64,000 nucleotides of DNA from the NCBI GenBank assembly GCA_030526985.1, contig JAUNBT010000001.1, positions 2,838 to 66,837 of the forward strand, read 5' to 3'. How positions within the stretch are numbered: the stretch's first letter is position 1; every line of letters starts with the position of its first letter. This document shows positions 1 through 64,000 of this stretch, one piece after another. The notes under the pieces are model-generated. The model ran no database searches. It had not been told where the DNA came from and saw only the letters and a list, made by a program, of their open reading frames with translations. Origin of the DNA: Lachnospiraceae bacterium. GTDB lineage: Bacteria > Bacillota > Clostridia > Lachnospirales > Lachnospiraceae. Position numbers and translations under genes: made by a program.

Positions 1-357
1 CTTACATCCAGCTAAACGGAGCCATTCTGCAGCCTGCTCCACGTCTGCATAAGGATCGTCAATCTTGGTAATTACACCGACTACCTCCCGGTTTGATACG
101 GATGTAACGTTAGGGGGATAGAGGGAAAACGGCTCTGTCGCATTCATTAAAAGACCAATGACATCGGCCTCACAGGAATACACAGCCAAAGCACCGGCCA
201 GATTCTTCGTCTCAGCGTATTCTCCCGGTGTATCAATGATAACATCAAAATGATTGACATACTGGGTTTTATGATATGTAATGGTCTCTCCCTTGATTGC
301 CTGCTTCAGTGTCGTCTTGCCGGCTTCACTTCTGCCTACAAACATGATCTTTCTCAT
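1..357 (-). CDS. EutP/PduV-family small GTPase of a microcompartment operon (C-terminus runs off the window edge)
   Basis: Manual reverse-strand translation from ATG at 355-357: MRKIMFVGRSEAGKTTLKQAIKGETITYHKTQYV... The P-loop GxxxxGKT and overall shape are typical of EutP/PduV. It lies directly downstream of a BMC shell gene. It is absent from the ORF track because the window truncates it. Confidence 0.7.
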   Translation of the reverse strand, partial: MRKIMFVGRSEAGKTTLKQAIKGETITYHKTQYVNHFDVIIDTPGEYAETKNLAGALAVYSCEADVIGLLMNATEPFSLYPPNVTSVSNREVVGVITKIDDPYADVEQAAEWLRLAGCK

Positions 358-371
358 CTTTTAACCGCCTC

Positions 372-776
372 TTATCTCTTTGTGATCTTACAGGTATTGT
401 AACCTAATTCTCTGTTACAGTAGCGTACTACTTCCTGAAGAGCAGACTCTACAGAAGAAATCCTTCCTGTTATGATCAGGGTTCCGCTGAAACGGTCAAC
501 GAATCCGAGGTAGATATCGCCTGTTTTAACAGCGATATCACTTGCGATCACTGCTGCCTCTGCAGGAGTCATCTTGATAATTCCAATCGCAGCTTTCTCA
601 AAATCTATATTCGGATTCAATCCTAACTTTCTATATACGATCGGCTTCGGGCTGGCAATAATATGAGCCAGTGTAATCTCACGTCCTGGTACAGTTTCCT
701 GAATAATTCGAAGCAGACCCTCGCTGCTGCTTCCTTCCTGCATTAATTTACTAAAATCCATGTAACCACGCTCCAA
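372..776 (-). CDS. Bacterial microcompartment shell protein, EutS/PduU-like
   Basis: 134 aa. The segment IGIIKMTPAEAAVIASDIAVKTGDIYLGFVDRFSGTLIITG matches the BMC-domain signature of the permuted EutS/PduU type. Confidence 0.7.
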   Translation of the reverse strand: MERGYMDFSKLMQEGSSSEGLLRIIQETVPGREITLAHIIASPKPIVYRKLGLNPNIDFEKAAIGIIKMTPAEAAVIASDIAVKTGDIYLGFVDRFSGTLIITGRISSVESALQEVVRYCNRELGYNTCKITKR

Positions 777-968
777 TCTTCTTTATTTCCTTCAGACCTG
801 TTCTCTGAAGTATTTTCATGCAATACCTCTGTCCTAAGACCAGACAGGCATAGTAATCTCTAATAAATAGTATATCAAAAACAAAAAAGAGGGAAAAGCA
901 ATATTTCCCCCTTTTTGTGATATTTTTTAGTTGTCTTTCTCTCTGACTAAACCATATTCATGGACTTT

Positions 969-1412
969 TTAGACGGCAGTTCCACTTAGGTCTTTCGCTT
1001 TTTTGACCAGCCACGCCTTTTTTATAAGCTGTATATCCAAATCCGGATCAAGTTCGAGAAACAAGGTGAATTTTTCCGCTTCCTTAAATATCTTTCCCGA
1101 TACAGCTTCCTCAACCTGAATATCCACAATCTGTCCACTGACTAAGATAAGTCCCCTGTTATCAAGGACTTCCACTTTATCCCTGATACGAAACTCCCCT
1201 TTAGCAGTCTCACCGTAGACCCATCCCTGTTTTTTGTCTGTACTGCTGCAATCCATGGAACTTTTATCTCCGGCATCCACATAAAACAAATCCGGCTCCG
1301 CAAGGTGAAGCTCATAGATTCTCTTTTTTGCCTCTTCATAAGCCAGTTCTTCTTCTGTCTTTTGGCGGGCTGCTAAAGGAGGCTTCTCCTTCTTTTTATT
1401 CCAAAATATCAT
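969..1412 (-). CDS. Hypothetical protein
   Basis: 147-aa ORF. Its ATG (1410-1412) overlaps the galE stop (TAATG coupling). No family recognised. Confidence 0.5.
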   Translation of the reverse strand: MIFWNKKKEKPPLAARQKTEEELAYEEAKKRIYELHLAEPDLFYVDAGDKSSMDCSSTDKKQGWVYGETAKGEFRIRDKVEVLDNRGLILVSGQIVDIQVEEAVSGKIFKEAEKFTLFLELDPDLDIQLIKKAWLVKKAKDLSGTAV

Positions 1413-2428
1413 TATTCTTCGTAACCGTCCGGATTACTGCTCTGCCATCTCCAGGAGTCTTCGCACATCTCATCTAGGCCTCGTTTTGCTTCCCAGTGTA
1501 ATTCTTCTTTTGCAAGAGAAGGATCTGCATAGCAGGTCGGGATATCCCCGGCTCTTCTCGGCTTAATTTCATAAGGAATCTCTTTGCCACAGGCTTTTTC
1601 AAATGCTTTGACGATATCTAATACACTATATCCAATTCCTGTACCCAGATTGTAGATTAAAACGCCGCCTTTTTGCTCTTTCATCTTCTCAATTGCACGG
1701 ACATGTCCCACAGCAAGATCCACCACATGGATGTAATCTCTTACACCGGTTCCGTCCGGTGTATCATAATCATCGCCAAATACACCTAAGCAGGAGAGTT
1801 TTCCTACTGCGACCTGAGTAATATAAGGCACCAGATTATTCGGGATTCCCTTTGGATTCTCTCCAATCTTTCCACTCTTGTGGGCACCGATTGGGTTGAA
1901 GTAACGAAGCAGTACAATATTCCATTCTGGATCTGCCACATAAAAGTCTCTTAAAATCTCTTCCAGCATCAATTTTGTTCTGCCATAAGGATTGGTAACG
2001 GATAGAGGGAAATCTTCTTTAATCGGCACAGTTGCCGGATTGCCATATACGGTTGCGGATGAGCTGAACACAATATTTTTCACCCCATGGGCTCTCATCA
2101 CGTCACACAAAACCAAGGTGCCCGTAATATTATTATAGTAATATTCCAACGGCTTTTGTACAGACTCACCAACTGCCTTAAGTCCTGCAAAATGAATGAC
2201 AGAATCAATTTTTTCTGCCTCAAAGATGCTCTCCATTGCACTTTTGTCGAGCAAATCTGCTTCATAAAATGTCAGTTCCTTTCCTGTGATTTCCTCTACT
2301 CTTTTTAAAGACTCCTCACAGGAGTTGCAAAGATTATCAACAACAACTACTTCATATCCTGCATTTAACAATTCCACACAGGTATGGCTTCCAATATATC
2401 CGGCTCCTCCGGTTACTAGTATAGACAT
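1412..2428 (-). CDS. galE: UDP-glucose 4-epimerase
   Basis: [15 protein letters not shown] Rossmann motif, plus the YGRTK and DYIHVVDLA motifs typical of GalE. The ATG at 2428 is preceded by AGGGAGAAAG, so it is preferred over the ORF-track start at 2455. Confidence 0.9.
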
Positions 2429-2535
2429 ATCTTTCTCCCTTCTAAACTCATACAATCTCAGGTCTTATCCCCATCTGGATTTTTTCCTGTTATCAACATT
2501 TTTCCAAATCATCGTACCTCTTATCCACCTTTTTG

Positions 2536-4227
2536 TCAATAAAGCTTTTTCCGCTCCATTTGGATACTAAGCTGTTTTTTAAAAAAACCAACTCCATAAC
2601 AAATAACTTCCTGATATCCTTCTTCCACAAGATCTGCATAATATTTCTTTTCCTCAATCTGTGCCAATGCTTTTTCACAGGCTTTGTCAAGTCCGCTAAA
2701 ACGATCCGCCACCTTTAATTCCAGCAGAACCAGGGGAATTGTAACATCATAGTTATAAATCAGGATATCGAATCTTCCAATCCCGGCTTCCCGATTTGAT
2801 TTTACAATATATTCTTTCAGATTCGCCATTAACCCCACCAGAAATCCATGATAAAAAGCCTCCCCACTATCCATATAGCTGATTGTGCGGTGCAGCTGTT
2901 TTATCAGCTCTTTTTTGAAAATCTCTGTCTTTCCAGTCAACATACTATCGTACAGTACAGAAAGGTCCTGAAGTTTCACTTCATCACGGAACCAATTTTC
3001 TATCTGATTTCGATAAATCGAGCGCACTTCCCGGTTTGGAAGAGCAAACTTTACGTAAATATCGTCCTCCACCATCTGCTTTCCTGCCTGTTTTAAATAT
3101 CCTGTAAAAAACAGAAAATTCCACAAATTCTCTTCTGACTCATAGATATCGTTATAGGTAATATCTTCGTGCACCTTTTTTTCTATGATTTTTCCCGACA
3201 AAAGCGATTCGATTTCTTCCTGCACTTCCCGTCCGGAACGATACACTAAGTCCCTGACTATTTTGTTAGAACTGGTATTACTCCATTCCGCTGTCGGAAA
3301 CGCATTTTCATCCTCATAAATTCTTTCCACATAATGAAGCACGCTCCATGGGTTATAGACTTCTGCCTTTCCAAACAGATAGCCGTCATACCAGTCTTTC
3401 ATCGTCTCCATTTTGTTCTCTCGACCATAAAAAACAAGCATCTGTCTGACTTCCGATTCTACAAAACCGAAATGTTCACCGTATTGTTCATTTAAGATAG
3501 AAATCGTCTTTAAATTATTTAATCCGGTAAAAATAGACTCTTTGCTAATCCTTAAGCATCCCGTAATAACGGCAAATTCCAAATGTGGATTTGTCTTTAA
3601 TGAAGATTCAAACAGAGAGCGGATAAAAGCTAACATCTCATCATAAAAACCAGAATAATAGGCATTTTCCAACGGTACGTCATATTCATCTATCAGGATA
3701 ATTACTTTTTTTTGGTACACTTCATACAGACATTCTGATAAGAAAGCCAATGATGTATAATACGCACTTTCTCCAGCCTTTTCATCGCGAAGGGCAATAA
3801 ATTTTTCTCTGCGCATTTCATTTTTTAGGTCGGATAAGATACTGTCATGGCGGTAGAATTCTGCTGCAATAGCTTCCCTCATACATTCATATGCAATTTG
3901 AAAGGATGGCTGTTTTGCAGATTTTAAAGTCAGGTTGATTACCGGATATTGTTCCTGCAGACTTGTGTATTTCTGTCCAGCCCCCATAATTTTTAAACCG
4001 TCAAATAATTCTTTTTTACTCCTACCATCTATTGGTTTTTCAAAAAAAACTTTCAGCATACTTAAATTCAACGTTTTACCAAACCGACGGGGACGTGCAA
4101 AAAGATTGACTTTTCCTGTCCTATCAAGAAGTTCTTTGATAAACCATGTTTTATCAACATAGTAATACCCTTTCTCCCTTATCTCTTCAAAATCGTCAAC
4201 TCCAATTGGCAATGGCTTATAGGACAT
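2536..4227 (-). CDS. AAA-ATPase-like / PD-(D/E)XK nuclease family protein (predicted AAA-ATPase N-terminus with a DUF1703-type C-terminus)
   Basis: 563 aa. N-terminus has YYVDKTWFI...RPRRFGKTLNLSML. Middle has VIILIDEYDVP. C-terminus has GRFDILI...LELKV, the PD-(D/E)XK-like core. A GGGAGGG RBS precedes the start. Confidence 0.75.
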   Translation of the reverse strand: MSYKPLPIGVDDFEEIREKGYYYVDKTWFIKELLDRTGKVNLFARPRRFGKTLNLSMLKVFFEKPIDGRSKKELFDGLKIMGAGQKYTSLQEQYPVINLTLKSAKQPSFQIAYECMREAIAAEFYRHDSILSDLKNEMRREKFIALRDEKAGESAYYTSLAFLSECLYEVYQKKVIILIDEYDVPLENAYYSGFYDEMLAFIRSLFESSLKTNPHLEFAVITGCLRISKESIFTGLNNLKTISILNEQYGEHFGFVESEVRQMLVFYGRENKMETMKDWYDGYLFGKAEVYNPWSVLHYVERIYEDENAFPTAEWSNTSSNKIVRDLVYRSGREVQEEIESLLSGKIIEKKVHEDITYNDIYESEENLWNFLFFTGYLKQAGKQMVEDDIYVKFALPNREVRSIYRNQIENWFRDEVKLQDLSVLYDSMLTGKTEIFKKELIKQLHRTISYMDSGEAFYHGFLVGLMANLKEYIVKSNREAGIGRFDILIYNYDVTIPLVLLELKVADRFSGLDKACEKALAQIEEKKYYADLVEEGYQEVICYGVGFFKKQLSIQMERKKLY

Positions 4228-4239
4228 AGCATTCCCTCC

Positions 4240-4575
4240 CTAATCATCGAGATTTAATTGCTTTACCAGCTCCCTGTCACGGTTTAATACGTGATAAGAA
4301 TTCATACCTTTATTTCTGGCACGGTACTCCGCTAAAAGTTGGGGATTGCTGATTACCCGATAGGAATACACCGGAATCACACTGTCTCCCCGCTGTTCTT
4401 CGCAAAGAGCATCCTCCATAAGAATGGCTGCTTCCTCCTCGCTTACATCCGCTTCAAACCGAACGTACTCGTCCGGATCTGATTTAAACTCGATTTCTTT
4501 TCTTTCCAGAGCTTTCTTCATATAGCCCTCCACCGATTTTTTTACATAGATATCTCTCATGCTTTTGCCTCCCAT
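4240..4575 (-). CDS. Hypothetical protein
   Basis: 111-aa ORF overlapping the MATE gene stop. It ends in TAG (4240-4242). No family recognised. Confidence 0.4.
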   Translation of the reverse strand: MGGKSMRDIYVKKSVEGYMKKALERKEIEFKSDPDEYVRFEADVSEEEAAILMEDALCEEQRGDSVIPVYSYRVISNPQLLAEYRARNKGMNSYHVLNRDRELVKQLNLDD

Positions 4576-5909
4576 CTTTCTTTTTTCTTATATTTTCTCA
4601 TCATCCAGATATATTTTCCTACCAGAGGAATATCAGCAAAGATCCATGCCATCGGGGAAGCGAAACAGATTCCCAAATATCCCATCGTCGCCGGAAGTGT
4701 AAGAACAATCAAAATACGTGCCACCAGTTCTCCAATACCACCCATCAACGGTGTCATACCATCTCCTAATCCCTGCAAAGAATTACGGAAAATAAAAAGA
4801 ATGGTAAGAGGAATCTGGAAAAATCCAATGGTTCTAAGATAAGTGGCTGCGTACTCTAATACTTCCTCTGTCGGTTCGCTCAAAAACAGCATTGTAGATG
4901 CTCTGCCGCCAAAGATCATCAAAGCACCAATCAAAAGACTTGCCACCACGCCCATCCAGACAGAGCAGCGGATTCCCTGCCGGATTCTGTCCATTCTCCC
5001 TGCGCCGTAATTTTGTCCACAATAAGTCGACATCGTAAGGCCCAGACTTGCCACCGCCTGGGTAATCAATATTTCCACCTTGCTTGCCGCCGTGTAAGCT
5101 GCAATCGCTGCTGCACCAAATCCATTCAACACGGCCTGAAATACGATAATTCCCACACCGGTAATCACACCCTGCATTGCCATGGGAAACCCGATTTTTA
5201 AATGCTCCCATGCAAGGGACCAGTCAAAGACCATGTCCTCTTTTGTAAGTTTGATAATCTCATAATTTTTAAATGCATAGATTGTACAGACGATGGCTGA
5301 AATCAACTGGGCAAACACAGTCGCATAAGCGGCTCCCGCCACGCCCATATGAAATACAAGAATCAAGATTAAATCCACAATTACATTTAAAACAGAGGAA
5401 AATATCAAAAAATAAAGTGGCGTCTTACTGTCTCCCAAAGCACGGATAATGCTGCTCATCATGTTATAGTAAATCGTTGCAATAAAACCGCAATAGATAA
5501 TCACACTATAAAGCCATGCATCATGAAAAATCTCCTCCGGCGTGTTCATCACTTTAAGAAGCGGTGTTACGGTAAATAGACCAATTCCGGTAATAATCAC
5601 TGTCATAATTCCACATAAAATCAAGCTGGTTACAACAGAGCTTCTAACTCCTTTTGCGTCTCCTGCACCAAATCTCTGGGCTGTAATTACTGCAAATCCA
5701 TTGGTCAGTCCGATTACGGACATAATTACCATAAAAGTGACCGGTCCGGAAGCGCCAACCGCTGCTAGTCCTTCCAGACTGACAAATCTTCCCACTATCA
5801 CGGAATCTACCATGCTGTAAAGCTGCTGAAATACATTTCCAATCAGTGCCGGTATAGTAAACAGCAAAATCAGCTTAAGAGGATTTCCCCTTGTCAAATC
5901 CTTCGTCAT
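4557..5909 (-). CDS. MATE family efflux transporter
   Basis: 450 aa and polytopic. The N-terminus LTRGNPLKLILLFTIPALIGNVFQQLYSMVDSVIVGRF is the classic MATE signature. Confidence 0.85.
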   Translation of the reverse strand: MTKDLTRGNPLKLILLFTIPALIGNVFQQLYSMVDSVIVGRFVSLEGLAAVGASGPVTFMVIMSVIGLTNGFAVITAQRFGAGDAKGVRSSVVTSLILCGIMTVIITGIGLFTVTPLLKVMNTPEEIFHDAWLYSVIIYCGFIATIYYNMMSSIIRALGDSKTPLYFLIFSSVLNVIVDLILILVFHMGVAGAAYATVFAQLISAIVCTIYAFKNYEIIKLTKEDMVFDWSLAWEHLKIGFPMAMQGVITGVGIIVFQAVLNGFGAAAIAAYTAASKVEILITQAVASLGLTMSTYCGQNYGAGRMDRIRQGIRCSVWMGVVASLLIGALMIFGGRASTMLFLSEPTEEVLEYAATYLRTIGFFQIPLTILFIFRNSLQGLGDGMTPLMGGIGELVARILIVLTLPATMGYLGICFASPMAWIFADIPLVGKYIWMMRKYKKKERWEAKA

Positions 5910-5924
5910 ATCTAAACTCTCCCT

Positions 5925-8168
5925 CTAATCCAAACCCGGATTCTTCTCGTTCTCTTCTTCCGGGCTCATTTCTTTTAGTCTGTCACAAAGTCCTGTATAT
6001 CGTTTTAATTCATTACTATTTTCAATCATCTGTGTCACAGTGGACGATAACCCTACGATTGTAACACATTTTCTTGCTCTTGTTACGGCAGTATAAAGAA
6101 GGTTCCGGTTAAATAACACCCTCGGTCCGGTAAAAAGAGGCATCACCACCGCAGGATATTCACTTCCCTGGGATTTGTGGATGGTAATCGCATAGGCAAG
6201 CTCTAACTCGTCCAGCATAGTATAGGAGTATTCTACCATTCTTCCCTCATCGAATTCCACTAAAACCTTTTCGGAAAATGTATTAATCTCGCGGATTCTT
6301 CCCATATCCCCGTTAAAGACACCGACTCCTTCCTCCCGGACAAAGCCTTTCGGGGAACGAATCTGCCACTCCAGCTTGTAGTTATTCTTAATCTGCATGA
6401 CCTTATCTCCTTCCCGAAATAAGGTACCTCTCGCTTCCTTCTCCTGTTTTTCGGCGGAAGCCGGATTAAGATAATGCTGCAAGACCTGATTTAACCGTTC
6501 CACACCTAATTCCCCTTTTCGCATTGGAGTCAGTACCTGAATATCAAAAGGGGAAGAATCCACATAATCCGGCAATTTATCACGAACCAGATAGACAAGT
6601 ACCCCTGTGATTGTCGGTGCATCCCTTCGCTCAAGGAAAAAGAAATCCTGACTTTTATTATTCAGCATCACTGCCTCCCCCCGGTTAATCCGGTGGGCAT
6701 TCATGACAATATCGCTTTTTTCCGCCTGACGAAAAATCTTTTTTAACTCCACAACTGGAAATTGTCCAGAGCGGATTAAATCCTTTAATACGTTTCCCGG
6801 TCCTACGGAAGGAAGCTGGTTACTGTCACCAACTAAAATCATCTTCGTTCCCGGAACAGAAGCCTTCAATAGTGCATACATCAAATTAATATCCACCATG
6901 GACATCTCATCGATAATAATAACGTCTGTATCTAATGGGTTCGAAGCATTTTTTTCAAAATGGGAATCCATTCCCAGTTCTCCGTTCACCTCCAAAAGTC
7001 GGTGAATCGTAGATGCATCGTAACCGGTTGCCTCCTGCATCCGCTTCGCCGCCCTTCCGGTCGGCGCCGCAAGCATCATGGTAAGACCCTCTTTTTCAAA
7101 ATAGCGAATCAGGGCATTGATTGTAGTCGTTTTTCCGGTACCCGGTCCTCCAGTCAGAATAAGTACACCCTGCCCAGCAGCCATCATCAGTGCTTCCCTC
7201 TGTTTTTCATCCAGTGCAATACTCAGTTCTTCCTCGATTGCACGAATCTGTTCTATCAGCTTTTCCTCCTCCCAAGGGTAGGAGAGATTTAAATCCAAAA
7301 GCATCTTAGCCGCATTCAGTTCCATAAAATAATACTGATCGCTAAAAATCTGTTCCTGTCCATCCATGGTCTTAATCATCAGCTTTTTATCAAGGACAAG
7401 CTCCATCAGATGGTCCTCTATAAAGGAGGGCTCCACCCCAATCAACTGTGCCGTTTTGGTAAGAAGCATCTCTTTGGGAAGATAGACATGCCCTGCTCCT
7501 ACTCCCTGCATTAGCGTGTACAAAATGCCGGAGCGGATTCGGTATTCGCTGTCTTTTCGAATTCCCGCTTTCGCTGCAATCTCGTCAGCAATCTTAAATC
7601 CGATTCCGGTGATGTCTTCCGCCATCTTGTACGGATTTTCCCGAATTATTTCGTAGACTCGTTCTCCATATTCTTCATAGATTTTCATTGCATAATGGGT
7701 CGTAATCCCAAAATCAGATAAAAACATCAATGCCTGGCGTACATGCTGCTTCTCATTAAACTGAACTGCAATATCCATCGCCTTTTTTATGGAGATTCCC
7801 TTCACTTCCGCCAACCGTTCCGGTTCTTCCTCGATAATCCGGAAGGTGTCTCCCTTGAATTTTTTAACAATACGCATGGCAAAAGCAGGCCCGATTCCAT
7901 GAATCGCGCCTGAGCCTAAGTATCGTTCCATACCGACTGAATCTTCCGGTACTTTCACTTCATATGTATGCATGCTAAATTGAGGGCCGTGGACCCTGTG
8001 GTCCACGAAATCACCTTCTACACTAATGTATTCTCCTTCTGTAATCAGGGGGAAGCTTCCAACTACGACTTCTTCTCCCTCCTCTGTCTCAAGGGATAAT
8101 ACCGTGTAGCCATTGGCTTCATTGCGATATTTGATATGCTCCACATATCCCTCAATCTTCTCGCTCAT
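5925..8168 (-). CDS. recD2: RecD2-type SF1 ATP-dependent DNA helicase
   Basis: 747 aa. Walker A LTGGPGTGKTT, DEMSMVD (Walker B), VGDSNQLPSVGPG, and a C-terminal ITIHKSQGSEY motif. Confidence 0.85.
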   Translation of the reverse strand: MSEKIEGYVEHIKYRNEANGYTVLSLETEEGEEVVVGSFPLITEGEYISVEGDFVDHRVHGPQFSMHTYEVKVPEDSVGMERYLGSGAIHGIGPAFAMRIVKKFKGDTFRIIEEEPERLAEVKGISIKKAMDIAVQFNEKQHVRQALMFLSDFGITTHYAMKIYEEYGERVYEIIRENPYKMAEDITGIGFKIADEIAAKAGIRKDSEYRIRSGILYTLMQGVGAGHVYLPKEMLLTKTAQLIGVEPSFIEDHLMELVLDKKLMIKTMDGQEQIFSDQYYFMELNAAKMLLDLNLSYPWEEEKLIEQIRAIEEELSIALDEKQREALMMAAGQGVLILTGGPGTGKTTTINALIRYFEKEGLTMMLAAPTGRAAKRMQEATGYDASTIHRLLEVNGELGMDSHFEKNASNPLDTDVIIIDEMSMVDINLMYALLKASVPGTKMILVGDSNQLPSVGPGNVLKDLIRSGQFPVVELKKIFRQAEKSDIVMNAHRINRGEAVMLNNKSQDFFFLERRDAPTITGVLVYLVRDKLPDYVDSSPFDIQVLTPMRKGELGVERLNQVLQHYLNPASAEKQEKEARGTLFREGDKVMQIKNNYKLEWQIRSPKGFVREEGVGVFNGDMGRIREINTFSEKVLVEFDEGRMVEYSYTMLDELELAYAITIHKSQGSEYPAVVMPLFTGPRVLFNRNLLYTAVTRARKCVTIVGLSSTVTQMIENSNELKRYTGLCDRLKEMSPEEENEKNPGLD

Positions 8169-9184
8169 TACTCTTCTCTGCCTGCACCTTTGTCTGCATT
8201 GTGTCCGCCTAAGAATTCAATGTATTTTCCAGTACCAATGGCAACAACAGTAAGCGGATCATCTGCTGTCATTGTATTGATTCCTGTCTTTTCTTCAATC
8301 AATTCTTCTAATCCCTGTACTAAAGAACCGCCTCCGGTAAGAACAATGCCTCTCTCTGCAATATCAGCTGCAAGTTCTGGTGGAGTACGCTCTAATACAT
8401 TGTGTACCGCTTCTACAATCTGAGAAGCAACTTCCTGAAGAGCCTCTCTCGTATCTTCTGAAGTGACTGTAACTGTCTTTGGAAGACCGGTTACAAGATT
8501 ACGTCCTTTGATTTCCATGCTGGCCTCACTTGGACGGCTTGTCACTGTACCAATCTGAATCTTAATCTCTTCCGCTGTTCTCTCGCCAATCAAAAGATTA
8601 TGTTTCTTTCTCACATGACGAACTAATGCCTCATCAAAATCATCCCCGGCTACTTTGATGGAAGTGCTTACCACAGTACCACCAAGAGAGATGACAGCAA
8701 TATCTGAAGTTCCGCCTCCGATATCCACAATCATATTACCGCAAGGTTTAGAAATATCAATGCCGGCACCAATTGCTGCTGCCACAGGCTCTTCAATAAT
8801 GAAAACATCTCTTGCCCCTGCCTGATACGTTGCATCTTCCACTGCCTTCTTCTCAACTTCTGTTGCGCCACTTGGAATACAAACGCTGATTCTTGGTTTT
8901 CTTCCAAAAAAGCTCTTGCCAATGGATCTTTGTACAAAATATTTTAACATCTTCTCTGTCACTGTGTAATCGCTGATTACGCCCTGACGAAGAGGTCTGA
9001 TTGCTACAATGTTGCCCGGAGTACGTCCAATCATCAGACGTGCTTCTTCTCCTATTGCCATTATTTTCTTTGTATCTCTGTTAATAGCTACAACGGATGG
9101 CTCTTTTAAAACTACGCCCTTGCCCTTTACATAGACAAGAATACTCGCTGTACCTAAATCAATTCCGATATCTACGGCTGCCAT
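8168..9184 (-). CDS. mreB: Rod-shape-determining actin homologue MreB/Mbl
   Basis: 338 aa. IGIDLGTASILVY, MIVDIGGGTSDIAVISLGG and GIVLTGGGSLVQGL actin-fold motifs. Its stop overlaps the recD2 start (TAATG). Confidence 0.9.
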   Translation of the reverse strand: MAAVDIGIDLGTASILVYVKGKGVVLKEPSVVAINRDTKKIMAIGEEARLMIGRTPGNIVAIRPLRQGVISDYTVTEKMLKYFVQRSIGKSFFGRKPRISVCIPSGATEVEKKAVEDATYQAGARDVFIIEEPVAAAIGAGIDISKPCGNMIVDIGGGTSDIAVISLGGTVVSTSIKVAGDDFDEALVRHVRKKHNLLIGERTAEEIKIQIGTVTSRPSEASMEIKGRNLVTGLPKTVTVTSEDTREALQEVASQIVEAVHNVLERTPPELAADIAERGIVLTGGGSLVQGLEELIEEKTGINTMTADDPLTVVAIGTGKYIEFLGGHNADKGAGREE

Positions 9185-9465
9185 AATAATAGTCCCCTTT
9201 CGTTAAATCATCACATATCCCATTTATTATATACGATATTGTAATTTTTTCAAATCCTTTTTTCTTATTTTTTCTTAAAATTTGCAGTCATTTTCCGAAC
9301 GAAGGCATAAAATAGTGAAAAAACGGAAATAAATGCTGTATTCTGCCAAAGATCACTCCGCCCTCAATGACATTTTTTCCTTTCTGTGCATATTCTATTC
9401 TATAGTTTATTTATTTGTTTGTCAAAGCCATCTCTTTACAGGAAAACATTTTGAAAGGAGCCTCC

Positions 9466-10230
9466 ATGGAAAAAGCACTCTCCCTTTCCCATGTCACATA
9501 TACCTACCACACCAGCCAGGGAGAAACCAAGGCAGTCGATGATATCACTTTTGATGTAAAAAAAGGCGAATTCAGTGCCATAGTCGGACCCAGCGGCTGT
9601 GGCAAATCCACCTTGCTCCATCTGATTGCCAACCTCCTGACCCCCTCTAGAGGAAATATTTTAATTAAAGGGCGTCCCGTCTCATTAGTCAGTGAAAATA
9701 TCGGATATATGCTGCAGCGGGATCAACTTTTAGAACACAGGACAATTTATCAAAATATTACTCTGGGTCTGGAAATCCAAAAGAAAGTGACAAAGAAAAA
9801 TCTGGAACGAATCAATGAAATGTTAGAGCAGTATGGTCTCTATGATTTCCGCCATGTCTATCCCAGACAGCTTTCCGGAGGAATGCGCCAGCGAGTTGCA
9901 CTAATCCGCACGTTAGCATTATCTCCGGAACTTCTTCTTTTAGATGAGCCTTTCAGTGCCCTTGACTATCAGACCCGCCTTAAAGTCTCCGACGATATCG
10001 GCACAATTATTAAAACAAAAAAAATTACTGCCATCTTAGTCACCCATGATTTATCAGAGGCGATCAGTATGGCAGACCGGGTCATTGTTCTTTCCAGCCG
10101 ACCGGGACGAATCAAAACGATCCTGCCGATTCATTTTGCCATCAAACCAGACTCGCCGGAAGCTGCCAGAAATGCACCGGAATTCAAAGATTATTTTAAC
10201 CGGATATGGAAGGAGATTAAAAATGAATAA
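9466..10230 (+). CDS. ABC transporter ATP-binding protein (nitrate/sulfonate/taurine-type importer family)
   Basis: Walker A GPSGCGKST, signature LSGGMRQRV, Walker B LLLLDEPFSALD. The ATG at 9466 follows AAAGGAG, and the ORF-track start at 9415 has no RBS. Confidence 0.85.
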   Translation: MEKALSLSHVTYTYHTSQGETKAVDDITFDVKKGEFSAIVGPSGCGKSTLLHLIANLLTPSRGNILIKGRPVSLVSENIGYMLQRDQLLEHRTIYQNITLGLEIQKKVTKKNLERINEMLEQYGLYDFRHVYPRQLSGGMRQRVALIRTLALSPELLLLDEPFSALDYQTRLKVSDDIGTIIKTKKITAILVTHDLSEAISMADRVIVLSSRPGRIKTILPIHFAIKPDSPEAARNAPEFKDYFNRIWKEIKNE

Positions 10231-10918
10231 AGAAATATCGAAAGAACAACTCGCCTATCTGGAAGCCCGCAAAGTAACCGCCATCAAAATCCGGCTGATT
10301 CAAATCATCATTTTTGTTGTTTTCTTATGTCTCTGGCAGTTCGCCTCGTCAAAAAAAATCATTAATCCCTTTATTTTCAGCAGTCCTGAACGGATTTTCA
10401 TCTGCTTTTGTCAAATGGTCGTAGATAAAACCCTGTTTCGTCATGTTGGACTTACTCTGATGGAAACTTTTATCAGCTTTTTTCTTGTATTCGCCTTAAG
10501 CGTCGGTATTTCGGTTCTGCTTTGGTGGAACAAGACCCTGTCCTCTATTTTAGAACCTTACCTGGTCGTACTCAACAGCCTGCCGAAATCTGCCTTAGCT
10601 CCGCTTCTACTTGTCTGGTTTGGTGCCACAATACAAATGATTCTGATTACCGCTGTCTCTGTCGTCATTTTCGGCAGTATACTAAATATTTATACCGGAT
10701 TTCAGGAAACAGATCCGGATAAATTAATGTTAATCCGTACACTTCGAGGTAATAAATGGCATTGCCTTAAATTAGTCGTCATTCCCGGCAGTATCCCCAT
10801 TCTATTCGGCGTAATGAAATCCAACATAGGCTTATGCTTAGTTGGCGTCATCATCGCCGAATTCATGGGAGCCAGAGCCGGACTTGGATATTTAATCATT
10901 TATTCCAGCCAGGTCTTT
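10223..10918 (+). pseudogene. ABC transporter permease, 5' part, interrupted by an inserted element
   Basis: The ATG at 10223 overlaps the ATPase stop. TM-rich sequence runs up to ...AGLGYLIIYSSQVF. After 10918 the reading frame leaves permease-like sequence and stops at 10960. The missing C-terminus is found at 16023-16127. Confidence 0.8.
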
Positions 10919-13019
10919 CCTCTTGCAGGAGTTTTTGAGATTCTGAATGTGGACATCTAGTGACCACCCATTTCCCCCATCCCCCTTTTCCTTCAAAATG
11001 AACCCATCCATCTTTTTTTAGTCTTCTAATTTTGTATTCTACTGCCGATAGACTCTGTCCTGTCAAAAGTGCAATTTGACGGGCTGTGATTGTTGGCGTT
11101 TCTTCTATTATAGAAAGAATTTCTTTTCGTTCTTCTTCCTTTTTTGCCTGGATTCCCTGATTTTTTATCCCTATGGAAATAGGAGCGGAGAAAAGATTTA
11201 TCTCCTGGTTCCTTCGTTTTTGTTGTTCCCGATTTTGATTCATATAGAGAAGAAGATACTGAGGGTACACCTCTATTCTTTCCGTTTTCTTTATCATTTG
11301 TTCCACTATCACCTGCTCCATGATAGAGTCTTTCATACACAGGTCTATTTTTTTCAACCTGTTTTCCAGCCTGTCTTCCACCGTTATTGTATCTTTCCTA
11401 TTCTCCTGATTTATTTTTATTTTGCTGGGAACGACTTGATGATACTGTTCCTGTAACTGTTCCCTGACTTTTATCTTTTGCCTTTCCAGCTGATTTTGTC
11501 TCACGACATATTTTTCTTTGGAAATCGTCTGGTCAAGCAGACAGTCGAGCAATATTTCCTGTTTTTGCTCCAACTCTTTTTCTTTTTGTTCCAATGCTGT
11601 CTTTTGAGATTCCCATTTCCACGAATTTTTCGTTTCCTCTAACAAAACAGTTCTCAATAACTCTACCATTTTAATTCTCAGCCTCTTTTGCTCTTCATAA
11701 ACCGGCATATCATATTTTTCTCGATTCTTATACAGAATTTTCTTTAGATACTCTTCCGGCAAATGAAGATTATCACAGCCTTCCTTTTCGTCTGCCGTTT
11801 TTCCTTTCCATAATTTCGGTTTTTGATATTGGATACTTTTTCTTCCATAACTTAGATAGGTATTGCATTTCCATTGTATAACTCTTGTTTCTTTACCGTC
11901 TTTTTCTTTTTTGTCATAATAAGTTCTATAATAGGGTGCCTTACATAGACCGCATCTGATTTTACCGGAAAAGATCGGTTTTTCCCGATTCGTACTCCTT
12001 TGAAATGAAAAATCTGTTTTTGAATCTTGAAATGTATTTTGATTGGCTGTTTTTCCCCTTTCATCCACACTCCGATTGGCCCTTTCCCACAATTCTTTGG
12101 AAATAATTGCAGGGACTCTGTTTTCATGAACAATCCATTGTTCTTTTGGAAGATTTATCAACATTTTACGCTCAAAGTCATAGTGTTTTTTGTTCATGAC
12201 CACAGTTCCTTTGTAGAGAGGATTTCGAATCATCCGCAGTATACTGGCATCGGAAATCCGGTTTCCATTTCGATTCCGATATTCTTCCCGATAAAGCTCA
12301 TTTGCGATTCTTTTACATCCCAGACCATTTGCCGCCAACTGATAGATTCTCTCAATCATCGGTGCTTCCTTAACATCAATTTCAACTGTTTTGTCCGGCA
12401 TTTTTTTGTATCCGTAAGTTCGATTGGTAAGAATCAGATTTCTTCCGGTCTGCTGTCTGTGGTAATGGGCATTATTGATCTTTTTGGAAAGTTCCCGGCT
12501 ATAATCCTCCGCCAGAATGGCCTTAATTCCGATAATCAGGCTGTCTTTCGGCATATAAAATTTTCTTTCCAGATAAAGATACAGTTTTTTTCTGTTTTGC
12601 ACCATACGGTCAAGAAACAGATACCAGTCTTTTACATTCCTCATAAGACGGTCCACAGATTTAATAATAATAATGTCAAAATAATCGGTCTCCAGATCTT
12701 CATATAATTTTTGATATTCAAAACGTCCATAAGTAGATGTGGCACTTTTACTCTCTACATACTGATTCAAAAGTTCCCAACCCATCTGCTCTGCGCACTG
12801 ACAGGCTTCTTCTATCTGTTGTTCCAATGCATTTTTCTGGGATTCCTCCTCTGTGCTGCAGCGACAATAGATAACTGCCCGCTCTTTTTCCTCAGTCTCC
12901 CATCTGATCTGATTATTTATACTTATTATTTCTTTCACTGTTTTCCTTAGACAACCTTTCCCATAATTTTTTATATTCCTGTTCTGTAATCTGATTTCCC
13001 CGCAAAAGGTACGTTGCAA
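10896..13019 (-). CDS. Large serine recombinase (resolvase domain, recombinase domain, zinc ribbon/coiled coil, extra C-terminal winged-helix-like tail)
   Basis: AVIYCRCSTEEESQ (catalytic Ser context), SVDRLMRN, GYKK...IYQL..G.G...IA..L recombinase domain, and CGLCKAPYYR...WKCNTY zinc ribbon. The true start is probably the GTG near 12938 (VKEIISINN..., AAGGA RBS). The last 7 codons and the stop lie in host DNA left of the junction. Confidence 0.85.
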   Translation of the reverse strand: MQRTFCGEIRLQNRNIKNYGKGCLRKTVKEIISINNQIRWETEEKERAVIYCRCSTEEESQKNALEQQIEEACQCAEQMGWELLNQYVESKSATSTYGRFEYQKLYEDLETDYFDIIIIKSVDRLMRNVKDWYLFLDRMVQNRKKLYLYLERKFYMPKDSLIIGIKAILAEDYSRELSKKINNAHYHRQQTGRNLILTNRTYGYKKMPDKTVEIDVKEAPMIERIYQLAANGLGCKRIANELYREEYRNRNGNRISDASILRMIRNPLYKGTVVMNKKHYDFERKMLINLPKEQWIVHENRVPAIISKELWERANRSVDERGKTANQNTFQDSKTDFSFQRSTNREKPIFSGKIRCGLCKAPYYRTYYDKKEKDGKETRVIQWKCNTYLSYGRKSIQYQKPKLWKGKTADEKEGCDNLHLPEEYLKKILYKNREKYDMPVYEEQKRLRIKMVELLRTVLLEETKNSWKWESQKTALEQKEKELEQKQEILLDCLLDQTISKEKYVVRQNQLERQKIKVREQLQEQYHQVVPSKIKINQENRKDTITVEDRLENRLKKIDLCMKDSIMEQVIVEQMIKKTERIEVYPQYLLLYMNQNREQQKRRNQEINLFSAPISIGIKNQGIQAKKEEERKEILSIIEETPTITARQIALLTGQSLSAVEYKIRRLKKDGWVHFEGKGGWGKWVVTRCPHSESQKLLQEERPGWNK

Positions 13020-13116
13020 TTAAATAAAGAATTTCCTGACTTTCTTCTTTACACATAAAAAAGCACATCCCTTTTTTATCAGAATATGCTTCTTTTCTTT
13101 TTTTGTTCTGTTCCAA

Positions 13117-14693
13117 TCATTCTTCCGATTTATAAACCGGCTCTGGAAAGTCCGCACTTCCGATTAAAACTTTTTTCCCCTCAAATGCAAAACCATATTT
13201 TCGGATACGTTCTTTCGGAATTCCTCTTGCCGTTAACTGTGATTCATATTTTTTCTCATCGATTTGTTTTAATGCACATTTTACTGTATCAGAGAGATTT
13301 TTTTCTCTCCGGCTATTGAAGACCTTAAATTCTAAAATAATTCCATCCTCATTTTCTGATTTCGGCTCCAATAATACATCATATCTTCCAAACCCGCTTT
13401 CCCAATTCGATGTGATAAAATATCGATTTTGAAGATCCACAATCAATCCCAGTATAAAACCATGATAAAAACGTTCCGGTTCCCTTTTTTTCGTGTCGTC
13501 TTTTCCTTGATCTACATCAAAAAAGCTGAACATGCTAAGCGCAATCCGGTTCATATATTCATTCATGGCATCCAAATCATCCTCCAACAATGCCTTTAAA
13601 AAATCATTGTAATTATCGCTGTATTTCGAAAACCAGTCACGAACCATATTTTCAAACATAAGCTGTACTTCCAGATTGGTAAGCTTTAATTGATAGTATT
13701 CCTGCCCACGCTCCGTCTGCAGCTGTCCACAGATAGTCAGATAACCACTTGCAAGCAAAAGACTCCATACTGCATTCTCCGAGGTATCTAATTGATTAAA
13801 CACCAGCTGTTCCTCCAGCATTTGCTCTAAACACTCTCCCATGAGCAGCTTTTCAAAGTTGACTTTCAGCAATCTGCTGCCTTCCCGAATCACTTTTCCA
13901 ATCATCGCATTACTGCTTGTATTAGCCCAATAAGGTTTCAATTTCCTTTCGTCTAAATAATTCGTAATGGACCACGGATTATAAATTCCGCTTACATTTC
14001 CAAAGGTAAATCCGTCATACCATTTCTTTACCTCTGCTTTATGAGCTGTCAGTCCATATTCTTCCAGTGCCAAAAAAACTTCTTCTTCTGTAAATCCAAA
14101 ACAATCCGCATATTTATCCGACACCGCTGTTACTACAACCATGTTATTCAGATCGGAAAAGATAGACTCCCTGCTCACTCTGGTAATTCCCGTAAGAAGT
14201 GCCCTCTCCATATATGGATTTGACTTAAATGTAGAGTTAAAAATACCACGCATAAATCCTGCTAATTCATCCCAGTATCCATATACATAGGCCTCCTGCA
14301 TCGGTGTGTCATACTCATCTAAAAGCAAAATTACTTTTTTATCATAATATTTTGACAAATCTTCTTCTTTGTCTCTAAAAATGTAGTTTCTTTCACTTCA
14401 GCAAAACTTAAAAACAAGACCGGGTAAGTACCTTGCAGCCTTCGATACTGATTGTCTTCATATATATGAAGTCCTTCAAATAAGTCTTTTTTCTCCCGAT
14501 ATTCATAGGAAAAAAATGCTTCTGTCATGCTGAGCGTCAAGGTTTTTCCAAAACGACGGGGACGGGTAATCAAGGTAACCCTATCCTTGCTTTCCCACCA
14601 TCTTTTTATAAACAGGGTCTTATCGATATAAAAGGCCTGTTCTTTTATTATTTCTTCAAAATTCTGAAATCCAATTCCCACTGTTTTTGCCAC
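13117..14693 (-). pseudogene. AAA-ATPase-like / PD-(D/E)XK family gene, frameshifted and internally deleted
   Basis: Two overlapping ORFs (14331-14693 and 13117-14358) are both homologous to the intact paralogue at 2536-4227 (FYIDKTLFI...RPRRFGKTLTLSM, then VILLLDEYDTP...GRYDVLL...LEFKV). The frame switches near 14340-14360. About 50 aa are missing relative to the intact paralogue. Confidence 0.75.
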
Positions 14694-14784
14694 GACATCA
14701 CCAGCTTCCTTCTTCGCTAAAAAATCATTTCACCTTCTATTTCTTATCCTTTATTATAACCGATTTCTTCTTTTATGAACACTA

Positions 14785-15915
14785 TTATTTCCGGTTTACA
14801 AGATCCATCTCGAAATAGAATGTATAACAATCTTTTCCCAGTCTTTTTGATTTATACAATGCCTCATCTGCATGTTCAAAGAGCTCGTCATACTGCATTC
14901 CATTCTCAGGATATAAGGCAATTCCAATGCTTCCATGGATTTGTCTGGCTTTCTGGGGCATTTCAATCTGCTCTTTCATCATTTTAGTCAACTGCTCCAC
15001 CTTTCCGGTTACCTCTTCTTTACTTTTCATTTTCGGAATAAAAATGACAAACTCATCTCCACCGAATCTCCCCTTCACATCTTTTTTATCAAATATTTTG
15101 ATAATACACTCGCCCATACGGCGAAGCACAGCGTCCCCATAGATATGACCATAGGTATCATTAATTGATTTAAAATCGTCGATATCTATGACAAGCAGGG
15201 CCGCTTTTTCCTCTGTATTTTCGATACACTCTTTTATTCTTCTCTGGGTTGCCGATTTTGTCATAAGCTTTGTCAAATCATCCATATCCCGTTCCCGTTC
15301 AATATAGCGCTGCATAATCAAATCGTGTATTTTCGTCTGGGTAATATGAATATTTACTGCAATTCCAAGAAACAGAAAACTCAAGCTGTTTACCATATCT
15401 AAGTTTGCCATCTCAGCAGGCTTGATTTGATAGGATATATAACAAAAAATAAAGGTAACTACGATCAGGAGAAGGGACATGCGGTAAGGCTTATCGATAA
15501 AAAGGAGAGGAATCACAAAGAGAAGGACACAAAAGGTTGTGGCCGGTTTATCCGGCTGATTGAAAACTCCTAAAACAATGCCAAAGCTATATGTAATAAT
15601 CATTAAAGCGTAGCATCCTGCCAATACCATTTTAGGATGATTTTTACCACACTGTATAGAAAGAAAAAATAATATTCCGATTGCAATCATACAGATTCCG
15701 TACAAATTCCGGTTTCCTTCTATCGTACTGTCTTTAAATGACGCTGCAAACAATAAAAACAAAATAATCCCTGCAATCAAAGTAATACTGCGCAAAACAT
15801 CGCTGTTTTTCTTCTGAATCAAATCTTCCACATCCATATAATCTTTTGGATCGTTACAGCCGTAAATCAAAAATTTTCTAACCCAGAATTTGACTGTTTC
15901 AACTTTGTTTTTCAT
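14785..15915 (-). CDS. Membrane-anchored diguanylate cyclase (GGDEF domain)
   Basis: 376 aa. Multi-TM N-terminus, then DIDDFKSINDTYGH and RFGGDEFVIF (GGDEF active site). Confidence 0.85.
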   Translation of the reverse strand: MKNKVETVKFWVRKFLIYGCNDPKDYMDVEDLIQKKNSDVLRSITLIAGIILFLLFAASFKDSTIEGNRNLYGICMIAIGILFFLSIQCGKNHPKMVLAGCYALMIITYSFGIVLGVFNQPDKPATTFCVLLFVIPLLFIDKPYRMSLLLIVVTFIFCYISYQIKPAEMANLDMVNSLSFLFLGIAVNIHITQTKIHDLIMQRYIERERDMDDLTKLMTKSATQRRIKECIENTEEKAALLVIDIDDFKSINDTYGHIYGDAVLRRMGECIIKIFDKKDVKGRFGGDEFVIFIPKMKSKEEVTGKVEQLTKMMKEQIEMPQKARQIHGSIGIALYPENGMQYDELFEHADEALYKSKRLGKDCYTFYFEMDLVNRK

Positions 15916-16022
15916 ATGAAATCTCTCTCCTCCTTACTTTTTCCCAGCAGGGAAACCAAAGGTTTCCAAGCTTGTCTCTAAACAACTACTGTACTTTTAT
16001 CAAAAAAGCTTCCTGCCTCTTT

Positions 16023-16127
16023 AAACTAGATTGGCTTTTAATGTCTGTGATTTTACTTTGCCTTATGGCTATGGCTCTCTATGGAATCGTTGGAAAATTG
16101 GAAAAATGGATTTTTTCAGAAGAATAA
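16023..16127 (+). pseudogene. ABC transporter permease, displaced 3' fragment
   Basis: Manual translation gives KLDWLLMSVILLCLMAMALYGIVGKLEKWIFSEE*. This is the last TM helix and tail typical of this permease family. It is in frame with 10916-10918 once the element is removed. Confidence 0.75.
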
Positions 16128-16144
16128 TATAGAAGATGATATCA

Positions 16145-16183
16145 CTGTTCAGAACCGGAGGATACGGTTCTGAACAGTTTTTC
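16145..16183 (+). terminator. Intrinsic terminator after the permease fragment
   Basis: 13-bp perfect stem CTGTTCAGAACCG / CGGTTCTGAACAG, followed by TTTTT. Confidence 0.8.
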
Positions 16184-16200
16184 TTTCTATTCATTTTTGA

Positions 16201-16644
16201 TTAATTGGATTTTATACGTTTTGATTTTGCTTCAATCACAATCTCACAATCAGAAATATGGGTATAATTCACTTCCAGTGAATATCTTACTTTGGCGCGA
16301 ATCTTATCTTCCTCTTCCCGGATTCGGATTGATTCTGTTGTCACTCCCATCAAAAGACTCCCCATCACCGTATCATAATAGGTCAGGTTCGTCTTGCCCT
16401 CCTCAAAAATCATCTGGGCATTGGTCGCGCCACTTTTAAAGACTTCTACTTTATTCGGATCAATCTTAATTCGATTCTTGGTAAGACCGCCATCTTCCAT
16501 ATCAGACTCATCGTATAAAATATAATGTTTTCCATTCTTATTATAATAGGAACCCATCGTAATCAATTCTACCGGTTCAGAGGCTTCAATCTCAAACTGA
16601 ATGCCGGACACGGTTACCATAATCTCTTTTGTCATTCTATTCAT
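16201..16644 (-). CDS. DUF1934 family protein (YwiB-like)
   Basis: 147 aa. Beta-rich pattern ...YYNKNGKHYILYDES.......IKI....V.....G.......F..G... is typical of DUF1934. Confidence 0.6.
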   Translation of the reverse strand: MNRMTKEIMVTVSGIQFEIEASEPVELITMGSYYNKNGKHYILYDESDMEDGGLTKNRIKIDPNKVEVFKSGATNAQMIFEEGKTNLTYYDTVMGSLLMGVTTESIRIREEEDKIRAKVRYSLEVNYTHISDCEIVIEAKSKRIKSN

Positions 16645-16652
16645 TCCCTCTC

Positions 16653-17468
16653 TTATTCCTGTTCATACTTTTCTATATTTACTACCCGGATTTTGTCCAC
16701 AGAAAATGGAAGTACACGGTCGGCAAAGGAGGTGAACTGATCTGTCATATCGCTGACATAATATTCGTGATGTACCTCTTCTCCCGAAGTATTCAGTATT
16801 TTTTTTGAAATCAGCATTTCTTTTAAACTTTTGGCTGTCTCATAAGCAGGATTTACAAGTTTAATCTTATCCCCTAATGTTCTTCGGATTGTATTGCTCA
16901 GCAGTGGATAATGGGTACATCCAAGTACTAATGCATCCACGTTATAATCTTTAAATTCCCCTAAATAGCGGTTCGCAATATCATCTGTGACCCTGTCTTC
17001 CACAAGTCCTTCCTCCACCAATGGGGCAAACAAAGGACAGGCTTTCGTAACCACCGTAATCTCCGGATTCAGTTGGTGAAGATACCGGTTATAAACCTTA
17101 CTTTTTATCGTCGCCGCAGTGCCAATGACACCGATATTCTTTGTCTTTGTCGCTTCCGCTGCTGCTATGGCACCAGGCCATACAACACCAATGACAGGAA
17201 TATCAACTTTCTCTGCAATACTTTCTAAGGCAAGCGCACTTGCCGTATTACAGGCAATCACAATTGCCTTGACATTCTTCGTTTTTAAAAAATTCGTAAT
17301 CTGGGTCGAATAACGGATAATCGTCTGTTTGCTCTTACTTCCATAAGGAACTCTGGCGGTGTCTCCAAAATACACCAGGTTCTCCTCCGGCAGCTGGCGC
17401 ATAATCTCCCTTGTCACCGTAAGACCGCCGACACCGGAATCGAATACGCCAATTGGTTCTTGATTCAT
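16653..17468 (-). CDS. murI: Glutamate racemase
   Basis: IGVFDSGVGGLTV, IVIACNTASA and VLGCTHYPLL motifs. The ATG at 17468 follows GAGGTGG. Confidence 0.9.
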   Translation of the reverse strand: MNQEPIGVFDSGVGGLTVTREIMRQLPEENLVYFGDTARVPYGSKSKQTIIRYSTQITNFLKTKNVKAIVIACNTASALALESIAEKVDIPVIGVVWPGAIAAAEATKTKNIGVIGTAATIKSKVYNRYLHQLNPEITVVTKACPLFAPLVEEGLVEDRVTDDIANRYLGEFKDYNVDALVLGCTHYPLLSNTIRRTLGDKIKLVNPAYETAKSLKEMLISKKILNTSGEEVHHEYYVSDMTDQFTSFADRVLPFSVDKIRVVNIEKYEQE

Positions 17469-17478
17469 AAGACCACCT

Positions 17479-18549
17479 CTACTCAAATCGATTCAGGCAC
17501 AGCTCAATTAACTGACTGACTAACTCTTTTGTGTCAATTCCTCTTGCCGCCCACAGCATAGGATACATGCTGATTGAGGTAAAACCAGGCATTGTATTAA
17601 TCTCATTAAATACAACCTCATCTGTTCCATTCTCCACAAAAAAATCCACCCTGGAAAGACCGTTTCCGCTGACTGCAGTAAAAATACGGACTGCAGCTTC
17701 CCGGATTTTCTCAGCAACCCCTTCTGGAAGCTCGGGATCCGTCACTGTTCTTGATTCCGCATTATTATATTTGGAATCGTAAGTATAAAATCCTTCTGCA
17801 CCTGCCGCTAAAATCTCACCCACACCGGACGCTTTCGCCTGTTCATTACCAAGAACTGCACACTCTACTTCTCTTCCGGTAATCGTCTCCTCCACTAAAA
17901 TCTTGCTGTCGTGTCCGGCGGCAAGTAGGAGAGCCTTCTTTAGTCCCTCCCGGTCAGAAGCTTTCGATACTCCGTTAGAAGATCCGGCACAGCAGGGTTT
18001 TACAAATACCGGATAGGAAAGAGTATCTTCTACATCAGATATTACCCGATCCATCTCTTTTAACTCTTCTTTATGTACTCCGACATAGTTTGCCTGACGG
18101 ATTCCGCCGATATGTTCTACAATAATCTTTGTATAAAACTTATCCATGGATACGCTGGAAGCAAGAACACCACATCCTACATAAGGAATCCGGGCAAGTT
18201 CAAATAGTCCCTGCACTGTTCCATCTTCTCCATTCGGTCCGTGAAGTACCGGGAAGATGACATCGATCTTCTTTGAAATTACTGTTCCCTCTCCTGTAAA
18301 GACCAAAAGCTCTTTCGTCTGTGCATCTGGGGAAAGAAGGGCTTTCTTTCCTGTCTCTCTCCAGGTATCCTTCTTAATTTCTTCTATACTGTCTACGAAG
18401 CGCCATGCACCTTCTTTTGTAATTCCCACAAGAGTAATCTGATAGCGTTCTTCGTCTATGTTGCGGATTACAGTCTGAGCAGACATACATGACACCTCAT
18501 GCTCTGATGAGTTTCCGCCAAATAATACCATTACATTCTTTTTATTCAT
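17479..18549 (-). CDS. ddl: D-alanine--D-alanine ligase
   Basis: 356 aa. FPVLHGPNGEDGTVQGLFEL, ATP-grasp core and EINTMPGFT. It ends in TAG. Confidence 0.9.
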   Translation of the reverse strand: MNKKNVMVLFGGNSSEHEVSCMSAQTVIRNIDEERYQITLVGITKEGAWRFVDSIEEIKKDTWRETGKKALLSPDAQTKELLVFTGEGTVISKKIDVIFPVLHGPNGEDGTVQGLFELARIPYVGCGVLASSVSMDKFYTKIIVEHIGGIRQANYVGVHKEELKEMDRVISDVEDTLSYPVFVKPCCAGSSNGVSKASDREGLKKALLLAAGHDSKILVEETITGREVECAVLGNEQAKASGVGEILAAGAEGFYTYDSKYNNAESRTVTDPELPEGVAEKIREAAVRIFTAVSGNGLSRVDFFVENGTDEVVFNEINTMPGFTSISMYPMLWAARGIDTKELVSQLIELCLNRFE

Positions 18550-18684
18550 ACCAATATCCTTCTTTACTTTTCTAAAATTCTCTTTTCCACTTTGATAAAT
18601 ATCAAAAAAGAGAGAACTGCTTGTCGGTACTATTTTACCTTGAAACTAGTGTTTTGGCAAGATTACATTTTCCTGACAAATTAC

Positions 18685-19860
18685 TTAAATGATTTTATAA
18701 GTATTCTTTCCAGATTTTTTCGCCATATACATGGCGCGGTCGGCAAGTTCAAATCCATCTTGAAAAGTTTGAAACCGTCCCGGCTTCACCAAAAGCCCCC
18801 CGACACTTACGGAATAGGAAAGTTTATCCTTCTCTGTTTTCACCAGTTCATTACATTTATGACAAAGCATTTTTGCTCTTTGCTTGATAAGCTCTTTTGA
18901 AATACTGCTATTTCTCATAAATACGACAAATTCATCTCCTCCAAATCTTCCGACGATATCATCTTCCCGAAATACAGTCCGAAGCTCACCTGCAATTTTT
19001 CGAATCAGCAAATCCCCTTCTGCATGGCCTAAGCTGTCATTTACCACTTTAAAATCATCGATGTCCACTACAAACAGGGCACCACCCTCTATGATGATTT
19101 CATCAATCAGAGTCATCGCTGTCACCTTGTTTAAAAGCCCTGTTAGTCCATCGTGGCTTGCTTTTCGGGACAGGCGTTTCATCTCTTTTTCGTATCCCAT
19201 CATCTTAATCAGCCGCATATTATAAAACAGAAAGCCCCAATTCGCACACCAAAACAGAATGCAGATAACAATATTATCCACAATTAACCACGGATTTTTC
19301 AACAATTCTTCTGAAAACAGATATCTGTGGAGTAAAAGGAATAGATTACTCGTTCCCATCCAGCCATTCATTCCCCTTCGAAAAGACGGATGATCGGCGA
19401 TAAGCCGTATCTTTTTCATTGGTAGCTTCTTCTGGGCAAAGGACAAAATAAGAATCAAGGCTGTCGTTGCAACAACTGCACAATGCCAGGTAAAGAATTT
19501 CCCTTTTGACGACCAGTCTGTCCACTGACCTGCAAATAATAAAATAGAAAATACAAGGGTATTGATTACGATAATATTTAAAATATAGGCATTGACCAAA
19601 AATAATACGGATGGCTTCTGCCCATGCCACAAAAGGTTATATGCCAAAAACATAGTAACATAGAGTGACACAATTGCTGCTTCCCCTGGCAAAAATAAAA
19701 TTCCCACTTCGCAAAGCAGACTTCCAATCAGGCAGACAGCGATGCGCTTTCCGCCTGAAGCTTTAATCTCTTTAAAAATCGTCTCTGAAAATACCAGCGA
19801 TTTGCGGGCAAAAATGAATATAAGAATATATAATAACAAAACCCGGATGATTGCTTCCAT
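18685..19860 (-). CDS. Membrane-anchored diguanylate cyclase (GGDEF domain)
   Basis: 391 aa. Polytopic N-terminus, then DIDDFKVVNDSLGH and RFGGDEFVVF. Confidence 0.85.
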   Translation of the reverse strand: MEAIIRVLLLYILIFIFARKSLVFSETIFKEIKASGGKRIAVCLIGSLLCEVGILFLPGEAAIVSLYVTMFLAYNLLWHGQKPSVLFLVNAYILNIIVINTLVFSILLFAGQWTDWSSKGKFFTWHCAVVATTALILILSFAQKKLPMKKIRLIADHPSFRRGMNGWMGTSNLFLLLHRYLFSEELLKNPWLIVDNIVICILFWCANWGFLFYNMRLIKMMGYEKEMKRLSRKASHDGLTGLLNKVTAMTLIDEIIIEGGALFVVDIDDFKVVNDSLGHAEGDLLIRKIAGELRTVFREDDIVGRFGGDEFVVFMRNSSISKELIKQRAKMLCHKCNELVKTEKDKLSYSVSVGGLLVKPGRFQTFQDGFELADRAMYMAKKSGKNTYKII

Positions 19861-19930
19861 AAGTTCCTCACTTTTTCTTTTGTACTATTACAAGCAATAG
19901 TATAGCACAAACAAAAAAATAAAACAGGGA

Positions 19931-20647
19931 TTAAAAAAATTTTTTTAATTTTTCAACCAGCTTCCATTTGATATGCATTACTTTTTTCTTTTCTCCCGCT
20001 TTTGTCTGTCCAGTTTTTTCTCTATTTACTTGATTTAGGAAAAGCGATGCATAAGTATCCTCCGTCAGATTATTTTCAAATTCTTCCTTTGCTTTTTGGG
20101 GCACCTCCTCTATGGCTCCCCCTGCAGTACAAAGAGAAGGATACATCATGCACCACCAGTTCTTTCCTTTTGCCTCTCCTAAGTCCACCCGAAGAGCGTC
20201 ATAGACACCGCAGGGAAAAATCATATCGCCATATTGTTTTAATGGAAATTCTTCTCTGGTAAGTTTTACCTTAACCTTAATATTTTCTCCCTCGGATAAG
20301 CACACCGCTCTGGCAATTTCTTCGATTTGTTTTCTATTATTTTCTACTATTTCCATACAGCTTTGTTTCGACTTACAGTCACCTAAAAGTTCCTGCAGAT
20401 AAACTAACACATGGTCTTTGACTTTTAATTTCAAACGCTGATCTTCTTCTTTGTCACTGACCGCCCGGATATGAAAGCGCAGAACATTCTTTGAGATCTC
20501 TAGCTGTCTTGTCTGCTGCTGCGATGATTTCTTTTGCTTCCATGCAATCCTGCTCCCTGCGAAAAGAATCATAATCAAGAAACATACCATACAAAAAGGA
20601 ACTATAACCATTCGCCTGGCTGCTTTTTTATTCTTTCTTTCTGTCAT
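19931..20647 (-). CDS. spoIIR: Stage II sporulation protein R
   Basis: LRFHIRAVSDKEEDQRLKLKVKD and NWWCMMYPSLC are hallmark SpoIIR motifs. An N-terminal signal anchor is present. Confidence 0.85.
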   Translation of the reverse strand: MTERKNKKAARRMVIVPFCMVCFLIMILFAGSRIAWKQKKSSQQQTRQLEISKNVLRFHIRAVSDKEEDQRLKLKVKDHVLVYLQELLGDCKSKQSCMEIVENNRKQIEEIARAVCLSEGENIKVKVKLTREEFPLKQYGDMIFPCGVYDALRVDLGEAKGKNWWCMMYPSLCTAGGAIEEVPQKAKEEFENNLTEDTYASLFLNQVNREKTGQTKAGEKKKVMHIKWKLVEKLKKFF

Positions 20648-20685
20648 AAGAAAATCCTCCTTTTCTTTTGGAGTATTCCCTGTTT

Positions 20686-22422
20686 TTAATCTTCCAAAAC
20701 AATCCTTTTTTCCTCTAAATAAAGAAGAGGAATTTCCCCATTTTTTCCCTCTGCCCTATCTCTCAATAAATCGCAGAGTGTATATTCTTTTCTCCCGTCT
20801 TCTTTATGATTTACAATCAATTTTTCCAAATAATCTCCAAGCGAAACGGACATTTCTTTTTCCAGTGCGATACAGTCTTTTGCTGGTGCCTCAGTTAGAA
20901 ACACAAAGATTGTTCCGGATAGATTATCTTTTTCTTCTAACTCTTTTAAAATCTGTTCCCTGCTCTCTTTTTTCTGATACACTTTTTTGGAAATTAGAAT
21001 CGCTTTTAAATGGCCAAAGTCCAGTTCCTTTTCATCGGACCGGGCATCTTCTCTTTCTGCCTGTAAAAGGCTGTCTGCCTCATAGGAGGTCTCCTCCCCT
21101 TTCTGCTCACTTCCCCCTTCCCCCTCTCCGGACGGTTGATTTAGATTGGCTGTTCCGTAAGTAATTTCAAACAGCTTCTCCTCTCCTGCATCTATACCAA
21201 GAGAAAGCACATAATTTTTATCTTCAATATCTGTTCTGCTGCCGCAGCCGCTCAAAATCGTTCCGACAAAAAAAAGTAAAACCAAAAGCTGTCCCACCTT
21301 TTTCCCTCTTTTTTCTTTTCTCTTCACAAGTCGTAAAAGAAACGGTAGACCGACTGCCAGGGGAAAATCAATCCACATCATATATTGAAAAAACAGCCCT
21401 ACACTCCTTTCCGGATCTGGAAAACAGACGGCAAGAAGAAAAATACCTCCAAGAAACACCAACGCATACCCTTTTGTATTCCAGTTTTGCCTCCCATTCT
21501 GTTTCCATTTTCTGACCATGCGCTCACTATAAAATAAATATCCGGAAAATAAAGCAAACACACTGAAAATCCAAAAAGCTAAAAATAAAATATCCAGTCT
21601 TTCTAAAAAATGTCCCGGCAGCCTTACATTTTGCATAATAGAGAGGGCAGACCACAATTGCTCTCCTGTCCGAACTGTCCCAAACATTCCTGTAGTGGCA
21701 ATATAAATCCATAAATTTAAAAGAATAACAAAGAATACTGCCTTTCCAAGTGGAAATCCTTTTTTCTTTTCTACCTTCGTCACCGGATATAAAAATAAAA
21801 TAAATTCCATCGATGTGTAGGTCATTACTATTTGATAAGTTGTCCCAAGGTTTTCCATTAAAGAATGCTTTTCTCCCCAGAGCATATCCGGAAGCATTTC
21901 ATAATTCACCTGAAAAAGTGCAAGAATAAGGACAAAGATAAGTGGCACAAAAATATAGTAAAACAACATTTCCAATAACCGTGCCCGAACAGACAGATTT
22001 TTTCTCGCTGCGTAGTAAGAGATTAGAAGAACCGGAAAAAGGATGAGACCTATGCTTTGTTTTGGCAATAACACCGACTGAATCAAAGCAGAAAACAAAA
22101 TCATTAAAAATAATCCTCGAATAAAAAAACGAACACAATATAGCAATGTATATATTCCTGAAAACCATTTTCCAGGAAGAATAGAAATCTCCGTTTCATA
22201 GCTTTCCAAAAACCCTTCCCCAAGCCACAGGTAATACGCCGCCAAAAGAATGGCTGCCGCCGCCCCATAAAGCATAGGCGTAAGACCGCCTTTTCCGGAG
22301 GAGCGGACAACCAGACTTGGCAAAATCATGCTGGTCATACTGAAAAGTTCAATCATGACCATCCGTTGAAACTGTCTTTTTGAAATTTTTTCTACTTTTC
22401 TCTGTCCCATACACTGCCTCAT
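20686..22422 (-). CDS. Spore germination protein: GerAB-type permease fused in frame to the N-terminal half of a GerAC-type lipoprotein
   Basis: 578 aa. About 365 aa form a 10-TM GerAB-like permease. This is followed by KKVGQLLVLLFFVGTILSGCGS (lipobox) and IEDKNYVLSLGIDAGEEK, which resembles a GerAC N-domain. Confidence 0.7.
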   Translation of the reverse strand: MRQCMGQRKVEKISKRQFQRMVMIELFSMTSMILPSLVVRSSGKGGLTPMLYGAAAAILLAAYYLWLGEGFLESYETEISILPGKWFSGIYTLLYCVRFFIRGLFLMILFSALIQSVLLPKQSIGLILFPVLLISYYAARKNLSVRARLLEMLFYYIFVPLIFVLILALFQVNYEMLPDMLWGEKHSLMENLGTTYQIVMTYTSMEFILFLYPVTKVEKKKGFPLGKAVFFVILLNLWIYIATTGMFGTVRTGEQLWSALSIMQNVRLPGHFLERLDILFLAFWIFSVFALFSGYLFYSERMVRKWKQNGRQNWNTKGYALVFLGGIFLLAVCFPDPERSVGLFFQYMMWIDFPLAVGLPFLLRLVKRKEKRGKKVGQLLVLLFFVGTILSGCGSRTDIEDKNYVLSLGIDAGEEKLFEITYGTANLNQPSGEGEGGSEQKGEETSYEADSLLQAEREDARSDEKELDFGHLKAILISKKVYQKKESREQILKELEEKDNLSGTIFVFLTEAPAKDCIALEKEMSVSLGDYLEKLIVNHKEDGRKEYTLCDLLRDRAEGKNGEIPLLYLEEKRIVLED

Positions 22423-23969
22423 GATTTTCCCCCTTTCCGGCGGATTCTTGCTCCCTTTTTTGTAAAGTAAGGTCTTTCGTTCATTCCGGATAAAGGCAGC
22501 CGAAAGTGGTAATCCTTGTGATCTTTTCCGGCTGCCATGGTTCCCGATACAGTCGGCATAAGATAAGGAACTCCGAAGCTTTCAAGACTGCTAAGGTGAA
22601 TGGCTAAAAACAGCCAGGCTAAGAAAAATCCATAGATTCCCCACAGGGCTGCCATAGCGATAAATCCAAATTTCAACAACCGGAATGCTGTTGTCATTGT
22701 CTCATTGGGAATAGAAAAGGAAGCAATTGCCGTAAGTGACACCACAATCACTACAATCGTACTGACAATTCCTGCATCCACAGCCGCCTGTCCCACAATC
22801 AGTCCTCCCACAATTCCAATGGTTCCACCCAACTGTCCCGGCAGACGGATTCCCGCTTCTCTCAAAAGCTCAAACTCCAATTCCATTAAGAGCACCTCCA
22901 CCACGATGGGAAAGGGAATCCCATTTCTCGCCTGGGCAAAGGAGAGTATCAGCGATGTAGGAAGAATTTCTGTGTGAAAATTTGCCGCCGCAATATAAAA
23001 TGCCGGAAGACCGATGGCAAGAAAAGCCGCCGCATAGCGAAGAATCCGGGCAAAGGTCGCCGCCTCCCAGCGATTATAGTAATCATCACTTGCCTGAAAA
23101 AACGTATTCCATGTCACCGGCAGAATCAGTACATCCGGTGAGTTATCGACAACCAGTACAATCCGTCCCTCCAACAAGGCGGAGGCCGTTTTATCTGGTC
23201 TTTGAGTATGCTGAAAATGAGGGAATGGTGTCCTCCAGTCTTCCACTAAAAGCTGCTCTAACATTCCACTGTCCAAAATCCCGTCCATGGTGATATGAGA
23301 CAGTCTGTTTTGAATGGAATATAAAATATCCGGCCGGACCAGATCATCAATATACATCAGTGCAATATCTGTCTTAGAGCGCTCTCCCGCCGTTTTTTGT
23401 TCCACCTTTAACCGGCTGTCCCGAATTCTTCTGCGAATGAGAGCCGTGTTTGTCCGTAGACTTTCACTAAAGCTGTCCTTCGGTCCACGGATGGCTACTT
23501 CCTGGTCTGCCGCCTGTACGCCCCTGGTCGGAAACATTTTACTGGAAATCATAATGGCACTGGCCGCACCCTGAAACATCAAAATTGTATTGCCGGAAAG
23601 AATTTGTGTCACCACATCCTCTAACTGGGAAAGTTCCTTCATATCTGCCATCTCCAACACTTCTTTTTCCACAAACTGAAGAAGTTTTCTCCCTTTTACC
23701 TCCGCTGTTCCCTCGTAATGCTCTAACCGGCAGTGAAGAAGTGGCCGCATAATAGACTCCTCCAACATATCCGTTTTTGCCAGTCCGTCAATATAGCACA
23801 GATAGGCACTGTGATCTCTGTCTATCCCACACGCAAATTCTTTCTCCACTAAGTCATTACAGTCTTTTAAAATTTCTTTCACCAGAAAAATATTTTTGGA
23901 AAGCTGTCTTGACACTCTCCCTTTTATTTTTTGATCTCTTCCATGGAAACGATCCAATAAAATCACCAC
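22419..23969 (-). CDS. Spore germination protein, GerAA/GerKA family
   Basis: 516 aa. Contains ...RGPKDSFSESLRTNTALIRRRI... and a C-terminal TM block typical of GerA-family A subunits. It overlaps the downstream gene by 4 nt. Confidence 0.85.
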   Translation of the reverse strand: MVILLDRFHGRDQKIKGRVSRQLSKNIFLVKEILKDCNDLVEKEFACGIDRDHSAYLCYIDGLAKTDMLEESIMRPLLHCRLEHYEGTAEVKGRKLLQFVEKEVLEMADMKELSQLEDVVTQILSGNTILMFQGAASAIMISSKMFPTRGVQAADQEVAIRGPKDSFSESLRTNTALIRRRIRDSRLKVEQKTAGERSKTDIALMYIDDLVRPDILYSIQNRLSHITMDGILDSGMLEQLLVEDWRTPFPHFQHTQRPDKTASALLEGRIVLVVDNSPDVLILPVTWNTFFQASDDYYNRWEAATFARILRYAAAFLAIGLPAFYIAAANFHTEILPTSLILSFAQARNGIPFPIVVEVLLMELEFELLREAGIRLPGQLGGTIGIVGGLIVGQAAVDAGIVSTIVVIVVSLTAIASFSIPNETMTTAFRLLKFGFIAMAALWGIYGFFLAWLFLAIHLSSLESFGVPYLMPTVSGTMAAGKDHKDYHFRLPLSGMNERPYFTKKGARIRRKGGKS

Positions 23970-24036
23970 ACTCTCTTCGATATTTCACATAAAATCCTGT
24001 TGACTAGAATGAGCAGTTCCCTGTTTTTTTATGCAT

Positions 24037-24088
24037 CAAAAAAAGAACATCCTTGACTGAATTTCCTCTCTTTTAGTCAAACATGTTC
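24037..24088 (-). terminator. Intrinsic terminator downstream of the GntR gene
   Basis: Stem GAACAT..TTGACT / AGTCAA..ATGTTC, followed on the minus strand by a U-run (plus-strand A-run 24037-24044). Confidence 0.55.
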
Positions 24089-24117
24089 TTTCCTGACTTC
24101 ATAAAATATATTCTCAT

Positions 24118-24828
24118 CTAGGATTCCTGTTCTGCTTCCTTCGCTGTCTTTTCCTCTTCCTGTTGATGAATATTTTTCAAAATTACTTCTTCCTGAGTAT
24201 GGATATGATGATTCATCGTTTCTTCCGCTAATGACTCATTCCCTGACAAAATTGCCTCCAGAAGAACCTCATGCTCCCCAATTAAATTCCCATGGTTTGC
24301 AACGTCCTTCACATATTCCATACGATAACGGTACATCTGCTCCTTTAGGTTATTCACAATCTGAACCAGGCGCTGATTGCCTGTCAATTCAAAGATACAT
24401 TCATGAAAGGCTTCATCTTTTGTGGCAATATCCAAAATATCACCCTGCTTCACCGATTCCACAAACTCTTCATGGGCTTTCTTTAACTGTTCCCGGCCTT
24501 CTTCTGTAATTCTCTGACAGCTTAAAACTGCTCCCAGCTTCTCTAAGGCACAGCGTATCTCTAACACTTCTTTTAATCTGTCCTCTGTAATGCTGGCAAC
24601 CTCTGCCCCTTTTCTCGGAACCATGACCACAAGACCTTCTAATTCCAGCTTACGAATTGCCTCCCTCACCGGTGTACGACTGACTCCCAGACGCTCTGCC
24701 AACACAATCTCCATCAAACGTTCTCCGGGAGCAAATTCTCCTGTAATAATTGCCTGTCTTAAGGTATTAAACACTACATCCCGAAGCGGCAAATACTCAT
24801 TAATATTCACTTTCAATTTGTCGTTCAT
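24118..24828 (-). CDS. GntR family transcriptional regulator (FadR/FCD subfamily)
   Basis: wHTH region GERLMEIVLAERLGVSRTPVREAIRKLELEGLV followed by an all-helical FCD-like C-terminus. The ATG at 24828 is preferred over the GTG at 24846. It ends in TAG. Confidence 0.85.
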   Translation of the reverse strand: MNDKLKVNINEYLPLRDVVFNTLRQAIITGEFAPGERLMEIVLAERLGVSRTPVREAIRKLELEGLVVMVPRKGAEVASITEDRLKEVLEIRCALEKLGAVLSCQRITEEGREQLKKAHEEFVESVKQGDILDIATKDEAFHECIFELTGNQRLVQIVNNLKEQMYRYRMEYVKDVANHGNLIGEHEVLLEAILSGNESLAEETMNHHIHTQEEVILKNIHQQEEEKTAKEAEQES

Positions 24829-24876
24829 ATCTCTACCTTCAATCACCTGTATTTTTTATCTCTTCTCTTGCTGTGC

Positions 24877-25770
24877 TTATCGCTTCAAGAAGTATTTCTT
24901 TGTCTCCGGTAAAAAGGGTTCTACCAAATAGGAATTCTTGACCAGTTCAATCTCCCGAACTTTATCTAATGCTTTCTCTGCTTTCTCTTTCTTATCGAAA
25001 ATACCAAAGACTGTCGGACCACTGCCACTCATAATGGAATTTAGAGCTCCATTCTCTTTCATTGTCTGTTTGATTTTCCCGATAATCGGATATTTTTTCT
25101 CAGTCACTGTCTCTAATACATTAGAAAGCCGGTCTGTCACACCCTTTAACTCTTCTCTCTCAAGTGCCTCTATCATTCCATCAATATCCGGATGATAAGG
25201 AAGCTTATCTGCCTCTAAATTCTCATAGACAAAACGGGTCGATACATTAATTCCCGGTTTTGCAAGGAGAATATAACAGGCCGGAAGAGGAGAAAGTGGT
25301 GTCAAAATCTCACCAATTCCTTCTGAAAGAGCCGTTCCCCGCAGCACACAGTATGGCACATCAGCACCAATCTTTGCCCCTAGCTCCATCAGTCTTTCCA
25401 AAGACAACTTAAGATGAAACAAACGATTCATACCGACTAAAGCTGCTGCCGCATCGGTACTTCCACCTGCAAGCCCGGCTGCCACCGGTATTCTCTTCTC
25501 CAAATCTGCTTTCACGCCCTGTGTAATCTTATATTCTTCTCTCATCAAATGAATCGCCTTATACACAAGGTTCTTATCATTATTTGGGAGGTATCCCAAA
25601 TTGGATGATAAGGAAATCTCATCTTTGGATATCTTCTTCATGGTCAACTTATCATAAAGCGTAACGCTCTGCATGACCATGCGGACCTCATGATAATTAT
25701 CTTCTCTTCTCCGGAGTACATCTAACCCCAGATTAATCTTTGCATATGCTTTTAATGCTATCTGTCTCAT
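24877..25770 (-). CDS. ispE: 4-diphosphocytidyl-2-C-methyl-D-erythritol kinase
   Basis: AYAKINLGLDVL, IPVAAGLAGGSTDAAA (GHMP kinase motif) and MSGSGPTVFG. Confidence 0.9.
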   Translation of the reverse strand: MRQIALKAYAKINLGLDVLRRREDNYHEVRMVMQSVTLYDKLTMKKISKDEISLSSNLGYLPNNDKNLVYKAIHLMREEYKITQGVKADLEKRIPVAAGLAGGSTDAAAALVGMNRLFHLKLSLERLMELGAKIGADVPYCVLRGTALSEGIGEILTPLSPLPACYILLAKPGINVSTRFVYENLEADKLPYHPDIDGMIEALEREELKGVTDRLSNVLETVTEKKYPIIGKIKQTMKENGALNSIMSGSGPTVFGIFDKKEKAEKALDKVREIELVKNSYLVEPFLPETKKYFLKR

Positions 25771-25846
25771 CTTTTTTACCTCTTGTATCTTGTATACACA
25801 CTATTATAAACATTTTTTGTTAAAATGCAAGTTAAAATCGCCTATT

Positions 25847-27412
25847 TTATAGTATTTCTTTCACTTTTTTTACGATTAGAAGCTTTTGCCCTTCTTTTAA
25901 TTCTTCTTCTTCCAGATGATTCATCTTTTTCATTTCCTCTATTGTGGAACCATAAGTTTTCGCAATATTCCAAAGAGTATCCCCTTTTCCCACAATATAT
26001 CCTGCAATTCCCGGAATTTGTTTTAACTTAAGATAATCATAGGGTTTTTCTTCTACCTCTGTAATTGCCTTTGCCTCTCTCATGGAGAAGGCAATCACAT
26101 CCAGACTGATGACTGCTTTAATTTCCACTTCGTCGCCGTCAATCATCACACCATGAATCTGATCCAACATTGCCTCAAGTTCGTAGTTATCTCCCTCTTT
26201 TAAATCCTTCGCCTCGACTAAATAGGAAAACGGAAGTACCTTCGTCATTCCATAAAGAGGATTTTGGTCATCTCCGGTAATCGTAAGCAAATCGGCAATC
26301 ACCACACCCTCCACATAGATTCCATTGTCCCGAAGCTCTTTTTCATCAATTTTTACACTGCCATCCACATGAATCAGTTGAAGAATTTTATTCTGATTTT
26401 CTTCCACCGGAAATCGTTTTACTACCTTTGTTTTTGCATTATTTTTTACAATCAGATTTTCATAAAAAAATGGTTTCTCCTTTGGAATCAGCTCTTTCAT
26501 CGGACTATATAAATCTGTGAGAAATTCTACTGTCTCTTCCTGATACCCTTTCATATCAAGATCTAAAATCGCTTCCAACTCTAAGACCCGCTCTTCCCCA
26601 TCTGCATCCGGCTTAATCTCAATCTGCCAGGAACCTGTTTGAATATGTATATTGCCTACCATGTCTTCATCGCACTCCGGGCAATCTAACTCCTGATGAA
26701 AAGGAAGCTCCCATTCCAGATACTGGACAGGAACATGCTCCTCCTCCCCAAGGTAAAGGACAAAAATCAAAAGCTCTCCCCGAATCGATACTTTTCCATC
26801 CATCAGCCTCACATCTGAATTGCGCAAGGCTGCCTGATCCCAGATCACCTCTCGGATATTAGGTTTGCTGGCGGCAAGGGGCATTTCTCCTTTCAGACGA
26901 TTGGTATCTCTTTTATGGAATGCCAGCTGGGTCAGCGTCAAGCTTTGATGGAGCTGTTCTGCCATATCCTCCTCCACCCTTACAGCACCCTCCACTCTGC
27001 GGATTTCATTTACAATGACATGAAAAGTAATCAATGCCCGGATTCCCAACTTTCTCGAATTAATCATAATGACATTTAAATCATCCAACTCTGCGGTTAC
27101 CTTTGTGGAATCCATCGGTTCCATTCCGTCAATATTCAAATATTCCTCAATCTCAAAAGGATAGGAAAGGGAAGATAAGAGTGGTCCGGCTTCTGCCGTC
27201 AGATAAAGTCCTTTATATAACAATGTTCCTTTCATCCGGATTTTATCATTTAATACCTCGATTTCTTCTAAACGAAGTTCTCCCTTATTCTGCACCAGTT
27301 TTTCCATATCCGGCTTATTGTCCGGCACATTCATATCCTTATCCAGCGTAATCTGCACATTTTTCATTGTCTTTACCACACTGGTCTGTATTTCCTTTTT
27401 TGAAATCTTCAT
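25847..27412 (-). CDS. DUF3794 repeat protein with a C-terminal LysM domain (SafA-like)
   Basis: 521 aa. C-terminal YIVGKGDTLWNIAKTYGSTIEEMKKMNHL...LKEGQKLLI is a LysM domain. Confidence 0.65.
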   Translation of the reverse strand: MKISKKEIQTSVVKTMKNVQITLDKDMNVPDNKPDMEKLVQNKGELRLEEIEVLNDKIRMKGTLLYKGLYLTAEAGPLLSSLSYPFEIEEYLNIDGMEPMDSTKVTAELDDLNVIMINSRKLGIRALITFHVIVNEIRRVEGAVRVEEDMAEQLHQSLTLTQLAFHKRDTNRLKGEMPLAASKPNIREVIWDQAALRNSDVRLMDGKVSIRGELLIFVLYLGEEEHVPVQYLEWELPFHQELDCPECDEDMVGNIHIQTGSWQIEIKPDADGEERVLELEAILDLDMKGYQEETVEFLTDLYSPMKELIPKEKPFFYENLIVKNNAKTKVVKRFPVEENQNKILQLIHVDGSVKIDEKELRDNGIYVEGVVIADLLTITGDDQNPLYGMTKVLPFSYLVEAKDLKEGDNYELEAMLDQIHGVMIDGDEVEIKAVISLDVIAFSMREAKAITEVEEKPYDYLKLKQIPGIAGYIVGKGDTLWNIAKTYGSTIEEMKKMNHLEEEELKEGQKLLIVKKVKEIL

Positions 27413-27504
27413 ACCTATTCCTCCTAAAGCTGGCTGTTTAAAACACCTCAGACATTCTCAACTATAGATAAGTCTATGCTTTCAGAAAAATATTTAGAAG
27501 TTTT

Positions 27505-27924
27505 TCATAGGAAAAAAACCGTTTTCTTCGTCCTTTCACACTTTATTACCACATATGGGTAGGTGGATGGCTCCCCGGTCTTTTGATTTTTTACATAGGA
27601 AATGCTGATTAAGGTCGTATCTACATAAATCCCTTTCTCCGTCTCATAAAGTTCACTCACAGCAGCCACATATTCTCCTCTTGGCTGCTCACCATATCCG
27701 ACCACAATATATAAATTGGCGGAGTTTTTAAAGGTAAGCTGGAAAGGCTGCTCCTTCTTCGCCTCAATTAATTCTTTCAGCTCATCCGGAAGCTTTTCCT
27801 CCTCGCAGATTGTAAAGTTCACCTGTTTTAAGTTTCTATTTTCCTCCTGTCTCTTGCAGGATAGGACACAGTAATAAGAAAACAGAAAAAGATAACACAA
27901 AACAATTCCTTTTTTTATTTTCAT
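27505..27924 (-). CDS. Small putative lipoprotein (possibly PrcB-C-like)
   Basis: 139 aa. Signal peptide ending at a Cys (LSC). The PrcB family assignment is tentative. Confidence 0.45.
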   Translation of the reverse strand: MKIKKGIVLCYLFLFSYYCVLSCKRQEENRNLKQVNFTICEEEKLPDELKELIEAKKEQPFQLTFKNSANLYIVVGYGEQPRGEYVAAVSELYETEKGIYVDTTLISISYVKNQKTGEPSTYPYVVIKCERTKKTVFFL

Positions 27925-27993
27925 TTTGCACTTTCATCTATCTGCTTTCTTCTATTCTATTCCATTGTAAAGAAAAAATCCTCATTTCCACTT

Positions 27994-28043
27994 AAAAAAT
28001 GGCTGTTCCGAGCAATTTAATCTACTTAAATTATCGAAACAGC
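27994..28043 (-). terminator. Intrinsic terminator downstream of the phosphoglucomutase gene
   Basis: Stem GGCTGTT(C)CG / CG(A)AACAGCC with an internally paired long loop. A U-run follows on the minus strand. Confidence 0.5.
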
Positions 28044-28113
28044 CGTTTAGAGTAAAGCGGACATGCAAAATCCGCCTTCAACCTATTTTAATCATTGTAA
28101 TGCAAAGATGTCA

Positions 28114-29847
28114 TTACATCATATTCTCTAACATCTCATCAATACATCCCGCAAACTTCGCTGCAAGTTCCTCTGCATTCTCAAGAGAAGTACCTTTCAC
28201 ACCATAGTAGAACTTAATCTTTGGCTCTGTGCCGGATGGACGTACACATAACCACGCATCGTCTTCTAAATCATAGTAAAGAACATTAGAGGAAGGAAGT
28301 CCGGTTGGTGTCACCTCGCCGGTTGCTAAATTCTTAATCGTATCTTCCTTATAGTCTCTTGCAGAAAGCACCTTATATCCTGCAATTTCTGCTGGTGGAT
28401 TCTTTCTAAGCTGCTCTAAAATAGAAGCAATCTTTTCAAGACCTTCTTTACCAGCTAAAGTGATTGCCTTAATGCTGTCTTTGTAGTAGCCATATTTTTC
28501 GTACATATCCACCATGGCATCCCATAATGTCTTGCCCTGCTCTTTATAGAAAGCAGCTGCCTCACAAAGAGCCATTGTTGCCACGATTGCATCTTTATCT
28601 CTTGCATGCGTTCCAATCAGACAGCCATAGCTCTCCTCAAATCCAAAGAGATAGGTTCCCTTTCCTGCGTTCTCAAAGCCTAAAATCTGCTGTCCAATGT
28701 ATTTGAATCCGGTCAATACTTCAATAAAGTTGATTCCATATCCTCTGGCGATGGCACCTGCCATATTCGTTGTAACGATTGTGGAAATCAAAGCACCATC
28801 TTCCGGAAGTTTGCCATCTCTTGCCTTAATCTGTCCAATCGTATAATCTGCCAACAGACAGCCGGACATGTTACCGGTCAATACTCTGTATTCGCCCTCG
28901 GCATCCTTTACATACACACCAAGACGGTCTGCATCCGGATCTGTTGCCAAAACCAGGTCTGCATCTTTTTCTTTTGCCAATTTTAAAGCGAGGGTAAATG
29001 CTTCCTCTGCCTCTGGATTCGGATAGCTTACAGTAGGAAATTCTCCATCTGGAAGTTCCTGTTCCGGTACAACATATACATTCTCAAATCCTAACTCTGC
29101 AAGCACTCTTCTTGCCGGAATATTACCGGTTCCATGAAGTGGTGTATATACAATCTTAATCTCTTTTGCCATCTTATCGATGGAATCCTGATGTTTTACC
29201 TGTTTCTTTAACTCTGCTATGTATTTATCATCGATTGCTTCGCCGATTACTTCGTAGAGTCCTGCCTTTAATGCGTCTTCCTCAGACATAGTCTTAACCG
29301 TAGATAAATCTGTAATAGCTAAAACTTCCTCTGTTACTCCTTTATCATGAGGAGGTGTAAACTGTGCCCCGTCCTCCCAGTATACCTTATATCCATTATA
29401 TTCCGGTGGATTATGGCTGGCTGTAATATTAATACCTGCAACACATCCTAACTCCCGTACTGCAAAGGATAATTCCGGTGTCGGACGCAGCGATTCAAAA
29501 CGATATGCCTTAATTCCATTGGCTGCTAAACAAAGAGCTGCCTCCAAAGAAAATTCCGGTGACATTCTTCTGGAATCGTAAGCGATTGCCACACCTTTTG
29601 CTTCTTTTCCCTGTTTTTTAATGTAATTGGCAAGTCCCTGTGTTGCTCTTCTTACTACATAAATATTCATTCGGTTAATTCCTGCGCCGATAATGCCCCT
29701 TAAACCGGCTGTTCCGAACTCTAAATCCTTGTAGAATCTTTCCTGAATCTCCTTATCATCCTCTTTGATTGCAAGCAGCTCTGCTTTCGTCTCCTCATCA
29801 AAATAAGGATTGGAAATCCATTCATTGTAAACGTCCATGTAGCTCAT
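28114..29847 (-). CDS. Phosphoglucomutase / phosphomannomutase family protein (PgcA-like)
   Basis: 577 aa. Active-site loop ITASHNPPEYNGYKV, metal-binding DPDADR and GFEESYG. Confidence 0.9.
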   Translation of the reverse strand: MSYMDVYNEWISNPYFDEETKAELLAIKEDDKEIQERFYKDLEFGTAGLRGIIGAGINRMNIYVVRRATQGLANYIKKQGKEAKGVAIAYDSRRMSPEFSLEAALCLAANGIKAYRFESLRPTPELSFAVRELGCVAGINITASHNPPEYNGYKVYWEDGAQFTPPHDKGVTEEVLAITDLSTVKTMSEEDALKAGLYEVIGEAIDDKYIAELKKQVKHQDSIDKMAKEIKIVYTPLHGTGNIPARRVLAELGFENVYVVPEQELPDGEFPTVSYPNPEAEEAFTLALKLAKEKDADLVLATDPDADRLGVYVKDAEGEYRVLTGNMSGCLLADYTIGQIKARDGKLPEDGALISTIVTTNMAGAIARGYGINFIEVLTGFKYIGQQILGFENAGKGTYLFGFEESYGCLIGTHARDKDAIVATMALCEAAAFYKEQGKTLWDAMVDMYEKYGYYKDSIKAITLAGKEGLEKIASILEQLRKNPPAEIAGYKVLSARDYKEDTIKNLATGEVTPTGLPSSNVLYYDLEDDAWLCVRPSGTEPKIKFYYGVKGTSLENAEELAAKFAGCIDEMLENMM

Positions 29848-29935
29848 AATTCATCCTCCTAAATTAAATCTGTTTTCTCGTCAGTAGTTTTATTATACTC
29901 TAATTTCACGAAAAAAGGAAGAAAATCTTGCTTAT

Positions 29936-30916
29936 TTACAAGTATTTTTCACAAAATTCTGCAAGGAAATGTTCTCTTTTTGTATTCTGTTCTATGTATC
30001 TTTTTAATTTTTCCAGATTTTTCGGTGGCAGAAAGCATTTTTTACTATTATAATACTGATTCGAAATCTTCCAGAACTTCTCCGGAAAGGAAAACAAAAG
30101 ATAAAGCAGACGGTAGTCTTCCTCTTGCATGGGAAGAACATGGCTATAGGCTTTGATTCCTTCTTCTAAAATCTTTTTCTGATATTGATTTTTCTCCAAA
30201 GCCTTTCTGATTATATTATAGAAATCCAAAATCTGCTGATTGTAGTGAAACTGTCCTATATTAAGGACTGCCGTCTTTTCTCCGGCCATCAACACATTGT
30301 GCTGGTGATATCCGCCGTGACAGATTCCATATCCCCTTTCCCACAGGGAATCCGGCTGCATTTTAGCCCATTCTAAAGCCGCTTTCCCTTCTTCATAAAA
30401 ATACTCGTAACAGGAAGTAAAGGTGAGTTCAAATCCAGTCCGCCTTCCGCTTTTTCTTATATAGGCACGAATTCGGCTAAGCTCTTTCACCTTGTGTTCC
30501 AACATACTTTTTATAGGAAGACTTTGTCTTTTTTCGATCTGATAACCATACATTTTCCTCAAGGCCTGATGAAGGCAGGCCAGACTTTCGCAGGCACGCC
30601 TGACATCCTCTGTCTCTTTTAAACTGCACTCTCTCCCTTCGAAAGAACGTTTCATAATAAATGGTGTACGATATTTATCATAAGAAAGAAGTCCTCCCTC
30701 TTTGTTTGGTATAATTTCATCCAGATTCAAAAAGCCGGCATCCATCAACTTTTTTTGAAGTTCATATTCGCAGGCCAGCCGCAGGGGAGAACCGTTGTAG
30801 GGAGTAATCATAAAAAGGTCCTGACTTGTGACGAGCTGCAAACACCCTCGGCTTCTATAACTGGTATCCACCGAAATATCGTATTGGTCTACTACTTCTT
30901 TTTGTTTTTCATTCAA
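29936..30916 (-). CDS. CotS-family spore coat protein / phosphotransferase-fold kinase
   Basis: 326 aa. ICHGGYHQHNVLM is a catalytic-loop-like motif of the CotS/APH fold. Sporulation genes are nearby. Confidence 0.55.
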   Translation of the reverse strand: MNEKQKEVVDQYDISVDTSYRSRGCLQLVTSQDLFMITPYNGSPLRLACEYELQKKLMDAGFLNLDEIIPNKEGGLLSYDKYRTPFIMKRSFEGRECSLKETEDVRRACESLACLHQALRKMYGYQIEKRQSLPIKSMLEHKVKELSRIRAYIRKSGRRTGFELTFTSCYEYFYEEGKAALEWAKMQPDSLWERGYGICHGGYHQHNVLMAGEKTAVLNIGQFHYNQQILDFYNIIRKALEKNQYQKKILEEGIKAYSHVLPMQEEDYRLLYLLFSFPEKFWKISNQYYNSKKCFLPPKNLEKLKRYIEQNTKREHFLAEFCEKYL

Positions 30917-30983
30917 AGAAAAAACCTCCCCCGCATAAGATTTGGTCCATTTTCTATCTTATGTGAAAGAGGTTTTTCTTATG

Positions 30984-31577
30984 TCAGCTTTTCATTCTCA
31001 TAAAACCTGACATCATGGCACCGCCGGCGGCACCCATTTTCATAACAATGCGAAGATTATCTTCCTGAATTCCGCCAAGAGCATAGACCGGAATTGTCAC
31101 ACTTTTACAGACCTGCTGTAAGAATGTTAATCCTCTTCCCGGAAGACCCTTTTTGCAATCCGTGGCAAACACATGACCTGCTGTTACATAGGAGACAGAA
31201 AGCTGCTGTGCTTCTAAAGCTTCCGTTACAGAATGAACGGAGGCACCGATTTTTAAGGTTTTCATCCAGCCGTCTCGATCAAAAAGCGTGAGCTTTCGAA
31301 GCTGTTCCATCGGAAGATGTACTCCTTTTGTTCCGATGTTTTTTGCTGCATTGATATAAGTATGTGCATATAAGGGCACCTGCCCTTTGCAAATGTCTGC
31401 ACATTTTCCGAGCATCTCTTCGTATTCCTTTTCAGGCAGATCCTTTTCCCTTAAAATAATCAGACGGGGCTTTTTTTCCACGACCCTCTTTATCTGATCA
31501 TAGAAATCCCCCTCCACCAAATGGCGGTTGGTAATGCAAATAAAATCGGAATATAGATTCTTTTTTTCTTCTGTCAT
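30984..31577 (-). CDS. thiE: Thiamine-phosphate synthase
   Basis: 197 aa. LREKDL, GVHL, GASVHS and ALGGI motifs. It is the last gene of the thi operon. Confidence 0.8.
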   Translation of the reverse strand: MTEEKKNLYSDFICITNRHLVEGDFYDQIKRVVEKKPRLIILREKDLPEKEYEEMLGKCADICKGQVPLYAHTYINAAKNIGTKGVHLPMEQLRKLTLFDRDGWMKTLKIGASVHSVTEALEAQQLSVSYVTAGHVFATDCKKGLPGRGLTFLQQVCKSVTIPVYALGGIQEDNLRIVMKMGAAGGAMMSGFMRMKS

Positions 31578-31583
31578 ATTGAT

Positions 31584-32738
31584 TTACACCCTGATATAAT
31601 TTGTATAAACCGGCTGCATTCCCTGGGCTAAAATAGCCTGATGGACTTCTTCCACGTTTCTTGGGTCTGAGATTTCGAACTGTTCATCTCCCTTTTTCTC
31701 CTCATCATGGCCGCCTACACTCACTTTCACACCGGCTGATATTTTGGTCGCACATAGGTTAATGACGTTATCACGGAAACCGGAACGCTCTCTTGTAGAA
31801 ATTGTAATTCCGGCATAAGGCATCAACAGGCGGTAAGATAACATAACTTGTAAAAGCTGGGTTTCATGGACGTCCTTCGGATTTTCCTCTGCATTGTTAA
31901 TGTAAGGCCGAAGTCTCGGCACAGAAAAAGAAATCTCCGCATGGGGATATGCCTGCTGAACAAAATAAGCGTGCAGTCCCACCGCATAGGCATCTTTTCT
32001 AAAATCAGAAAGTCCTAAAAGAGCTCCAAAACCAGCTCCTCTCATTCCACCCTTAAGGGCTCTTTCCTGGGCATTAAAACGATACGGAAATACTCTTTTA
32101 TGTCCGGACAAATGTACCTCTTCGTATTTTTTTGTATTATAAGTTTCCTGATATACACTGACAAAGTCTGCCCCACACTGTCTTAAGTAGGCATACTCAT
32201 CCGTGTTAAGGGGATATATCTCAATTCCAATTGTAGTAAAATACTTCGTTGCCAATTTTACCGCATCGCCGATATAAGGCACATCGGACATATGTCTGGA
32301 TTCCCCTGTGAGAAGAAGAATTTCCTGAAGTCCGGTTGCGGCAATATTTTTATACTCTTTTTCAATTTCTTCCATGGTAAGCTTCGCCCGATGGATTTTG
32401 TTCTTACAGTTATATCCACAATAGACACAATTGTTTTCACAGTAATTCGCGATGTAAAGAGGAGTAAAAAGACAGACTGCATTTCCAAAATTTCTCCTCG
32501 TCTCATATTGTCCCCGCACAGCCATCTGTTCTAAGTAGGGAAGTGCGGCCGGAGATAATAAGGCACCATAATCAGAAAGTGAGATTTCCTCCTGAGACAG
32601 AGCGTGCTCCACATCCTTTGCCGTGTAACTGTCATAATCATATTCTTCCATCAGGGCGAGAACCCGGTCCATAATCCTGGTATCCGTCTTCTCCATTCCT
32701 TCCATATACGTCATACAATCTGGTGTTGTCAAATTCAT
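31584..32738 (-). CDS. thiH: 2-iminoacetate synthase (radical SAM)
   Basis: 384 aa. CENNCVYCGY (CX3CX2C) and a BATS-like C-terminus. It lies next to thiG. Confidence 0.85.
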   Translation of the reverse strand: MNLTTPDCMTYMEGMEKTDTRIMDRVLALMEEYDYDSYTAKDVEHALSQEEISLSDYGALLSPAALPYLEQMAVRGQYETRRNFGNAVCLFTPLYIANYCENNCVYCGYNCKNKIHRAKLTMEEIEKEYKNIAATGLQEILLLTGESRHMSDVPYIGDAVKLATKYFTTIGIEIYPLNTDEYAYLRQCGADFVSVYQETYNTKKYEEVHLSGHKRVFPYRFNAQERALKGGMRGAGFGALLGLSDFRKDAYAVGLHAYFVQQAYPHAEISFSVPRLRPYINNAEENPKDVHETQLLQVMLSYRLLMPYAGITISTRERSGFRDNVINLCATKISAGVKVSVGGHDEEKKGDEQFEISDPRNVEEVHQAILAQGMQPVYTNYIRV

Positions 32739-32750
32739 CCTGCTCTCCTC

Positions 32751-33518
32751 CTAGTCCCTTAAAAATCCAGTCAGTGGGCTGGAAGCCTCTGCCTTGTGCT
32801 CTAAAATTCTTCCAAGGCCGGCAAGATAAGCAGCTCTTCCAGCTTCGATTGCTAATTTAAATGCCGTTGCCATCAGTGGAATATCTTTTGCCGTTGCCAC
32901 TGCAGTATTTGCCATAACTGCATCTACACCGATTTCCATTGCCTCGCATGCCTGAGACGGGCGGCCAATTCCAGCATCCACTACGATTGGAAGATCAATT
33001 TCTTCTACCAGAATTTTAATAAAATCTTTTGTGAGAAGCCCTTTGTTGGTTCCAATCGGTGCACCTAACGGCATGATGGCTGCGGCGCCTGCATTATAGA
33101 GGTCTCTTGCCACATTTAAATCCGGATACATATAAGGCATGACAATAAATCCCTCTTTTGCCATCAGTTCTGTCGCTTTAATCGTTTCATAGTTATCCGG
33201 AAGCAGATATTTGCTGTCTCTGATTACTTCCACTTTCACAAAGTCTCCACAGCCAAGCTCTCTTGAAAGTCTGGCAATCCGCAATGCTTCTTCGGCATTT
33301 CTTGCACCGGAAGTGTTAGGAAGCAGCGTGATTCCCTCCGGCATATAATCCAAAATATTTTCTTCTTTTCCAGAATTTGCCCGGCGCAGTGCTAAAGTTG
33401 CCATCTCCACACCGCCATTTTTAATTACTGCATCCGTCATTTCCAAAGAAAATTTTCCGGATCCTAAAATAAATCTGGACTGAAATTCATGTCCTCCAAT
33501 GATTAATTTGTCTTCCAT
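32751..33518 (-). CDS. thiG: Thiazole synthase
   Basis: [39 protein letters not shown] and VDAGIG motifs. The ATG at 33518 is preferred, because the ORF-track N-extension overlaps thiF. It ends in TAG. Confidence 0.9.
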
Positions 33519-33547
33519 TTTTGTAATCTCCTTTTTGTTTTTTATAT

Positions 33548-34165
33548 CTATGCTTCTTCCATCAAGAGGCGGATCACCTGATTCGCCTGGTGGGCTGCGC
33601 ACAACGTCACTCTCGGAGCCAGCATGCCCTCCACCTTTTCAAAATCACTTTTTTCATCTCCGCAAAGGTAGAGCCGGCTCATCTTCTTTACGGTTCGTAT
33701 TTCATTTGCATCGCCGTATCCGGCCATCCCAGAACCGGAAATAATTTTTGTTCCGGGACATTTAGTTAAAATCCCATTAATCAGCCCTGCTTTTTGATCG
33801 GCTGCATCAAGTGCCTCGCAGACAATCTGACAGTCTTTAAATAGGATATGACAATTTTCCTCTGTTATTTTTTCCCGGCTCAAAGTAAGCGTAATCCCAG
33901 GATTTATTTTCTTTAAGTTTGTGGCAAGGGCCTCTACCTTATCCAAACCAATCTGGTCTAAGGTATACTGCTGTCGGTTCAGATTACTCTCCTCTACCTT
34001 ATCAAAATCCACCAGCACAAGAGACGAAATTCCGGTCCTTGCAAGCATAACAGCGATGTTGGATCCAAGCCCTCCGGCTCCGGCAATTCCAACCCTGCTT
34101 TTTTGCAGCCGATCATATACCTTGTCGGGCACTCTGGCAAACATTTCTCCTTTTTCGGCTCCCAT
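33548..34165 (-). CDS. thiF: Sulfur-carrier protein ThiS adenylyltransferase
   Basis: [11 protein letters not shown] Rossmann motif of the E1-like fold, and its position between thiS and thiG. The ATG at 34165 follows GGAGG. It ends in TAG. Confidence 0.8.
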
Positions 34166-34166
34166 A

Positions 34167-34361
34167 TCAGCCTCCCCCCACAAAGCTTACAATCTCCAAC
34201 TCATCTGCTTCACTTAAAAATGCACTGTCATATTCGGCCTTTGGAATAATCTCTCCGTTTTTTTCCACTGCAACCCGCAGCCGGTTATATCCTTGTTCTT
34301 CCAACAGACCGCCAACTGTCATCCTTTTGGTAAGCTCCATATAAGTTCCGTTGACCTTCAT
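34167..34361 (-). CDS. thiS: Sulfur-carrier protein ThiS
   Basis: 64 aa ending ...VSFVGGG, the ThiS/MoaD C-terminal GG. A GGAGGTG RBS is present. Confidence 0.85.
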   Translation of the reverse strand: MKVNGTYMELTKRMTVGGLLEEQGYNRLRVAVEKNGEIIPKAEYDSAFLSEADELEIVSFVGGG

Positions 34362-34399
34362 GATTTCGTCACCTCCAATTCAAAAATAATTCCCTATAT

Positions 34400-34462
34400 A
34401 GAAAAAAGGACATAAAATGAAACCCACACCCGAGGTGGTGTGCCCCATTTTATGTCCTTTAG
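34400..34462 (-). promoter_or_regulatory. Candidate thiS-motif (HMP-PP) riboswitch: a terminator-embedded hairpin in the thiS leader
   Basis: Minus strand: AAGGACAUAAAAUG-GGG-CACACC-ACCUCG-GGUGUG-GGUUUC-CAUUUUAUGUCCUU followed by UUUUUU. It sits about 40 nt upstream of the thiS ATG. The roughly 100-nt leader has no room for a TPP aptamer. Confidence 0.45.
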
Positions 34463-34471
34463 ACGTTTTTT

Positions 34472-34499
34472 ATTGTAACACAACAAAGAAAAATGTCAA
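34472..34499 (-). promoter_or_regulatory. SigA-type promoter of the thi operon
   Basis: Minus strand reads TTGACA-16 nt-TACAAT. Confidence 0.6.
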
Positions 34500-34540
34500 T
34501 ACTGTTTCTAAATTAATACAAACCGGAGGGCTTTGCCAGC

Positions 34541-34650
34541 AAATAAGAAAGAATCCCGCTTTGCGGGATTCTCCGCCTGCGGCGGGTCGCATAAGCGACA
34601 TCTTCCCTTCCGCCGCAGTGCGATCCTGCCCGGAGGGCTTCCCCGACAAA
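34541..34650 (-). ncRNA. GC-rich structured element of unknown class, ending in an intrinsic terminator
   Basis: Minus strand carries a 9-bp stem CUGCGGCGG/CCGCCGCAG enclosing GUCGC-UUAU-GCGAC. Next comes the perfect hairpin AGAAUCCCGC-AAA-GCGGGAUUCU followed by UUCUUAUUU. It is far more GC-rich than its surroundings. Confidence 0.3.
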
Positions 34651-34769
34651 TAAAAAACTACCATCATACTGTCCATTCCCCCCAGAATGCTGGCGACAGT
34701 ATAACGATAGTTCCGTCTTTTGTTTTTGTCAAACAAAACGATTAAAGTCTTTGCTACTTTTTAATCAGT
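34651..34769 (-). ncRNA. Candidate ~120-nt small RNA or leader (consensus promoter to strong terminator)
   Basis: It begins about 7 nt downstream of a perfect TTGACA-17-TATAAT promoter. It has two AU-rich hairpins. A 17-bp stem ACUAUCGUUAUACUGUC/GACAGUAUGAUGGUAGU then follows, with UUUUUU after it. Confidence 0.35.
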
Positions 34770-34775
34770 GTGTTA

Positions 34776-34804
34776 ATTATACAGTTTTGTAATCATTTTG
34801 TCAA
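34776..34804 (-). promoter_or_regulatory. Consensus SigA promoter (TTGACA-17-TATAAT)
   Basis: Plus strand has ATTATA at 34776-34781 and TGTCAA at 34799-34804, with an exact 17-nt spacer. Confidence 0.65.
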
Positions 34805-34832
34805 GCCTTTTATTGCATATTTCACAATTATC

Positions 34833-35049
34833 GTAACAGGTCAGCCTTCGGCTGACCTCAAGAATTTTGATGCAGAACATATTGGCGACAATGAATAAGG
34901 TTGAAAATTTCCTATGGGCAAAAAACAAGCTTTTTATCTCCCTTTAGAAAAATGAATGCCAAAATGAAGTTTTCAGCAGTAAATTATGGGATTTAACAAC
35001 AAAATTAGATAAATTTTAAAGTCCAGTATTCCTATTGCCCAACCGATGG
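34833..35049 (+). repeat. Copy A of a ~215-bp repeat (inverted partner at 63754-63971)
   Basis: By-eye alignment to the reverse complement of 63754-63971 shows identical runs GGCGACAATGAATAAGGTTGA and TTAGAAAAATGAATGCCAAAA (21 nt each). Many shorter identical blocks are also present. Confidence 0.8.
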
Positions 35050-35123
35050 AATAAAGATGTCATATATCCCCTCATAGAAAGCCTGCCCCTCACCAAAAGA
35101 TATAGTCTCCCTTTCTTTTCTGT

Positions 35124-35564
35124 TTATTTTCTTTTTTTTGTGAGCATAAACCACTTTTGCGGAATGGACAAAGCCACAATAATTCCCATTACGATTGCCA
35201 TTGCAACTTTCAGCGTTTCTACGCCCTGATAGATTGCCTGAGACAATTCATCCGTCATCAAATAGTAGATTACATAGTAAATCTGGACACCCGGAACCAG
35301 AGGAAACAGTCCAGCGATGGCAAATATAATAACCGGGCACTGCCGTCTCACTGCCAAGATCCGGGCAGCAATCCCTACAATCAAGGCAGCACCAAAACAG
35401 GAAAAAAGCGGGTAGGAAAAACGTTGCAGCACCAGATAGCACATCCAGCCCAGTGTACCGGTAAGACCGGCCCACAAAAAATGCTTTTTGGGTGTATTAT
35501 AAAGAATGGAAAAACCCACTGTCCCGCCAAATGCAGCAACCATCTGAAATAAGATTCTGCTCAT
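35124..35564 (-). CDS. Threonine/serine exporter family protein (ThrE_2, small subunit)
   Basis: 146 aa with 4-5 TM segments. It overlaps the upstream ThrE gene by 4 nt. Confidence 0.65.
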   Translation of the reverse strand: MSRILFQMVAAFGGTVGFSILYNTPKKHFLWAGLTGTLGWMCYLVLQRFSYPLFSCFGAALIVGIAARILAVRRQCPVIIFAIAGLFPLVPGVQIYYVIYYLMTDELSQAIYQGVETLKVAMAIVMGIIVALSIPQKWFMLTKKRK

Positions 35565-36385
35565 AAGAGTCCTCCTAACCGGTTGGCGAATTCAATCACT
35601 ACACCAGAGCCGATTGCCATACAGGTTGTCGCCACTGCCACATCCAAAAGGCGTACCATCCCGGATAAAAAATTATTGTCTGATAAATCTCGGATTCCAT
35701 TGACAAAGGACACACCGGGAATCAACGGAATCAGAGTTCCAATAATCATCTTATCTACACTGTCTCCAAATCCAATGGAATGGAACACAATACAAAGACT
35801 GCAAGCGATTGCACTTCCAAGTACATTGCAAAGAGTCCGTTTCATCCCCCATTTTCGAAAATACACAACTAAAATCCACATTAAAAAGCCAGCCAGAAAG
35901 GAAAACAGCGAATCTCTTGGACTTCCATCTAAAAGATAACAAAAACAGATTGCACCTAATCCCGCCCCAAAAGCATGCACAAACACAGGATAGGAAGGCA
36001 TCCGTTTTACCAGTTTCATTCTCTCATAGGCATCCTCTACTGTATAATGTCCGCTGACTAACTGGCGGGAAATCTCGTTCACTTCATCAATTTTCCCAAA
36101 GTGAGGGGATGCCGCCTGAATTTCTTTGATTCTGGAATTTAATCTCCGATCATCAATATCTGCCGAAGCAAACAGACCGCTGGTCAGTACGTAAATATCA
36201 AAATTTTCAAGCTGAAATGCCCTGGCAATTCTTCGCATCGTATCCTCCACGCGGACGATTTCTGCACCACTCTCCAGAAGAATCTCCCCGGCAAGAATGG
36301 CCGTCTCGAAGACTTTTGTTTTAAAAATCTGACTGGTTTCCACCTGTGCTTTCTGCTCCATTGCAGTTATCCTCCTATGAATCAT
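35561..36385 (-). CDS. Threonine/serine exporter family protein (ThrE domain)
   Basis: 274 aa. The N-terminal region ...LLESGAEIVRVEDTMRRIA... is typical of ThrE/DUF1212. The C-terminus is TM-rich. Confidence 0.65.
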   Translation of the reverse strand: MIHRRITAMEQKAQVETSQIFKTKVFETAILAGEILLESGAEIVRVEDTMRRIARAFQLENFDIYVLTSGLFASADIDDRRLNSRIKEIQAASPHFGKIDEVNEISRQLVSGHYTVEDAYERMKLVKRMPSYPVFVHAFGAGLGAICFCYLLDGSPRDSLFSFLAGFLMWILVVYFRKWGMKRTLCNVLGSAIACSLCIVFHSIGFGDSVDKMIIGTLIPLIPGVSFVNGIRDLSDNNFLSGMVRLLDVAVATTCMAIGSGVVIEFANRLGGLL

Positions 36386-36446
36386 TGTGGTTTCATCTTA
36401 TCATAACTGATTCATTTGTAAAGCACAAAAATAAAAACTTTCCGGC

Positions 36447-36839
36447 TCAGTCAAACAGGGCATTCATCCAGTCGAAAGAACAAATTACTTTGTCAATACC
36501 CCTCTGACAAAAAAATTCTTTTTTCCCTATATCATCGATTACAGCGATCGTCTGTTTCACCCCATATTTTTCTTTGCACATTTTACAGATTACAAAGTTA
36601 TCTTCCTCTTTTTGTCTCATCGCAATCACTGTATCTATCGTATCAACCATCGCTGCTTCTAATATCTTCGCCTTGCTTCCATCCCCCCAGACAACATGGA
36701 CTCTTTCCTCTTCTGCTAATCTTTCACATTCTTCTCTGTCCGGATTGATTACTGTCACCTGGTATCCTTGTTGAAGAAAGGTCTCTCCCAAAATCCGGCT
36801 TTTTTTCAAATCTCCAATCAGTAAAATATGATTTCCCAT
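36447..36839 (-). CDS. TrkA-N (NAD-binding) domain protein
   Basis: MGNHILLIGDLKKSRILGETFLQQGYQVTVIN is a Rossmann-type RCK N-domain. The ATG at 36839 is preferred over the ORF-track start. Confidence 0.6.
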   Translation of the reverse strand: MGNHILLIGDLKKSRILGETFLQQGYQVTVINPDREECERLAEEERVHVVWGDGSKAKILEAAMVDTIDTVIAMRQKEEDNFVICKMCKEKYGVKQTIAVIDDIGKKEFFCQRGIDKVICSFDWMNALFD

Positions 36840-36840
36840 T

Positions 36841-37278
36841 TTACAGCCCCCATTCTTCAAAACGATTTTTTTCTTCCTCTGAAATCTTAATCGGACAAAA
36901 CAACTCGATTCCACTTTGTTTTAAAAGAGACTGCTTATCCTCATCATCAACCCGGCTTACTATGTTGGGAAGCTGATACTTATATTGAACCAATTCAGCT
37001 GTAAATAGATTCACATTATCCCGGTCTGTCACTGCCACAAAAAGGTCTGCCTCCTTTATTCCCGCTTTTTCCAACACGAAAAAATCCCCCGCATCACCGG
37101 TCACTCTTTCTCCGCCGTAATCAGAAGAAAGCTTTTGAAAGGCCTCTTTTCTTGTATCAATCACTGTGACATGATGGTTTTTCCTGTAAAAATACATGGC
37201 AAGCTCTGCTCCCGTTCTTCCGCAGCCTGCAATCACAATATTCTTTATCCTTTTTCCAAATAATTTCATATTTAACAC
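36841..37278 (-). CDS. TrkA-N (NAD-binding) domain protein
   Basis: IVIAGCGRTGAELAMYFYRKNHHVTVIDT is a Rossmann-type RCK N-domain. 145 aa. GGGAGGTG RBS. Confidence 0.65.
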   Translation of the reverse strand: MLNMKLFGKRIKNIVIAGCGRTGAELAMYFYRKNHHVTVIDTRKEAFQKLSSDYGGERVTGDAGDFFVLEKAGIKEADLFVAVTDRDNVNLFTAELVQYKYQLPNIVSRVDDEDKQSLLKQSGIELFCPIKISEEEKNRFEEWGL

Positions 37279-37320
37279 CTCCCGAAGGATTCTTTCCTAC
37301 TTATAGTATAAGAAAATTCC

Positions 37321-37369
37321 TGTGAGACGTGTGTGAGAAAAGCTCCATCGGTGTGAGAATTCTGTGAGA
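37321..37369 (-). promoter_or_regulatory. Four phased TGTGAGA direct repeats (candidate OmpR-family response-regulator operator)
   Basis: TGTGAGA occurs at 37321, 37332, 37352 and 37363 (spacings 11, 20, 11). The repeats lie between the response-regulator stop and the trkA-N start, abutting a TATACT -10 element on the minus strand. Confidence 0.45.
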
Positions 37370-37381
37370 AAAACTGTTCTG

Positions 37382-38080
37382 TTATTTTTCCAGCATCCGG
37401 TATCCGATTCCAATCTCCGTCAAAAAATATTCCGGTTTTGCCGGATTATCCTCAATCTTTCTTCGAAGACCTGCCATCAAAGCCCTCAGTGCCTGGGTAT
37501 CTGATCCATAATTTTTGCCGTACAGCTTTTTAAGGATAAATCCGTAGGTTAATACTTTCCCCAGATTCTCCATAAATAATAACAAAAGATCATATTCTTT
37601 CCGGGTTACATGAAGTTCTTCTCCTTTTTTATAGACCAGATGTTTTTCCAAATCCATTTTTAAATCCTTATTTTCAAGAAAAACAGGAGCCGGCTCCCGA
37701 TTCATTTTATTGGAATGGCGAACTGCCACCCGGATTCTTGCTAAAAGCTCCGCAGCAGAAAAAGGTTTGGTCAGATAATCATCCGCACCGGCATCTAATG
37801 CATTTACCTTTTCCTGATCCTGATCCCTTGCTGAAACGATGATAATCGGCATTTCTGACCACTTTCTCACCTCTTTTAACAGTTCCATTCCATCCATATC
37901 CGGAAGCCCCAGATCTAAAAGGAGCAAGTCAATCTGATCGGAAAGAATCTTCTTCATCGCCGTCTCTGCGTCAGGGGCCTCCTCTGCCTTAAATCCTTCC
38001 AGCTCCAGCGCATAACGGATAAAACTACTGATTTGAACATCATCTTCTATAATTAATATTGTTTCATGATACATTGTCAT
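37382..38080 (-). CDS. OmpR-family response regulator (KdpE-like)
   Basis: Receiver domain (ILIIEDD..., DLLLLDLGLPDMDG) plus a winged-helix output domain (...LTRKEYDLLLLFMEN...GIGYRM). Confidence 0.85.
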   Translation of the reverse strand: MTMYHETILIIEDDVQISSFIRYALELEGFKAEEAPDAETAMKKILSDQIDLLLLDLGLPDMDGMELLKEVRKWSEMPIIIVSARDQDQEKVNALDAGADDYLTKPFSAAELLARIRVAVRHSNKMNREPAPVFLENKDLKMDLEKHLVYKKGEELHVTRKEYDLLLLFMENLGKVLTYGFILKKLYGKNYGSDTQALRALMAGLRRKIEDNPAKPEYFLTEIGIGYRMLEK

Positions 38081-38089
38081 TTCCTCGCT

Positions 38090-39586
38090 TCATTGTCTTA
38101 AAGGAAGGGTAAAACAAAAAACAGCCCCTTTTCCGTCTGTCCGGTTTTCTCCGGTAATCGTCCCTCCATGGGCTTTGATTACGGTTTCACAGATTACAAG
38201 ACCAAGACCGATTCCCAGTCTGGCATCTGCCGGACGCTCCATGGAAGTGTAAAAGGTCTGGAAAATATGATCTAAATCTGCTTTTGCAATTCCCTCTCCC
38301 CGGTCCATAACACTGACTTCTATCTCATCATTTGACCTCTTTTTGGCTCTGACACAGATTTCTTCCCCTTTCTTTGTATGCTTTACCGCATTCTCCAAAA
38401 GATTTACGATTACCTGTTCAATCAGACGTCCATCCACTAAGACTTCGATATATTCTTCCGGAATTTCTACTGCAATCTCATAGCCGGGGCTTCCTTTTTC
38501 CACCCGTCTGACTGCGGCTGCAATCAGATCTTCGATTGCTTCCGGAGATTTTCGAAGTTCCAATTTTCCCTCCTGAAGTCTGGTAAGCCCTAATATATTT
38601 TCCACAAGTGAATGGAGCCAGGATGCATCCTGATAAATGTCCATCGCCATTTTCTTTCTCGGATCCTCCTTTTTTGAGATTCCCATAATCATCTCAGAAC
38701 TTCCCATAATCCCCATCAGTGGTGTTCGAAGGTCGTGGGAAATTGACCGGAGCAGATTTGCCCGATAGCGTTCCTGCTCCATCAATTCTTTATTCCGGTA
38801 CCGTTCCTCAGAAGAGTGAATTCTCTCCATGGTAATACTGATATTTTCAATCATGGAAGAAAGAAATTTTTTCTCATGTTCCTCAAACAATTCCGCTGTT
38901 TTCATTGGAACACGAAGAATTCCCATCAGCCCTTCCCTCCCATGAATCGACCATTCCATCGTCTCGCCTTCGATTTCATACCCATTTTTACAACGTCTCA
39001 TCTTCTCTAAAAATGCTTTCGATAAGGAGATTTCTTCATGGAGTATTTTCCCGTCTGTTTTTTCCAGATAGTGAAAGACCGATTTTTCTCTTTTTATATC
39101 ATAAATACAGCCTGCTTTACAGTCAAAAAACCGACTGACTGCCTCTACAGCCACAATTCCTGCCTCTTTTAATGTGTCTGCATGAGAAAGGTGATTCGTA
39201 AGCTGATACAGCATTTTTACCTCTTTTTCTCTCTCCTCCGCCTGCCTGGCATGGAGCTTGTCCTTGGATGTAAGTGCACTGGTAAGCACCGCAACTAACA
39301 TCATAACGCCAAAGGTAATAATGTAACTGGTATTATCGACTTTAAAGGTAAAATAAGGCTCTGTAAAGAAAAAATTAAAGGCAAACATAGAGGCACCGGA
39401 AGCAGCAATTCCCCAAAAATATCCATCCGTAAATCGGGCCGTCAAAAGTACTGCCACAATATATAAAAGCACAATATTGGTCTCTGGAAAATCCGCTAGC
39501 CGGAATAAATATCCACAAAGAGTCATTGTGCCAAGGGACATTGCCATCACAGCTGCCGGAAACAGCCTTTTCTCCTTTAAATCCAT
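38090..39586 (-). CDS. Sensor histidine kinase (resembles the KdpD C-terminal half: DUF4118 membrane domain, HisKA, HATPase)
   Basis: H-box SISHDLRTPL, N-box LLENAVKHT and G-boxes DRGEGI / GIGLGL. The N-terminal KdpD sensor/Usp domains are absent. Confidence 0.8.
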   Translation of the reverse strand: MDLKEKRLFPAAVMAMSLGTMTLCGYLFRLADFPETNIVLLYIVAVLLTARFTDGYFWGIAASGASMFAFNFFFTEPYFTFKVDNTSYIITFGVMMLVAVLTSALTSKDKLHARQAEEREKEVKMLYQLTNHLSHADTLKEAGIVAVEAVSRFFDCKAGCIYDIKREKSVFHYLEKTDGKILHEEISLSKAFLEKMRRCKNGYEIEGETMEWSIHGREGLMGILRVPMKTAELFEEHEKKFLSSMIENISITMERIHSSEERYRNKELMEQERYRANLLRSISHDLRTPLMGIMGSSEMIMGISKKEDPRKKMAMDIYQDASWLHSLVENILGLTRLQEGKLELRKSPEAIEDLIAAAVRRVEKGSPGYEIAVEIPEEYIEVLVDGRLIEQVIVNLLENAVKHTKKGEEICVRAKKRSNDEIEVSVMDRGEGIAKADLDHIFQTFYTSMERPADARLGIGLGLVICETVIKAHGGTITGENRTDGKGAVFCFTLPLRQ

Positions 39587-39706
39587 CTTTCCATCCTCCT
39601 TGTACCCACTATGGATTTATTATAACATGAAAAGACAGGAAAATCCCGTTTTTGGAATTCTTCCTGTCTTGTTTTTTATTCTCTCTATTATTTTACATAT
39701 CTTAAT

Positions 39707-41332
39707 TTATTCCGTAAATCCGGTATCCGCTGATACCCAGTAATAATCGGAAGTATGACTGGTAACTCCTGTCACATCTGCTCTCACTCCAAAGTTCATA
39801 ATTGGATAGCACAGATAGAAGCAGGCTGAATCATCCATTAATATCTGCTCGATCTCTTTTACAATCTCAATTCGCTTATCGGTATCAAATTCAACGCTTA
39901 AGTCTTTCAACAGAGTGTCTACTTCTTCGTTACTGTATCCACTCAGATTGTAATTCGGATTCTCCTCATCATAGCTCATGAAATAAGATCTGAGTCCTGT
40001 TTCCGGATCACCGGAGCTTGCAAGAGAGATGCTCATCATAACCATATCATACTCACCTGTGGTAAGCATATTCCATGCAGATTCCTGATCTACTGTATTT
40101 AATTCAATGTGAATTCCAATTGCCTGACAGTCCGACTGCATTGCCTGACTCAACAGTGGAATCTCAGCGCGGGCATTATAATTGGTAAGTGTTATGGTAA
40201 GCGGTTTTCCATCCGGCTGTTCCCGGTATCCGTCTCCATCCGTATCCACATATCCTGCCTCATCTAATATCTTAGCTGCACCTTCCGGATCATAAGCATT
40301 CACATCATTTAATTCATCATATCCATAAGGAAGCGAAGATGTAAGTGGGGTCTTTCCTGGAACAAACATATCCTGAAGCAGGGAACTACAATAGGTTTCC
40401 CTGTCACATGCCATCATAATTGCCTGTCGCAAATTCTGATCCTTCAGTACACCATTCTGGTTCATAAAGCTAAAAGTCGTTCTCCCACTTGGCGATGTCT
40501 CAAGATAAAAATCATCAGAATTTTCATAATTCCCCACATCCGCTGTATCCAATGAGTATGCCGCATCAATCTCACCTGTCTGTAAGGACAAATTCAAAGT
40601 AGCCGTATCTTTAATAATCTTAAAATCAATTCCGCCTAGTTTTACATCTCCATTCCAATAATTCTCATTTCTCACAACAGAGGTATCACCGGTCGTAACA
40701 TCAAAGCTTTTCACAACAAACGGTCCTGTTCCAACCACGCCGTTATCCGCCGCATTGGTCAAATCCTCTGATGTATCATAGATAACAAATACCGGATCCG
40801 CCAAAAGATAAGGGAGAGTTGGTGTCAGTTCTTTCGTGGTAATCTCAAGAGTCAATCCATCCGCATTGATTGATTCACACTGAAGATAAGTAGAGGCAAT
40901 TGTGGTATCCTTTAAGGTTCTTTCCAGGCACGCCTTTACATCTTCTGCTGTCAGCTCTTTCCCACTTGAGAAAGTAATTCCTTCCCGAAGCTTGAATGTC
41001 CATGTTAGCTGATCCTCCGATAACTCATAATCATCTTCTAACAGCCATCCATAAGGGGTCATATCCTCATTAAATCCCATCAGTGTCTCGCATACACCAT
41101 ATCTTACCAGGTACCAATAATCATACCCGTTTGTCGGGTCTAAGGAAGCAGACGACTGGGGTGTTCCAATTGTCAATATCTTATCCGATTTTACCGCTTC
41201 TTTGCTGGTTGTCTCCTGTACTGCTGTTTCCGTCTCATCTTCGCCCGCACTGTCAGATGAGCAGCCTGTGAATACAAAAGAACAACACAGTACCATCACA
41301 ATCAGCAATGACAGTATCCTTTGTTTCTTCAT
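39707..41332 (-). CDS. ABC transporter substrate-binding lipoprotein (family 5, peptide/nickel type)
   Basis: 541 aa. Lipobox FTGCSS. The body resembles SBP_bac_5 (...LTIGTPQSSASLDP...). Confidence 0.75.
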   Translation of the reverse strand: MKKQRILSLLIVMVLCCSFVFTGCSSDSAGEDETETAVQETTSKEAVKSDKILTIGTPQSSASLDPTNGYDYWYLVRYGVCETLMGFNEDMTPYGWLLEDDYELSEDQLTWTFKLREGITFSSGKELTAEDVKACLERTLKDTTIASTYLQCESINADGLTLEITTKELTPTLPYLLADPVFVIYDTSEDLTNAADNGVVGTGPFVVKSFDVTTGDTSVVRNENYWNGDVKLGGIDFKIIKDTATLNLSLQTGEIDAAYSLDTADVGNYENSDDFYLETSPSGRTTFSFMNQNGVLKDQNLRQAIMMACDRETYCSSLLQDMFVPGKTPLTSSLPYGYDELNDVNAYDPEGAAKILDEAGYVDTDGDGYREQPDGKPLTITLTNYNARAEIPLLSQAMQSDCQAIGIHIELNTVDQESAWNMLTTGEYDMVMMSISLASSGDPETGLRSYFMSYDEENPNYNLSGYSNEEVDTLLKDLSVEFDTDKRIEIVKEIEQILMDDSACFYLCYPIMNFGVRADVTGVTSHTSDYYWVSADTGFTE

Positions 41333-41450
41333 CTCATGTTCCTCCTTGGTTTTTCTTTAGGCAAGCGGATATTTGAACTCCGCTTTACTGCTACCTAAAT
41401 ATTTTAACTTTCAAAATTATTTTACGCAAGGGCAAAAAAGGCATAGCCTT

Positions 41451-42404
41451 TCATGCATGAAACGCATAGTCAGTTAAAAAAATATCGTGAAGCAATTTAC
41501 AAAACTCCTGACAATAGATTGATTTTTCTTCATTTTTCCGGACAATATATCCCATAGAAATCGCTCCATCCTTTGAATCCAGCAAAATAGGGTTGTCAAA
41601 AATGGTATGATCTTGATCATTTCGGATGACTGCGTTTTCGTCCGCATTCATCCAGACATGTCCAAGATAAGCAAAACAGCTGTGATTTAACATCTGGGTC
41701 ATTCCGTATCCGTCATCTACAATAAATGCTTCTCTGAGATTTTTTTCCAGATTATAATATTCCACTGTGTGAATCAAATCATGATAATTTTCCCGATAAT
41801 CGTGATCCACCTTAAAAAACTGCAAATCCTTCAAATCTTCTATATCCGGCTGCCGTTCCTTTAAGATTGGATTCTGCTTTCCAATATATACCGCCGGTCT
41901 GGCATGACAAACCGGAAAAAACTGAAGCTGCCTTTTGTCAAGGATATGCTTCAGTCTTTTTTTCTGTTTTTCTGAACTGTAAATAAATCCGATATCTGCC
42001 GTGTGGTTCTCCACCTCACTTATAATCTTGCTCGTCCCTTCCGACAAAAGCCGCAGCATCACCGGTTTTCCCGTATTCATTACACATAGTTTTGTAAATA
42101 CATAGGAGACATAATTACTGGGAAAGGTCGTTATGGTGAACGTATCCTGAACCGGATTTACATTCTTGCCCAAGTGTTTTAAGGTTGTCAGTATCTGCCT
42201 GGACTTTTGGTAAATCCGTTCTCCTTCTAAAGTAAGATAGATTCCTTTATTATTCCGGATAAACAATTTTGTATTCAATTCTTTTTCTAAATTACGCACA
42301 GTGCGGCTTACATTGGATTGGTTCATAAATAAGATGTCTGCCGCCTTAGTAAAGCTTCCTGTCTGTGCACAGGCAACAAAGCATTCTAACTGTTTAATTT
42401 CCAT
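41451..42404 (-). CDS. LysR family transcriptional regulator
   Basis: MEIKQLECFVACAQTGSFTKAADILFMNQSNVSRTVRNLEKEL is the canonical LysR HTH. Confidence 0.85.
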   Translation of the reverse strand: MEIKQLECFVACAQTGSFTKAADILFMNQSNVSRTVRNLEKELNTKLFIRNNKGIYLTLEGERIYQKSRQILTTLKHLGKNVNPVQDTFTITTFPSNYVSYVFTKLCVMNTGKPVMLRLLSEGTSKIISEVENHTADIGFIYSSEKQKKRLKHILDKRQLQFFPVCHARPAVYIGKQNPILKERQPDIEDLKDLQFFKVDHDYRENYHDLIHTVEYYNLEKNLREAFIVDDGYGMTQMLNHSCFAYLGHVWMNADENAVIRNDQDHTIFDNPILLDSKDGAISMGYIVRKNEEKSIYCQEFCKLLHDIFLTDYAFHA

Positions 42405-42407
42405 CCT

Positions 42408-43652
42408 TTATACCATTCTGTCATCCTGGATAGCCATATGGCGGCGCCGTTTATTCTCTAATTTATCCTGATACATTCTCTCATCTGCCTCGGACAGTAA
42501 AATCTGCAGTGTCCGCTCATCCTCTGCTGTTCTGGCAGATACTCCATAGCTAAAACTCTTGCTTATGGTCTTCTCCTTGTCAAAATAGTTCATTCCGAGA
42601 ATTCTTCTCGTATGTTCTAACAGTCCGGCAAGCTGATCACTTGTCAGATTCTCGCTGACTACGAGGAATTCATCTCCTCCGGTACGACATACCGTACAGC
42701 CCTCGTCTAAATGTTCAAGAATCTCAACAATCTCAATCAGATAATCATCTCCTGCCGCATGACCAAACGTATCATTACAATATTTCAAATAATCTACATC
42801 CACAAAAGCAATGGAAAAATCCTTTCCGCCCTCGTAGATTAAATTCATATATTCCATGGCATAGCTTCGGTTAAATGCCCCTGTCAGACAGTCCTTCATC
42901 GCAAGATTCTCCATCTTCCGCTGAGTTGTCACGTCAGAGAACATATGGGCAATTGCTCCCTGATTCTCCCATATAATATAAATCGAATGTACATGAAAAA
43001 TCTCTGTAACCGGCTCCCCTAACTCATCCGGATGGGTCACTGTATGGGTCCACTGACTATAAGGATTATCCACGCTGCAGCCGCTCTCCCGATTCAGGGT
43101 AAATGCATCATCTACATACTCCTTGATCTGTTCCCTGTACTCCCTTGCCACCTTATTACCAAATAAAACCTCTCCGGTTTCTTCGCCCAATACAACAATA
43201 CGCTCACTCGCACTCTCTGTAAACTGAATAAACAGATTCCGTTCATTCTCTAAGGCCGAAGTCCGTTTGTGAAGTTCCCGAACCATCGCATCGAAATTAC
43301 CTTCTATTAGTTCTTCTTCTCTCTTATAATTACTGCTCTGGTCAATAATCCGCTCAATTTGCTGCGTCATATGTCTTAAAATTGACTGCAGATTAATAAT
43401 ATTATTTGCAAATACATTCTCCGGATCCGGAATCAATGCCCGCTCAATTTTTCCTGCTGCCACTTCTCCCGCAAAACGGTCCGCCTCTAATGCCCATTCT
43501 CCAAGACATTTGACCTTCTCACCTAACTCACGGTATTCTTCCGATAATAAAGCCAGATTAATATCGGCATCCTCCGGGTGAAACAAAACATTGTTTATAT
43601 AATTTACAAGTAAATCCTGTTCTTTCTTCATATATATGCCCTCAATATCCAT
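42408..43652 (-). CDS. Cytoplasmic diguanylate cyclase (GGDEF domain) with an N-terminal sensory region
   Basis: DVDYLKYCNDTFGH and RTGGDEFLVV (GGDEF). Confidence 0.8.
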   Translation of the reverse strand: MDIEGIYMKKEQDLLVNYINNVLFHPEDADINLALLSEEYRELGEKVKCLGEWALEADRFAGEVAAGKIERALIPDPENVFANNIINLQSILRHMTQQIERIIDQSSNYKREEELIEGNFDAMVRELHKRTSALENERNLFIQFTESASERIVVLGEETGEVLFGNKVAREYREQIKEYVDDAFTLNRESGCSVDNPYSQWTHTVTHPDELGEPVTEIFHVHSIYIIWENQGAIAHMFSDVTTQRKMENLAMKDCLTGAFNRSYAMEYMNLIYEGGKDFSIAFVDVDYLKYCNDTFGHAAGDDYLIEIVEILEHLDEGCTVCRTGGDEFLVVSENLTSDQLAGLLEHTRRILGMNYFDKEKTISKSFSYGVSARTAEDERTLQILLSEADERMYQDKLENKRRRHMAIQDDRMV

Positions 43653-43797
43653 TTAAAATAATACTTTTAAACAGCTTTCACTCCCATGCAAATATTTTCA
43701 AGTTCCGCTACTTACTATTATATTGGTTTCATCTGTGATTTGCAACAAGATTGTAAATTTTAATATGCGCATGGTGATTCTTGAGAGCTTCCATTTT

Positions 43798-45126
43798 TTA
43801 TATCCCTTTTTGAATCATTTCATAAATCTGTTCTAAATTAAGACACTCCCGAACAACATCAGCAAGCCGGTCATACTGATTCTCCCGATATTGTGCCAAT
43901 GTAAAATGTTCCATTCTACTGCTGTTTAAACCCTTTTCCTTTAAAATAGACCGGACAATTCGTTTTAGTATCTCCTCATGGGAAAATACTCCCTTTTCCT
44001 TTGTCCCATATACATTTTCTTCCCGTTTCTCATTATTTTCTGTTTCGGATGCATCGGTAAGAAAGCCCATTCCGTGTATCTGTGTACCGTCTGTTCCAAT
44101 CAGCTCTTCCCCTAACATTTGACATCCACTGCAGATACCCAGCACTGGTTTATCCCTGAACACATGCTGCATAATCCTTGTCTCCAAACCATTTCGCCGC
44201 ATCCACAAAAGATCTGCAACAGGATCTGTAGAATGAGGAAGAATCAGAAAATCCGGGTCTCCCACTTCACTCAAACTGGCTGCATAGTGCAGGGAAACTT
44301 CCTCCACACATTCTAACGGATTAAATTCCACATAGCTTTCTATATGAGGAAAATGAATCACGGTAATATCAACCACAGGATTCGAATTTTCTTTTTCATA
44401 CTGTCCATTGAATTCCTCTATATCATCGATGGAAGAATAGAGATAAGGAAAGATGCCAAGAACCGGAACCTGCCCTTTTTGTTCTGTTAGACGAATCATT
44501 GTAAGAAGGCTCTTTCTATCTCCCCGGAATTTATTCAACAAAAATCCTTTCAGACATTTTTTAGCTTCCTCATCGAATAGACCGGCTGTACCTAACAGCT
44601 GGGCCATGGCACCACCTCTGTCCATATCTCCCATCAAAAGCACAGGAGTCTTTGTCCGTTTTGCGATTCCTGCATTCGCCATGTCCTCTCCATCCAAAAT
44701 AAATTCTACCGGGCTTCCAGCCCCTTCCATGATTACAATATCGTACTTTTTTGACAATTCCCCGTAAGAAGATAAAATCGCATCTTCCATGTATTTTCGT
44801 TGTTTTGCATATTCACTGACCGGCATCTGCCCATATACTTCTCCTTTTACGACCACCTGCATTTCAGAAGAATTGACAGCCTTAAAAAGGATGGGATTCA
44901 TAACCGATTCCGGCTGAATTCGGGCTGCTTCTGCCTGAAGCGCCTGCATTTTACTGATTTCTTTTCCGTCATTCGTGATGAAGGTTCTCAAAGCCATGCT
45001 TTTGGGACAAAAAGGTGCTACTTTATACCCATCCTGGCAAAATGCCCTAGATAATCCTGCAATCAGGGTACTTTTTCCCACATTCGCCATCGTTCCCTGA
45101 ATCATCATCGACTTTCCCATATTCAC
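43798..45126 (-). CDS. Cobyric acid synthase-like amidotransferase (CobQ/CbiP family, short form)
   Basis: MIQGTMANVGKSTLIAGL (CobQ N-terminal P-loop), IMEGAGSP, and a GATase-like GICSGCQMLG motif. At 442 aa it is shorter than typical CobQ. Confidence 0.7.
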   Translation of the reverse strand: MNMGKSMMIQGTMANVGKSTLIAGLSRAFCQDGYKVAPFCPKSMALRTFITNDGKEISKMQALQAEAARIQPESVMNPILFKAVNSSEMQVVVKGEVYGQMPVSEYAKQRKYMEDAILSSYGELSKKYDIVIMEGAGSPVEFILDGEDMANAGIAKRTKTPVLLMGDMDRGGAMAQLLGTAGLFDEEAKKCLKGFLLNKFRGDRKSLLTMIRLTEQKGQVPVLGIFPYLYSSIDDIEEFNGQYEKENSNPVVDITVIHFPHIESYVEFNPLECVEEVSLHYAASLSEVGDPDFLILPHSTDPVADLLWMRRNGLETRIMQHVFRDKPVLGICSGCQMLGEELIGTDGTQIHGMGFLTDASETENNEKREENVYGTKEKGVFSHEEILKRIVRSILKEKGLNSSRMEHFTLAQYRENQYDRLADVVRECLNLEQIYEMIQKGI

Positions 45127-45145
45127 CTACCTCCCATACTCTCAC

Positions 45146-46561
45146 TTATTTTTTCTGTTCCATATATTCTTTTAAGGCGGCTCCCAATGCCTGACAACCC
45201 TTCACAATTTCCTCTTCTGTCATAGCATTAAACCCGACCAGAAAAGTATCTTCTCTGGCCCGGTTTTTCTGATAATAGTACTCCTTTGTACCGTATATTC
45301 CTATTGAACGATTTTTCATCCATTCAATCAGCTCATTCTGATTTTTACAATCCGGAATTCTGATTAGAGTATGAACTCCTGCCGGATGCTCAAAAAGTTC
45401 AATATATTTTTTTAAATACTTCTTTAATGCCCCCACCAACACATGATATTTCTGCTCATTTATCAGGGAAATTCGTCGGATATGTTTTTCTAAGGAGCCT
45501 TCCTCAATAAATCGAAACAGCGCTCTTTGGTGATAACTGGGCAAAGCAGAATTAAAATACTGATATACCTCCTGATACCGGGGCAAAAGCTGTTCTGGTA
45601 AAACAAGATAGGCACATCGGATTGACGGCAGCATTACCTTCGATAATGTGCCGGTATAAATGACTCTGTCTTCTTCGTCTAAAGACTGAAAAGACGGGAT
45701 TGGCACCACACCGTACCGGAATTCACTGTCATAATCATTTTCAATGATATAAGCATCATTTTCTCTGGACCAGTCAAGAATTCTTTTTCTCTTTTTTACA
45801 CTGGTCACTGTTCCGGTAGGAAACTGATGAGAAGGAGTCATATAAACTAAGTTACAATTTGTATTTTCTAAAAGTTCAGCATCGATTCCGTCGTCCAATA
45901 CCGGAATAGATGTGATACTGTATCCTTTATTAATAAAAATATTTCTCATGGCATCATAGCCCGGCTCTTCATAAGCTAAACGATACTGATTCGCCGGAAG
46001 CAGCGTTGTGATAATATCCACTGCAAACTGGGTTCCCGGACACATAATAACCTGCTCCGGTTTACATTTTACACCTCTGTGCTTATTTAAAAAACTGCAC
46101 AGACTTTTTCTTAACTCTTCATTTCCTTTATTGCATTCATATGGAATTGTCTGCATGCTTTCTTCGTCAAGCAATGCTTCCTGTATGCATTTTTTCCATT
46201 TATTCCAGGGAAATACACTGGTATCGATACTGGAATATAAAAAATCATATTTGTTATAAAACTCTTCTGATGGTTCTTTTTTAGAGAAATGTTTCTTCCG
46301 GCTGTTTTGTTCAAAATAGTCCTTCGTAATATCTTCTACATAATAACCGGAACCAGGAACAGAACGGATATAGCCTTCCGCCAAAAGCTGCTGATAAGCC
46401 CGATCCACCGTATTTTTGCTAATCTGAAGCTCTTTTGCTAAAATGCGGACAGAGCTTAAAACTGTATTTTGAGGTAATTTTCCAGTGACGATTTCTTCCT
46501 TCAATTCTTCATACAATTGTTCATATAACGGTTTGTTAATATTTTTATCTAAATAAACCAT
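45146..46561 (-). CDS. MocR-type regulator (GntR wHTH fused to a PLP aminotransferase-like domain)
   Basis: N-terminus LSSVRILAKELQISKNTVDRAYQQLLAEGYI. The roughly 350-aa C-terminus has a fold-type I aminotransferase pattern (...TGTLSKVMLPSIRCAY...). Confidence 0.8.
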   Translation of the reverse strand: MVYLDKNINKPLYEQLYEELKEEIVTGKLPQNTVLSSVRILAKELQISKNTVDRAYQQLLAEGYIRSVPGSGYYVEDITKDYFEQNSRKKHFSKKEPSEEFYNKYDFLYSSIDTSVFPWNKWKKCIQEALLDEESMQTIPYECNKGNEELRKSLCSFLNKHRGVKCKPEQVIMCPGTQFAVDIITTLLPANQYRLAYEEPGYDAMRNIFINKGYSITSIPVLDDGIDAELLENTNCNLVYMTPSHQFPTGTVTSVKKRKRILDWSRENDAYIIENDYDSEFRYGVVPIPSFQSLDEEDRVIYTGTLSKVMLPSIRCAYLVLPEQLLPRYQEVYQYFNSALPSYHQRALFRFIEEGSLEKHIRRISLINEQKYHVLVGALKKYLKKYIELFEHPAGVHTLIRIPDCKNQNELIEWMKNRSIGIYGTKEYYYQKNRAREDTFLVGFNAMTEEEIVKGCQALGAALKEYMEQKK

Positions 46562-46576
46562 TCTTTATCCACTCCA

Positions 46577-47281
46577 TTACCCAACCCACCTTGCGGCATA
46601 ATTTTTGCAATATTCACAGTTCTTATGTCCGGACAGACACTCACTGCAGTTCATTGACGACAGAACCATCTCCTGATCTAGAAGAAGGAAAATGCCGACA
46701 AAGCTTTTGACTGGATTCATCATCCCACTCTCTAAAAGTTCTAAGTCAATCTTTTTGTGATCCATAAATCGAAAGAATGTCCGCACCTTCGAAGATGCTA
46801 TGCCAAACATACCCGGTGCAAGCGTATCTGTAATATACAGTTCCTTTTTGTACTCTTTCTTTGCTTTTTTTAGCAGCAGTTCTCTTAGCACATCCCTTCC
46901 GGCATCCACAAAGCTTGTCTGCCAGGAATCAGCCAGATACATTTCACTGACCGGATAGGACGAAAGATCCGGCATCGGTGCATGAAACATAAATACATAT
47001 CCGCCCAGGACACTTTCTAAGTCCACTTTACTTAATATATTACATTCAATTTTATAATTTTCAAGAAGAAAATGGTCTTCTTTCACACATTCTTTTGTAA
47101 AAGGACGAAGTAAAAAATCCATCTTTGTGCCGTCAAATATCTTTTTCCTAACTTTCATCGCATTGTCCCGGATTTTTTTTGCCCCTTTGGTATCCCGGTC
47201 AAATCCGCACATCACTGCCATATACTGTTCTGAAAGGTCGTATAACTTCTCCGTCTCTATTGTCAAAATTTCATCTGGCAT
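46577..47281 (-). CDS. Methionine-synthase activation-domain-like protein with a C-terminal CX2CX6CX2C motif
   Basis: 234 aa. ...LAPGMFGI.......F.....IDLELLESGMMNPVKSF.GI... resembles stand-alone MetH activation (Met_synt_B12-like) proteins of Clostridia. The tail reads CSECLSGHKNCEYC. Confidence 0.5.
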   Translation of the reverse strand: MPDEILTIETEKLYDLSEQYMAVMCGFDRDTKGAKKIRDNAMKVRKKIFDGTKMDFLLRPFTKECVKEDHFLLENYKIECNILSKVDLESVLGGYVFMFHAPMPDLSSYPVSEMYLADSWQTSFVDAGRDVLRELLLKKAKKEYKKELYITDTLAPGMFGIASSKVRTFFRFMDHKKIDLELLESGMMNPVKSFVGIFLLLDQEMVLSSMNCSECLSGHKNCEYCKNYAARWVG

Positions 47282-47289
47282 TTTCTCTC

Positions 47290-48330
47290 CTAATATTTTC
47301 CGTATGTATTCGCTTCCTCCACCATAACTCTGGCAAAATGATCATCCATCAGTGCCGGATATTCACAGCCGGTGGCAAGGATGAATCCGCCATCCTTTTT
47401 GTAGGCATCGATCTGTTCCCGGCAGAGTTTTCTCAGTCTTTCATCATCGGCCACCATTAAAAATCCCGGGTCGATATGTCCAATAATCGTTGTCTGGCTT
47501 CCGTATTTTTCTTTTAATTCCTCCATAGTCCCACAGTCTGGTGGAAGATAAAGCATGGAAATCGCTTCCGGATGCATCCTTGCAATCTGCTCTTTAAAAT
47601 AAATACCGTCTCCGCAGTTGTGAATCATAAATGCTTTTCCCTGACGATGGACATTTTCAGCCAGCCTCTGTAAGGCTGCTCCCTCAAACTCATCCCACAT
47701 AGATGCTCTCATAATTGTTTTGGAAGAATATAAAGTATCGTACATAATACCATCGGCACCCGCTTCAATGAGGGCATTACTGTACTCAATCAAAACATCT
47801 GTAACAACATTGATTTTTTCTTTGACTTTGTCCTTCATTTTTTTCTTCATACAGTGCATCATAAGTCCCTCTAAGCCGGTCATCATACTCAATATCCCCA
47901 TCGGTCCAAATACAAAGGCAATAATCGGATACTCTTTTCCCTTTTTCTCAACCAGAATCTTTGTAAGCTCAATCATTTTACTCATCCGCTCTGTTTTTCT
48001 CGGATTAATTGGAACGACCTTTTCGTAATCTTCCAATGTTTTGATAAAAGTATCACCGGAAGGCATCACCGCTTTATCTGGATAGTAGGTAATATCCATT
48101 CCCCAGTCTGCAGCCTCCACAGATAAATCCACTAAAGTTACGATCACATCTAATCCCAAATCTTCTGTTGTCTTAATAATCGCATCTGCACATTTTTCAG
48201 GATCCTTTGTCCACTCATCATAACCAATTCCATATTTTCTCCATGAAATACTGTTGCAAATCGGGTAAACAGGAACTCTGTCTGCCTCCTCATGGTTTAA
48301 TATTTTCATTACTCTTTCCCTTGCATTCAT
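47290..48330 (-). CDS. Uroporphyrinogen decarboxylase (URO-D) family methyltransferase (MtaA/MtbA/CmuA-like)
   Basis: 346 aa. MNARERVMKILNHEEADRVPVYP and the overall length are typical of the corrinoid-dependent MT2/URO-D family. It ends in TAG. Confidence 0.7.
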   Translation of the reverse strand: MNARERVMKILNHEEADRVPVYPICNSISWRKYGIGYDEWTKDPEKCADAIIKTTEDLGLDVIVTLVDLSVEAADWGMDITYYPDKAVMPSGDTFIKTLEDYEKVVPINPRKTERMSKMIELTKILVEKKGKEYPIIAFVFGPMGILSMMTGLEGLMMHCMKKKMKDKVKEKINVVTDVLIEYSNALIEAGADGIMYDTLYSSKTIMRASMWDEFEGAALQRLAENVHRQGKAFMIHNCGDGIYFKEQIARMHPEAISMLYLPPDCGTMEELKEKYGSQTTIIGHIDPGFLMVADDERLRKLCREQIDAYKKDGGFILATGCEYPALMDDHFARVMVEEANTYGKY

Positions 48331-48493
48331 GTCTAATCCCTCCTGGATGTGTAATCAACCTTGCTGTTGTATAACTATATTTATACTATCTGTCTCTTTT
48401 TTCGGAAAGTGTCAATTATGAAAAAAAAGAATGGGACAATTTTTTTCACACAGGCAGTAAAGCTGCAAAATCACTTTCATCTATCCACCTTTT

Positions 48494-50470
48494 TCAGATT
48501 CCGCAGTATGCCGTTACCGTCACTCTTCCACCTAACAGCAGACTTTTGCCGCCTGTATTGGATTGAAACTGATCTACATTCTGAAAGAAGGTCACTTCAC
48601 CCCTTCCCCCTCTTTCCTTTAACTTTTCTTCTGCCGTTTTTTCTAAATATTTTGTCACAATCTCAACAGCCTCTTCAAAGTCTTCCACGATTTTTTTCTC
48701 TCCTGAAAGAAAGAATCGGAAACCTTCTTTTTCCTTCTCACTTCCAAAACTAAGCTCGATTGCATCTGTCACTGCTATTCTTCCAGCCAGTGTGCCAACT
48801 GCATTCGCCGCCATAGAATATGGAGGGATGCATACTTTTGCCGACAGTTTTTTTCCCACTTTCTCCATAAAAATGTGGGCCGGTCCTCCAACTCCGACTA
48901 TGGAAAGCTTACTGAAAAATCCGGGAACAATCAACTCAGACTGATTTTCTTCGCTTGCATATTCAATGAAACGGGACAGTTCCTCCGGAATTCCGTTTTG
49001 ATAAAGTTTCGTCCCTTTTTCCAAAAGGACCCGGACAATATTACAGTAAAGTTTTCTTTCCACAAGAGCATAAATTTCATCCGCTATTTCGTTTTCTGTC
49101 CGCTCTTCAAGCTTAGCCAAAAACCGGAGTACAATCCGGGAAGCCTCCCCATCAAATCCATTGTAATCCCCTTTTACATGCATGGCATCTGTGGGCGTGA
49201 TACCAAACCGTAAAAGAACCCCTTCTTTTTCCAACTGTTTTACAGTATCCTCCAGATAGTATCTTCCACAAAGATGGGCTGCTTCCTCGTAAAGAATGGG
49301 GCCATCCTTTAACCTTTCTATCAGTGCAAGCTGTTTTTCGTCGTAATAAGCCGCATTCCTGCTTTCATCCTGGAGGACAAATCCCTCAAAGACAAAACCT
49401 TTCCCCAACTTTTTTACAAGCGGAAGCTGTTTTAATTTCTCCAAAAGCTCCGGATAGCAGGCCGCCGCCATAGCAACCGGCATGACACGAAAATTTTCCA
49501 GGTACAGTCCTTTCTCGTTATATCTGATACAGCTGTCACCGCCCAGGCCAACGGTATCGATATAGAGACCTTTTACAAAGGTTTTCCAGCCATTCATTCG
49601 AATCCCATCTTTTACTGTGACCGCCATCCCATTTCGCAGAAGAGCCATATCCGTCGTGGTGCCGCCGATATCAACAATCAGGGCATCTTTTTCTTTCGAC
49701 AAAAAACTTCCTCCCACCGCACTAGCCGCCGGACCACACAAAAGAGTTTCTACCGGATGGTTTTTTGTAAATGTCTCATTCATCAATGTTCCATCGCTTC
49801 TCACCACATAAATCGGAAGATTTAAGCCTTTCCTTTTTAACACACATTTGACTGCGCACAAAAACTGGTCAATCAGTGGAATCAAACGGATATTTAGATA
49901 AGTACCGGCTCCCCGCATGATTGCATTTACATCAGAAAACAGAAAACTTCCACAGATCACTGGGACAGAATATCTCTTTTCAAACCGTTCTTTTGCCTGT
50001 CTTTCATAGGCCCCGTCGTTCCATTCAGGAAAATACTGCACAATTCCAATCGCTTCTGCCTCTTTAAATTCGTCCATCATCCCTTCTAGTTTCTCCCAGT
50101 CAGGCTCTACCGGTCTGCAAAATCCACCCTCCGGCACACCATCTATAAAATAGAGGTCGTCCATACCGTCAAAACCATATTGTTTGTAATGCCTTTTTAC
50201 GATTTCTTCTTTCACGCCGATAAATAAAAGCTTGACCCGTCCACCTTTATTTTCCACACACGCATTGGTAGCAAGGGTAGTAGAAAGGGAGACAAAGGAA
50301 ACTTCCCTTAATTTTTCTTTTTCCAAAAGATTTAGAGCCTTTTCGATTCCGGTTTCAAGATGTCCTTTTGTCGTCAGCGTTTTTCCGGTAGATAACACCT
50401 GCTGGCTGTCAAAATCATAGATTACCGCATCTGTACAGGTCCCTCCTGTATCAATTCCCAGTCCAATCAT
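48494..50470 (-). CDS. Hydantoinase/oxoprolinase-family (ASKHA-fold) ATPase
   Basis: 658 aa. N-terminus MIGLGIDTGGTCTDAVIYDF and an internal IVDIGGTTTDMAL are the two phosphate-binding motifs of hydantoinase A-type proteins. Its start lies 21 nt after the pylSc stop. Confidence 0.7.
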   Translation of the reverse strand: MIGLGIDTGGTCTDAVIYDFDSQQVLSTGKTLTTKGHLETGIEKALNLLEKEKLREVSFVSLSTTLATNACVENKGGRVKLLFIGVKEEIVKRHYKQYGFDGMDDLYFIDGVPEGGFCRPVEPDWEKLEGMMDEFKEAEAIGIVQYFPEWNDGAYERQAKERFEKRYSVPVICGSFLFSDVNAIMRGAGTYLNIRLIPLIDQFLCAVKCVLKRKGLNLPIYVVRSDGTLMNETFTKNHPVETLLCGPAASAVGGSFLSKEKDALIVDIGGTTTDMALLRNGMAVTVKDGIRMNGWKTFVKGLYIDTVGLGGDSCIRYNEKGLYLENFRVMPVAMAAACYPELLEKLKQLPLVKKLGKGFVFEGFVLQDESRNAAYYDEKQLALIERLKDGPILYEEAAHLCGRYYLEDTVKQLEKEGVLLRFGITPTDAMHVKGDYNGFDGEASRIVLRFLAKLEERTENEIADEIYALVERKLYCNIVRVLLEKGTKLYQNGIPEELSRFIEYASEENQSELIVPGFFSKLSIVGVGGPAHIFMEKVGKKLSAKVCIPPYSMAANAVGTLAGRIAVTDAIELSFGSEKEKEGFRFFLSGEKKIVEDFEEAVEIVTKYLEKTAEEKLKERGGRGEVTFFQNVDQFQSNTGGKSLLLGGRVTVTAYCGI

Positions 50471-50491
50471 ACTCTTTTGTTCTCCTTTTAC

Positions 50492-51334
50492 TTATTTAAT
50501 GTTTAATCTCGCTCCATCTAAAAATGCAAGGCTTCTGGAATAACGGTGGATTCCCTCTTCCTTTTCCCGATACATTAAAAGCCGCTCTAAGCCAAATCCA
50601 ACTCCCACCCAGCTGCAGGTTACATTCCAGGCATCATCTAGTGGATGTGGCCCCATGGAAGTAGAGGCAAGCTCCAATCCATCGGGACTTACAATATCAA
50701 TCCCTTTTCCGTATACAACAGATTCTTCCTCCTCCACCTTGAAATCTTTTATTCCAGCTGCATTTAATACAATTTTGGAAAACTCTTTTAACCTTTCGTT
50801 CCTCTCTTCTATAGGAGTTCCCCACTCTACCAGATTTAACATGGTAAATTCTTTTAAATGCTGTCTTCCCTCTGACTCTTTTCGAAAACAGGAACCAATT
50901 TCAAATACCCTGAGGGGAAGCTTTGAAAAATTCATCAGCCGTTTGGATACATCATAAAGATTCGGTGCTAACATCGGACGCAGACAGGTCTTTTGGTCCA
51001 GCCAGAACACTTGATCATTTAACGGATGGGTTCCATCTATGGTCATCCTCTCTAAAAATTTTCTAGAAAGAATGGTCGGTGTCGCCACCTGAGTAAATCC
51101 ATGCCCAATCAAACAATCGGCAAGATCATTTTGCAGACGGCACAATTTGGGTTGACGGGTTTCGTAAAGAAGAGTACGAATCCGTCTTTTATTTTCTGTC
51201 ACTGCTTCTTTTTCAATTTTTTGATAACTTTTTCCTGCTGCCTGTTTCTCTTCAAACTCCTGTTCTCTTACTTCCTTTTTTACCCCTAATTCTGACAAGC
51301 GGATTTTTTGTGTCTCTGAAAATGAATATGCCAT
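50492..51334 (-). CDS. pylS: Pyrrolysyl-tRNA synthetase, catalytic (C-terminal) subunit PylSc
   Basis: Class II aaRS core: LRPMLAPNLY, RVFEIGSCFRKESEGRQHLKEFTMLN, WVGVGFGLERLL and tail SLAFLDGARLNIK. This closely resembles the bacterial PylSc sequence as I recall it. The ATG at 51334 follows AAAGGAGG. Confidence 0.9.
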   Translation of the reverse strand: MAYSFSETQKIRLSELGVKKEVREQEFEEKQAAGKSYQKIEKEAVTENKRRIRTLLYETRQPKLCRLQNDLADCLIGHGFTQVATPTILSRKFLERMTIDGTHPLNDQVFWLDQKTCLRPMLAPNLYDVSKRLMNFSKLPLRVFEIGSCFRKESEGRQHLKEFTMLNLVEWGTPIEERNERLKEFSKIVLNAAGIKDFKVEEEESVVYGKGIDIVSPDGLELASTSMGPHPLDDAWNVTCSWVGVGFGLERLLMYREKEEGIHRYSRSLAFLDGARLNIK

Positions 51335-51348
51335 CTTAAAATCCTCCT

Positions 51349-51723
51349 TTACCTTTTTGCTTTTGAATCTGTAAATACGGTCGCCGAATATTTGGAAAGC
51401 TTCCACTGGGGCACTTTACATTTGGGACATGCATGCTGACACCAGCGATTCCGAATCCATCTTGCACTGCGGCTGTTTTTTGAATTCCACACGGTAAACT
51501 CTTCTCCGCAGTGAGTCGTAATATGAAGCATATTGCCCCGCTGTTCAATCTCTTTTATGCCATGAAGCACACCGGAACGGGCCGGCCATAATTTAATCTT
51601 ATGAATCAACTCATATAAACTCTGATTTTTATAAATATATCGTTTCGGTTCTATCTTTTTTTGTACTGTCCCCGCTGCCATCCTGATTCCCTCTTTTCTT
51701 TTTATGTCAGTTTTTGTTTTCAA
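51349..51723 (-). CDS. pylSn: Pyrrolysyl-tRNA synthetase N-terminal (tRNA-binding) subunit PylSn
   Basis: 124 aa. ...LWPARSGVLHGIK...ITTHCGEEFTVWNSKNSRSARWIRNRWCQHACPKCKV matches the zinc-binding PylS N-domain pattern. The start could instead be the internal Met at 51681. Confidence 0.8.
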   Translation of the reverse strand: MKTKTDIKRKEGIRMAAGTVQKKIEPKRYIYKNQSLYELIHKIKLWPARSGVLHGIKEIEQRGNMLHITTHCGEEFTVWNSKNSRSARWIRNRWCQHACPKCKVPQWKLSKYSATVFTDSKAKR

Positions 51724-51738
51724 TTCCGGTCCATTTCT

Positions 51739-52548
51739 TTATCCAATGTCCTGTTTCATGCAGTCATAATACATTGTAAGTACGCCGGATTCTAATGGAT
51801 TAAAAATTAGCACCGCCTCTTTTTGTGCCTCCTTTGTTGTCCCAATCGGCATTCCCGGAGAAGCGATTACTGTCCCTGCTGCAACATCATTCTTTGTAAT
51901 CACGCCCTCTACCGGAGTAGCATCCAGAAAATAATGAAATTCCTTTTTCTTTCGTCCCGATTCAAGCACCTTTCCGTAAGGAAGTCCTTTTACAGCCTCG
52001 ATTGCTCTTTCTTCCACCACATCATAGACAGAAAATGGAATCTGATTTAAGTCAAACCAACCGGCAGCCGCCCTTCCAACCGGACCTGCCCCTAACACTA
52101 ACACTTCCTCTTTCTTCCCTTTCATCGCCAGACTTAAAGCCGCCGCATAACCGATTCCTGTTCCATAGCCATTATCCGAATAAATCCGTCTCCCATCCAA
52201 TAAAAATGCACTGAAAATATCATCATCAGCCATAAAGACCATTTCCGCATTTTTTTCATAGGCTTCCTGTAACCCTGCCACATCGGTTTTTTGGGTCACC
52301 CATGCATCAATACCACAGTATTTTAATATTTCACAGACAGTATCGGAAAAACCACCAATGATTCCAAGACCACTTGTCACCGGTACTACTGCAGTCCGGT
52401 AATGAGTTCTCCTGTTTTTTAATCCCACTGCATACTGAGCAGTCTCCTCCATGGTGCATCCCGTCTGCTTTTTAAATTCCTGATCAGAAAGAGCCATCCG
52501 CTCTGCAACTTTTTCAATATCTGATTCTATTAATCTTGACATAATCAT
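51739..52548 (-). CDS. pylD: Pyrrolysine biosynthesis dehydrogenase PylD
   Basis: 269 aa. VVPVTSGLGIIGGFSDTV, MADDD and VLVLGAGPVGRAAA (Rossmann) are collinear with archaeal PylD. Confidence 0.85.
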   Translation of the reverse strand: MIMSRLIESDIEKVAERMALSDQEFKKQTGCTMEETAQYAVGLKNRRTHYRTAVVPVTSGLGIIGGFSDTVCEILKYCGIDAWVTQKTDVAGLQEAYEKNAEMVFMADDDIFSAFLLDGRRIYSDNGYGTGIGYAAALSLAMKGKKEEVLVLGAGPVGRAAAGWFDLNQIPFSVYDVVEERAIEAVKGLPYGKVLESGRKKKEFHYFLDATPVEGVITKNDVAAGTVIASPGMPIGTTKEAQKEAVLIFNPLESGVLTMYYDCMKQDIG

Positions 52549-52565
52549 CCGCCTTTCTGTCTCGT

Positions 52566-53711
52566 TTACCCTTCTATTAATTTTAACTGTCTGTTCCCAA
52601 GTGATTCATTAATATTGTCAATGCAATTTAAAAATTCTTTTCTTGCCTCTTTTTCAGTTTTTGCCGTGACAATCAAGATTGCTTTAAATGCCTTCGCTCC
52701 TTTTTTATAATCCGTAATGCCCTCTTTGGCTCCAAAAAAATGTTCTTTTACATATAATTCTTTACAATCCGTCAGGATATGTTCTCCCTTTACTAAGATT
52801 CTGTCCGGTTCCACACTAATCTGCTGGTAATAGCAAACTTCCTCTTTCTTCTTTTCGGCCCGGGCAGATTTTTTCAGTGTCAATTCCACCAACAACTGGA
52901 TCATATTAATCCCACTTGACTGATACACGCTGATTGGTGTCTGGCTCGGAAATCTGGCATCAATTTCTAATATTTTTAAAACTCCATTATGGCAGATTAC
53001 TTCAATGTCAAAAATTCCTCTTATTTTTAAAGCTTTTGCCAATTTTTCTGCCATATGGTAAAACTGCTTTTCCTGCTTTTTACTCAAAGAAGCCGGGGCT
53101 ATAATTCGTTTACAGTCATACCCTTTGTCAATCACAACTTCTGTAATCTGCGGAAAATAAAACTGATTTCCATCTCCAATCACCTCCAAAGAAAAGGAGC
53201 GTCCTTCTAAAAACTCCTGTACTACCGCATTTTCTCCCATTTCTTTTAAGATTTCTTCCGCTTCCTCCTTCGATTTCGCCTTTTTAACCCCTACACTTCC
53301 GCTTAAACCGTCTGGTTTTATAATAACTGGAAATGCATTCTCCCCATATCTCCCCGGCATAGGAAGGTCCAACTTTTCAAATAGCTCGTTAGATTTTTTC
53401 TTGGAAGAAGATATTTCATAGGCTTTTGGATCGAAAATAACCGGAATATGAAATCGTTCCCCAAAACAGCTGAGTTTTTCTAAAACTGCTTTCTTCTCCA
53501 TCGCTGGAATCACCACATCTGCTTCCTGAAACAGGCGTGTAAATCGTTCCTCTTCTTTTAAAATGTCGATTACCTCTACACGGTCTGCAATTCCAAATGC
53601 CGGAGCATGTTTTCTTTTATCTGCCACGGTTACATGATATCCGGCTTTTTTTGCCAGATAGGTGACCTCGATTCCCTGAAGTTTTCCTCCGACTACTAAA
53701 ATTTGAATCAT
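52566..53711 (-). CDS. pylC: 3-methylornithine--L-lysine ligase PylC (ATP-grasp)
   Basis: MIQILVVGGKLQGIEVTYLAKKAGY plus an ATP-grasp body. The ATG at 53711 follows AGGAGG. The ORF-track N-extension overlaps pylB. Confidence 0.85.
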   Translation of the reverse strand: MIQILVVGGKLQGIEVTYLAKKAGYHVTVADKRKHAPAFGIADRVEVIDILKEEERFTRLFQEADVVIPAMEKKAVLEKLSCFGERFHIPVIFDPKAYEISSSKKKSNELFEKLDLPMPGRYGENAFPVIIKPDGLSGSVGVKKAKSKEEAEEILKEMGENAVVQEFLEGRSFSLEVIGDGNQFYFPQITEVVIDKGYDCKRIIAPASLSKKQEKQFYHMAEKLAKALKIRGIFDIEVICHNGVLKILEIDARFPSQTPISVYQSSGINMIQLLVELTLKKSARAEKKKEEVCYYQQISVEPDRILVKGEHILTDCKELYVKEHFFGAKEGITDYKKGAKAFKAILIVTAKTEKEARKEFLNCIDNINESLGNRQLKLIEG

Positions 53712-53754
53712 ATCGCTCTCCTCCTGTTCCTTCCAATGTTGTCTCATTGCTGTT

Positions 53755-54801
53755 TTATCGCTGACTTTGTCTTTTTTCAATCCATTTTTGGTAACTTAAG
53801 GCGCCTGCATCGGAAAGCCCACATTCCTTTACAGTCTCCATAATACCTTCCACGGTACGTCCGCCTTCATCAATATCGGTTTTCGCACTGGCAACCCCGG
53901 CAAATCCTTTTTTCGGTGGGATAATGGATGTGATTACATTTGCCCCCGCCATCAGACGCTGTTTTAATCCGTTAAGGCCATCCACGTCTAAAGAGGCCGG
54001 AATCAGTCTGTCCGGAAACAAAATCCTCATCAGTGCAATATTTAAAAGTTCATCGTGAAAACTTCTGCGTTCTATTTTTCCCATCGGTGTTCCATCCTGG
54101 GGGATAAATGTCATCGTCCTTACCTGAGAGGCTCCTAAACGCTCCATTTCTTGAAAGGACAAATAAATATCTTCCCTCGATTCCCCTACTCCTGTAAGAA
54201 GTCCTTCCTCAATCAACATTCCTTTTTGAGCTGCATATTCTTTCGCCGCCATTCTTTCTTCGTAAGGCTGTCCGGTCCGCAGACTATCATAGAGCTTCTT
54301 TTGATGTGTCTCCTGATACAGTGCATACCAGGAAGCTCCAGCTTCTGCAAGCTGATCAATTACTTTGTGGGAGACAACCCCGGGAGAAATCATGACTGGG
54401 AGTCCAGTTTTATCCTTTACCTCCCTGACCGTCTCTATCAGTTCCTCCGGATGAGAAATATAATAAGGATCTTCTCCCATAGTAAGATCAATTAGATGAA
54501 CACCGGATTCTTTTAAACTTACCGCCGTCTCAATAATCTCCTGTCGGCTTTTCCGATAGCGGGGCGGTTGTTTATTTTCTTTCCGGTAAAAGCAGAAAGA
54601 ACAATTATTTCTACAATAAGTAGAAAAATAGACAAATCCATAAAAAAATACCTGGTCATTAAAATATTTCTGTCTGACCTTTCTTGCTGCCCTATAGATT
54701 TCCTCTCTGGCATCCTCCTCTTTCTGATTTAATAAAAATAGGATTTCTTCCTTTTTAAAATTTTCTATTCCTGTTTTCTTTAAAATATCTGTCAGATTCA
54801 T
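53755..54801 (-). CDS. pylB: Methylornithine synthase PylB (radical SAM)
   Basis: 348 aa. YFSTYCRNNCSFCFYRKEN (CX3CX2C), biotin-synthase-like fold, and its position at the head of pylBCD. Confidence 0.85.
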   Translation of the reverse strand: MNLTDILKKTGIENFKKEEILFLLNQKEEDAREEIYRAARKVRQKYFNDQVFFYGFVYFSTYCRNNCSFCFYRKENKQPPRYRKSRQEIIETAVSLKESGVHLIDLTMGEDPYYISHPEELIETVREVKDKTGLPVMISPGVVSHKVIDQLAEAGASWYALYQETHQKKLYDSLRTGQPYEERMAAKEYAAQKGMLIEEGLLTGVGESREDIYLSFQEMERLGASQVRTMTFIPQDGTPMGKIERRSFHDELLNIALMRILFPDRLIPASLDVDGLNGLKQRLMAGANVITSIIPPKKGFAGVASAKTDIDEGGRTVEGIMETVKECGLSDAGALSYQKWIEKRQSQR

Positions 54802-54851
54802 CGCTTTCTCCTCCGGTTGTTTTATTTCTGTTGGCTGTTTTCAAGTGCACG

Positions 54852-54888
54852 AAAAAAGAGAAGTGTATCCGCTACACTTCTCTTTTTT
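54852..54888 (-). terminator. Symmetric intrinsic terminator between pylT and pylB
   Basis: Stem AGAGAAGTGTA / TACACTTCTCT with an A-run on one side and a T-run on the other, so it is potentially bidirectional. Confidence 0.6.
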
Positions 54889-54933
54889 CTTTGCCTGGCA
54901 TTGTTTCTTCCCTGTTTATACACAAACAGTAAG

Positions 54934-55002
54934 CGGAGAATCCCGGCGCTGCACCCGGCTGTACGGAGTTAGAGTCCGCATGATCACTTCGATCCATCCT
55001 CC
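54934..55002 (-). tRNA. pylT: tRNA-Pyl (anticodon CUA)
   Basis: Manual fold of GGAGGATGGATCGAAGTGATCATGCGGACTCTAACTCCGTACAGCCGGGTGCAGCGCCGGGATTCTCCG. It has a 7-bp acceptor stem, a single linker nt, a 4-bp D stem with a 5-nt loop, a 6-bp anticodon stem, loop CUCUAAC, and a 3-nt variable loop CAG. CCA is not encoded. Confidence 0.85.
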
Positions 55003-55005
55003 AGA

Positions 55006-55092
55006 TTTTTCAGTACGGGATTTTTTCAGACCCATCCGAAATTCTGCCCTGAAAATTTTGGTGCCGGTCTGAAAAAATATTCCGCCTGAAAA
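55006..55092. repeat. Array of five TTTTCAG/CTGAAAA heptamers forming a long inverted repeat between mtmB and pylT
   Basis: TTTTCAG occurs at 55007-55013 and 55023-55029. CTGAAAA occurs at 55049, 55069 and 55086. ATTTTTTCAGACC (55020-55032) pairs perfectly with GGTCTGAAAAAAT (55066-55078). Confidence 0.7.
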
Positions 55093-55123
55093 TAAATCGC
55101 GTGTTAAAATGTCTGCTTAATGC

Positions 55124-56512
55124 TTAATCCCAATAATCTAATCCAAGGCCTTTTAAGATTTCAACTGCCTCATCATAAATCTCAACATATTCCTGTGATG
55201 GTGTCAGAGTCTTCACGTCATAGCATTCCTGGAATTTCTTTCCTGTCGGAGCAGTCTTATAGTCCTTCTCATACATGGAAACTAACTTATCCAGTAATAC
55301 ATTTACCTCATGAAGATCCATTCCTGCAACAGCATGTGCTGCCTCACCCATCATTCTGGCCTCCATTGCGGTAAATAAATCTGTTGTTACTCCTTTACAG
55401 GATGCAACACCGGAGAGAATCTCTCTTCCACTTGCCGTATCTGTAATTGCCTGTGCCGCTGTCTCTAAAAGACACATAACGGTACATGGACCAGCCAGAG
55501 TATAGTATTGATTTCCAAGGATTAAATGTGTATTTTCTTCAATTGCTTTTGCTGCATGACCTGCCACGCAAAGAGCTTCTCTCGCTGTTGTGATACCCCA
55601 GCGGACGTGAACAGGACCATCCAGATGCCAGGTAGCCTGTAACATTACAAAAGAGTTCAGTGTAGTTGCTACGTCAACGATTGTGGTAGCCTCAAGACCA
55701 CCAGCATATCCTCCGTAAATCGGCATCTGCTCTACCATAACATTTACACCAGCTTCTGCGTAATGAGCACCAACACACAACGCACCTACGTCGATTTTGA
55801 GCTCATTAAGCTGGGAAACCTCATGGGAGTCAGATGGACGCATGCCGCCCTCGAAGTCTGCTTCGATTACACCAGCGGCACTAAGGGATGTTTCGTTGCC
55901 CTACAATCCCATGCCGCATCGTCCGGCTCTCATCTGTGCTTCCCGCACCTGTAAAGCTTCGGAACGAACGGCCATAATTTCCCAAGGTGATCCTGGAACA
56001 GGATCTTTGCCCATCACTGTCTGCATAACACCGTCAACAATCGTATCCACAATTGGTTCCTGAGCATATGCCTGATGGATCGGAAGGAACATTTCCTCTG
56101 AACATGGAGATCCGGTCGGACCACCCTGAATCACAGGTGCCTTCTTTTCACTGGAATGTCTCGGTACTACGTTGATGGCCTCTTTGCCCTCACCGTATGT
56201 AAAATGATCCGGTGCTGTTTTAATTGCATGCAGCACTTCATCTCTTGTATATTTAATTACTCTTTTCGTATCGATGCAGTAAACACCACATTCTACCAAA
56301 AGGTCTAACCCTGCTTGAAACAGCTTATCACAAAGCTCTTTATCTTCAGGTATAATCGTCTTTTTATCCATTTTGATGCCGTACTTTTTCTTTAAAGCAG
56401 CGGCGGTCTGAGGAATGACTTTAAAATCCCATTCTTTTTCATCCATCTTAGGACCGCTTTTTGCTCTGTCATAGACATCATAAACGGTAATCGCTTTTCC
56501 GATTGCCTTCAT
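55124..56512 (-). CDS. mtmB: Monomethylamine methyltransferase MtmB with an in-frame UAG (pyrrolysine) codon at 55901-55903
   Basis: ORF-track pieces 55901-56512 and 55124-55843 are in the same frame and are separated only by TAG. Manual read-through gives ...AGRCGMGL-[UAG]-GNETSLSAAGVIEADFEGGMRPSDSHEVSQLNELKID... This is collinear with archaeal MtmB, which carries Pyl at the equivalent position. Confidence 0.9.
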
Positions 56513-56515
56513 CCT

Positions 56516-57178
56516 TTAAGCACTCCTTTTCTCACTCAATAATTTCTTTGCTATCTCAACTGCTTCTGTTGCCGTATCGGAATATCCGTCTGCCCCGATT
56601 GTATCGCACCATTCTTTTGAAACCGGTGCACCGCCAAACATGACAATATAATCGTCTCTGACTCCATCCTCATTTAAGAGAGTAATAATGTCTCTCTGAG
56701 CCGGCATGGTTGTGGTCATCAGCGCGGATCCTAAAATAATATCTGCATTGACTTCCTTTGCTGTTTCCACAACTGTTTCCACTGGTACATCACGTCCTAA
56801 ATCATGGACTGTAAAATTGTTTGCGGAAAACATTGTCTTTACAATATTTTTTCCAATATCATGGATATCTCCCTGAACGGTATGGATTACAACAGTTCCA
56901 TTCGACGTACTGTTCTTTTCTTCCTCAGTCATTCCACTCGTCAGAATTTCCACCGCTTTTTCAAAAGCTTCGGAAGCCATCAAAAGTTCCGGTACAAAAG
57001 CTTCTCCTTCGTCAAACAGATCACTCATTTTCTGCATTCCGGCAGATAAACCTTCGCTGATACATTCTAAGGGATCTAATCCAGCTTCTAAAGCGGCATT
57101 GGCAGCTTCTTCGGCAATGTCTTCATCCATCTCTGTAACGGCTTCTTCTAACTTGCTCATAATCTCTTCTTTGCTCAT
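56516..57178 (-). CDS. mtmC: Methylamine-specific corrinoid protein (MtmC-like, B12-binding)
   Basis: DxHxxG motif GDIHDIGKNIV and a helical-cap N-domain. The ATG at 57178 follows AGGAGG. Its stop lies 3 nt before the mtmB start. Confidence 0.85.
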   Translation of the reverse strand: MSKEEIMSKLEEAVTEMDEDIAEEAANAALEAGLDPLECISEGLSAGMQKMSDLFDEGEAFVPELLMASEAFEKAVEILTSGMTEEEKNSTSNGTVVIHTVQGDIHDIGKNIVKTMFSANNFTVHDLGRDVPVETVVETAKEVNADIILGSALMTTTMPAQRDIITLLNEDGVRDDYIVMFGGAPVSKEWCDTIGADGYSDTATEAVEIAKKLLSEKRSA

Positions 57179-57412
57179 CTTCCAACCTCCTTTATGTCTT
57201 CTCTTCATAGCCTCTAGCACATGAGCTTTTTTGTTCCTCATGTCTATGGTTCGTATTATACGGATTTTTTTGTCCTCTCTAAAGGGACAATCCCGGCGTT
57301 TTTTTCGGGGTCAGGAAAAAAATCTGCACAAAACGGCTTAAAATAAGGCTTTTTTTCTATTTCCTACTATTTTGCTTCCCCTTCTTTTCCTTTTTCCCTT
57401 TTTCTTTTTTGG

Positions 57413-57464
57413 GGTCAAAAAAAAGAACTGTCCCTTCGGTTTTTTTAATCCGAAGGGACAGTTC
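57413..57464 (-). terminator. Intrinsic terminator downstream of cstA
   Basis: 15-bp perfect stem GAACTGTCCCTTCGG / CCGAAGGGACAGTTC, followed on the minus strand by an 8-nt U-run. Confidence 0.85.
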
Positions 57465-57492
57465 CCAATTTGTAAAGTCTTATTTATAAAAT

Positions 57493-59193
57493 CTATGCTG
57501 TTTTCGTTTTTCCTGTTTCTTCTTTTTCTGTCAACTTTTTAATTCCCTGAATTGCCACAATAACACCAAGAATTAATAACAGTACGGCGAAAATCAGCTG
57601 CAGTGTATTTCCAAGGCTTAATCCGGTTGTCATAAATGCTTTTGTCAGATTGATGATTGTCATGGAAAGAGCAGTAAAGGTAACTGCCATCATAAATACC
57701 ATCGGAATCCAGAGCATTGCACCCTGCCGTTTTGTTTTCTTTAAAAATACTGCGCAGGCTACAAGAGCAAGTACAGAAAGCAGCTGGTTTGCAGAACCAA
57801 ACAGCGGCCAAATTTCTGCGTAACCTACTTTAGCTAACAGATAAGCAAGAACTAAGGTGATAACGGTTGCAAAATATTTATTCGTCATCAGTTTGATTAC
57901 AGGACTCATGTTCTTTGTATCTGTATCTTCATCCATGAAAAATTCCTGGAAGGAAAGTCTTCCGATTCTGGCTACAGAGTCCAAAGAAGTCAGTGCAAAA
58001 GCAGATACAGCTAAATTAATTAATGTAAATACCAGGCTATGAGGAAGTCCCACTGCTGATAAGAAATTGGCAATCGCACCGGCAAAAATCTGAGGCTGTG
58101 TTGTCAGTCCCTGCGCTGCTGCCTCTCCTTCTGCAAAAGAAGCAACTGCAATCAATGCGATAATAGCAAGCATACTCTCCATCAACATGGCACCGTAAGC
58201 TACTGGAAGCATATGCTTCTCACTCTTGATCTGTTTGGAAGCGGTACCGGAAGATACTAAGGAATGGAATCCGGATACTGCACCACAAGCGATTGTAACA
58301 AATAAGATTGGGAACATATACTGTCCGTCCACATTAAATCCATTAAATGCAGAAAGGTTACAGGACGGATTTGCCACAAAGACTCCGACAACTGCACCGA
58401 CAATCATAAAAATCAACAGGTAACTGTTCAGATAATCACGAGGCTGAAGCAGTGCCCACACAGGAACCACACATGCGATCATAATGTATAAAAAGATAAT
58501 AATATGCCATACATCCCTTGTAATGTAGATTGGGAAATTAAGACCAACAGCAACAGCTACCACAAGCATGACAATAGCAATAATCGTGTTGACCCATTTT
58601 GATAATTTTGCATATTTTAAAATCATTCCAAGTAAAACTGCCTCTAAGATAAACAGCATGGAAGTCATAGCAACTGCACCATTTGCTGCCACTTTTGTCA
58701 CAGTACCTGCCTCATCTGCAACAAAACCGTTAAAGGTTCCTGCTACAACGTCAGCAAAAGCTGCAACAACAAGAATACAAAACAGCCAGCAGAAAAGTAA
58801 AAATAATTTCTTTCCAAGCTTACCAATGTACTCTTCGATAATATAACCAATGGTACGTCCTTTGTTTTTTACTGAGGCGTACATGGATGCGAAATCCTGC
58901 ACCGCACCAAAGAATACACCACCAATTAAAATCCAAAGTAAAACAGGAAGCCAACCAAAGATTGCTGCCTGAATCGGGCCGTTAATCGGTCCTGCGCCAG
59001 CGATAGAAGCAAACTGATGTCCAAATACAACGTTTGTATCTGCCGGAACATAGTCCACACCGTCTTCAAACTCGTAAGCCGGAGTTTTTGCATTAGGGTC
59101 AATGCCCCACTTGTTCTGTAAATAGCGGCCATAAAGCAGATAAGCTCCGCCTAATACGATGATCGCTATTACCATCATTAAAATACCACTCAT
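57493..59193 (-). CDS. cstA: Carbon starvation protein A family transporter
   Basis: 566 aa. VFGHQFASIAGAGPINGPIQAA is the conserved CstA N-terminal motif. It ends in TAG. Confidence 0.85.
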   Translation of the reverse strand: MSGILMMVIAIIVLGGAYLLYGRYLQNKWGIDPNAKTPAYEFEDGVDYVPADTNVVFGHQFASIAGAGPINGPIQAAIFGWLPVLLWILIGGVFFGAVQDFASMYASVKNKGRTIGYIIEEYIGKLGKKLFLLFCWLFCILVVAAFADVVAGTFNGFVADEAGTVTKVAANGAVAMTSMLFILEAVLLGMILKYAKLSKWVNTIIAIVMLVVAVAVGLNFPIYITRDVWHIIIFLYIMIACVVPVWALLQPRDYLNSYLLIFMIVGAVVGVFVANPSCNLSAFNGFNVDGQYMFPILFVTIACGAVSGFHSLVSSGTASKQIKSEKHMLPVAYGAMLMESMLAIIALIAVASFAEGEAAAQGLTTQPQIFAGAIANFLSAVGLPHSLVFTLINLAVSAFALTSLDSVARIGRLSFQEFFMDEDTDTKNMSPVIKLMTNKYFATVITLVLAYLLAKVGYAEIWPLFGSANQLLSVLALVACAVFLKKTKRQGAMLWIPMVFMMAVTFTALSMTIINLTKAFMTTGLSLGNTLQLIFAVLLLILGVIVAIQGIKKLTEKEETGKTKTA

Positions 59194-59385
59194 TTTTTTA
59201 CCTCTTCCTTCTTAAACGTAAAGATAACTGTTCAAAGAATTTCTTTGAACAGTTACATTTAAAGTTTCTCAAACACATATTTAATCACTTTCAGGCAAAA
59301 AATGCAACACGTATTTTTTACAAAATATTACTTATAATCGCAAATTTTTTTAGACATTTTTTAACTTTCTGTCGATTTTTGGACT

Positions 59386-60396
59386 TTAACTTAATTTTCT
59401 TAAGGTGACAGCCCGGATAATACCGGCGAGAGCCGCATATAACACTCCAGCTACCGGCCAGATAATCCAGCTTATATGCCAATTATTATAGTAAAAACTA
59501 ATACCAAGATAAATTGCCGTCGCAAGACACCAGTATGCACCTGGGAAAAAACTGGTCTTTTTTCTAACGATTTTATTCTCCGGTGTAAATTCTTCCTCCT
59601 GCAAAAGTTTCTGATAAGCCTCATAAGGCCCACCTACACAGATAAAAATAAACACTCCCATGGCAACTAAAAGCAAAAGATCCACCACACATAATACCAT
59701 CACCAGCTCCGTTGCACCGAATGCACCTGTACCGATTAACGGTACTACAGATACAATACATAGCGCTGTTCCAATCGCTATGCCTTTATGAAATCCAGCT
59801 TCACAACCTTCTTTCTGTTCCTGAATGAAACTTCTGGTACTTCCATCCATTGTGATCCGTTCTTCTCCCAGATACTGATATTTTTTCAGATGTCCGTCTG
59901 TCAGTACCAGTATCACCACTCCAACTATGATAAAAAGGAAAAGTACAATCATCCCAATTCCTCCTGCCATGTTTTCTGTAACATACTGCGGTGTATATTC
60001 TGACATAGCACCAAGGAGCAACAGGCAGACCGGAGAGAGGATAAACAGTACAACAGCTAATGCTATCTTTTTTACATTTGCTTTCGTTACAGCTATGAAA
60101 TCTTCCGCTTCCTGACGAGACACATATCTTCCAGTTTCTTTTTCTTCCATATAGGTAGTTTCCAGATGAGCGGTGCCGTCTTTTTCCTGTTCTTCTTCAT
60201 TCTCTTCTTTTAAAAGATAATCCGTTGTGACCTGAAATATCTCACTTAATTTCAATATCTTATCCAAATCCGGAACCGATGCTTCTGATTCCCACTTGGA
60301 AACAGACTGTCTGGATATGCCAAGCTGTCCGGCCAAATCCTCTTGAGACCAGCCTTTTTGTTTTCTTAAAATCATGATTTTTTCTGCAAGCTTCAT
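59386..60396 (-). CDS. XRE-family HTH regulator fused to a multi-TM membrane domain
   Basis: N-terminus [30 protein letters not shown] (HTH_3), followed by 5-6 TM segments. Confidence 0.75.
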
Positions 60397-60533
60397 GGTA
60401 TTCCTCCTCTTTTTTTATAAGTCTGATTTTTTTTCATTCTCTCCCTTTCGATAGGTCTATCATACCAGAAAATGCAGTTGACAACCACCAATTGCACTTG
60501 AAAATGTGTCAACTGGCAGTTGCTTTTTGATTC

Positions 60534-62402
60534 TTATTCAAAATTTCTGTCATACAACAATGCCGCAATCAATACAACCAGACAGGATCCGGCATTGTGG
60601 ACTAAGGCCCCTGTTGTAGGAGTCAATACACTGAAAAGAGAAAGGGTAATCGCCACTGCATTGATACATAAAGATAAGGTAATACTTAATTTAATTGTCC
60701 GCACTGTTCCATTAGCCAGACGTTTCAGATAAGGAATCTTGGAAATATCATCGCCCATCAAAGCAATATCTGCCGCCTCCACTGCAATATCACTTCCCAT
60801 TGTTCCCATGGCCACACCGACACTGGCGGTTTTTAAAGCGGGAGCATCATTAACTCCATCACCAATCATGCACACATTGTGTCCCTGTTTTTGAAGCTTA
60901 TCAATATTTTCCACTTTTTCCCCTGGCAAAAGCTCTGCCTGAATGTTGGTGATTCCTGCCTGGACCGCAAAATAATCTGCTGTCTTACGGTTATCCCCTG
61001 TAAGAAGCACGGTTTTTGTTCCCATGTTATGAAGAGCCGCTGTCATCTCCTTTGCTTCAGGGCGGATTACATCAGAAAGCGCAGTAATACCAATGCATTT
61101 TCCATCGCAGGCAGTAAGAATACTGGCTTTTCCCTGTTCCCGGAATAAATCCAACTGGGCTTTTCTCTTTTCGGAAATCTCAATCCCTTTTTCCATTAAA
61201 TATTTTTCACTTCCACATAAAATCCTGCTGCCGGATATTTGTGCATATATTCCTTTACCGGCCTCCATCTGGAATTGTTCTGGCTCTGTAAATTCTGCCT
61301 CTTTTTCTCTTCCATAGGCTGTGATCGCCTTCCCTAAAGGGTGTTCGCTCTTAGACTCAGCGGAGGCAGTCAGGGAAAGAAGTTTTTCATCTTCATAATC
61401 CTTGGAAAAAGAAACCACATCACTCACCTGCAACTCGCCATAGGTAAGCGTTCCTGTCTTATCAAAGGCTATGGTATCCACTTTCCCCATTTTTTCCAAG
61501 GCTTCCCCTGATTTTATAATCACACCATGCTTTGTCGCCTGACCAATTGCCGCCATAATCGCAGTAGGCGTAGCAAGCACAAGGGCACAGGGACAAAACA
61601 CGACAAGAATGGTAACAGCTGTGACAATATTTCCTGTACCAATATAGGCAAAGATGGCAATTAGAAGTGCTACCGGTACCAGATAGCTTGCCCATTTATC
61701 GGCGATTCGCTGCATTGGAGCCTGTTTTTGCTCCGCTTCCTCCACCATGCGGATTAATTTCTTAAGGGAACTGTCCTCTCCTACCCGGGACGCCCGGACA
61801 TCCACCGCGCCAAACCGATTGAGGGTTCCACAAAATACTTCATCCCCTACTTCCTTATCCACAGGAAGTGACTCCCCCGTCATAATAGACTGATCCACGG
61901 AAGTCTCTCCCTTTAAAATCACTCCATCTACCGGAACAGTTTCACCGGGAAGAATCCGGAGTACATCCCCAGGACAAATCTCTTCTGCCGGAATCATCTC
62001 CTCTTTTCCATCCCGAATCCGCCGCCCCTGCTGCGGTGCCAGACTAATTAGTTTCTTTAATCCCTTCTTTGCCCGTTCTGTCGTTTTTTCCTCCAAAATT
62101 GCTCCAACTGCCATAATGAATGCCACTTCCCCCGCTGCAAACAAATCTCCAATCATGAGTGCTGCAAACATGGCGATAGAAATCAAAAGTGCTGACGAAA
62201 TCTTACTGATACCCGGATTATAGATAATTCTCCAAACCGCCAGATAGACCATTGGAATTCCACAGATGATTACTGCAATCCACGCCGGATTTACCGATAC
62301 TACCCTGTCTGTAAAAGAAAGCCAGAGACTTACCACCAGCGAAATCCCTCCCACCACTGTCATCGGAATTCCTGCCAAAAAATCATTTAACCTTTTTATC
62401 AT
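60534..62402 (-). CDS. Heavy-metal translocating P-type ATPase (P1B type, no N-terminal metal-binding domain)
   Basis: CPC motif in VVFCPCALVLATP, DKTGTLT phosphorylation site, TGDN and GDGVNDAPAL. The ATG at 62402 follows AAGGAGG. Confidence 0.85.
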   Translation of the reverse strand: MIKRLNDFLAGIPMTVVGGISLVVSLWLSFTDRVVSVNPAWIAVIICGIPMVYLAVWRIIYNPGISKISSALLISIAMFAALMIGDLFAAGEVAFIMAVGAILEEKTTERAKKGLKKLISLAPQQGRRIRDGKEEMIPAEEICPGDVLRILPGETVPVDGVILKGETSVDQSIMTGESLPVDKEVGDEVFCGTLNRFGAVDVRASRVGEDSSLKKLIRMVEEAEQKQAPMQRIADKWASYLVPVALLIAIFAYIGTGNIVTAVTILVVFCPCALVLATPTAIMAAIGQATKHGVIIKSGEALEKMGKVDTIAFDKTGTLTYGELQVSDVVSFSKDYEDEKLLSLTASAESKSEHPLGKAITAYGREKEAEFTEPEQFQMEAGKGIYAQISGSRILCGSEKYLMEKGIEISEKRKAQLDLFREQGKASILTACDGKCIGITALSDVIRPEAKEMTAALHNMGTKTVLLTGDNRKTADYFAVQAGITNIQAELLPGEKVENIDKLQKQGHNVCMIGDGVNDAPALKTASVGVAMGTMGSDIAVEAADIALMGDDISKIPYLKRLANGTVRTIKLSITLSLCINAVAITLSLFSVLTPTTGALVHNAGSCLVVLIAALLYDRNFE

Positions 62403-62578
62403 AAAAATATCCTCCTTAAAAATGTTGCTTTTCCAGATCAAGTTCCGTATAATAAATTCTATACTGAACACTTTGTTCTGTATTTATTATATCGATTGAA
62501 AAATCACGATACAATGGGCAATCCATGTAAAATGTTCCTTAGCGAACAAATCTTTCATTTTATTAGGAGGAATTTCTT

Positions 62579-63187
62579 ATGGACAGACGACAGAAAAAAA
62601 CAAGAGAAGCTATTCTACAGGCATTTGCCCGGCTTCTCCCACAAAAAAGTTATCATAAAATTACCGTTCAGGATATTATCGACGCCGCAGATGTGGGGCG
62701 GACCACTTTCTACGCTCATTTTGAAACAAAAGATGATTTGTTAAAAGAACTATGTCAGGAATTATTTGCCCATATTATTGATACGGCGATGGACTGTACT
62801 CACACTCACGGATTGTATTCCGATACCGATGCGCCCAACTCCGTCTTTCTCCATCTCCTGTTACACTTACAGGAAAATGACAGAAACATTTTGGGACTTC
62901 TCTCCTGCGAGAGCAGTGAAATCTTTCTCCGTTACTTTAAAGATAGCTTACAAGAGCTAATCCGGGTTCAACTGATCAGCCGAAGAAAAGAACAGATCCT
63001 GAATGAAACTTCCGTCGTTGAAAAAATTGCTTTACAGAAACAAACGCCTGTCCCAGAAGACTTCCTCATCAATCATATCTCTGGCAGTTTTGTGGAAATG
63101 GTCCTCTGGTGGCTCAAGGGTGGCCAAAAGCAGACACCAGAAGAATTAGACCACTATTTTGAGGCAGTCATCAGTGGAATTTTATAA
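62579..63187 (+). CDS. TetR/AcrR family transcriptional regulator
   Basis: N-terminus KKTREAILQAFARLLPQKSYHKITVQDIIDAADVGRTTFYAHF is the TetR HTH. Confidence 0.85.
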   Translation: MDRRQKKTREAILQAFARLLPQKSYHKITVQDIIDAADVGRTTFYAHFETKDDLLKELCQELFAHIIDTAMDCTHTHGLYSDTDAPNSVFLHLLLHLQENDRNILGLLSCESSEIFLRYFKDSLQELIRVQLISRRKEQILNETSVVEKIALQKQTPVPEDFLINHISGSFVEMVLWWLKGGQKQTPEELDHYFEAVISGIL

Positions 63188-63712
63188 AAAAGTTTTGGTA
63201 AGCCTTTCCAAGAGAAATGCAAAAGCCCCGTCAATATCCTCCTGATTGGGATGTTTTCTTGATTCTAAATGTCGTTCATATGCCTCATCATTTAAATAGT
63301 GGGGATTTTCAGGCGAAAGACTTCTTCTGTGGGCGGTACTTTGCTCATCAATCTTTCCCTGACTTAAGAAAATTCCCTCACAGTAGTTTTCCTTTTCAAT
63401 ATCTGTGCGGACATTTTTTCTCACCCGATTGCCATACTCGCTGTCCGGGTAACCGCCCATTGTACCAATTGCAATCACCCGTTTCCCCTTCCATTTTTCC
63501 AGAAACACTTTGCTCTCTGGGTTCAGGGTGCTTCTCCGACACCAGAAAAAAATCAAAATCAGCTCATTTTCCATATTATCGGGTTGAAAGTTCTCATTTT
63601 CATGGAGATTTAGGCAAATCCCCTGTTCTTTCAGCTTATTTTTAACACCTTCTGCCAGCTTTTTTGTATTTCCAGTCACTGTAGACAGATAGGCATCGAT
63701 TGTATATTCCAT
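63182..63712 (-). CDS. Flavodoxin-like fold protein
   Basis: 176 aa. N-terminus ...AYLSTVTGNTKKLAEG is a flavodoxin-type FMN-phosphate loop (T/S-x-T-G-x-T). Confidence 0.6.
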   Translation of the reverse strand: MEYTIDAYLSTVTGNTKKLAEGVKNKLKEQGICLNLHENENFQPDNMENELILIFFWCRRSTLNPESKVFLEKWKGKRVIAIGTMGGYPDSEYGNRVRKNVRTDIEKENYCEGIFLSQGKIDEQSTAHRRSLSPENPHYLNDEAYERHLESRKHPNQEDIDGAFAFLLERLTKTFL

Positions 63713-63753
63713 ATGTAGTTTCCTCCTTTTTCTTCTTCAAAAGACAGGTCTTT

Positions 63754-63971
63754 TTCATCGATTGGGCAATAAGAACCCTAGACTTCAAAATTTATCCATT
63801 ATTGTTGTTAAAATACTTAATTTGTCGCTGAAAACGTCGTTTTTGGCATTCATTTTTCTAAGGGGAGATAAAAATGCTTGCTTTTGCCCATACGAAATTC
63901 TCAACCTTATTCATTGTCGCCTATACTCTTTACTTCAAAATCCTGGGGGTCAGCCGAAGGCAGAATTGTTA
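63754..63971 (-). repeat. Copy B of the ~215-bp repeat (inverted partner of 34833-35049)
   Basis: The reverse complement aligns with copy A across its whole length. Homology may continue past the window end. Confidence 0.8.
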
Positions 63972-64000
63972 CATATATCCTTGTATCCTTGCATCTTATC

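Follow-up and report, generated by a model that had tools for sequence, protein, structure and literature searches.

The mtmB gene described here very probably encodes a pyrrolysine-dependent methyltransferase of a spore-forming member of the Lachnospiraceae, in which a single in-frame UAG would be decoded as pyrrolysine (Pyl; Table 1). It lies in a window, i.e. the whole stretch of DNA that was analysed, of 64 kb. The host is a bacterium and not an archaeon, namely a spore-forming Lachnospiraceae MAG, which is concluded from the split pylSn and pylSc genes, the sporulation genes and the NCBI label of its proteins, Lachnospiraceae bacterium MAG, obtained by an exact-protein look-up (record range MDO4553521-MDO4553566). 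The reading of UAG as pyrrolysine in methylamine methyltransferases is textbook biology, and Pyl-containing MtmB has already been described in Bacillota; the value of the present case is mostly practical. Translation of MtmB through the UAG is something that we infer from conservation, and what is said below of its substrate, of the methyl acceptor and of regulation is inferred as well.

Table 1. Features of the mtmB-pyl region, in window positions
Feature	Coordinates	Strand	Evidence or remark
mtmB	55124..56512	-	462 codons and TAA stop; predicted monomethylamine:corrinoid methyltransferase with pyrrolysine at residue 204; PDB and Pfam matches
In-frame UAG, putative pyrrolysine codon (codon 204)	55901..55903	-	reads CTA on the plus strand
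19 bridging codons	55844..55900	-	GNETSLSAAGVIEADFEGG; from the UAG to the Met taken by the ORF finder as start of the second ORF
PYLIS_1 (Rfam RF01982), sub-threshold match	55804..55903	-	66.2 bits against a gathering threshold of 70, E=2.8e-14
mtmC-like gene, methylamine-type corrinoid protein, 220 aa	56516..57178 (ORF to 57241)	-	Met preceded by AAAGGAGG
Promoter-like TTTAGA-17-TATAAT	57255..57283	-	upstream of mtmC; consensus scan, 10/12 matches
Perfect 12-bp inverted repeat	55021..55077	-	TTTTTTCAGACC ... 33 nt ... GGTCTGAAAAAA; mtmB-pylT spacer
pylT, tRNA-Pyl gene, anticodon CUA	54934..55002	-	ARAGORN -ps, nhmmer, covariation
Intrinsic-terminator-like hairpin	54852..54888	-	in the pylT-pylB gap; stem of 16 bp with loop GCGGA, then a T-run
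pylB, methylornithine synthase (radical SAM)	53755..54801	-	TIGR03910, 482 bits (cutoff 348)
pylC, 3-methylornithine--L-lysine ligase	52566..53780 (ORF limits)	-	TIGR03909, 383 bits (248); true start probably about 20-25 codons further in
pylD, 3-methylornithyl-N6-L-lysine dehydrogenase	51739..52548	-	TIGR03911, 200 bits (150)
pylSn, small tRNA-binding subunit of pyrrolysyl-tRNA synthetase	51349..51681	-	TIGR03912, 124 bits (51); start set at the Met after GAGGG
pylSc, catalytic subunit of pyrrolysyl-tRNA synthetase	50492..51334	-	TIGR02367, 315 bits (178); start set at the ATG after AAAGGAGG
URO-D / MtaA-CmuA family protein, candidate second methyltransferase (methyl-corrinoid to acceptor)	47290..48330	-	Pfam URO-D, 188 bits

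Reading frame and homology of mtmB

Under the standard code, mtmB appears as two ORFs on the minus strand, one of 203 aa that ends with the TAG (55901..56512) and one of 239 aa (55124..55843), and these are the fragments into which standard gene calling splits it. A sequence-only reading had claimed that this is one gene and not two, a claim now borne out by a full-length alignment, by conservation of the TAG in relatives, by purifying selection of like strength before and after it, by the flanking pyl cassette and mtmC, and by Pfam matches on both halves. Translation confirmed that the ORFs have a common frame with the TAG as the sole internal stop, and the expected read-through product of 462 residues (203+1+19+239) was likewise obtained, compared with 458 aa for M. 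barkeri MtmB1. The full-length protein would be about 50 kDa in size and the 203-residue fragment about 22 kDa. The same split ORF pair is found in an independent assembly (Logan SRR24915838, one 5-kb contig matched by the N-terminal ORF), which excludes an assembly error as the origin of the TAG; a search of Logan contigs for PylB found none.

The read-through translation was compared with characterised MtmB proteins, as the earlier reading had proposed, by a phmmer search against the PDB. M. barkeri MtmB1 (1L2Q/1NTH/1TV2) aligned over nearly the full length (E=1e-176, 58% identity; query residues 6-458, chain residues 5-456), with a lone one-residue gap far from the UAG site. Residue 204 (X) is aligned to X/Pyl202 of 1L2Q in a locally ungapped stretch, placing the UAG at the catalytic Pyl position as had been supposed. 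The motif GMG-[UAG] given for it was one residue off, as a Leu intervenes: the context is RCGMGL-UAG-GNETSLS, its M. barkeri counterpart GMGV-Pyl-GPETSLS, and the predicted protein stretch CGMGL-Pyl-GNETSLSAAGVIEADFEGGMR. This correction is minor, as are those of the strand (minus) and of the host (a bacterium, not an archaeon). The residues aligned to E205, E229 and E259 of M. barkeri MtmB, which presumably have a role in that enzyme, are conserved.

In the Pfam MtmB profile (PF05369, 450 positions) the 203-aa half matches positions 1-195 and the 239-aa half positions 216-450; the 20 skipped positions correspond to the UAG and the 19 bridging codons, which thus continue the MtmB sequence as first proposed and fill positions 196-215. 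Among 45 sequences these codons are conserved at the protein level and vary synonymously. The read-through MtmB matched no NCBIfam family. The arrangement as a whole goes far beyond what chance would give.

The homology also bears on the substrate. The function of bacterial MtmB homologues has been called "unclear" (PMC3941956), and in Methanococcoides a non-Pyl MtmB homologue is reported to be needed for the use of tetramethylammonium and choline (PMC13044021). Nevertheless, it is unlikely that the UAG is read through and MtmB acts on something other than monomethylamine, given the degree of identity to the characterised monomethylamine enzyme, the conservation of Pyl and of the three Glu equivalents, and a corrinoid partner that fits the methylamine-type family.

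The pyl genes, mtmC and their neighbours

That partner, the mtmC product, scores 241 bits with NCBIfam TIGR02370 (pyl_corrinoid; cutoff 215), and its exact 220-aa sequence is NCBI MDO4553565.1, "corrinoid protein". A gap of 3 nt separates its gene from the start of mtmB, and a homologue adjoins mtmB in 45 loci. The MtbC, MtgC and MtaC equivalog models all remained below their cutoffs and thus point to no subtype.

PylB (NCBI MDO4553564.1, "methylornithine synthase PylB"), PylC, PylD, PylSn and PylSc each exceed the curated cutoff of their NCBIfam model, with near-complete to full model coverage. PylSn and PylSc are encoded by separate adjacent ORFs, which is the bacterial split form of the synthetase. 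The genes are arranged as mtmC-mtmB-pylT, a terminator, and pylB-C-D-Sn-Sc, and the loci whose MtmB is closest to the present one also have the order B-C-D-Sn-Sc; gene order is a descriptive trait on which function does not depend.

All NCBIfam matches of MtaA/CmuA type to the URO-D protein are under the cutoffs, and homologues with 60-73% identity are located near mtmB in 4 loci. The window yielded no recognisable corrinoid activase of the RamA/RACE type. A 658-aa hydantoinase/ASKHA-like protein, whose gene stands between those of PylSc and the URO-D protein, was weighed as a possible activase and dropped, because it is located beside mtmB in only 2 loci. A recurrent 234-aa neighbour gave no significant Pfam match (faint Met_synt_B12, E=0.1) and nothing in a PDB profile search, and no other genes for Pyl-dependent methyltransferases (mttB, mtbB) were found in the window. 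The GC content of the module (40-44%) is no different from that of its flanks and thus gives no hint of recent transfer.

The tRNA gene and non-coding elements

The pylT gene, 121 nt downstream of mtmB, escaped default ARAGORN as well as the Rfam tRNA model at both gathering and permissive thresholds; ARAGORN with a lowered threshold (-ps) reports it as tRNA-Pyl(cta). Its architecture is the atypical, compact one of tRNA-Pyl: a single nucleotide links the acceptor and D stems, the D loop has 5 nt and the variable loop 3 nt, the anticodon stem is 6 bp long, and the discriminator is a G. Homologues were found by nhmmer in 35 loci. In 30 sequences the cloverleaf is 97.7% paired, with compensatory changes at 10 pairs, values that none of 500 shuffles reached. 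The T stem of the present pylT contains a G.G mismatch, as it does in 13 of 30 homologues. In 28 of 49 loci, including those of gut and rumen Bacillota, Eggerthellaceae and Synergistaceae, pylT follows mtmB on the same strand within 416 nt, and the recurrence of this adjacency across these taxa could point to a portable unit.

The promoter-like site upstream of mtmC lies just 3' of a strong terminator hairpin that ends a CstA-like gene. As such sites are no commoner in the region than in shuffles, it is at most suggestive. A comparison of the mtmC leader with Rfam revealed no riboswitch or other element, the sole matches being look-alikes of the CstA-terminator hairpin. The inverted repeat between mtmB and pylT may serve as an operator or in processing; TCAGGGCAG within it is similar to a CTCAGGG motif that several relatives have upstream of pylT. 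Downstream of pylT, the hairpin region has a folding energy of -32.8 kcal/mol for 94 nt, and about 19 of 35 relatives have a comparable hairpin with T-run after pylT, the stem sequence being homologous in some of them.

From this arrangement one might tentatively propose, although we hold it to be rather doubtful, that mtmC, mtmB and pylT form one terminator-bounded transcription unit, so that the amber-suppressor tRNA would be made only along with the mRNA of mtmB, the one client that is visible, and pylBCDSnSc would stand behind the terminator. If true, the locus would be a compact self-limiting module for code expansion, permitting the use of Pyl without proteome-wide read-through, which could otherwise yield, e.g., ThiG-ThiH or RecD2-MatE fusions, despite the roughly 15% of nearby genes that end with TAG.

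The proposed PYLIS element

In analogy to SECIS for selenocysteine, a stem-loop (PYLIS) 3' of the UAG might direct the read-through, and replacement of PYLIS in Methanosarcina has indeed lowered the yield of full-length product (PMC2933860). In the window the Rfam PYLIS_1 model matches at the UAG with a low E-value, and the outer helix is 87.8% paired among 43 distinct sequences. However, the score lies under the gathering threshold, at which no match was returned, the inner helix is only 55.5% paired in the same set, and 4 of its 7 pairs are non-standard here. Overall pairing across relatives is 72.7% versus 72.3% in shuffles, the covariation score is 0.081 versus 0.075 and was reached by 95 of 500 shuffles, and the fold of the matching 100 nt is no better than that of shuffles (z=-0.13). 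PYLIS was thus rejected as a supported RNA element on score, pairing, covariation and fold, and earlier work has likewise called it non-essential and poor in covariance (PMC2933860; PMC3639795). The match is best read as coding-sequence similarity, i.e. as conserved codons, and read-through directed by such an element is quite improbable.

Conservation of the TAG codon

In 43 of the 44 relatives from genome contigs that could be scored across the UAG site (63-88% identity), the lone in-frame stop is a TAG at the same site, and these relatives span several phyla; the exception (L036, Eubacteriaceae ES2) has a real frameshift. No mtmB locus with more than 88% protein or about 78% DNA identity was found in the genome contigs, and a scan of metagenome contigs for an exact pattern gave no match. 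In comparisons with the three closest relatives, for which synonymous sites are near saturation, dN/dS is 0.05-0.075 on both sides of the TAG. A further homologue (L051), 68% identical, has the sense codon TGT (Cys) at the Pyl position and adjoins genes for a corrinoid protein and a URO-D protein.

These data argue against mtmB being a pseudogene, in which the TAG would be a nonsense mutation that leaves at most a 203-residue fragment and a decaying downstream ORF. Such a view could draw on the two fragments given by the standard code, on the frameshift in L036 and on the accessions of PylB and the corrinoid protein, which are consecutive (MDO4553564, MDO4553565), so that apparently no mtmB protein was issued between them. 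It is nevertheless highly implausible, since the TAG falls on the catalytic Pyl and is kept throughout the relatives, the 258 codons downstream of it contain neither a further stop nor a frameshift and are under the constraint given above (dN/dS about 0.05), and an intact pyl cassette adjoins. It is just as hard to credit that the two ORFs give separate proteins, with the ATG at 55843 as start of the second, and that these form a split enzyme without pyrrolysine: gene callers routinely report the two pieces and a GAGGG stands 4 nt (CGGC) upstream of this ATG, but the GAGGG represents Glu-Gly codons where many relatives have CCNGGC (Pro-Gly), the 19 codons between TAG and ATG are conserved as protein and fit the MtmB profile, the Met (residue 224) is internal and also present in M. 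barkeri (GGM), and the resulting enzyme would be without its catalytic residue and part of the barrel.

Proposed decoding of the UAG and its consequences

For the pyrrolysine-dependent MtmB, the following scheme can be proposed. PylB, PylC and PylD would make pyrrolysine from two lysines, and PylSc together with the tRNA-binding PylSn would charge it onto tRNA-Pyl. The ordinary elongation factor would then bring the Pyl-tRNA(CUA) encoded by pylT to the ribosome, where it would decode codon 204 with no dedicated mRNA element being involved. Release factor 1 would be expected to compete with read-through at this UAG, hence some 203-residue truncated product would be expected. In the full-length MtmB the imine of Pyl would sit in the centre of the TIM barrel, as documented for Pyl202 (PMC9842639), and the enzyme would bind methylamine and methylate Co(I)-MtmC. 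The MtaA/CmuA-family protein encoded 7 kb away probably relays the methyl group, in a bacterium most likely to tetrahydrofolate.

A genuine TAG stop ends 8 of the 55 other ORFs of the window (about 15%), i.e. those for ThiG, ThiF, Ddl, RecD2, a GntR regulator, the URO-D protein, CstA and one unknown, which indicates that suppression is not complete or unconditional and that truncated MtmB is likely. Three further ORF pairs in frame across a TAG (unknown/AAA-ATPase, RecD2/MatE and ThiG/ThiH) were considered as read-through candidates and rejected, as Pfam shows each to consist of independent genes.

The accession numbering suggests that the public NCBI record contains no MtmB protein. With the gene split and apparently no protein recorded for it, functional profiling of this genome would overlook the methylamine-demethylating capacity. 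Many MAGs from gut and rumen contain close relatives that share this TAG (Ruminococcus, Butyricicoccus, Lachnospiraceae, Selenomonadaceae, Mitsuokella, Eggerthellaceae), and bacterial, non-methanogenic use of monomethylamine via pyrrolysine may be commoner in animal guts than the literature searched, which centres on Bilophila and methanogens, suggests. In addition, the locus adds a natural split PylSn/PylSc and tRNA-Pyl pair with the G.G T-stem variant, and pairs of this kind interest engineers of genetic-code expansion.

Comparison with known systems

The closest characterised system is M. barkeri MtmB1 (PDB 1L2Q, 1NTH, 1TV2-4), the founding pyrrolysine protein, which resembles the present MtmB in length and in the Pyl202 site, GMG(V/L)-Pyl-G(P/N)ETSLS, and whose gene is likewise adjoined by that of a corrinoid protein. 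In contrast, the host here is a spore-forming bacterium whose synthetase consists of two proteins, PylSn and PylSc, pylT stands after mtmB and not at the head of a pylTSBCD operon, a PYLIS structure is unsupported, and the methyl acceptor is probably not coenzyme M.

Within the same phylum, Pyl-containing mtmB is known from Acetohalobium arabaticum and Desulfotomaculum acetoxidans (PMC3941956), and these, together with the Peptococcaceae strain DCMF, share with the present locus a nearby pyl cassette and fragmented gene pairs (PMC3941956; PMC6778437); that annotation breaks genes at Pyl codons is a known artefact (PMC6778437; PMC7593587). The differences lie in the family, here the Lachnospiraceae, and in the gene order given above, which matches neither of those listed in that literature, pylTScBCDSn and pylSnScBCD. 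The non-Pyl MtmB proteins of Bilophila wadsworthia, Methanococcoides Q3c and L051 have the Pfam domain PF05369 in common with our MtmB but have a sense codon at the Pyl site, Bilophila lacking the TAG (PMC7593587), whereas the mtmB of the window keeps it.

Finally, the recoding of UGA as selenocysteine by SECIS and SelB is similar in that a stop codon is reassigned within the gene of a specific enzyme and in that a catalytic non-standard residue and a dedicated tRNA are involved. Unlike selenocysteine, however, Pyl needs neither a supported cis element nor a dedicated elongation factor (PMC2933860), and pyrrolysine is made free and then charged directly by its own synthetase.

Identity of the interrupted mtmB gene

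The sequence-only reading had taken the two ORFs of the monomethylamine:corrinoid methyltransferase locus as one mtmB gene with a single in-frame TAG at the pyrrolysine (Pyl) position, and its placement of the feature was exact; the gene lies on the minus strand. Read as a single translation, 55124..56512 has 462 sense positions, a lone internal stop at codon 204 and a TAA at its end. The UAG lies in the context ...RCGMGL-UAG-GNETSLSAAGVIEADFEGG-M...; the motif given earlier had omitted the Leu preceding the UAG. The same ORF pair is present in an independent public assembly (Logan SRR24915838), so that the TAG is not an assembly error. The observation is confirmed, and its interpretation as one Pyl-encoding mtmB gene is supported by the following comparisons.

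In the Pfam MtmB model PF05369 (450 positions), the 5' ORF matches positions 1-195 and the 3' ORF 216-450, and the 20 unmatched positions are exactly the UAG and the 19 bridging codons. When the read-through protein was compared with all PDB sequences, Methanosarcina barkeri MtmB1 (1L2Q, 1NTH, 1TV2-4; 458 aa) was found with E=1e-176 and 58% identity, in an alignment that spans residues 6-458 and contains one single-residue gap, distant from the UAG site. An X placed at the UAG pairs with the X (pyrrolysine) of the 1L2Q chain, window residue 204 corresponding to M. barkeri residue 202; the alignment to a characterised MtmB proposed in the sequence-only reading therefore puts the UAG on Pyl202, which sits in the middle of the TIM barrel (PMC9842639).

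Coordinates of the mtmB-pyl locus and of neighbouring genes in the window
Feature	Position or length	Strand	Remarks
Promoter-like site	57283..57255	-	5' end of locus, read in gene direction
mtmC (corrinoid protein)	57178..56516	-	TIGR02370, 241 bits, cutoff 215
mtmB 5' ORF	55901..56512	-	203 aa, terminated by TAG (CTA on + strand, 55901-55903)
mtmB 3' ORF	55124..55843	-	239 aa, frame identical to 5' ORF
mtmB-pylT spacer	121 nt	-	between mtmB and pylT
pylT	55002..54934	-	tRNA-Pyl(cta), ARAGORN with lowered threshold
Hairpin	54888..54852	-	16-bp stem and T-run, intrinsic-terminator-like, between pylT and pylB
pylB, pylC, pylD, pylSn, pylSc	54801..50492	-	all above curated NCBIfam cutoffs, full model coverage
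URO-D/MtaA-CmuA-family protein	47290..48330		candidate for second methyl transfer
234-aa Cys-rich protein	46577..47281	-	near mtmB and pyl genes in 17/49 loci
MocR-type (MocR/PdxR-like GntR-aminotransferase) regulator	45146..46561	-	near mtmB and pyl genes in 18/49 loci

Comparative evidence for translation of the UAG

Three lines of comparative evidence indicate that the mtmB UAG is translated. When one genome per GTDB species was scanned, 49 loci were obtained, of which 44 could be scored across the UAG site (63-88% identity). In 43 of these the only in-frame stop is a TAG, located at the homologous position in the shared context AGRxG(M/L)G(L/T)-TAG-G(N/S)E(T/S)S. Compared with the three nearest relatives, dN/dS is 0.05-0.075 on both sides of the TAG, and synonymous sites are nearly saturated; such a low value downstream of the TAG is not expected of a region that is never translated. 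Finally, variation in the 19 bridging codons is mostly synonymous (45 sequences).

The exception is the mtmB homologue of Eubacteriaceae bacterium ES2 (L036, CP130740.1, 10001..11385; 1385 nt), which is frameshifted, shows many stops in a single-frame translation and is followed on its 3' side by pylT and pyl genes. Either the gene is truly a pseudogene, or the complete genome contains a sequencing error.

Decoding machinery and gene order

The decoding machinery adjoining mtmB is intact, and its split synthetase (pylSn, pylSc) is the bacterial form (PMC3941956). Default ARAGORN and Rfam did not detect pylT. It exhibits the hallmarks of tRNA-Pyl, with acceptor and D stems one nucleotide apart, a D loop of 5 nt, an anticodon stem of 6 bp and a variable loop of 3 nt. 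Homologues occur in 35 related loci, and in a 30-sequence alignment (A1) the cloverleaf is 97.7% paired with compensatory changes at ten pairs, values not approached by any of 500 shuffles or shifted registers. In the middle of the T stem (A1 columns 49/61), the window and 13/30 homologues have a G.G mismatch where the rest have G-C; in another register the stem would have 4 bp and a bulged G.

On the same strand and at most 416 nt 3' of mtmB, pylT is found in 28 of the 49 loci, including Eggerthellaceae and Synergistaceae MAGs. The hairpin 3' of pylT is strong and appears to close an mtmC-mtmB-pylT unit. About 19 of 35 relatives have a similar hairpin there, in some cases with a stem of recognisable homology, and the pyl order B-C-D-Sn-Sc is repeated in the loci whose MtmB is closest to that of the window. 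Together, this adjacency, the hairpin and the pyl order are suggestive, though not proof, of co-transcription of the suppressor tRNA with mtmB, its client. Only about 50 nt, lacking a good promoter match, separate the hairpin from pylB.

The mtmB-pylT spacer contains a perfect 12-bp inverted repeat (55021..55077, minus strand; TTTTTTCAGACC / GGTCTGAAAAAA, 33 nt apart), which may be an operator or processing signal, and three TTTTCAG direct repeats. Within the inverted repeat, TCAGGGCAG is similar to a CTCAGGG(A/C/G)AG motif 5' of pylT in ten related loci (L018, L019, L045, L010, L011, L013, L030, L004, L043, L041).

Mode of read-through

TAG is the terminal stop of 8 of the 55 other window ORFs, including those of ThiG, ThiF, Ddl, RecD2, a GntR regulator, the URO-D protein and CstA, and the ThiG, Ddl and URO-D family models finish where the proteins finish; TAG is still an ordinary stop here. 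Pyl-tRNA and release factor 1 must consequently compete at codon 204, as has been described of Pyl systems in general (PMC2933860).

Rfam PYLIS_1 matches the 100 nt after the UAG with 66.2 bits (gathering score 70). We do not think that this match reflects an RNA element, because 4/7 inner-helix pairs are non-standard in the window, pairing among 43 distinct sequences equals that of shuffled controls (72.7% vs 72.3%), covariation (0.081 vs 0.075) is reached by 95/500 shuffles, the segment is no more stably folded than shuffles (z=-0.13), and PYLIS is described as not essential and with little covariance (PMC2933860; PMC3639795).

In Acetohalobium arabaticum the pyl genes are conditionally expressed (PMC11467909), which by analogy is the most plausible way for this organism to limit collateral read-through. 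In three minus-strand pairs the two ORFs share a frame, and no more than a TAG and a few codons lie between them: ThiG-ThiH (32751..33602 / 31584..32738), RecD2-MatE (5925..8168 / 4557..5909) and an unknown 111-aa ORF with the AAA-ATPase after it (4240..4575 / 2536..4227). Amber suppression by Pyl-tRNA would fuse them; the pairs are potential natural reporters of such collateral read-through.

ThiG and ThiH belong to a thiamine biosynthesis cluster (30984..34736, minus strand; ThiF, ThiG, ThiH-like, ThiE); no TPP riboswitch was found by Rfam in 34100..35200, nor window-wide at gathering thresholds. The gene at 2536..4227 is an intact paralogue of an AAA-ATPase_like/PDDEXK_9 gene (13117..14693, minus strand) that consists of two overlapping ORFs (14331..14693 and 13117..14358), probably owing to a frameshift, and adjoins a 707-aa large serine recombinase (10896..13019, minus strand).

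Pathway context

MtmB would be expected to methylate Co(I)-MtmC. The candidate for the second methyl transfer, the URO-D/MtaA-CmuA-family protein, scores below all NCBIfam cutoffs and has a close homologue (60-73% identity) nearby in only four related loci; no RamA/RACE-type activase was recognised in the window. The 234-aa protein, without significant family or PDB match (faint Met_synt_B12, E=0.1), and the MocR-type regulator may be an accessory factor and a regulator of the system. Between pylSc and the URO-D gene lies a 658-aa hydantoinase/oxoprolinase-like ASKHA protein (48494..50470, minus strand) with weak likeness to the B12-mutase accessory protein GlmL/MutL, found beside mtmB in only two loci.

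Public annotation

By exact-sequence look-up, the window proteins are NCBI MDO4553521-MDO4553566, labelled 'MAG: ... [Lachnospiraceae bacterium]' and located on a 68-kb contig; other products include SpoIIR, GerXA-type germination proteins, a CotS-family coat protein, MreB, Ddl and IspE. The genes flanking mtmB carry the consecutive accessions MDO4553564 (PylB) and MDO4553565 (corrinoid protein) with none between, suggesting that the public annotation holds no mtmB protein and that the gene is marked as a pseudogene or unannotated. Most entries of the 90%-identity cluster in a large protein collection are fragments of 203 or 240 aa, and the few 'full-length' ones carry Q at the Pyl site, the gene caller having applied an alternative code to the TAG. 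The 239-aa fragment is on record only from Logan. The locus is of practical value for annotation.

Comparison with known systems

Pyrrolysine has its founding example in Pyl-containing MtmB, which is already known in Bacillota, namely in A. arabaticum, D. acetoxidans and strain DCMF (PMC3941956; PMC6778437), and gene calls fragmented at Pyl codons are a recognised artefact (PMC6778437; PMC7593587). Full-text literature on pyrrolysine and Lachnospiraceae yielded incidental co-mentions only; as its coverage is incomplete, no priority is claimed. For the gut, the literature found deals mainly with Bilophila MttB, and the Bilophila MtmB homologue has no TAG (PMC7593587), whereas the window mtmB carries one at the Pyl position.

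A close non-Pyl variant is protein P0002 of locus L051 (Logan SRR15661548, 554..1951), 68% identical to the window protein, which has a genuine TGT (Cys) codon in place of the TAG (GMGI-C-GSETSLS); its own stop is TAG, and corrinoid-protein and URO-D genes come next. A distant MtmB-family homologue in an Archaeoglobaceae MAG (L048, 2875..3696), with 31% identity across 273 residues, lacks an in-frame TAG within the matched part and adjoins a corrinoid-protein gene.

Bacterial pyl orders are given as pylTScBCDSn and pylSnScBCD (PMC3941956), in contrast to mtmC-mtmB-pylT-hairpin-pylB-C-D-Sn-Sc in the window. Particular to this locus are the apparent absence of a protein record, the host family and the gene order.
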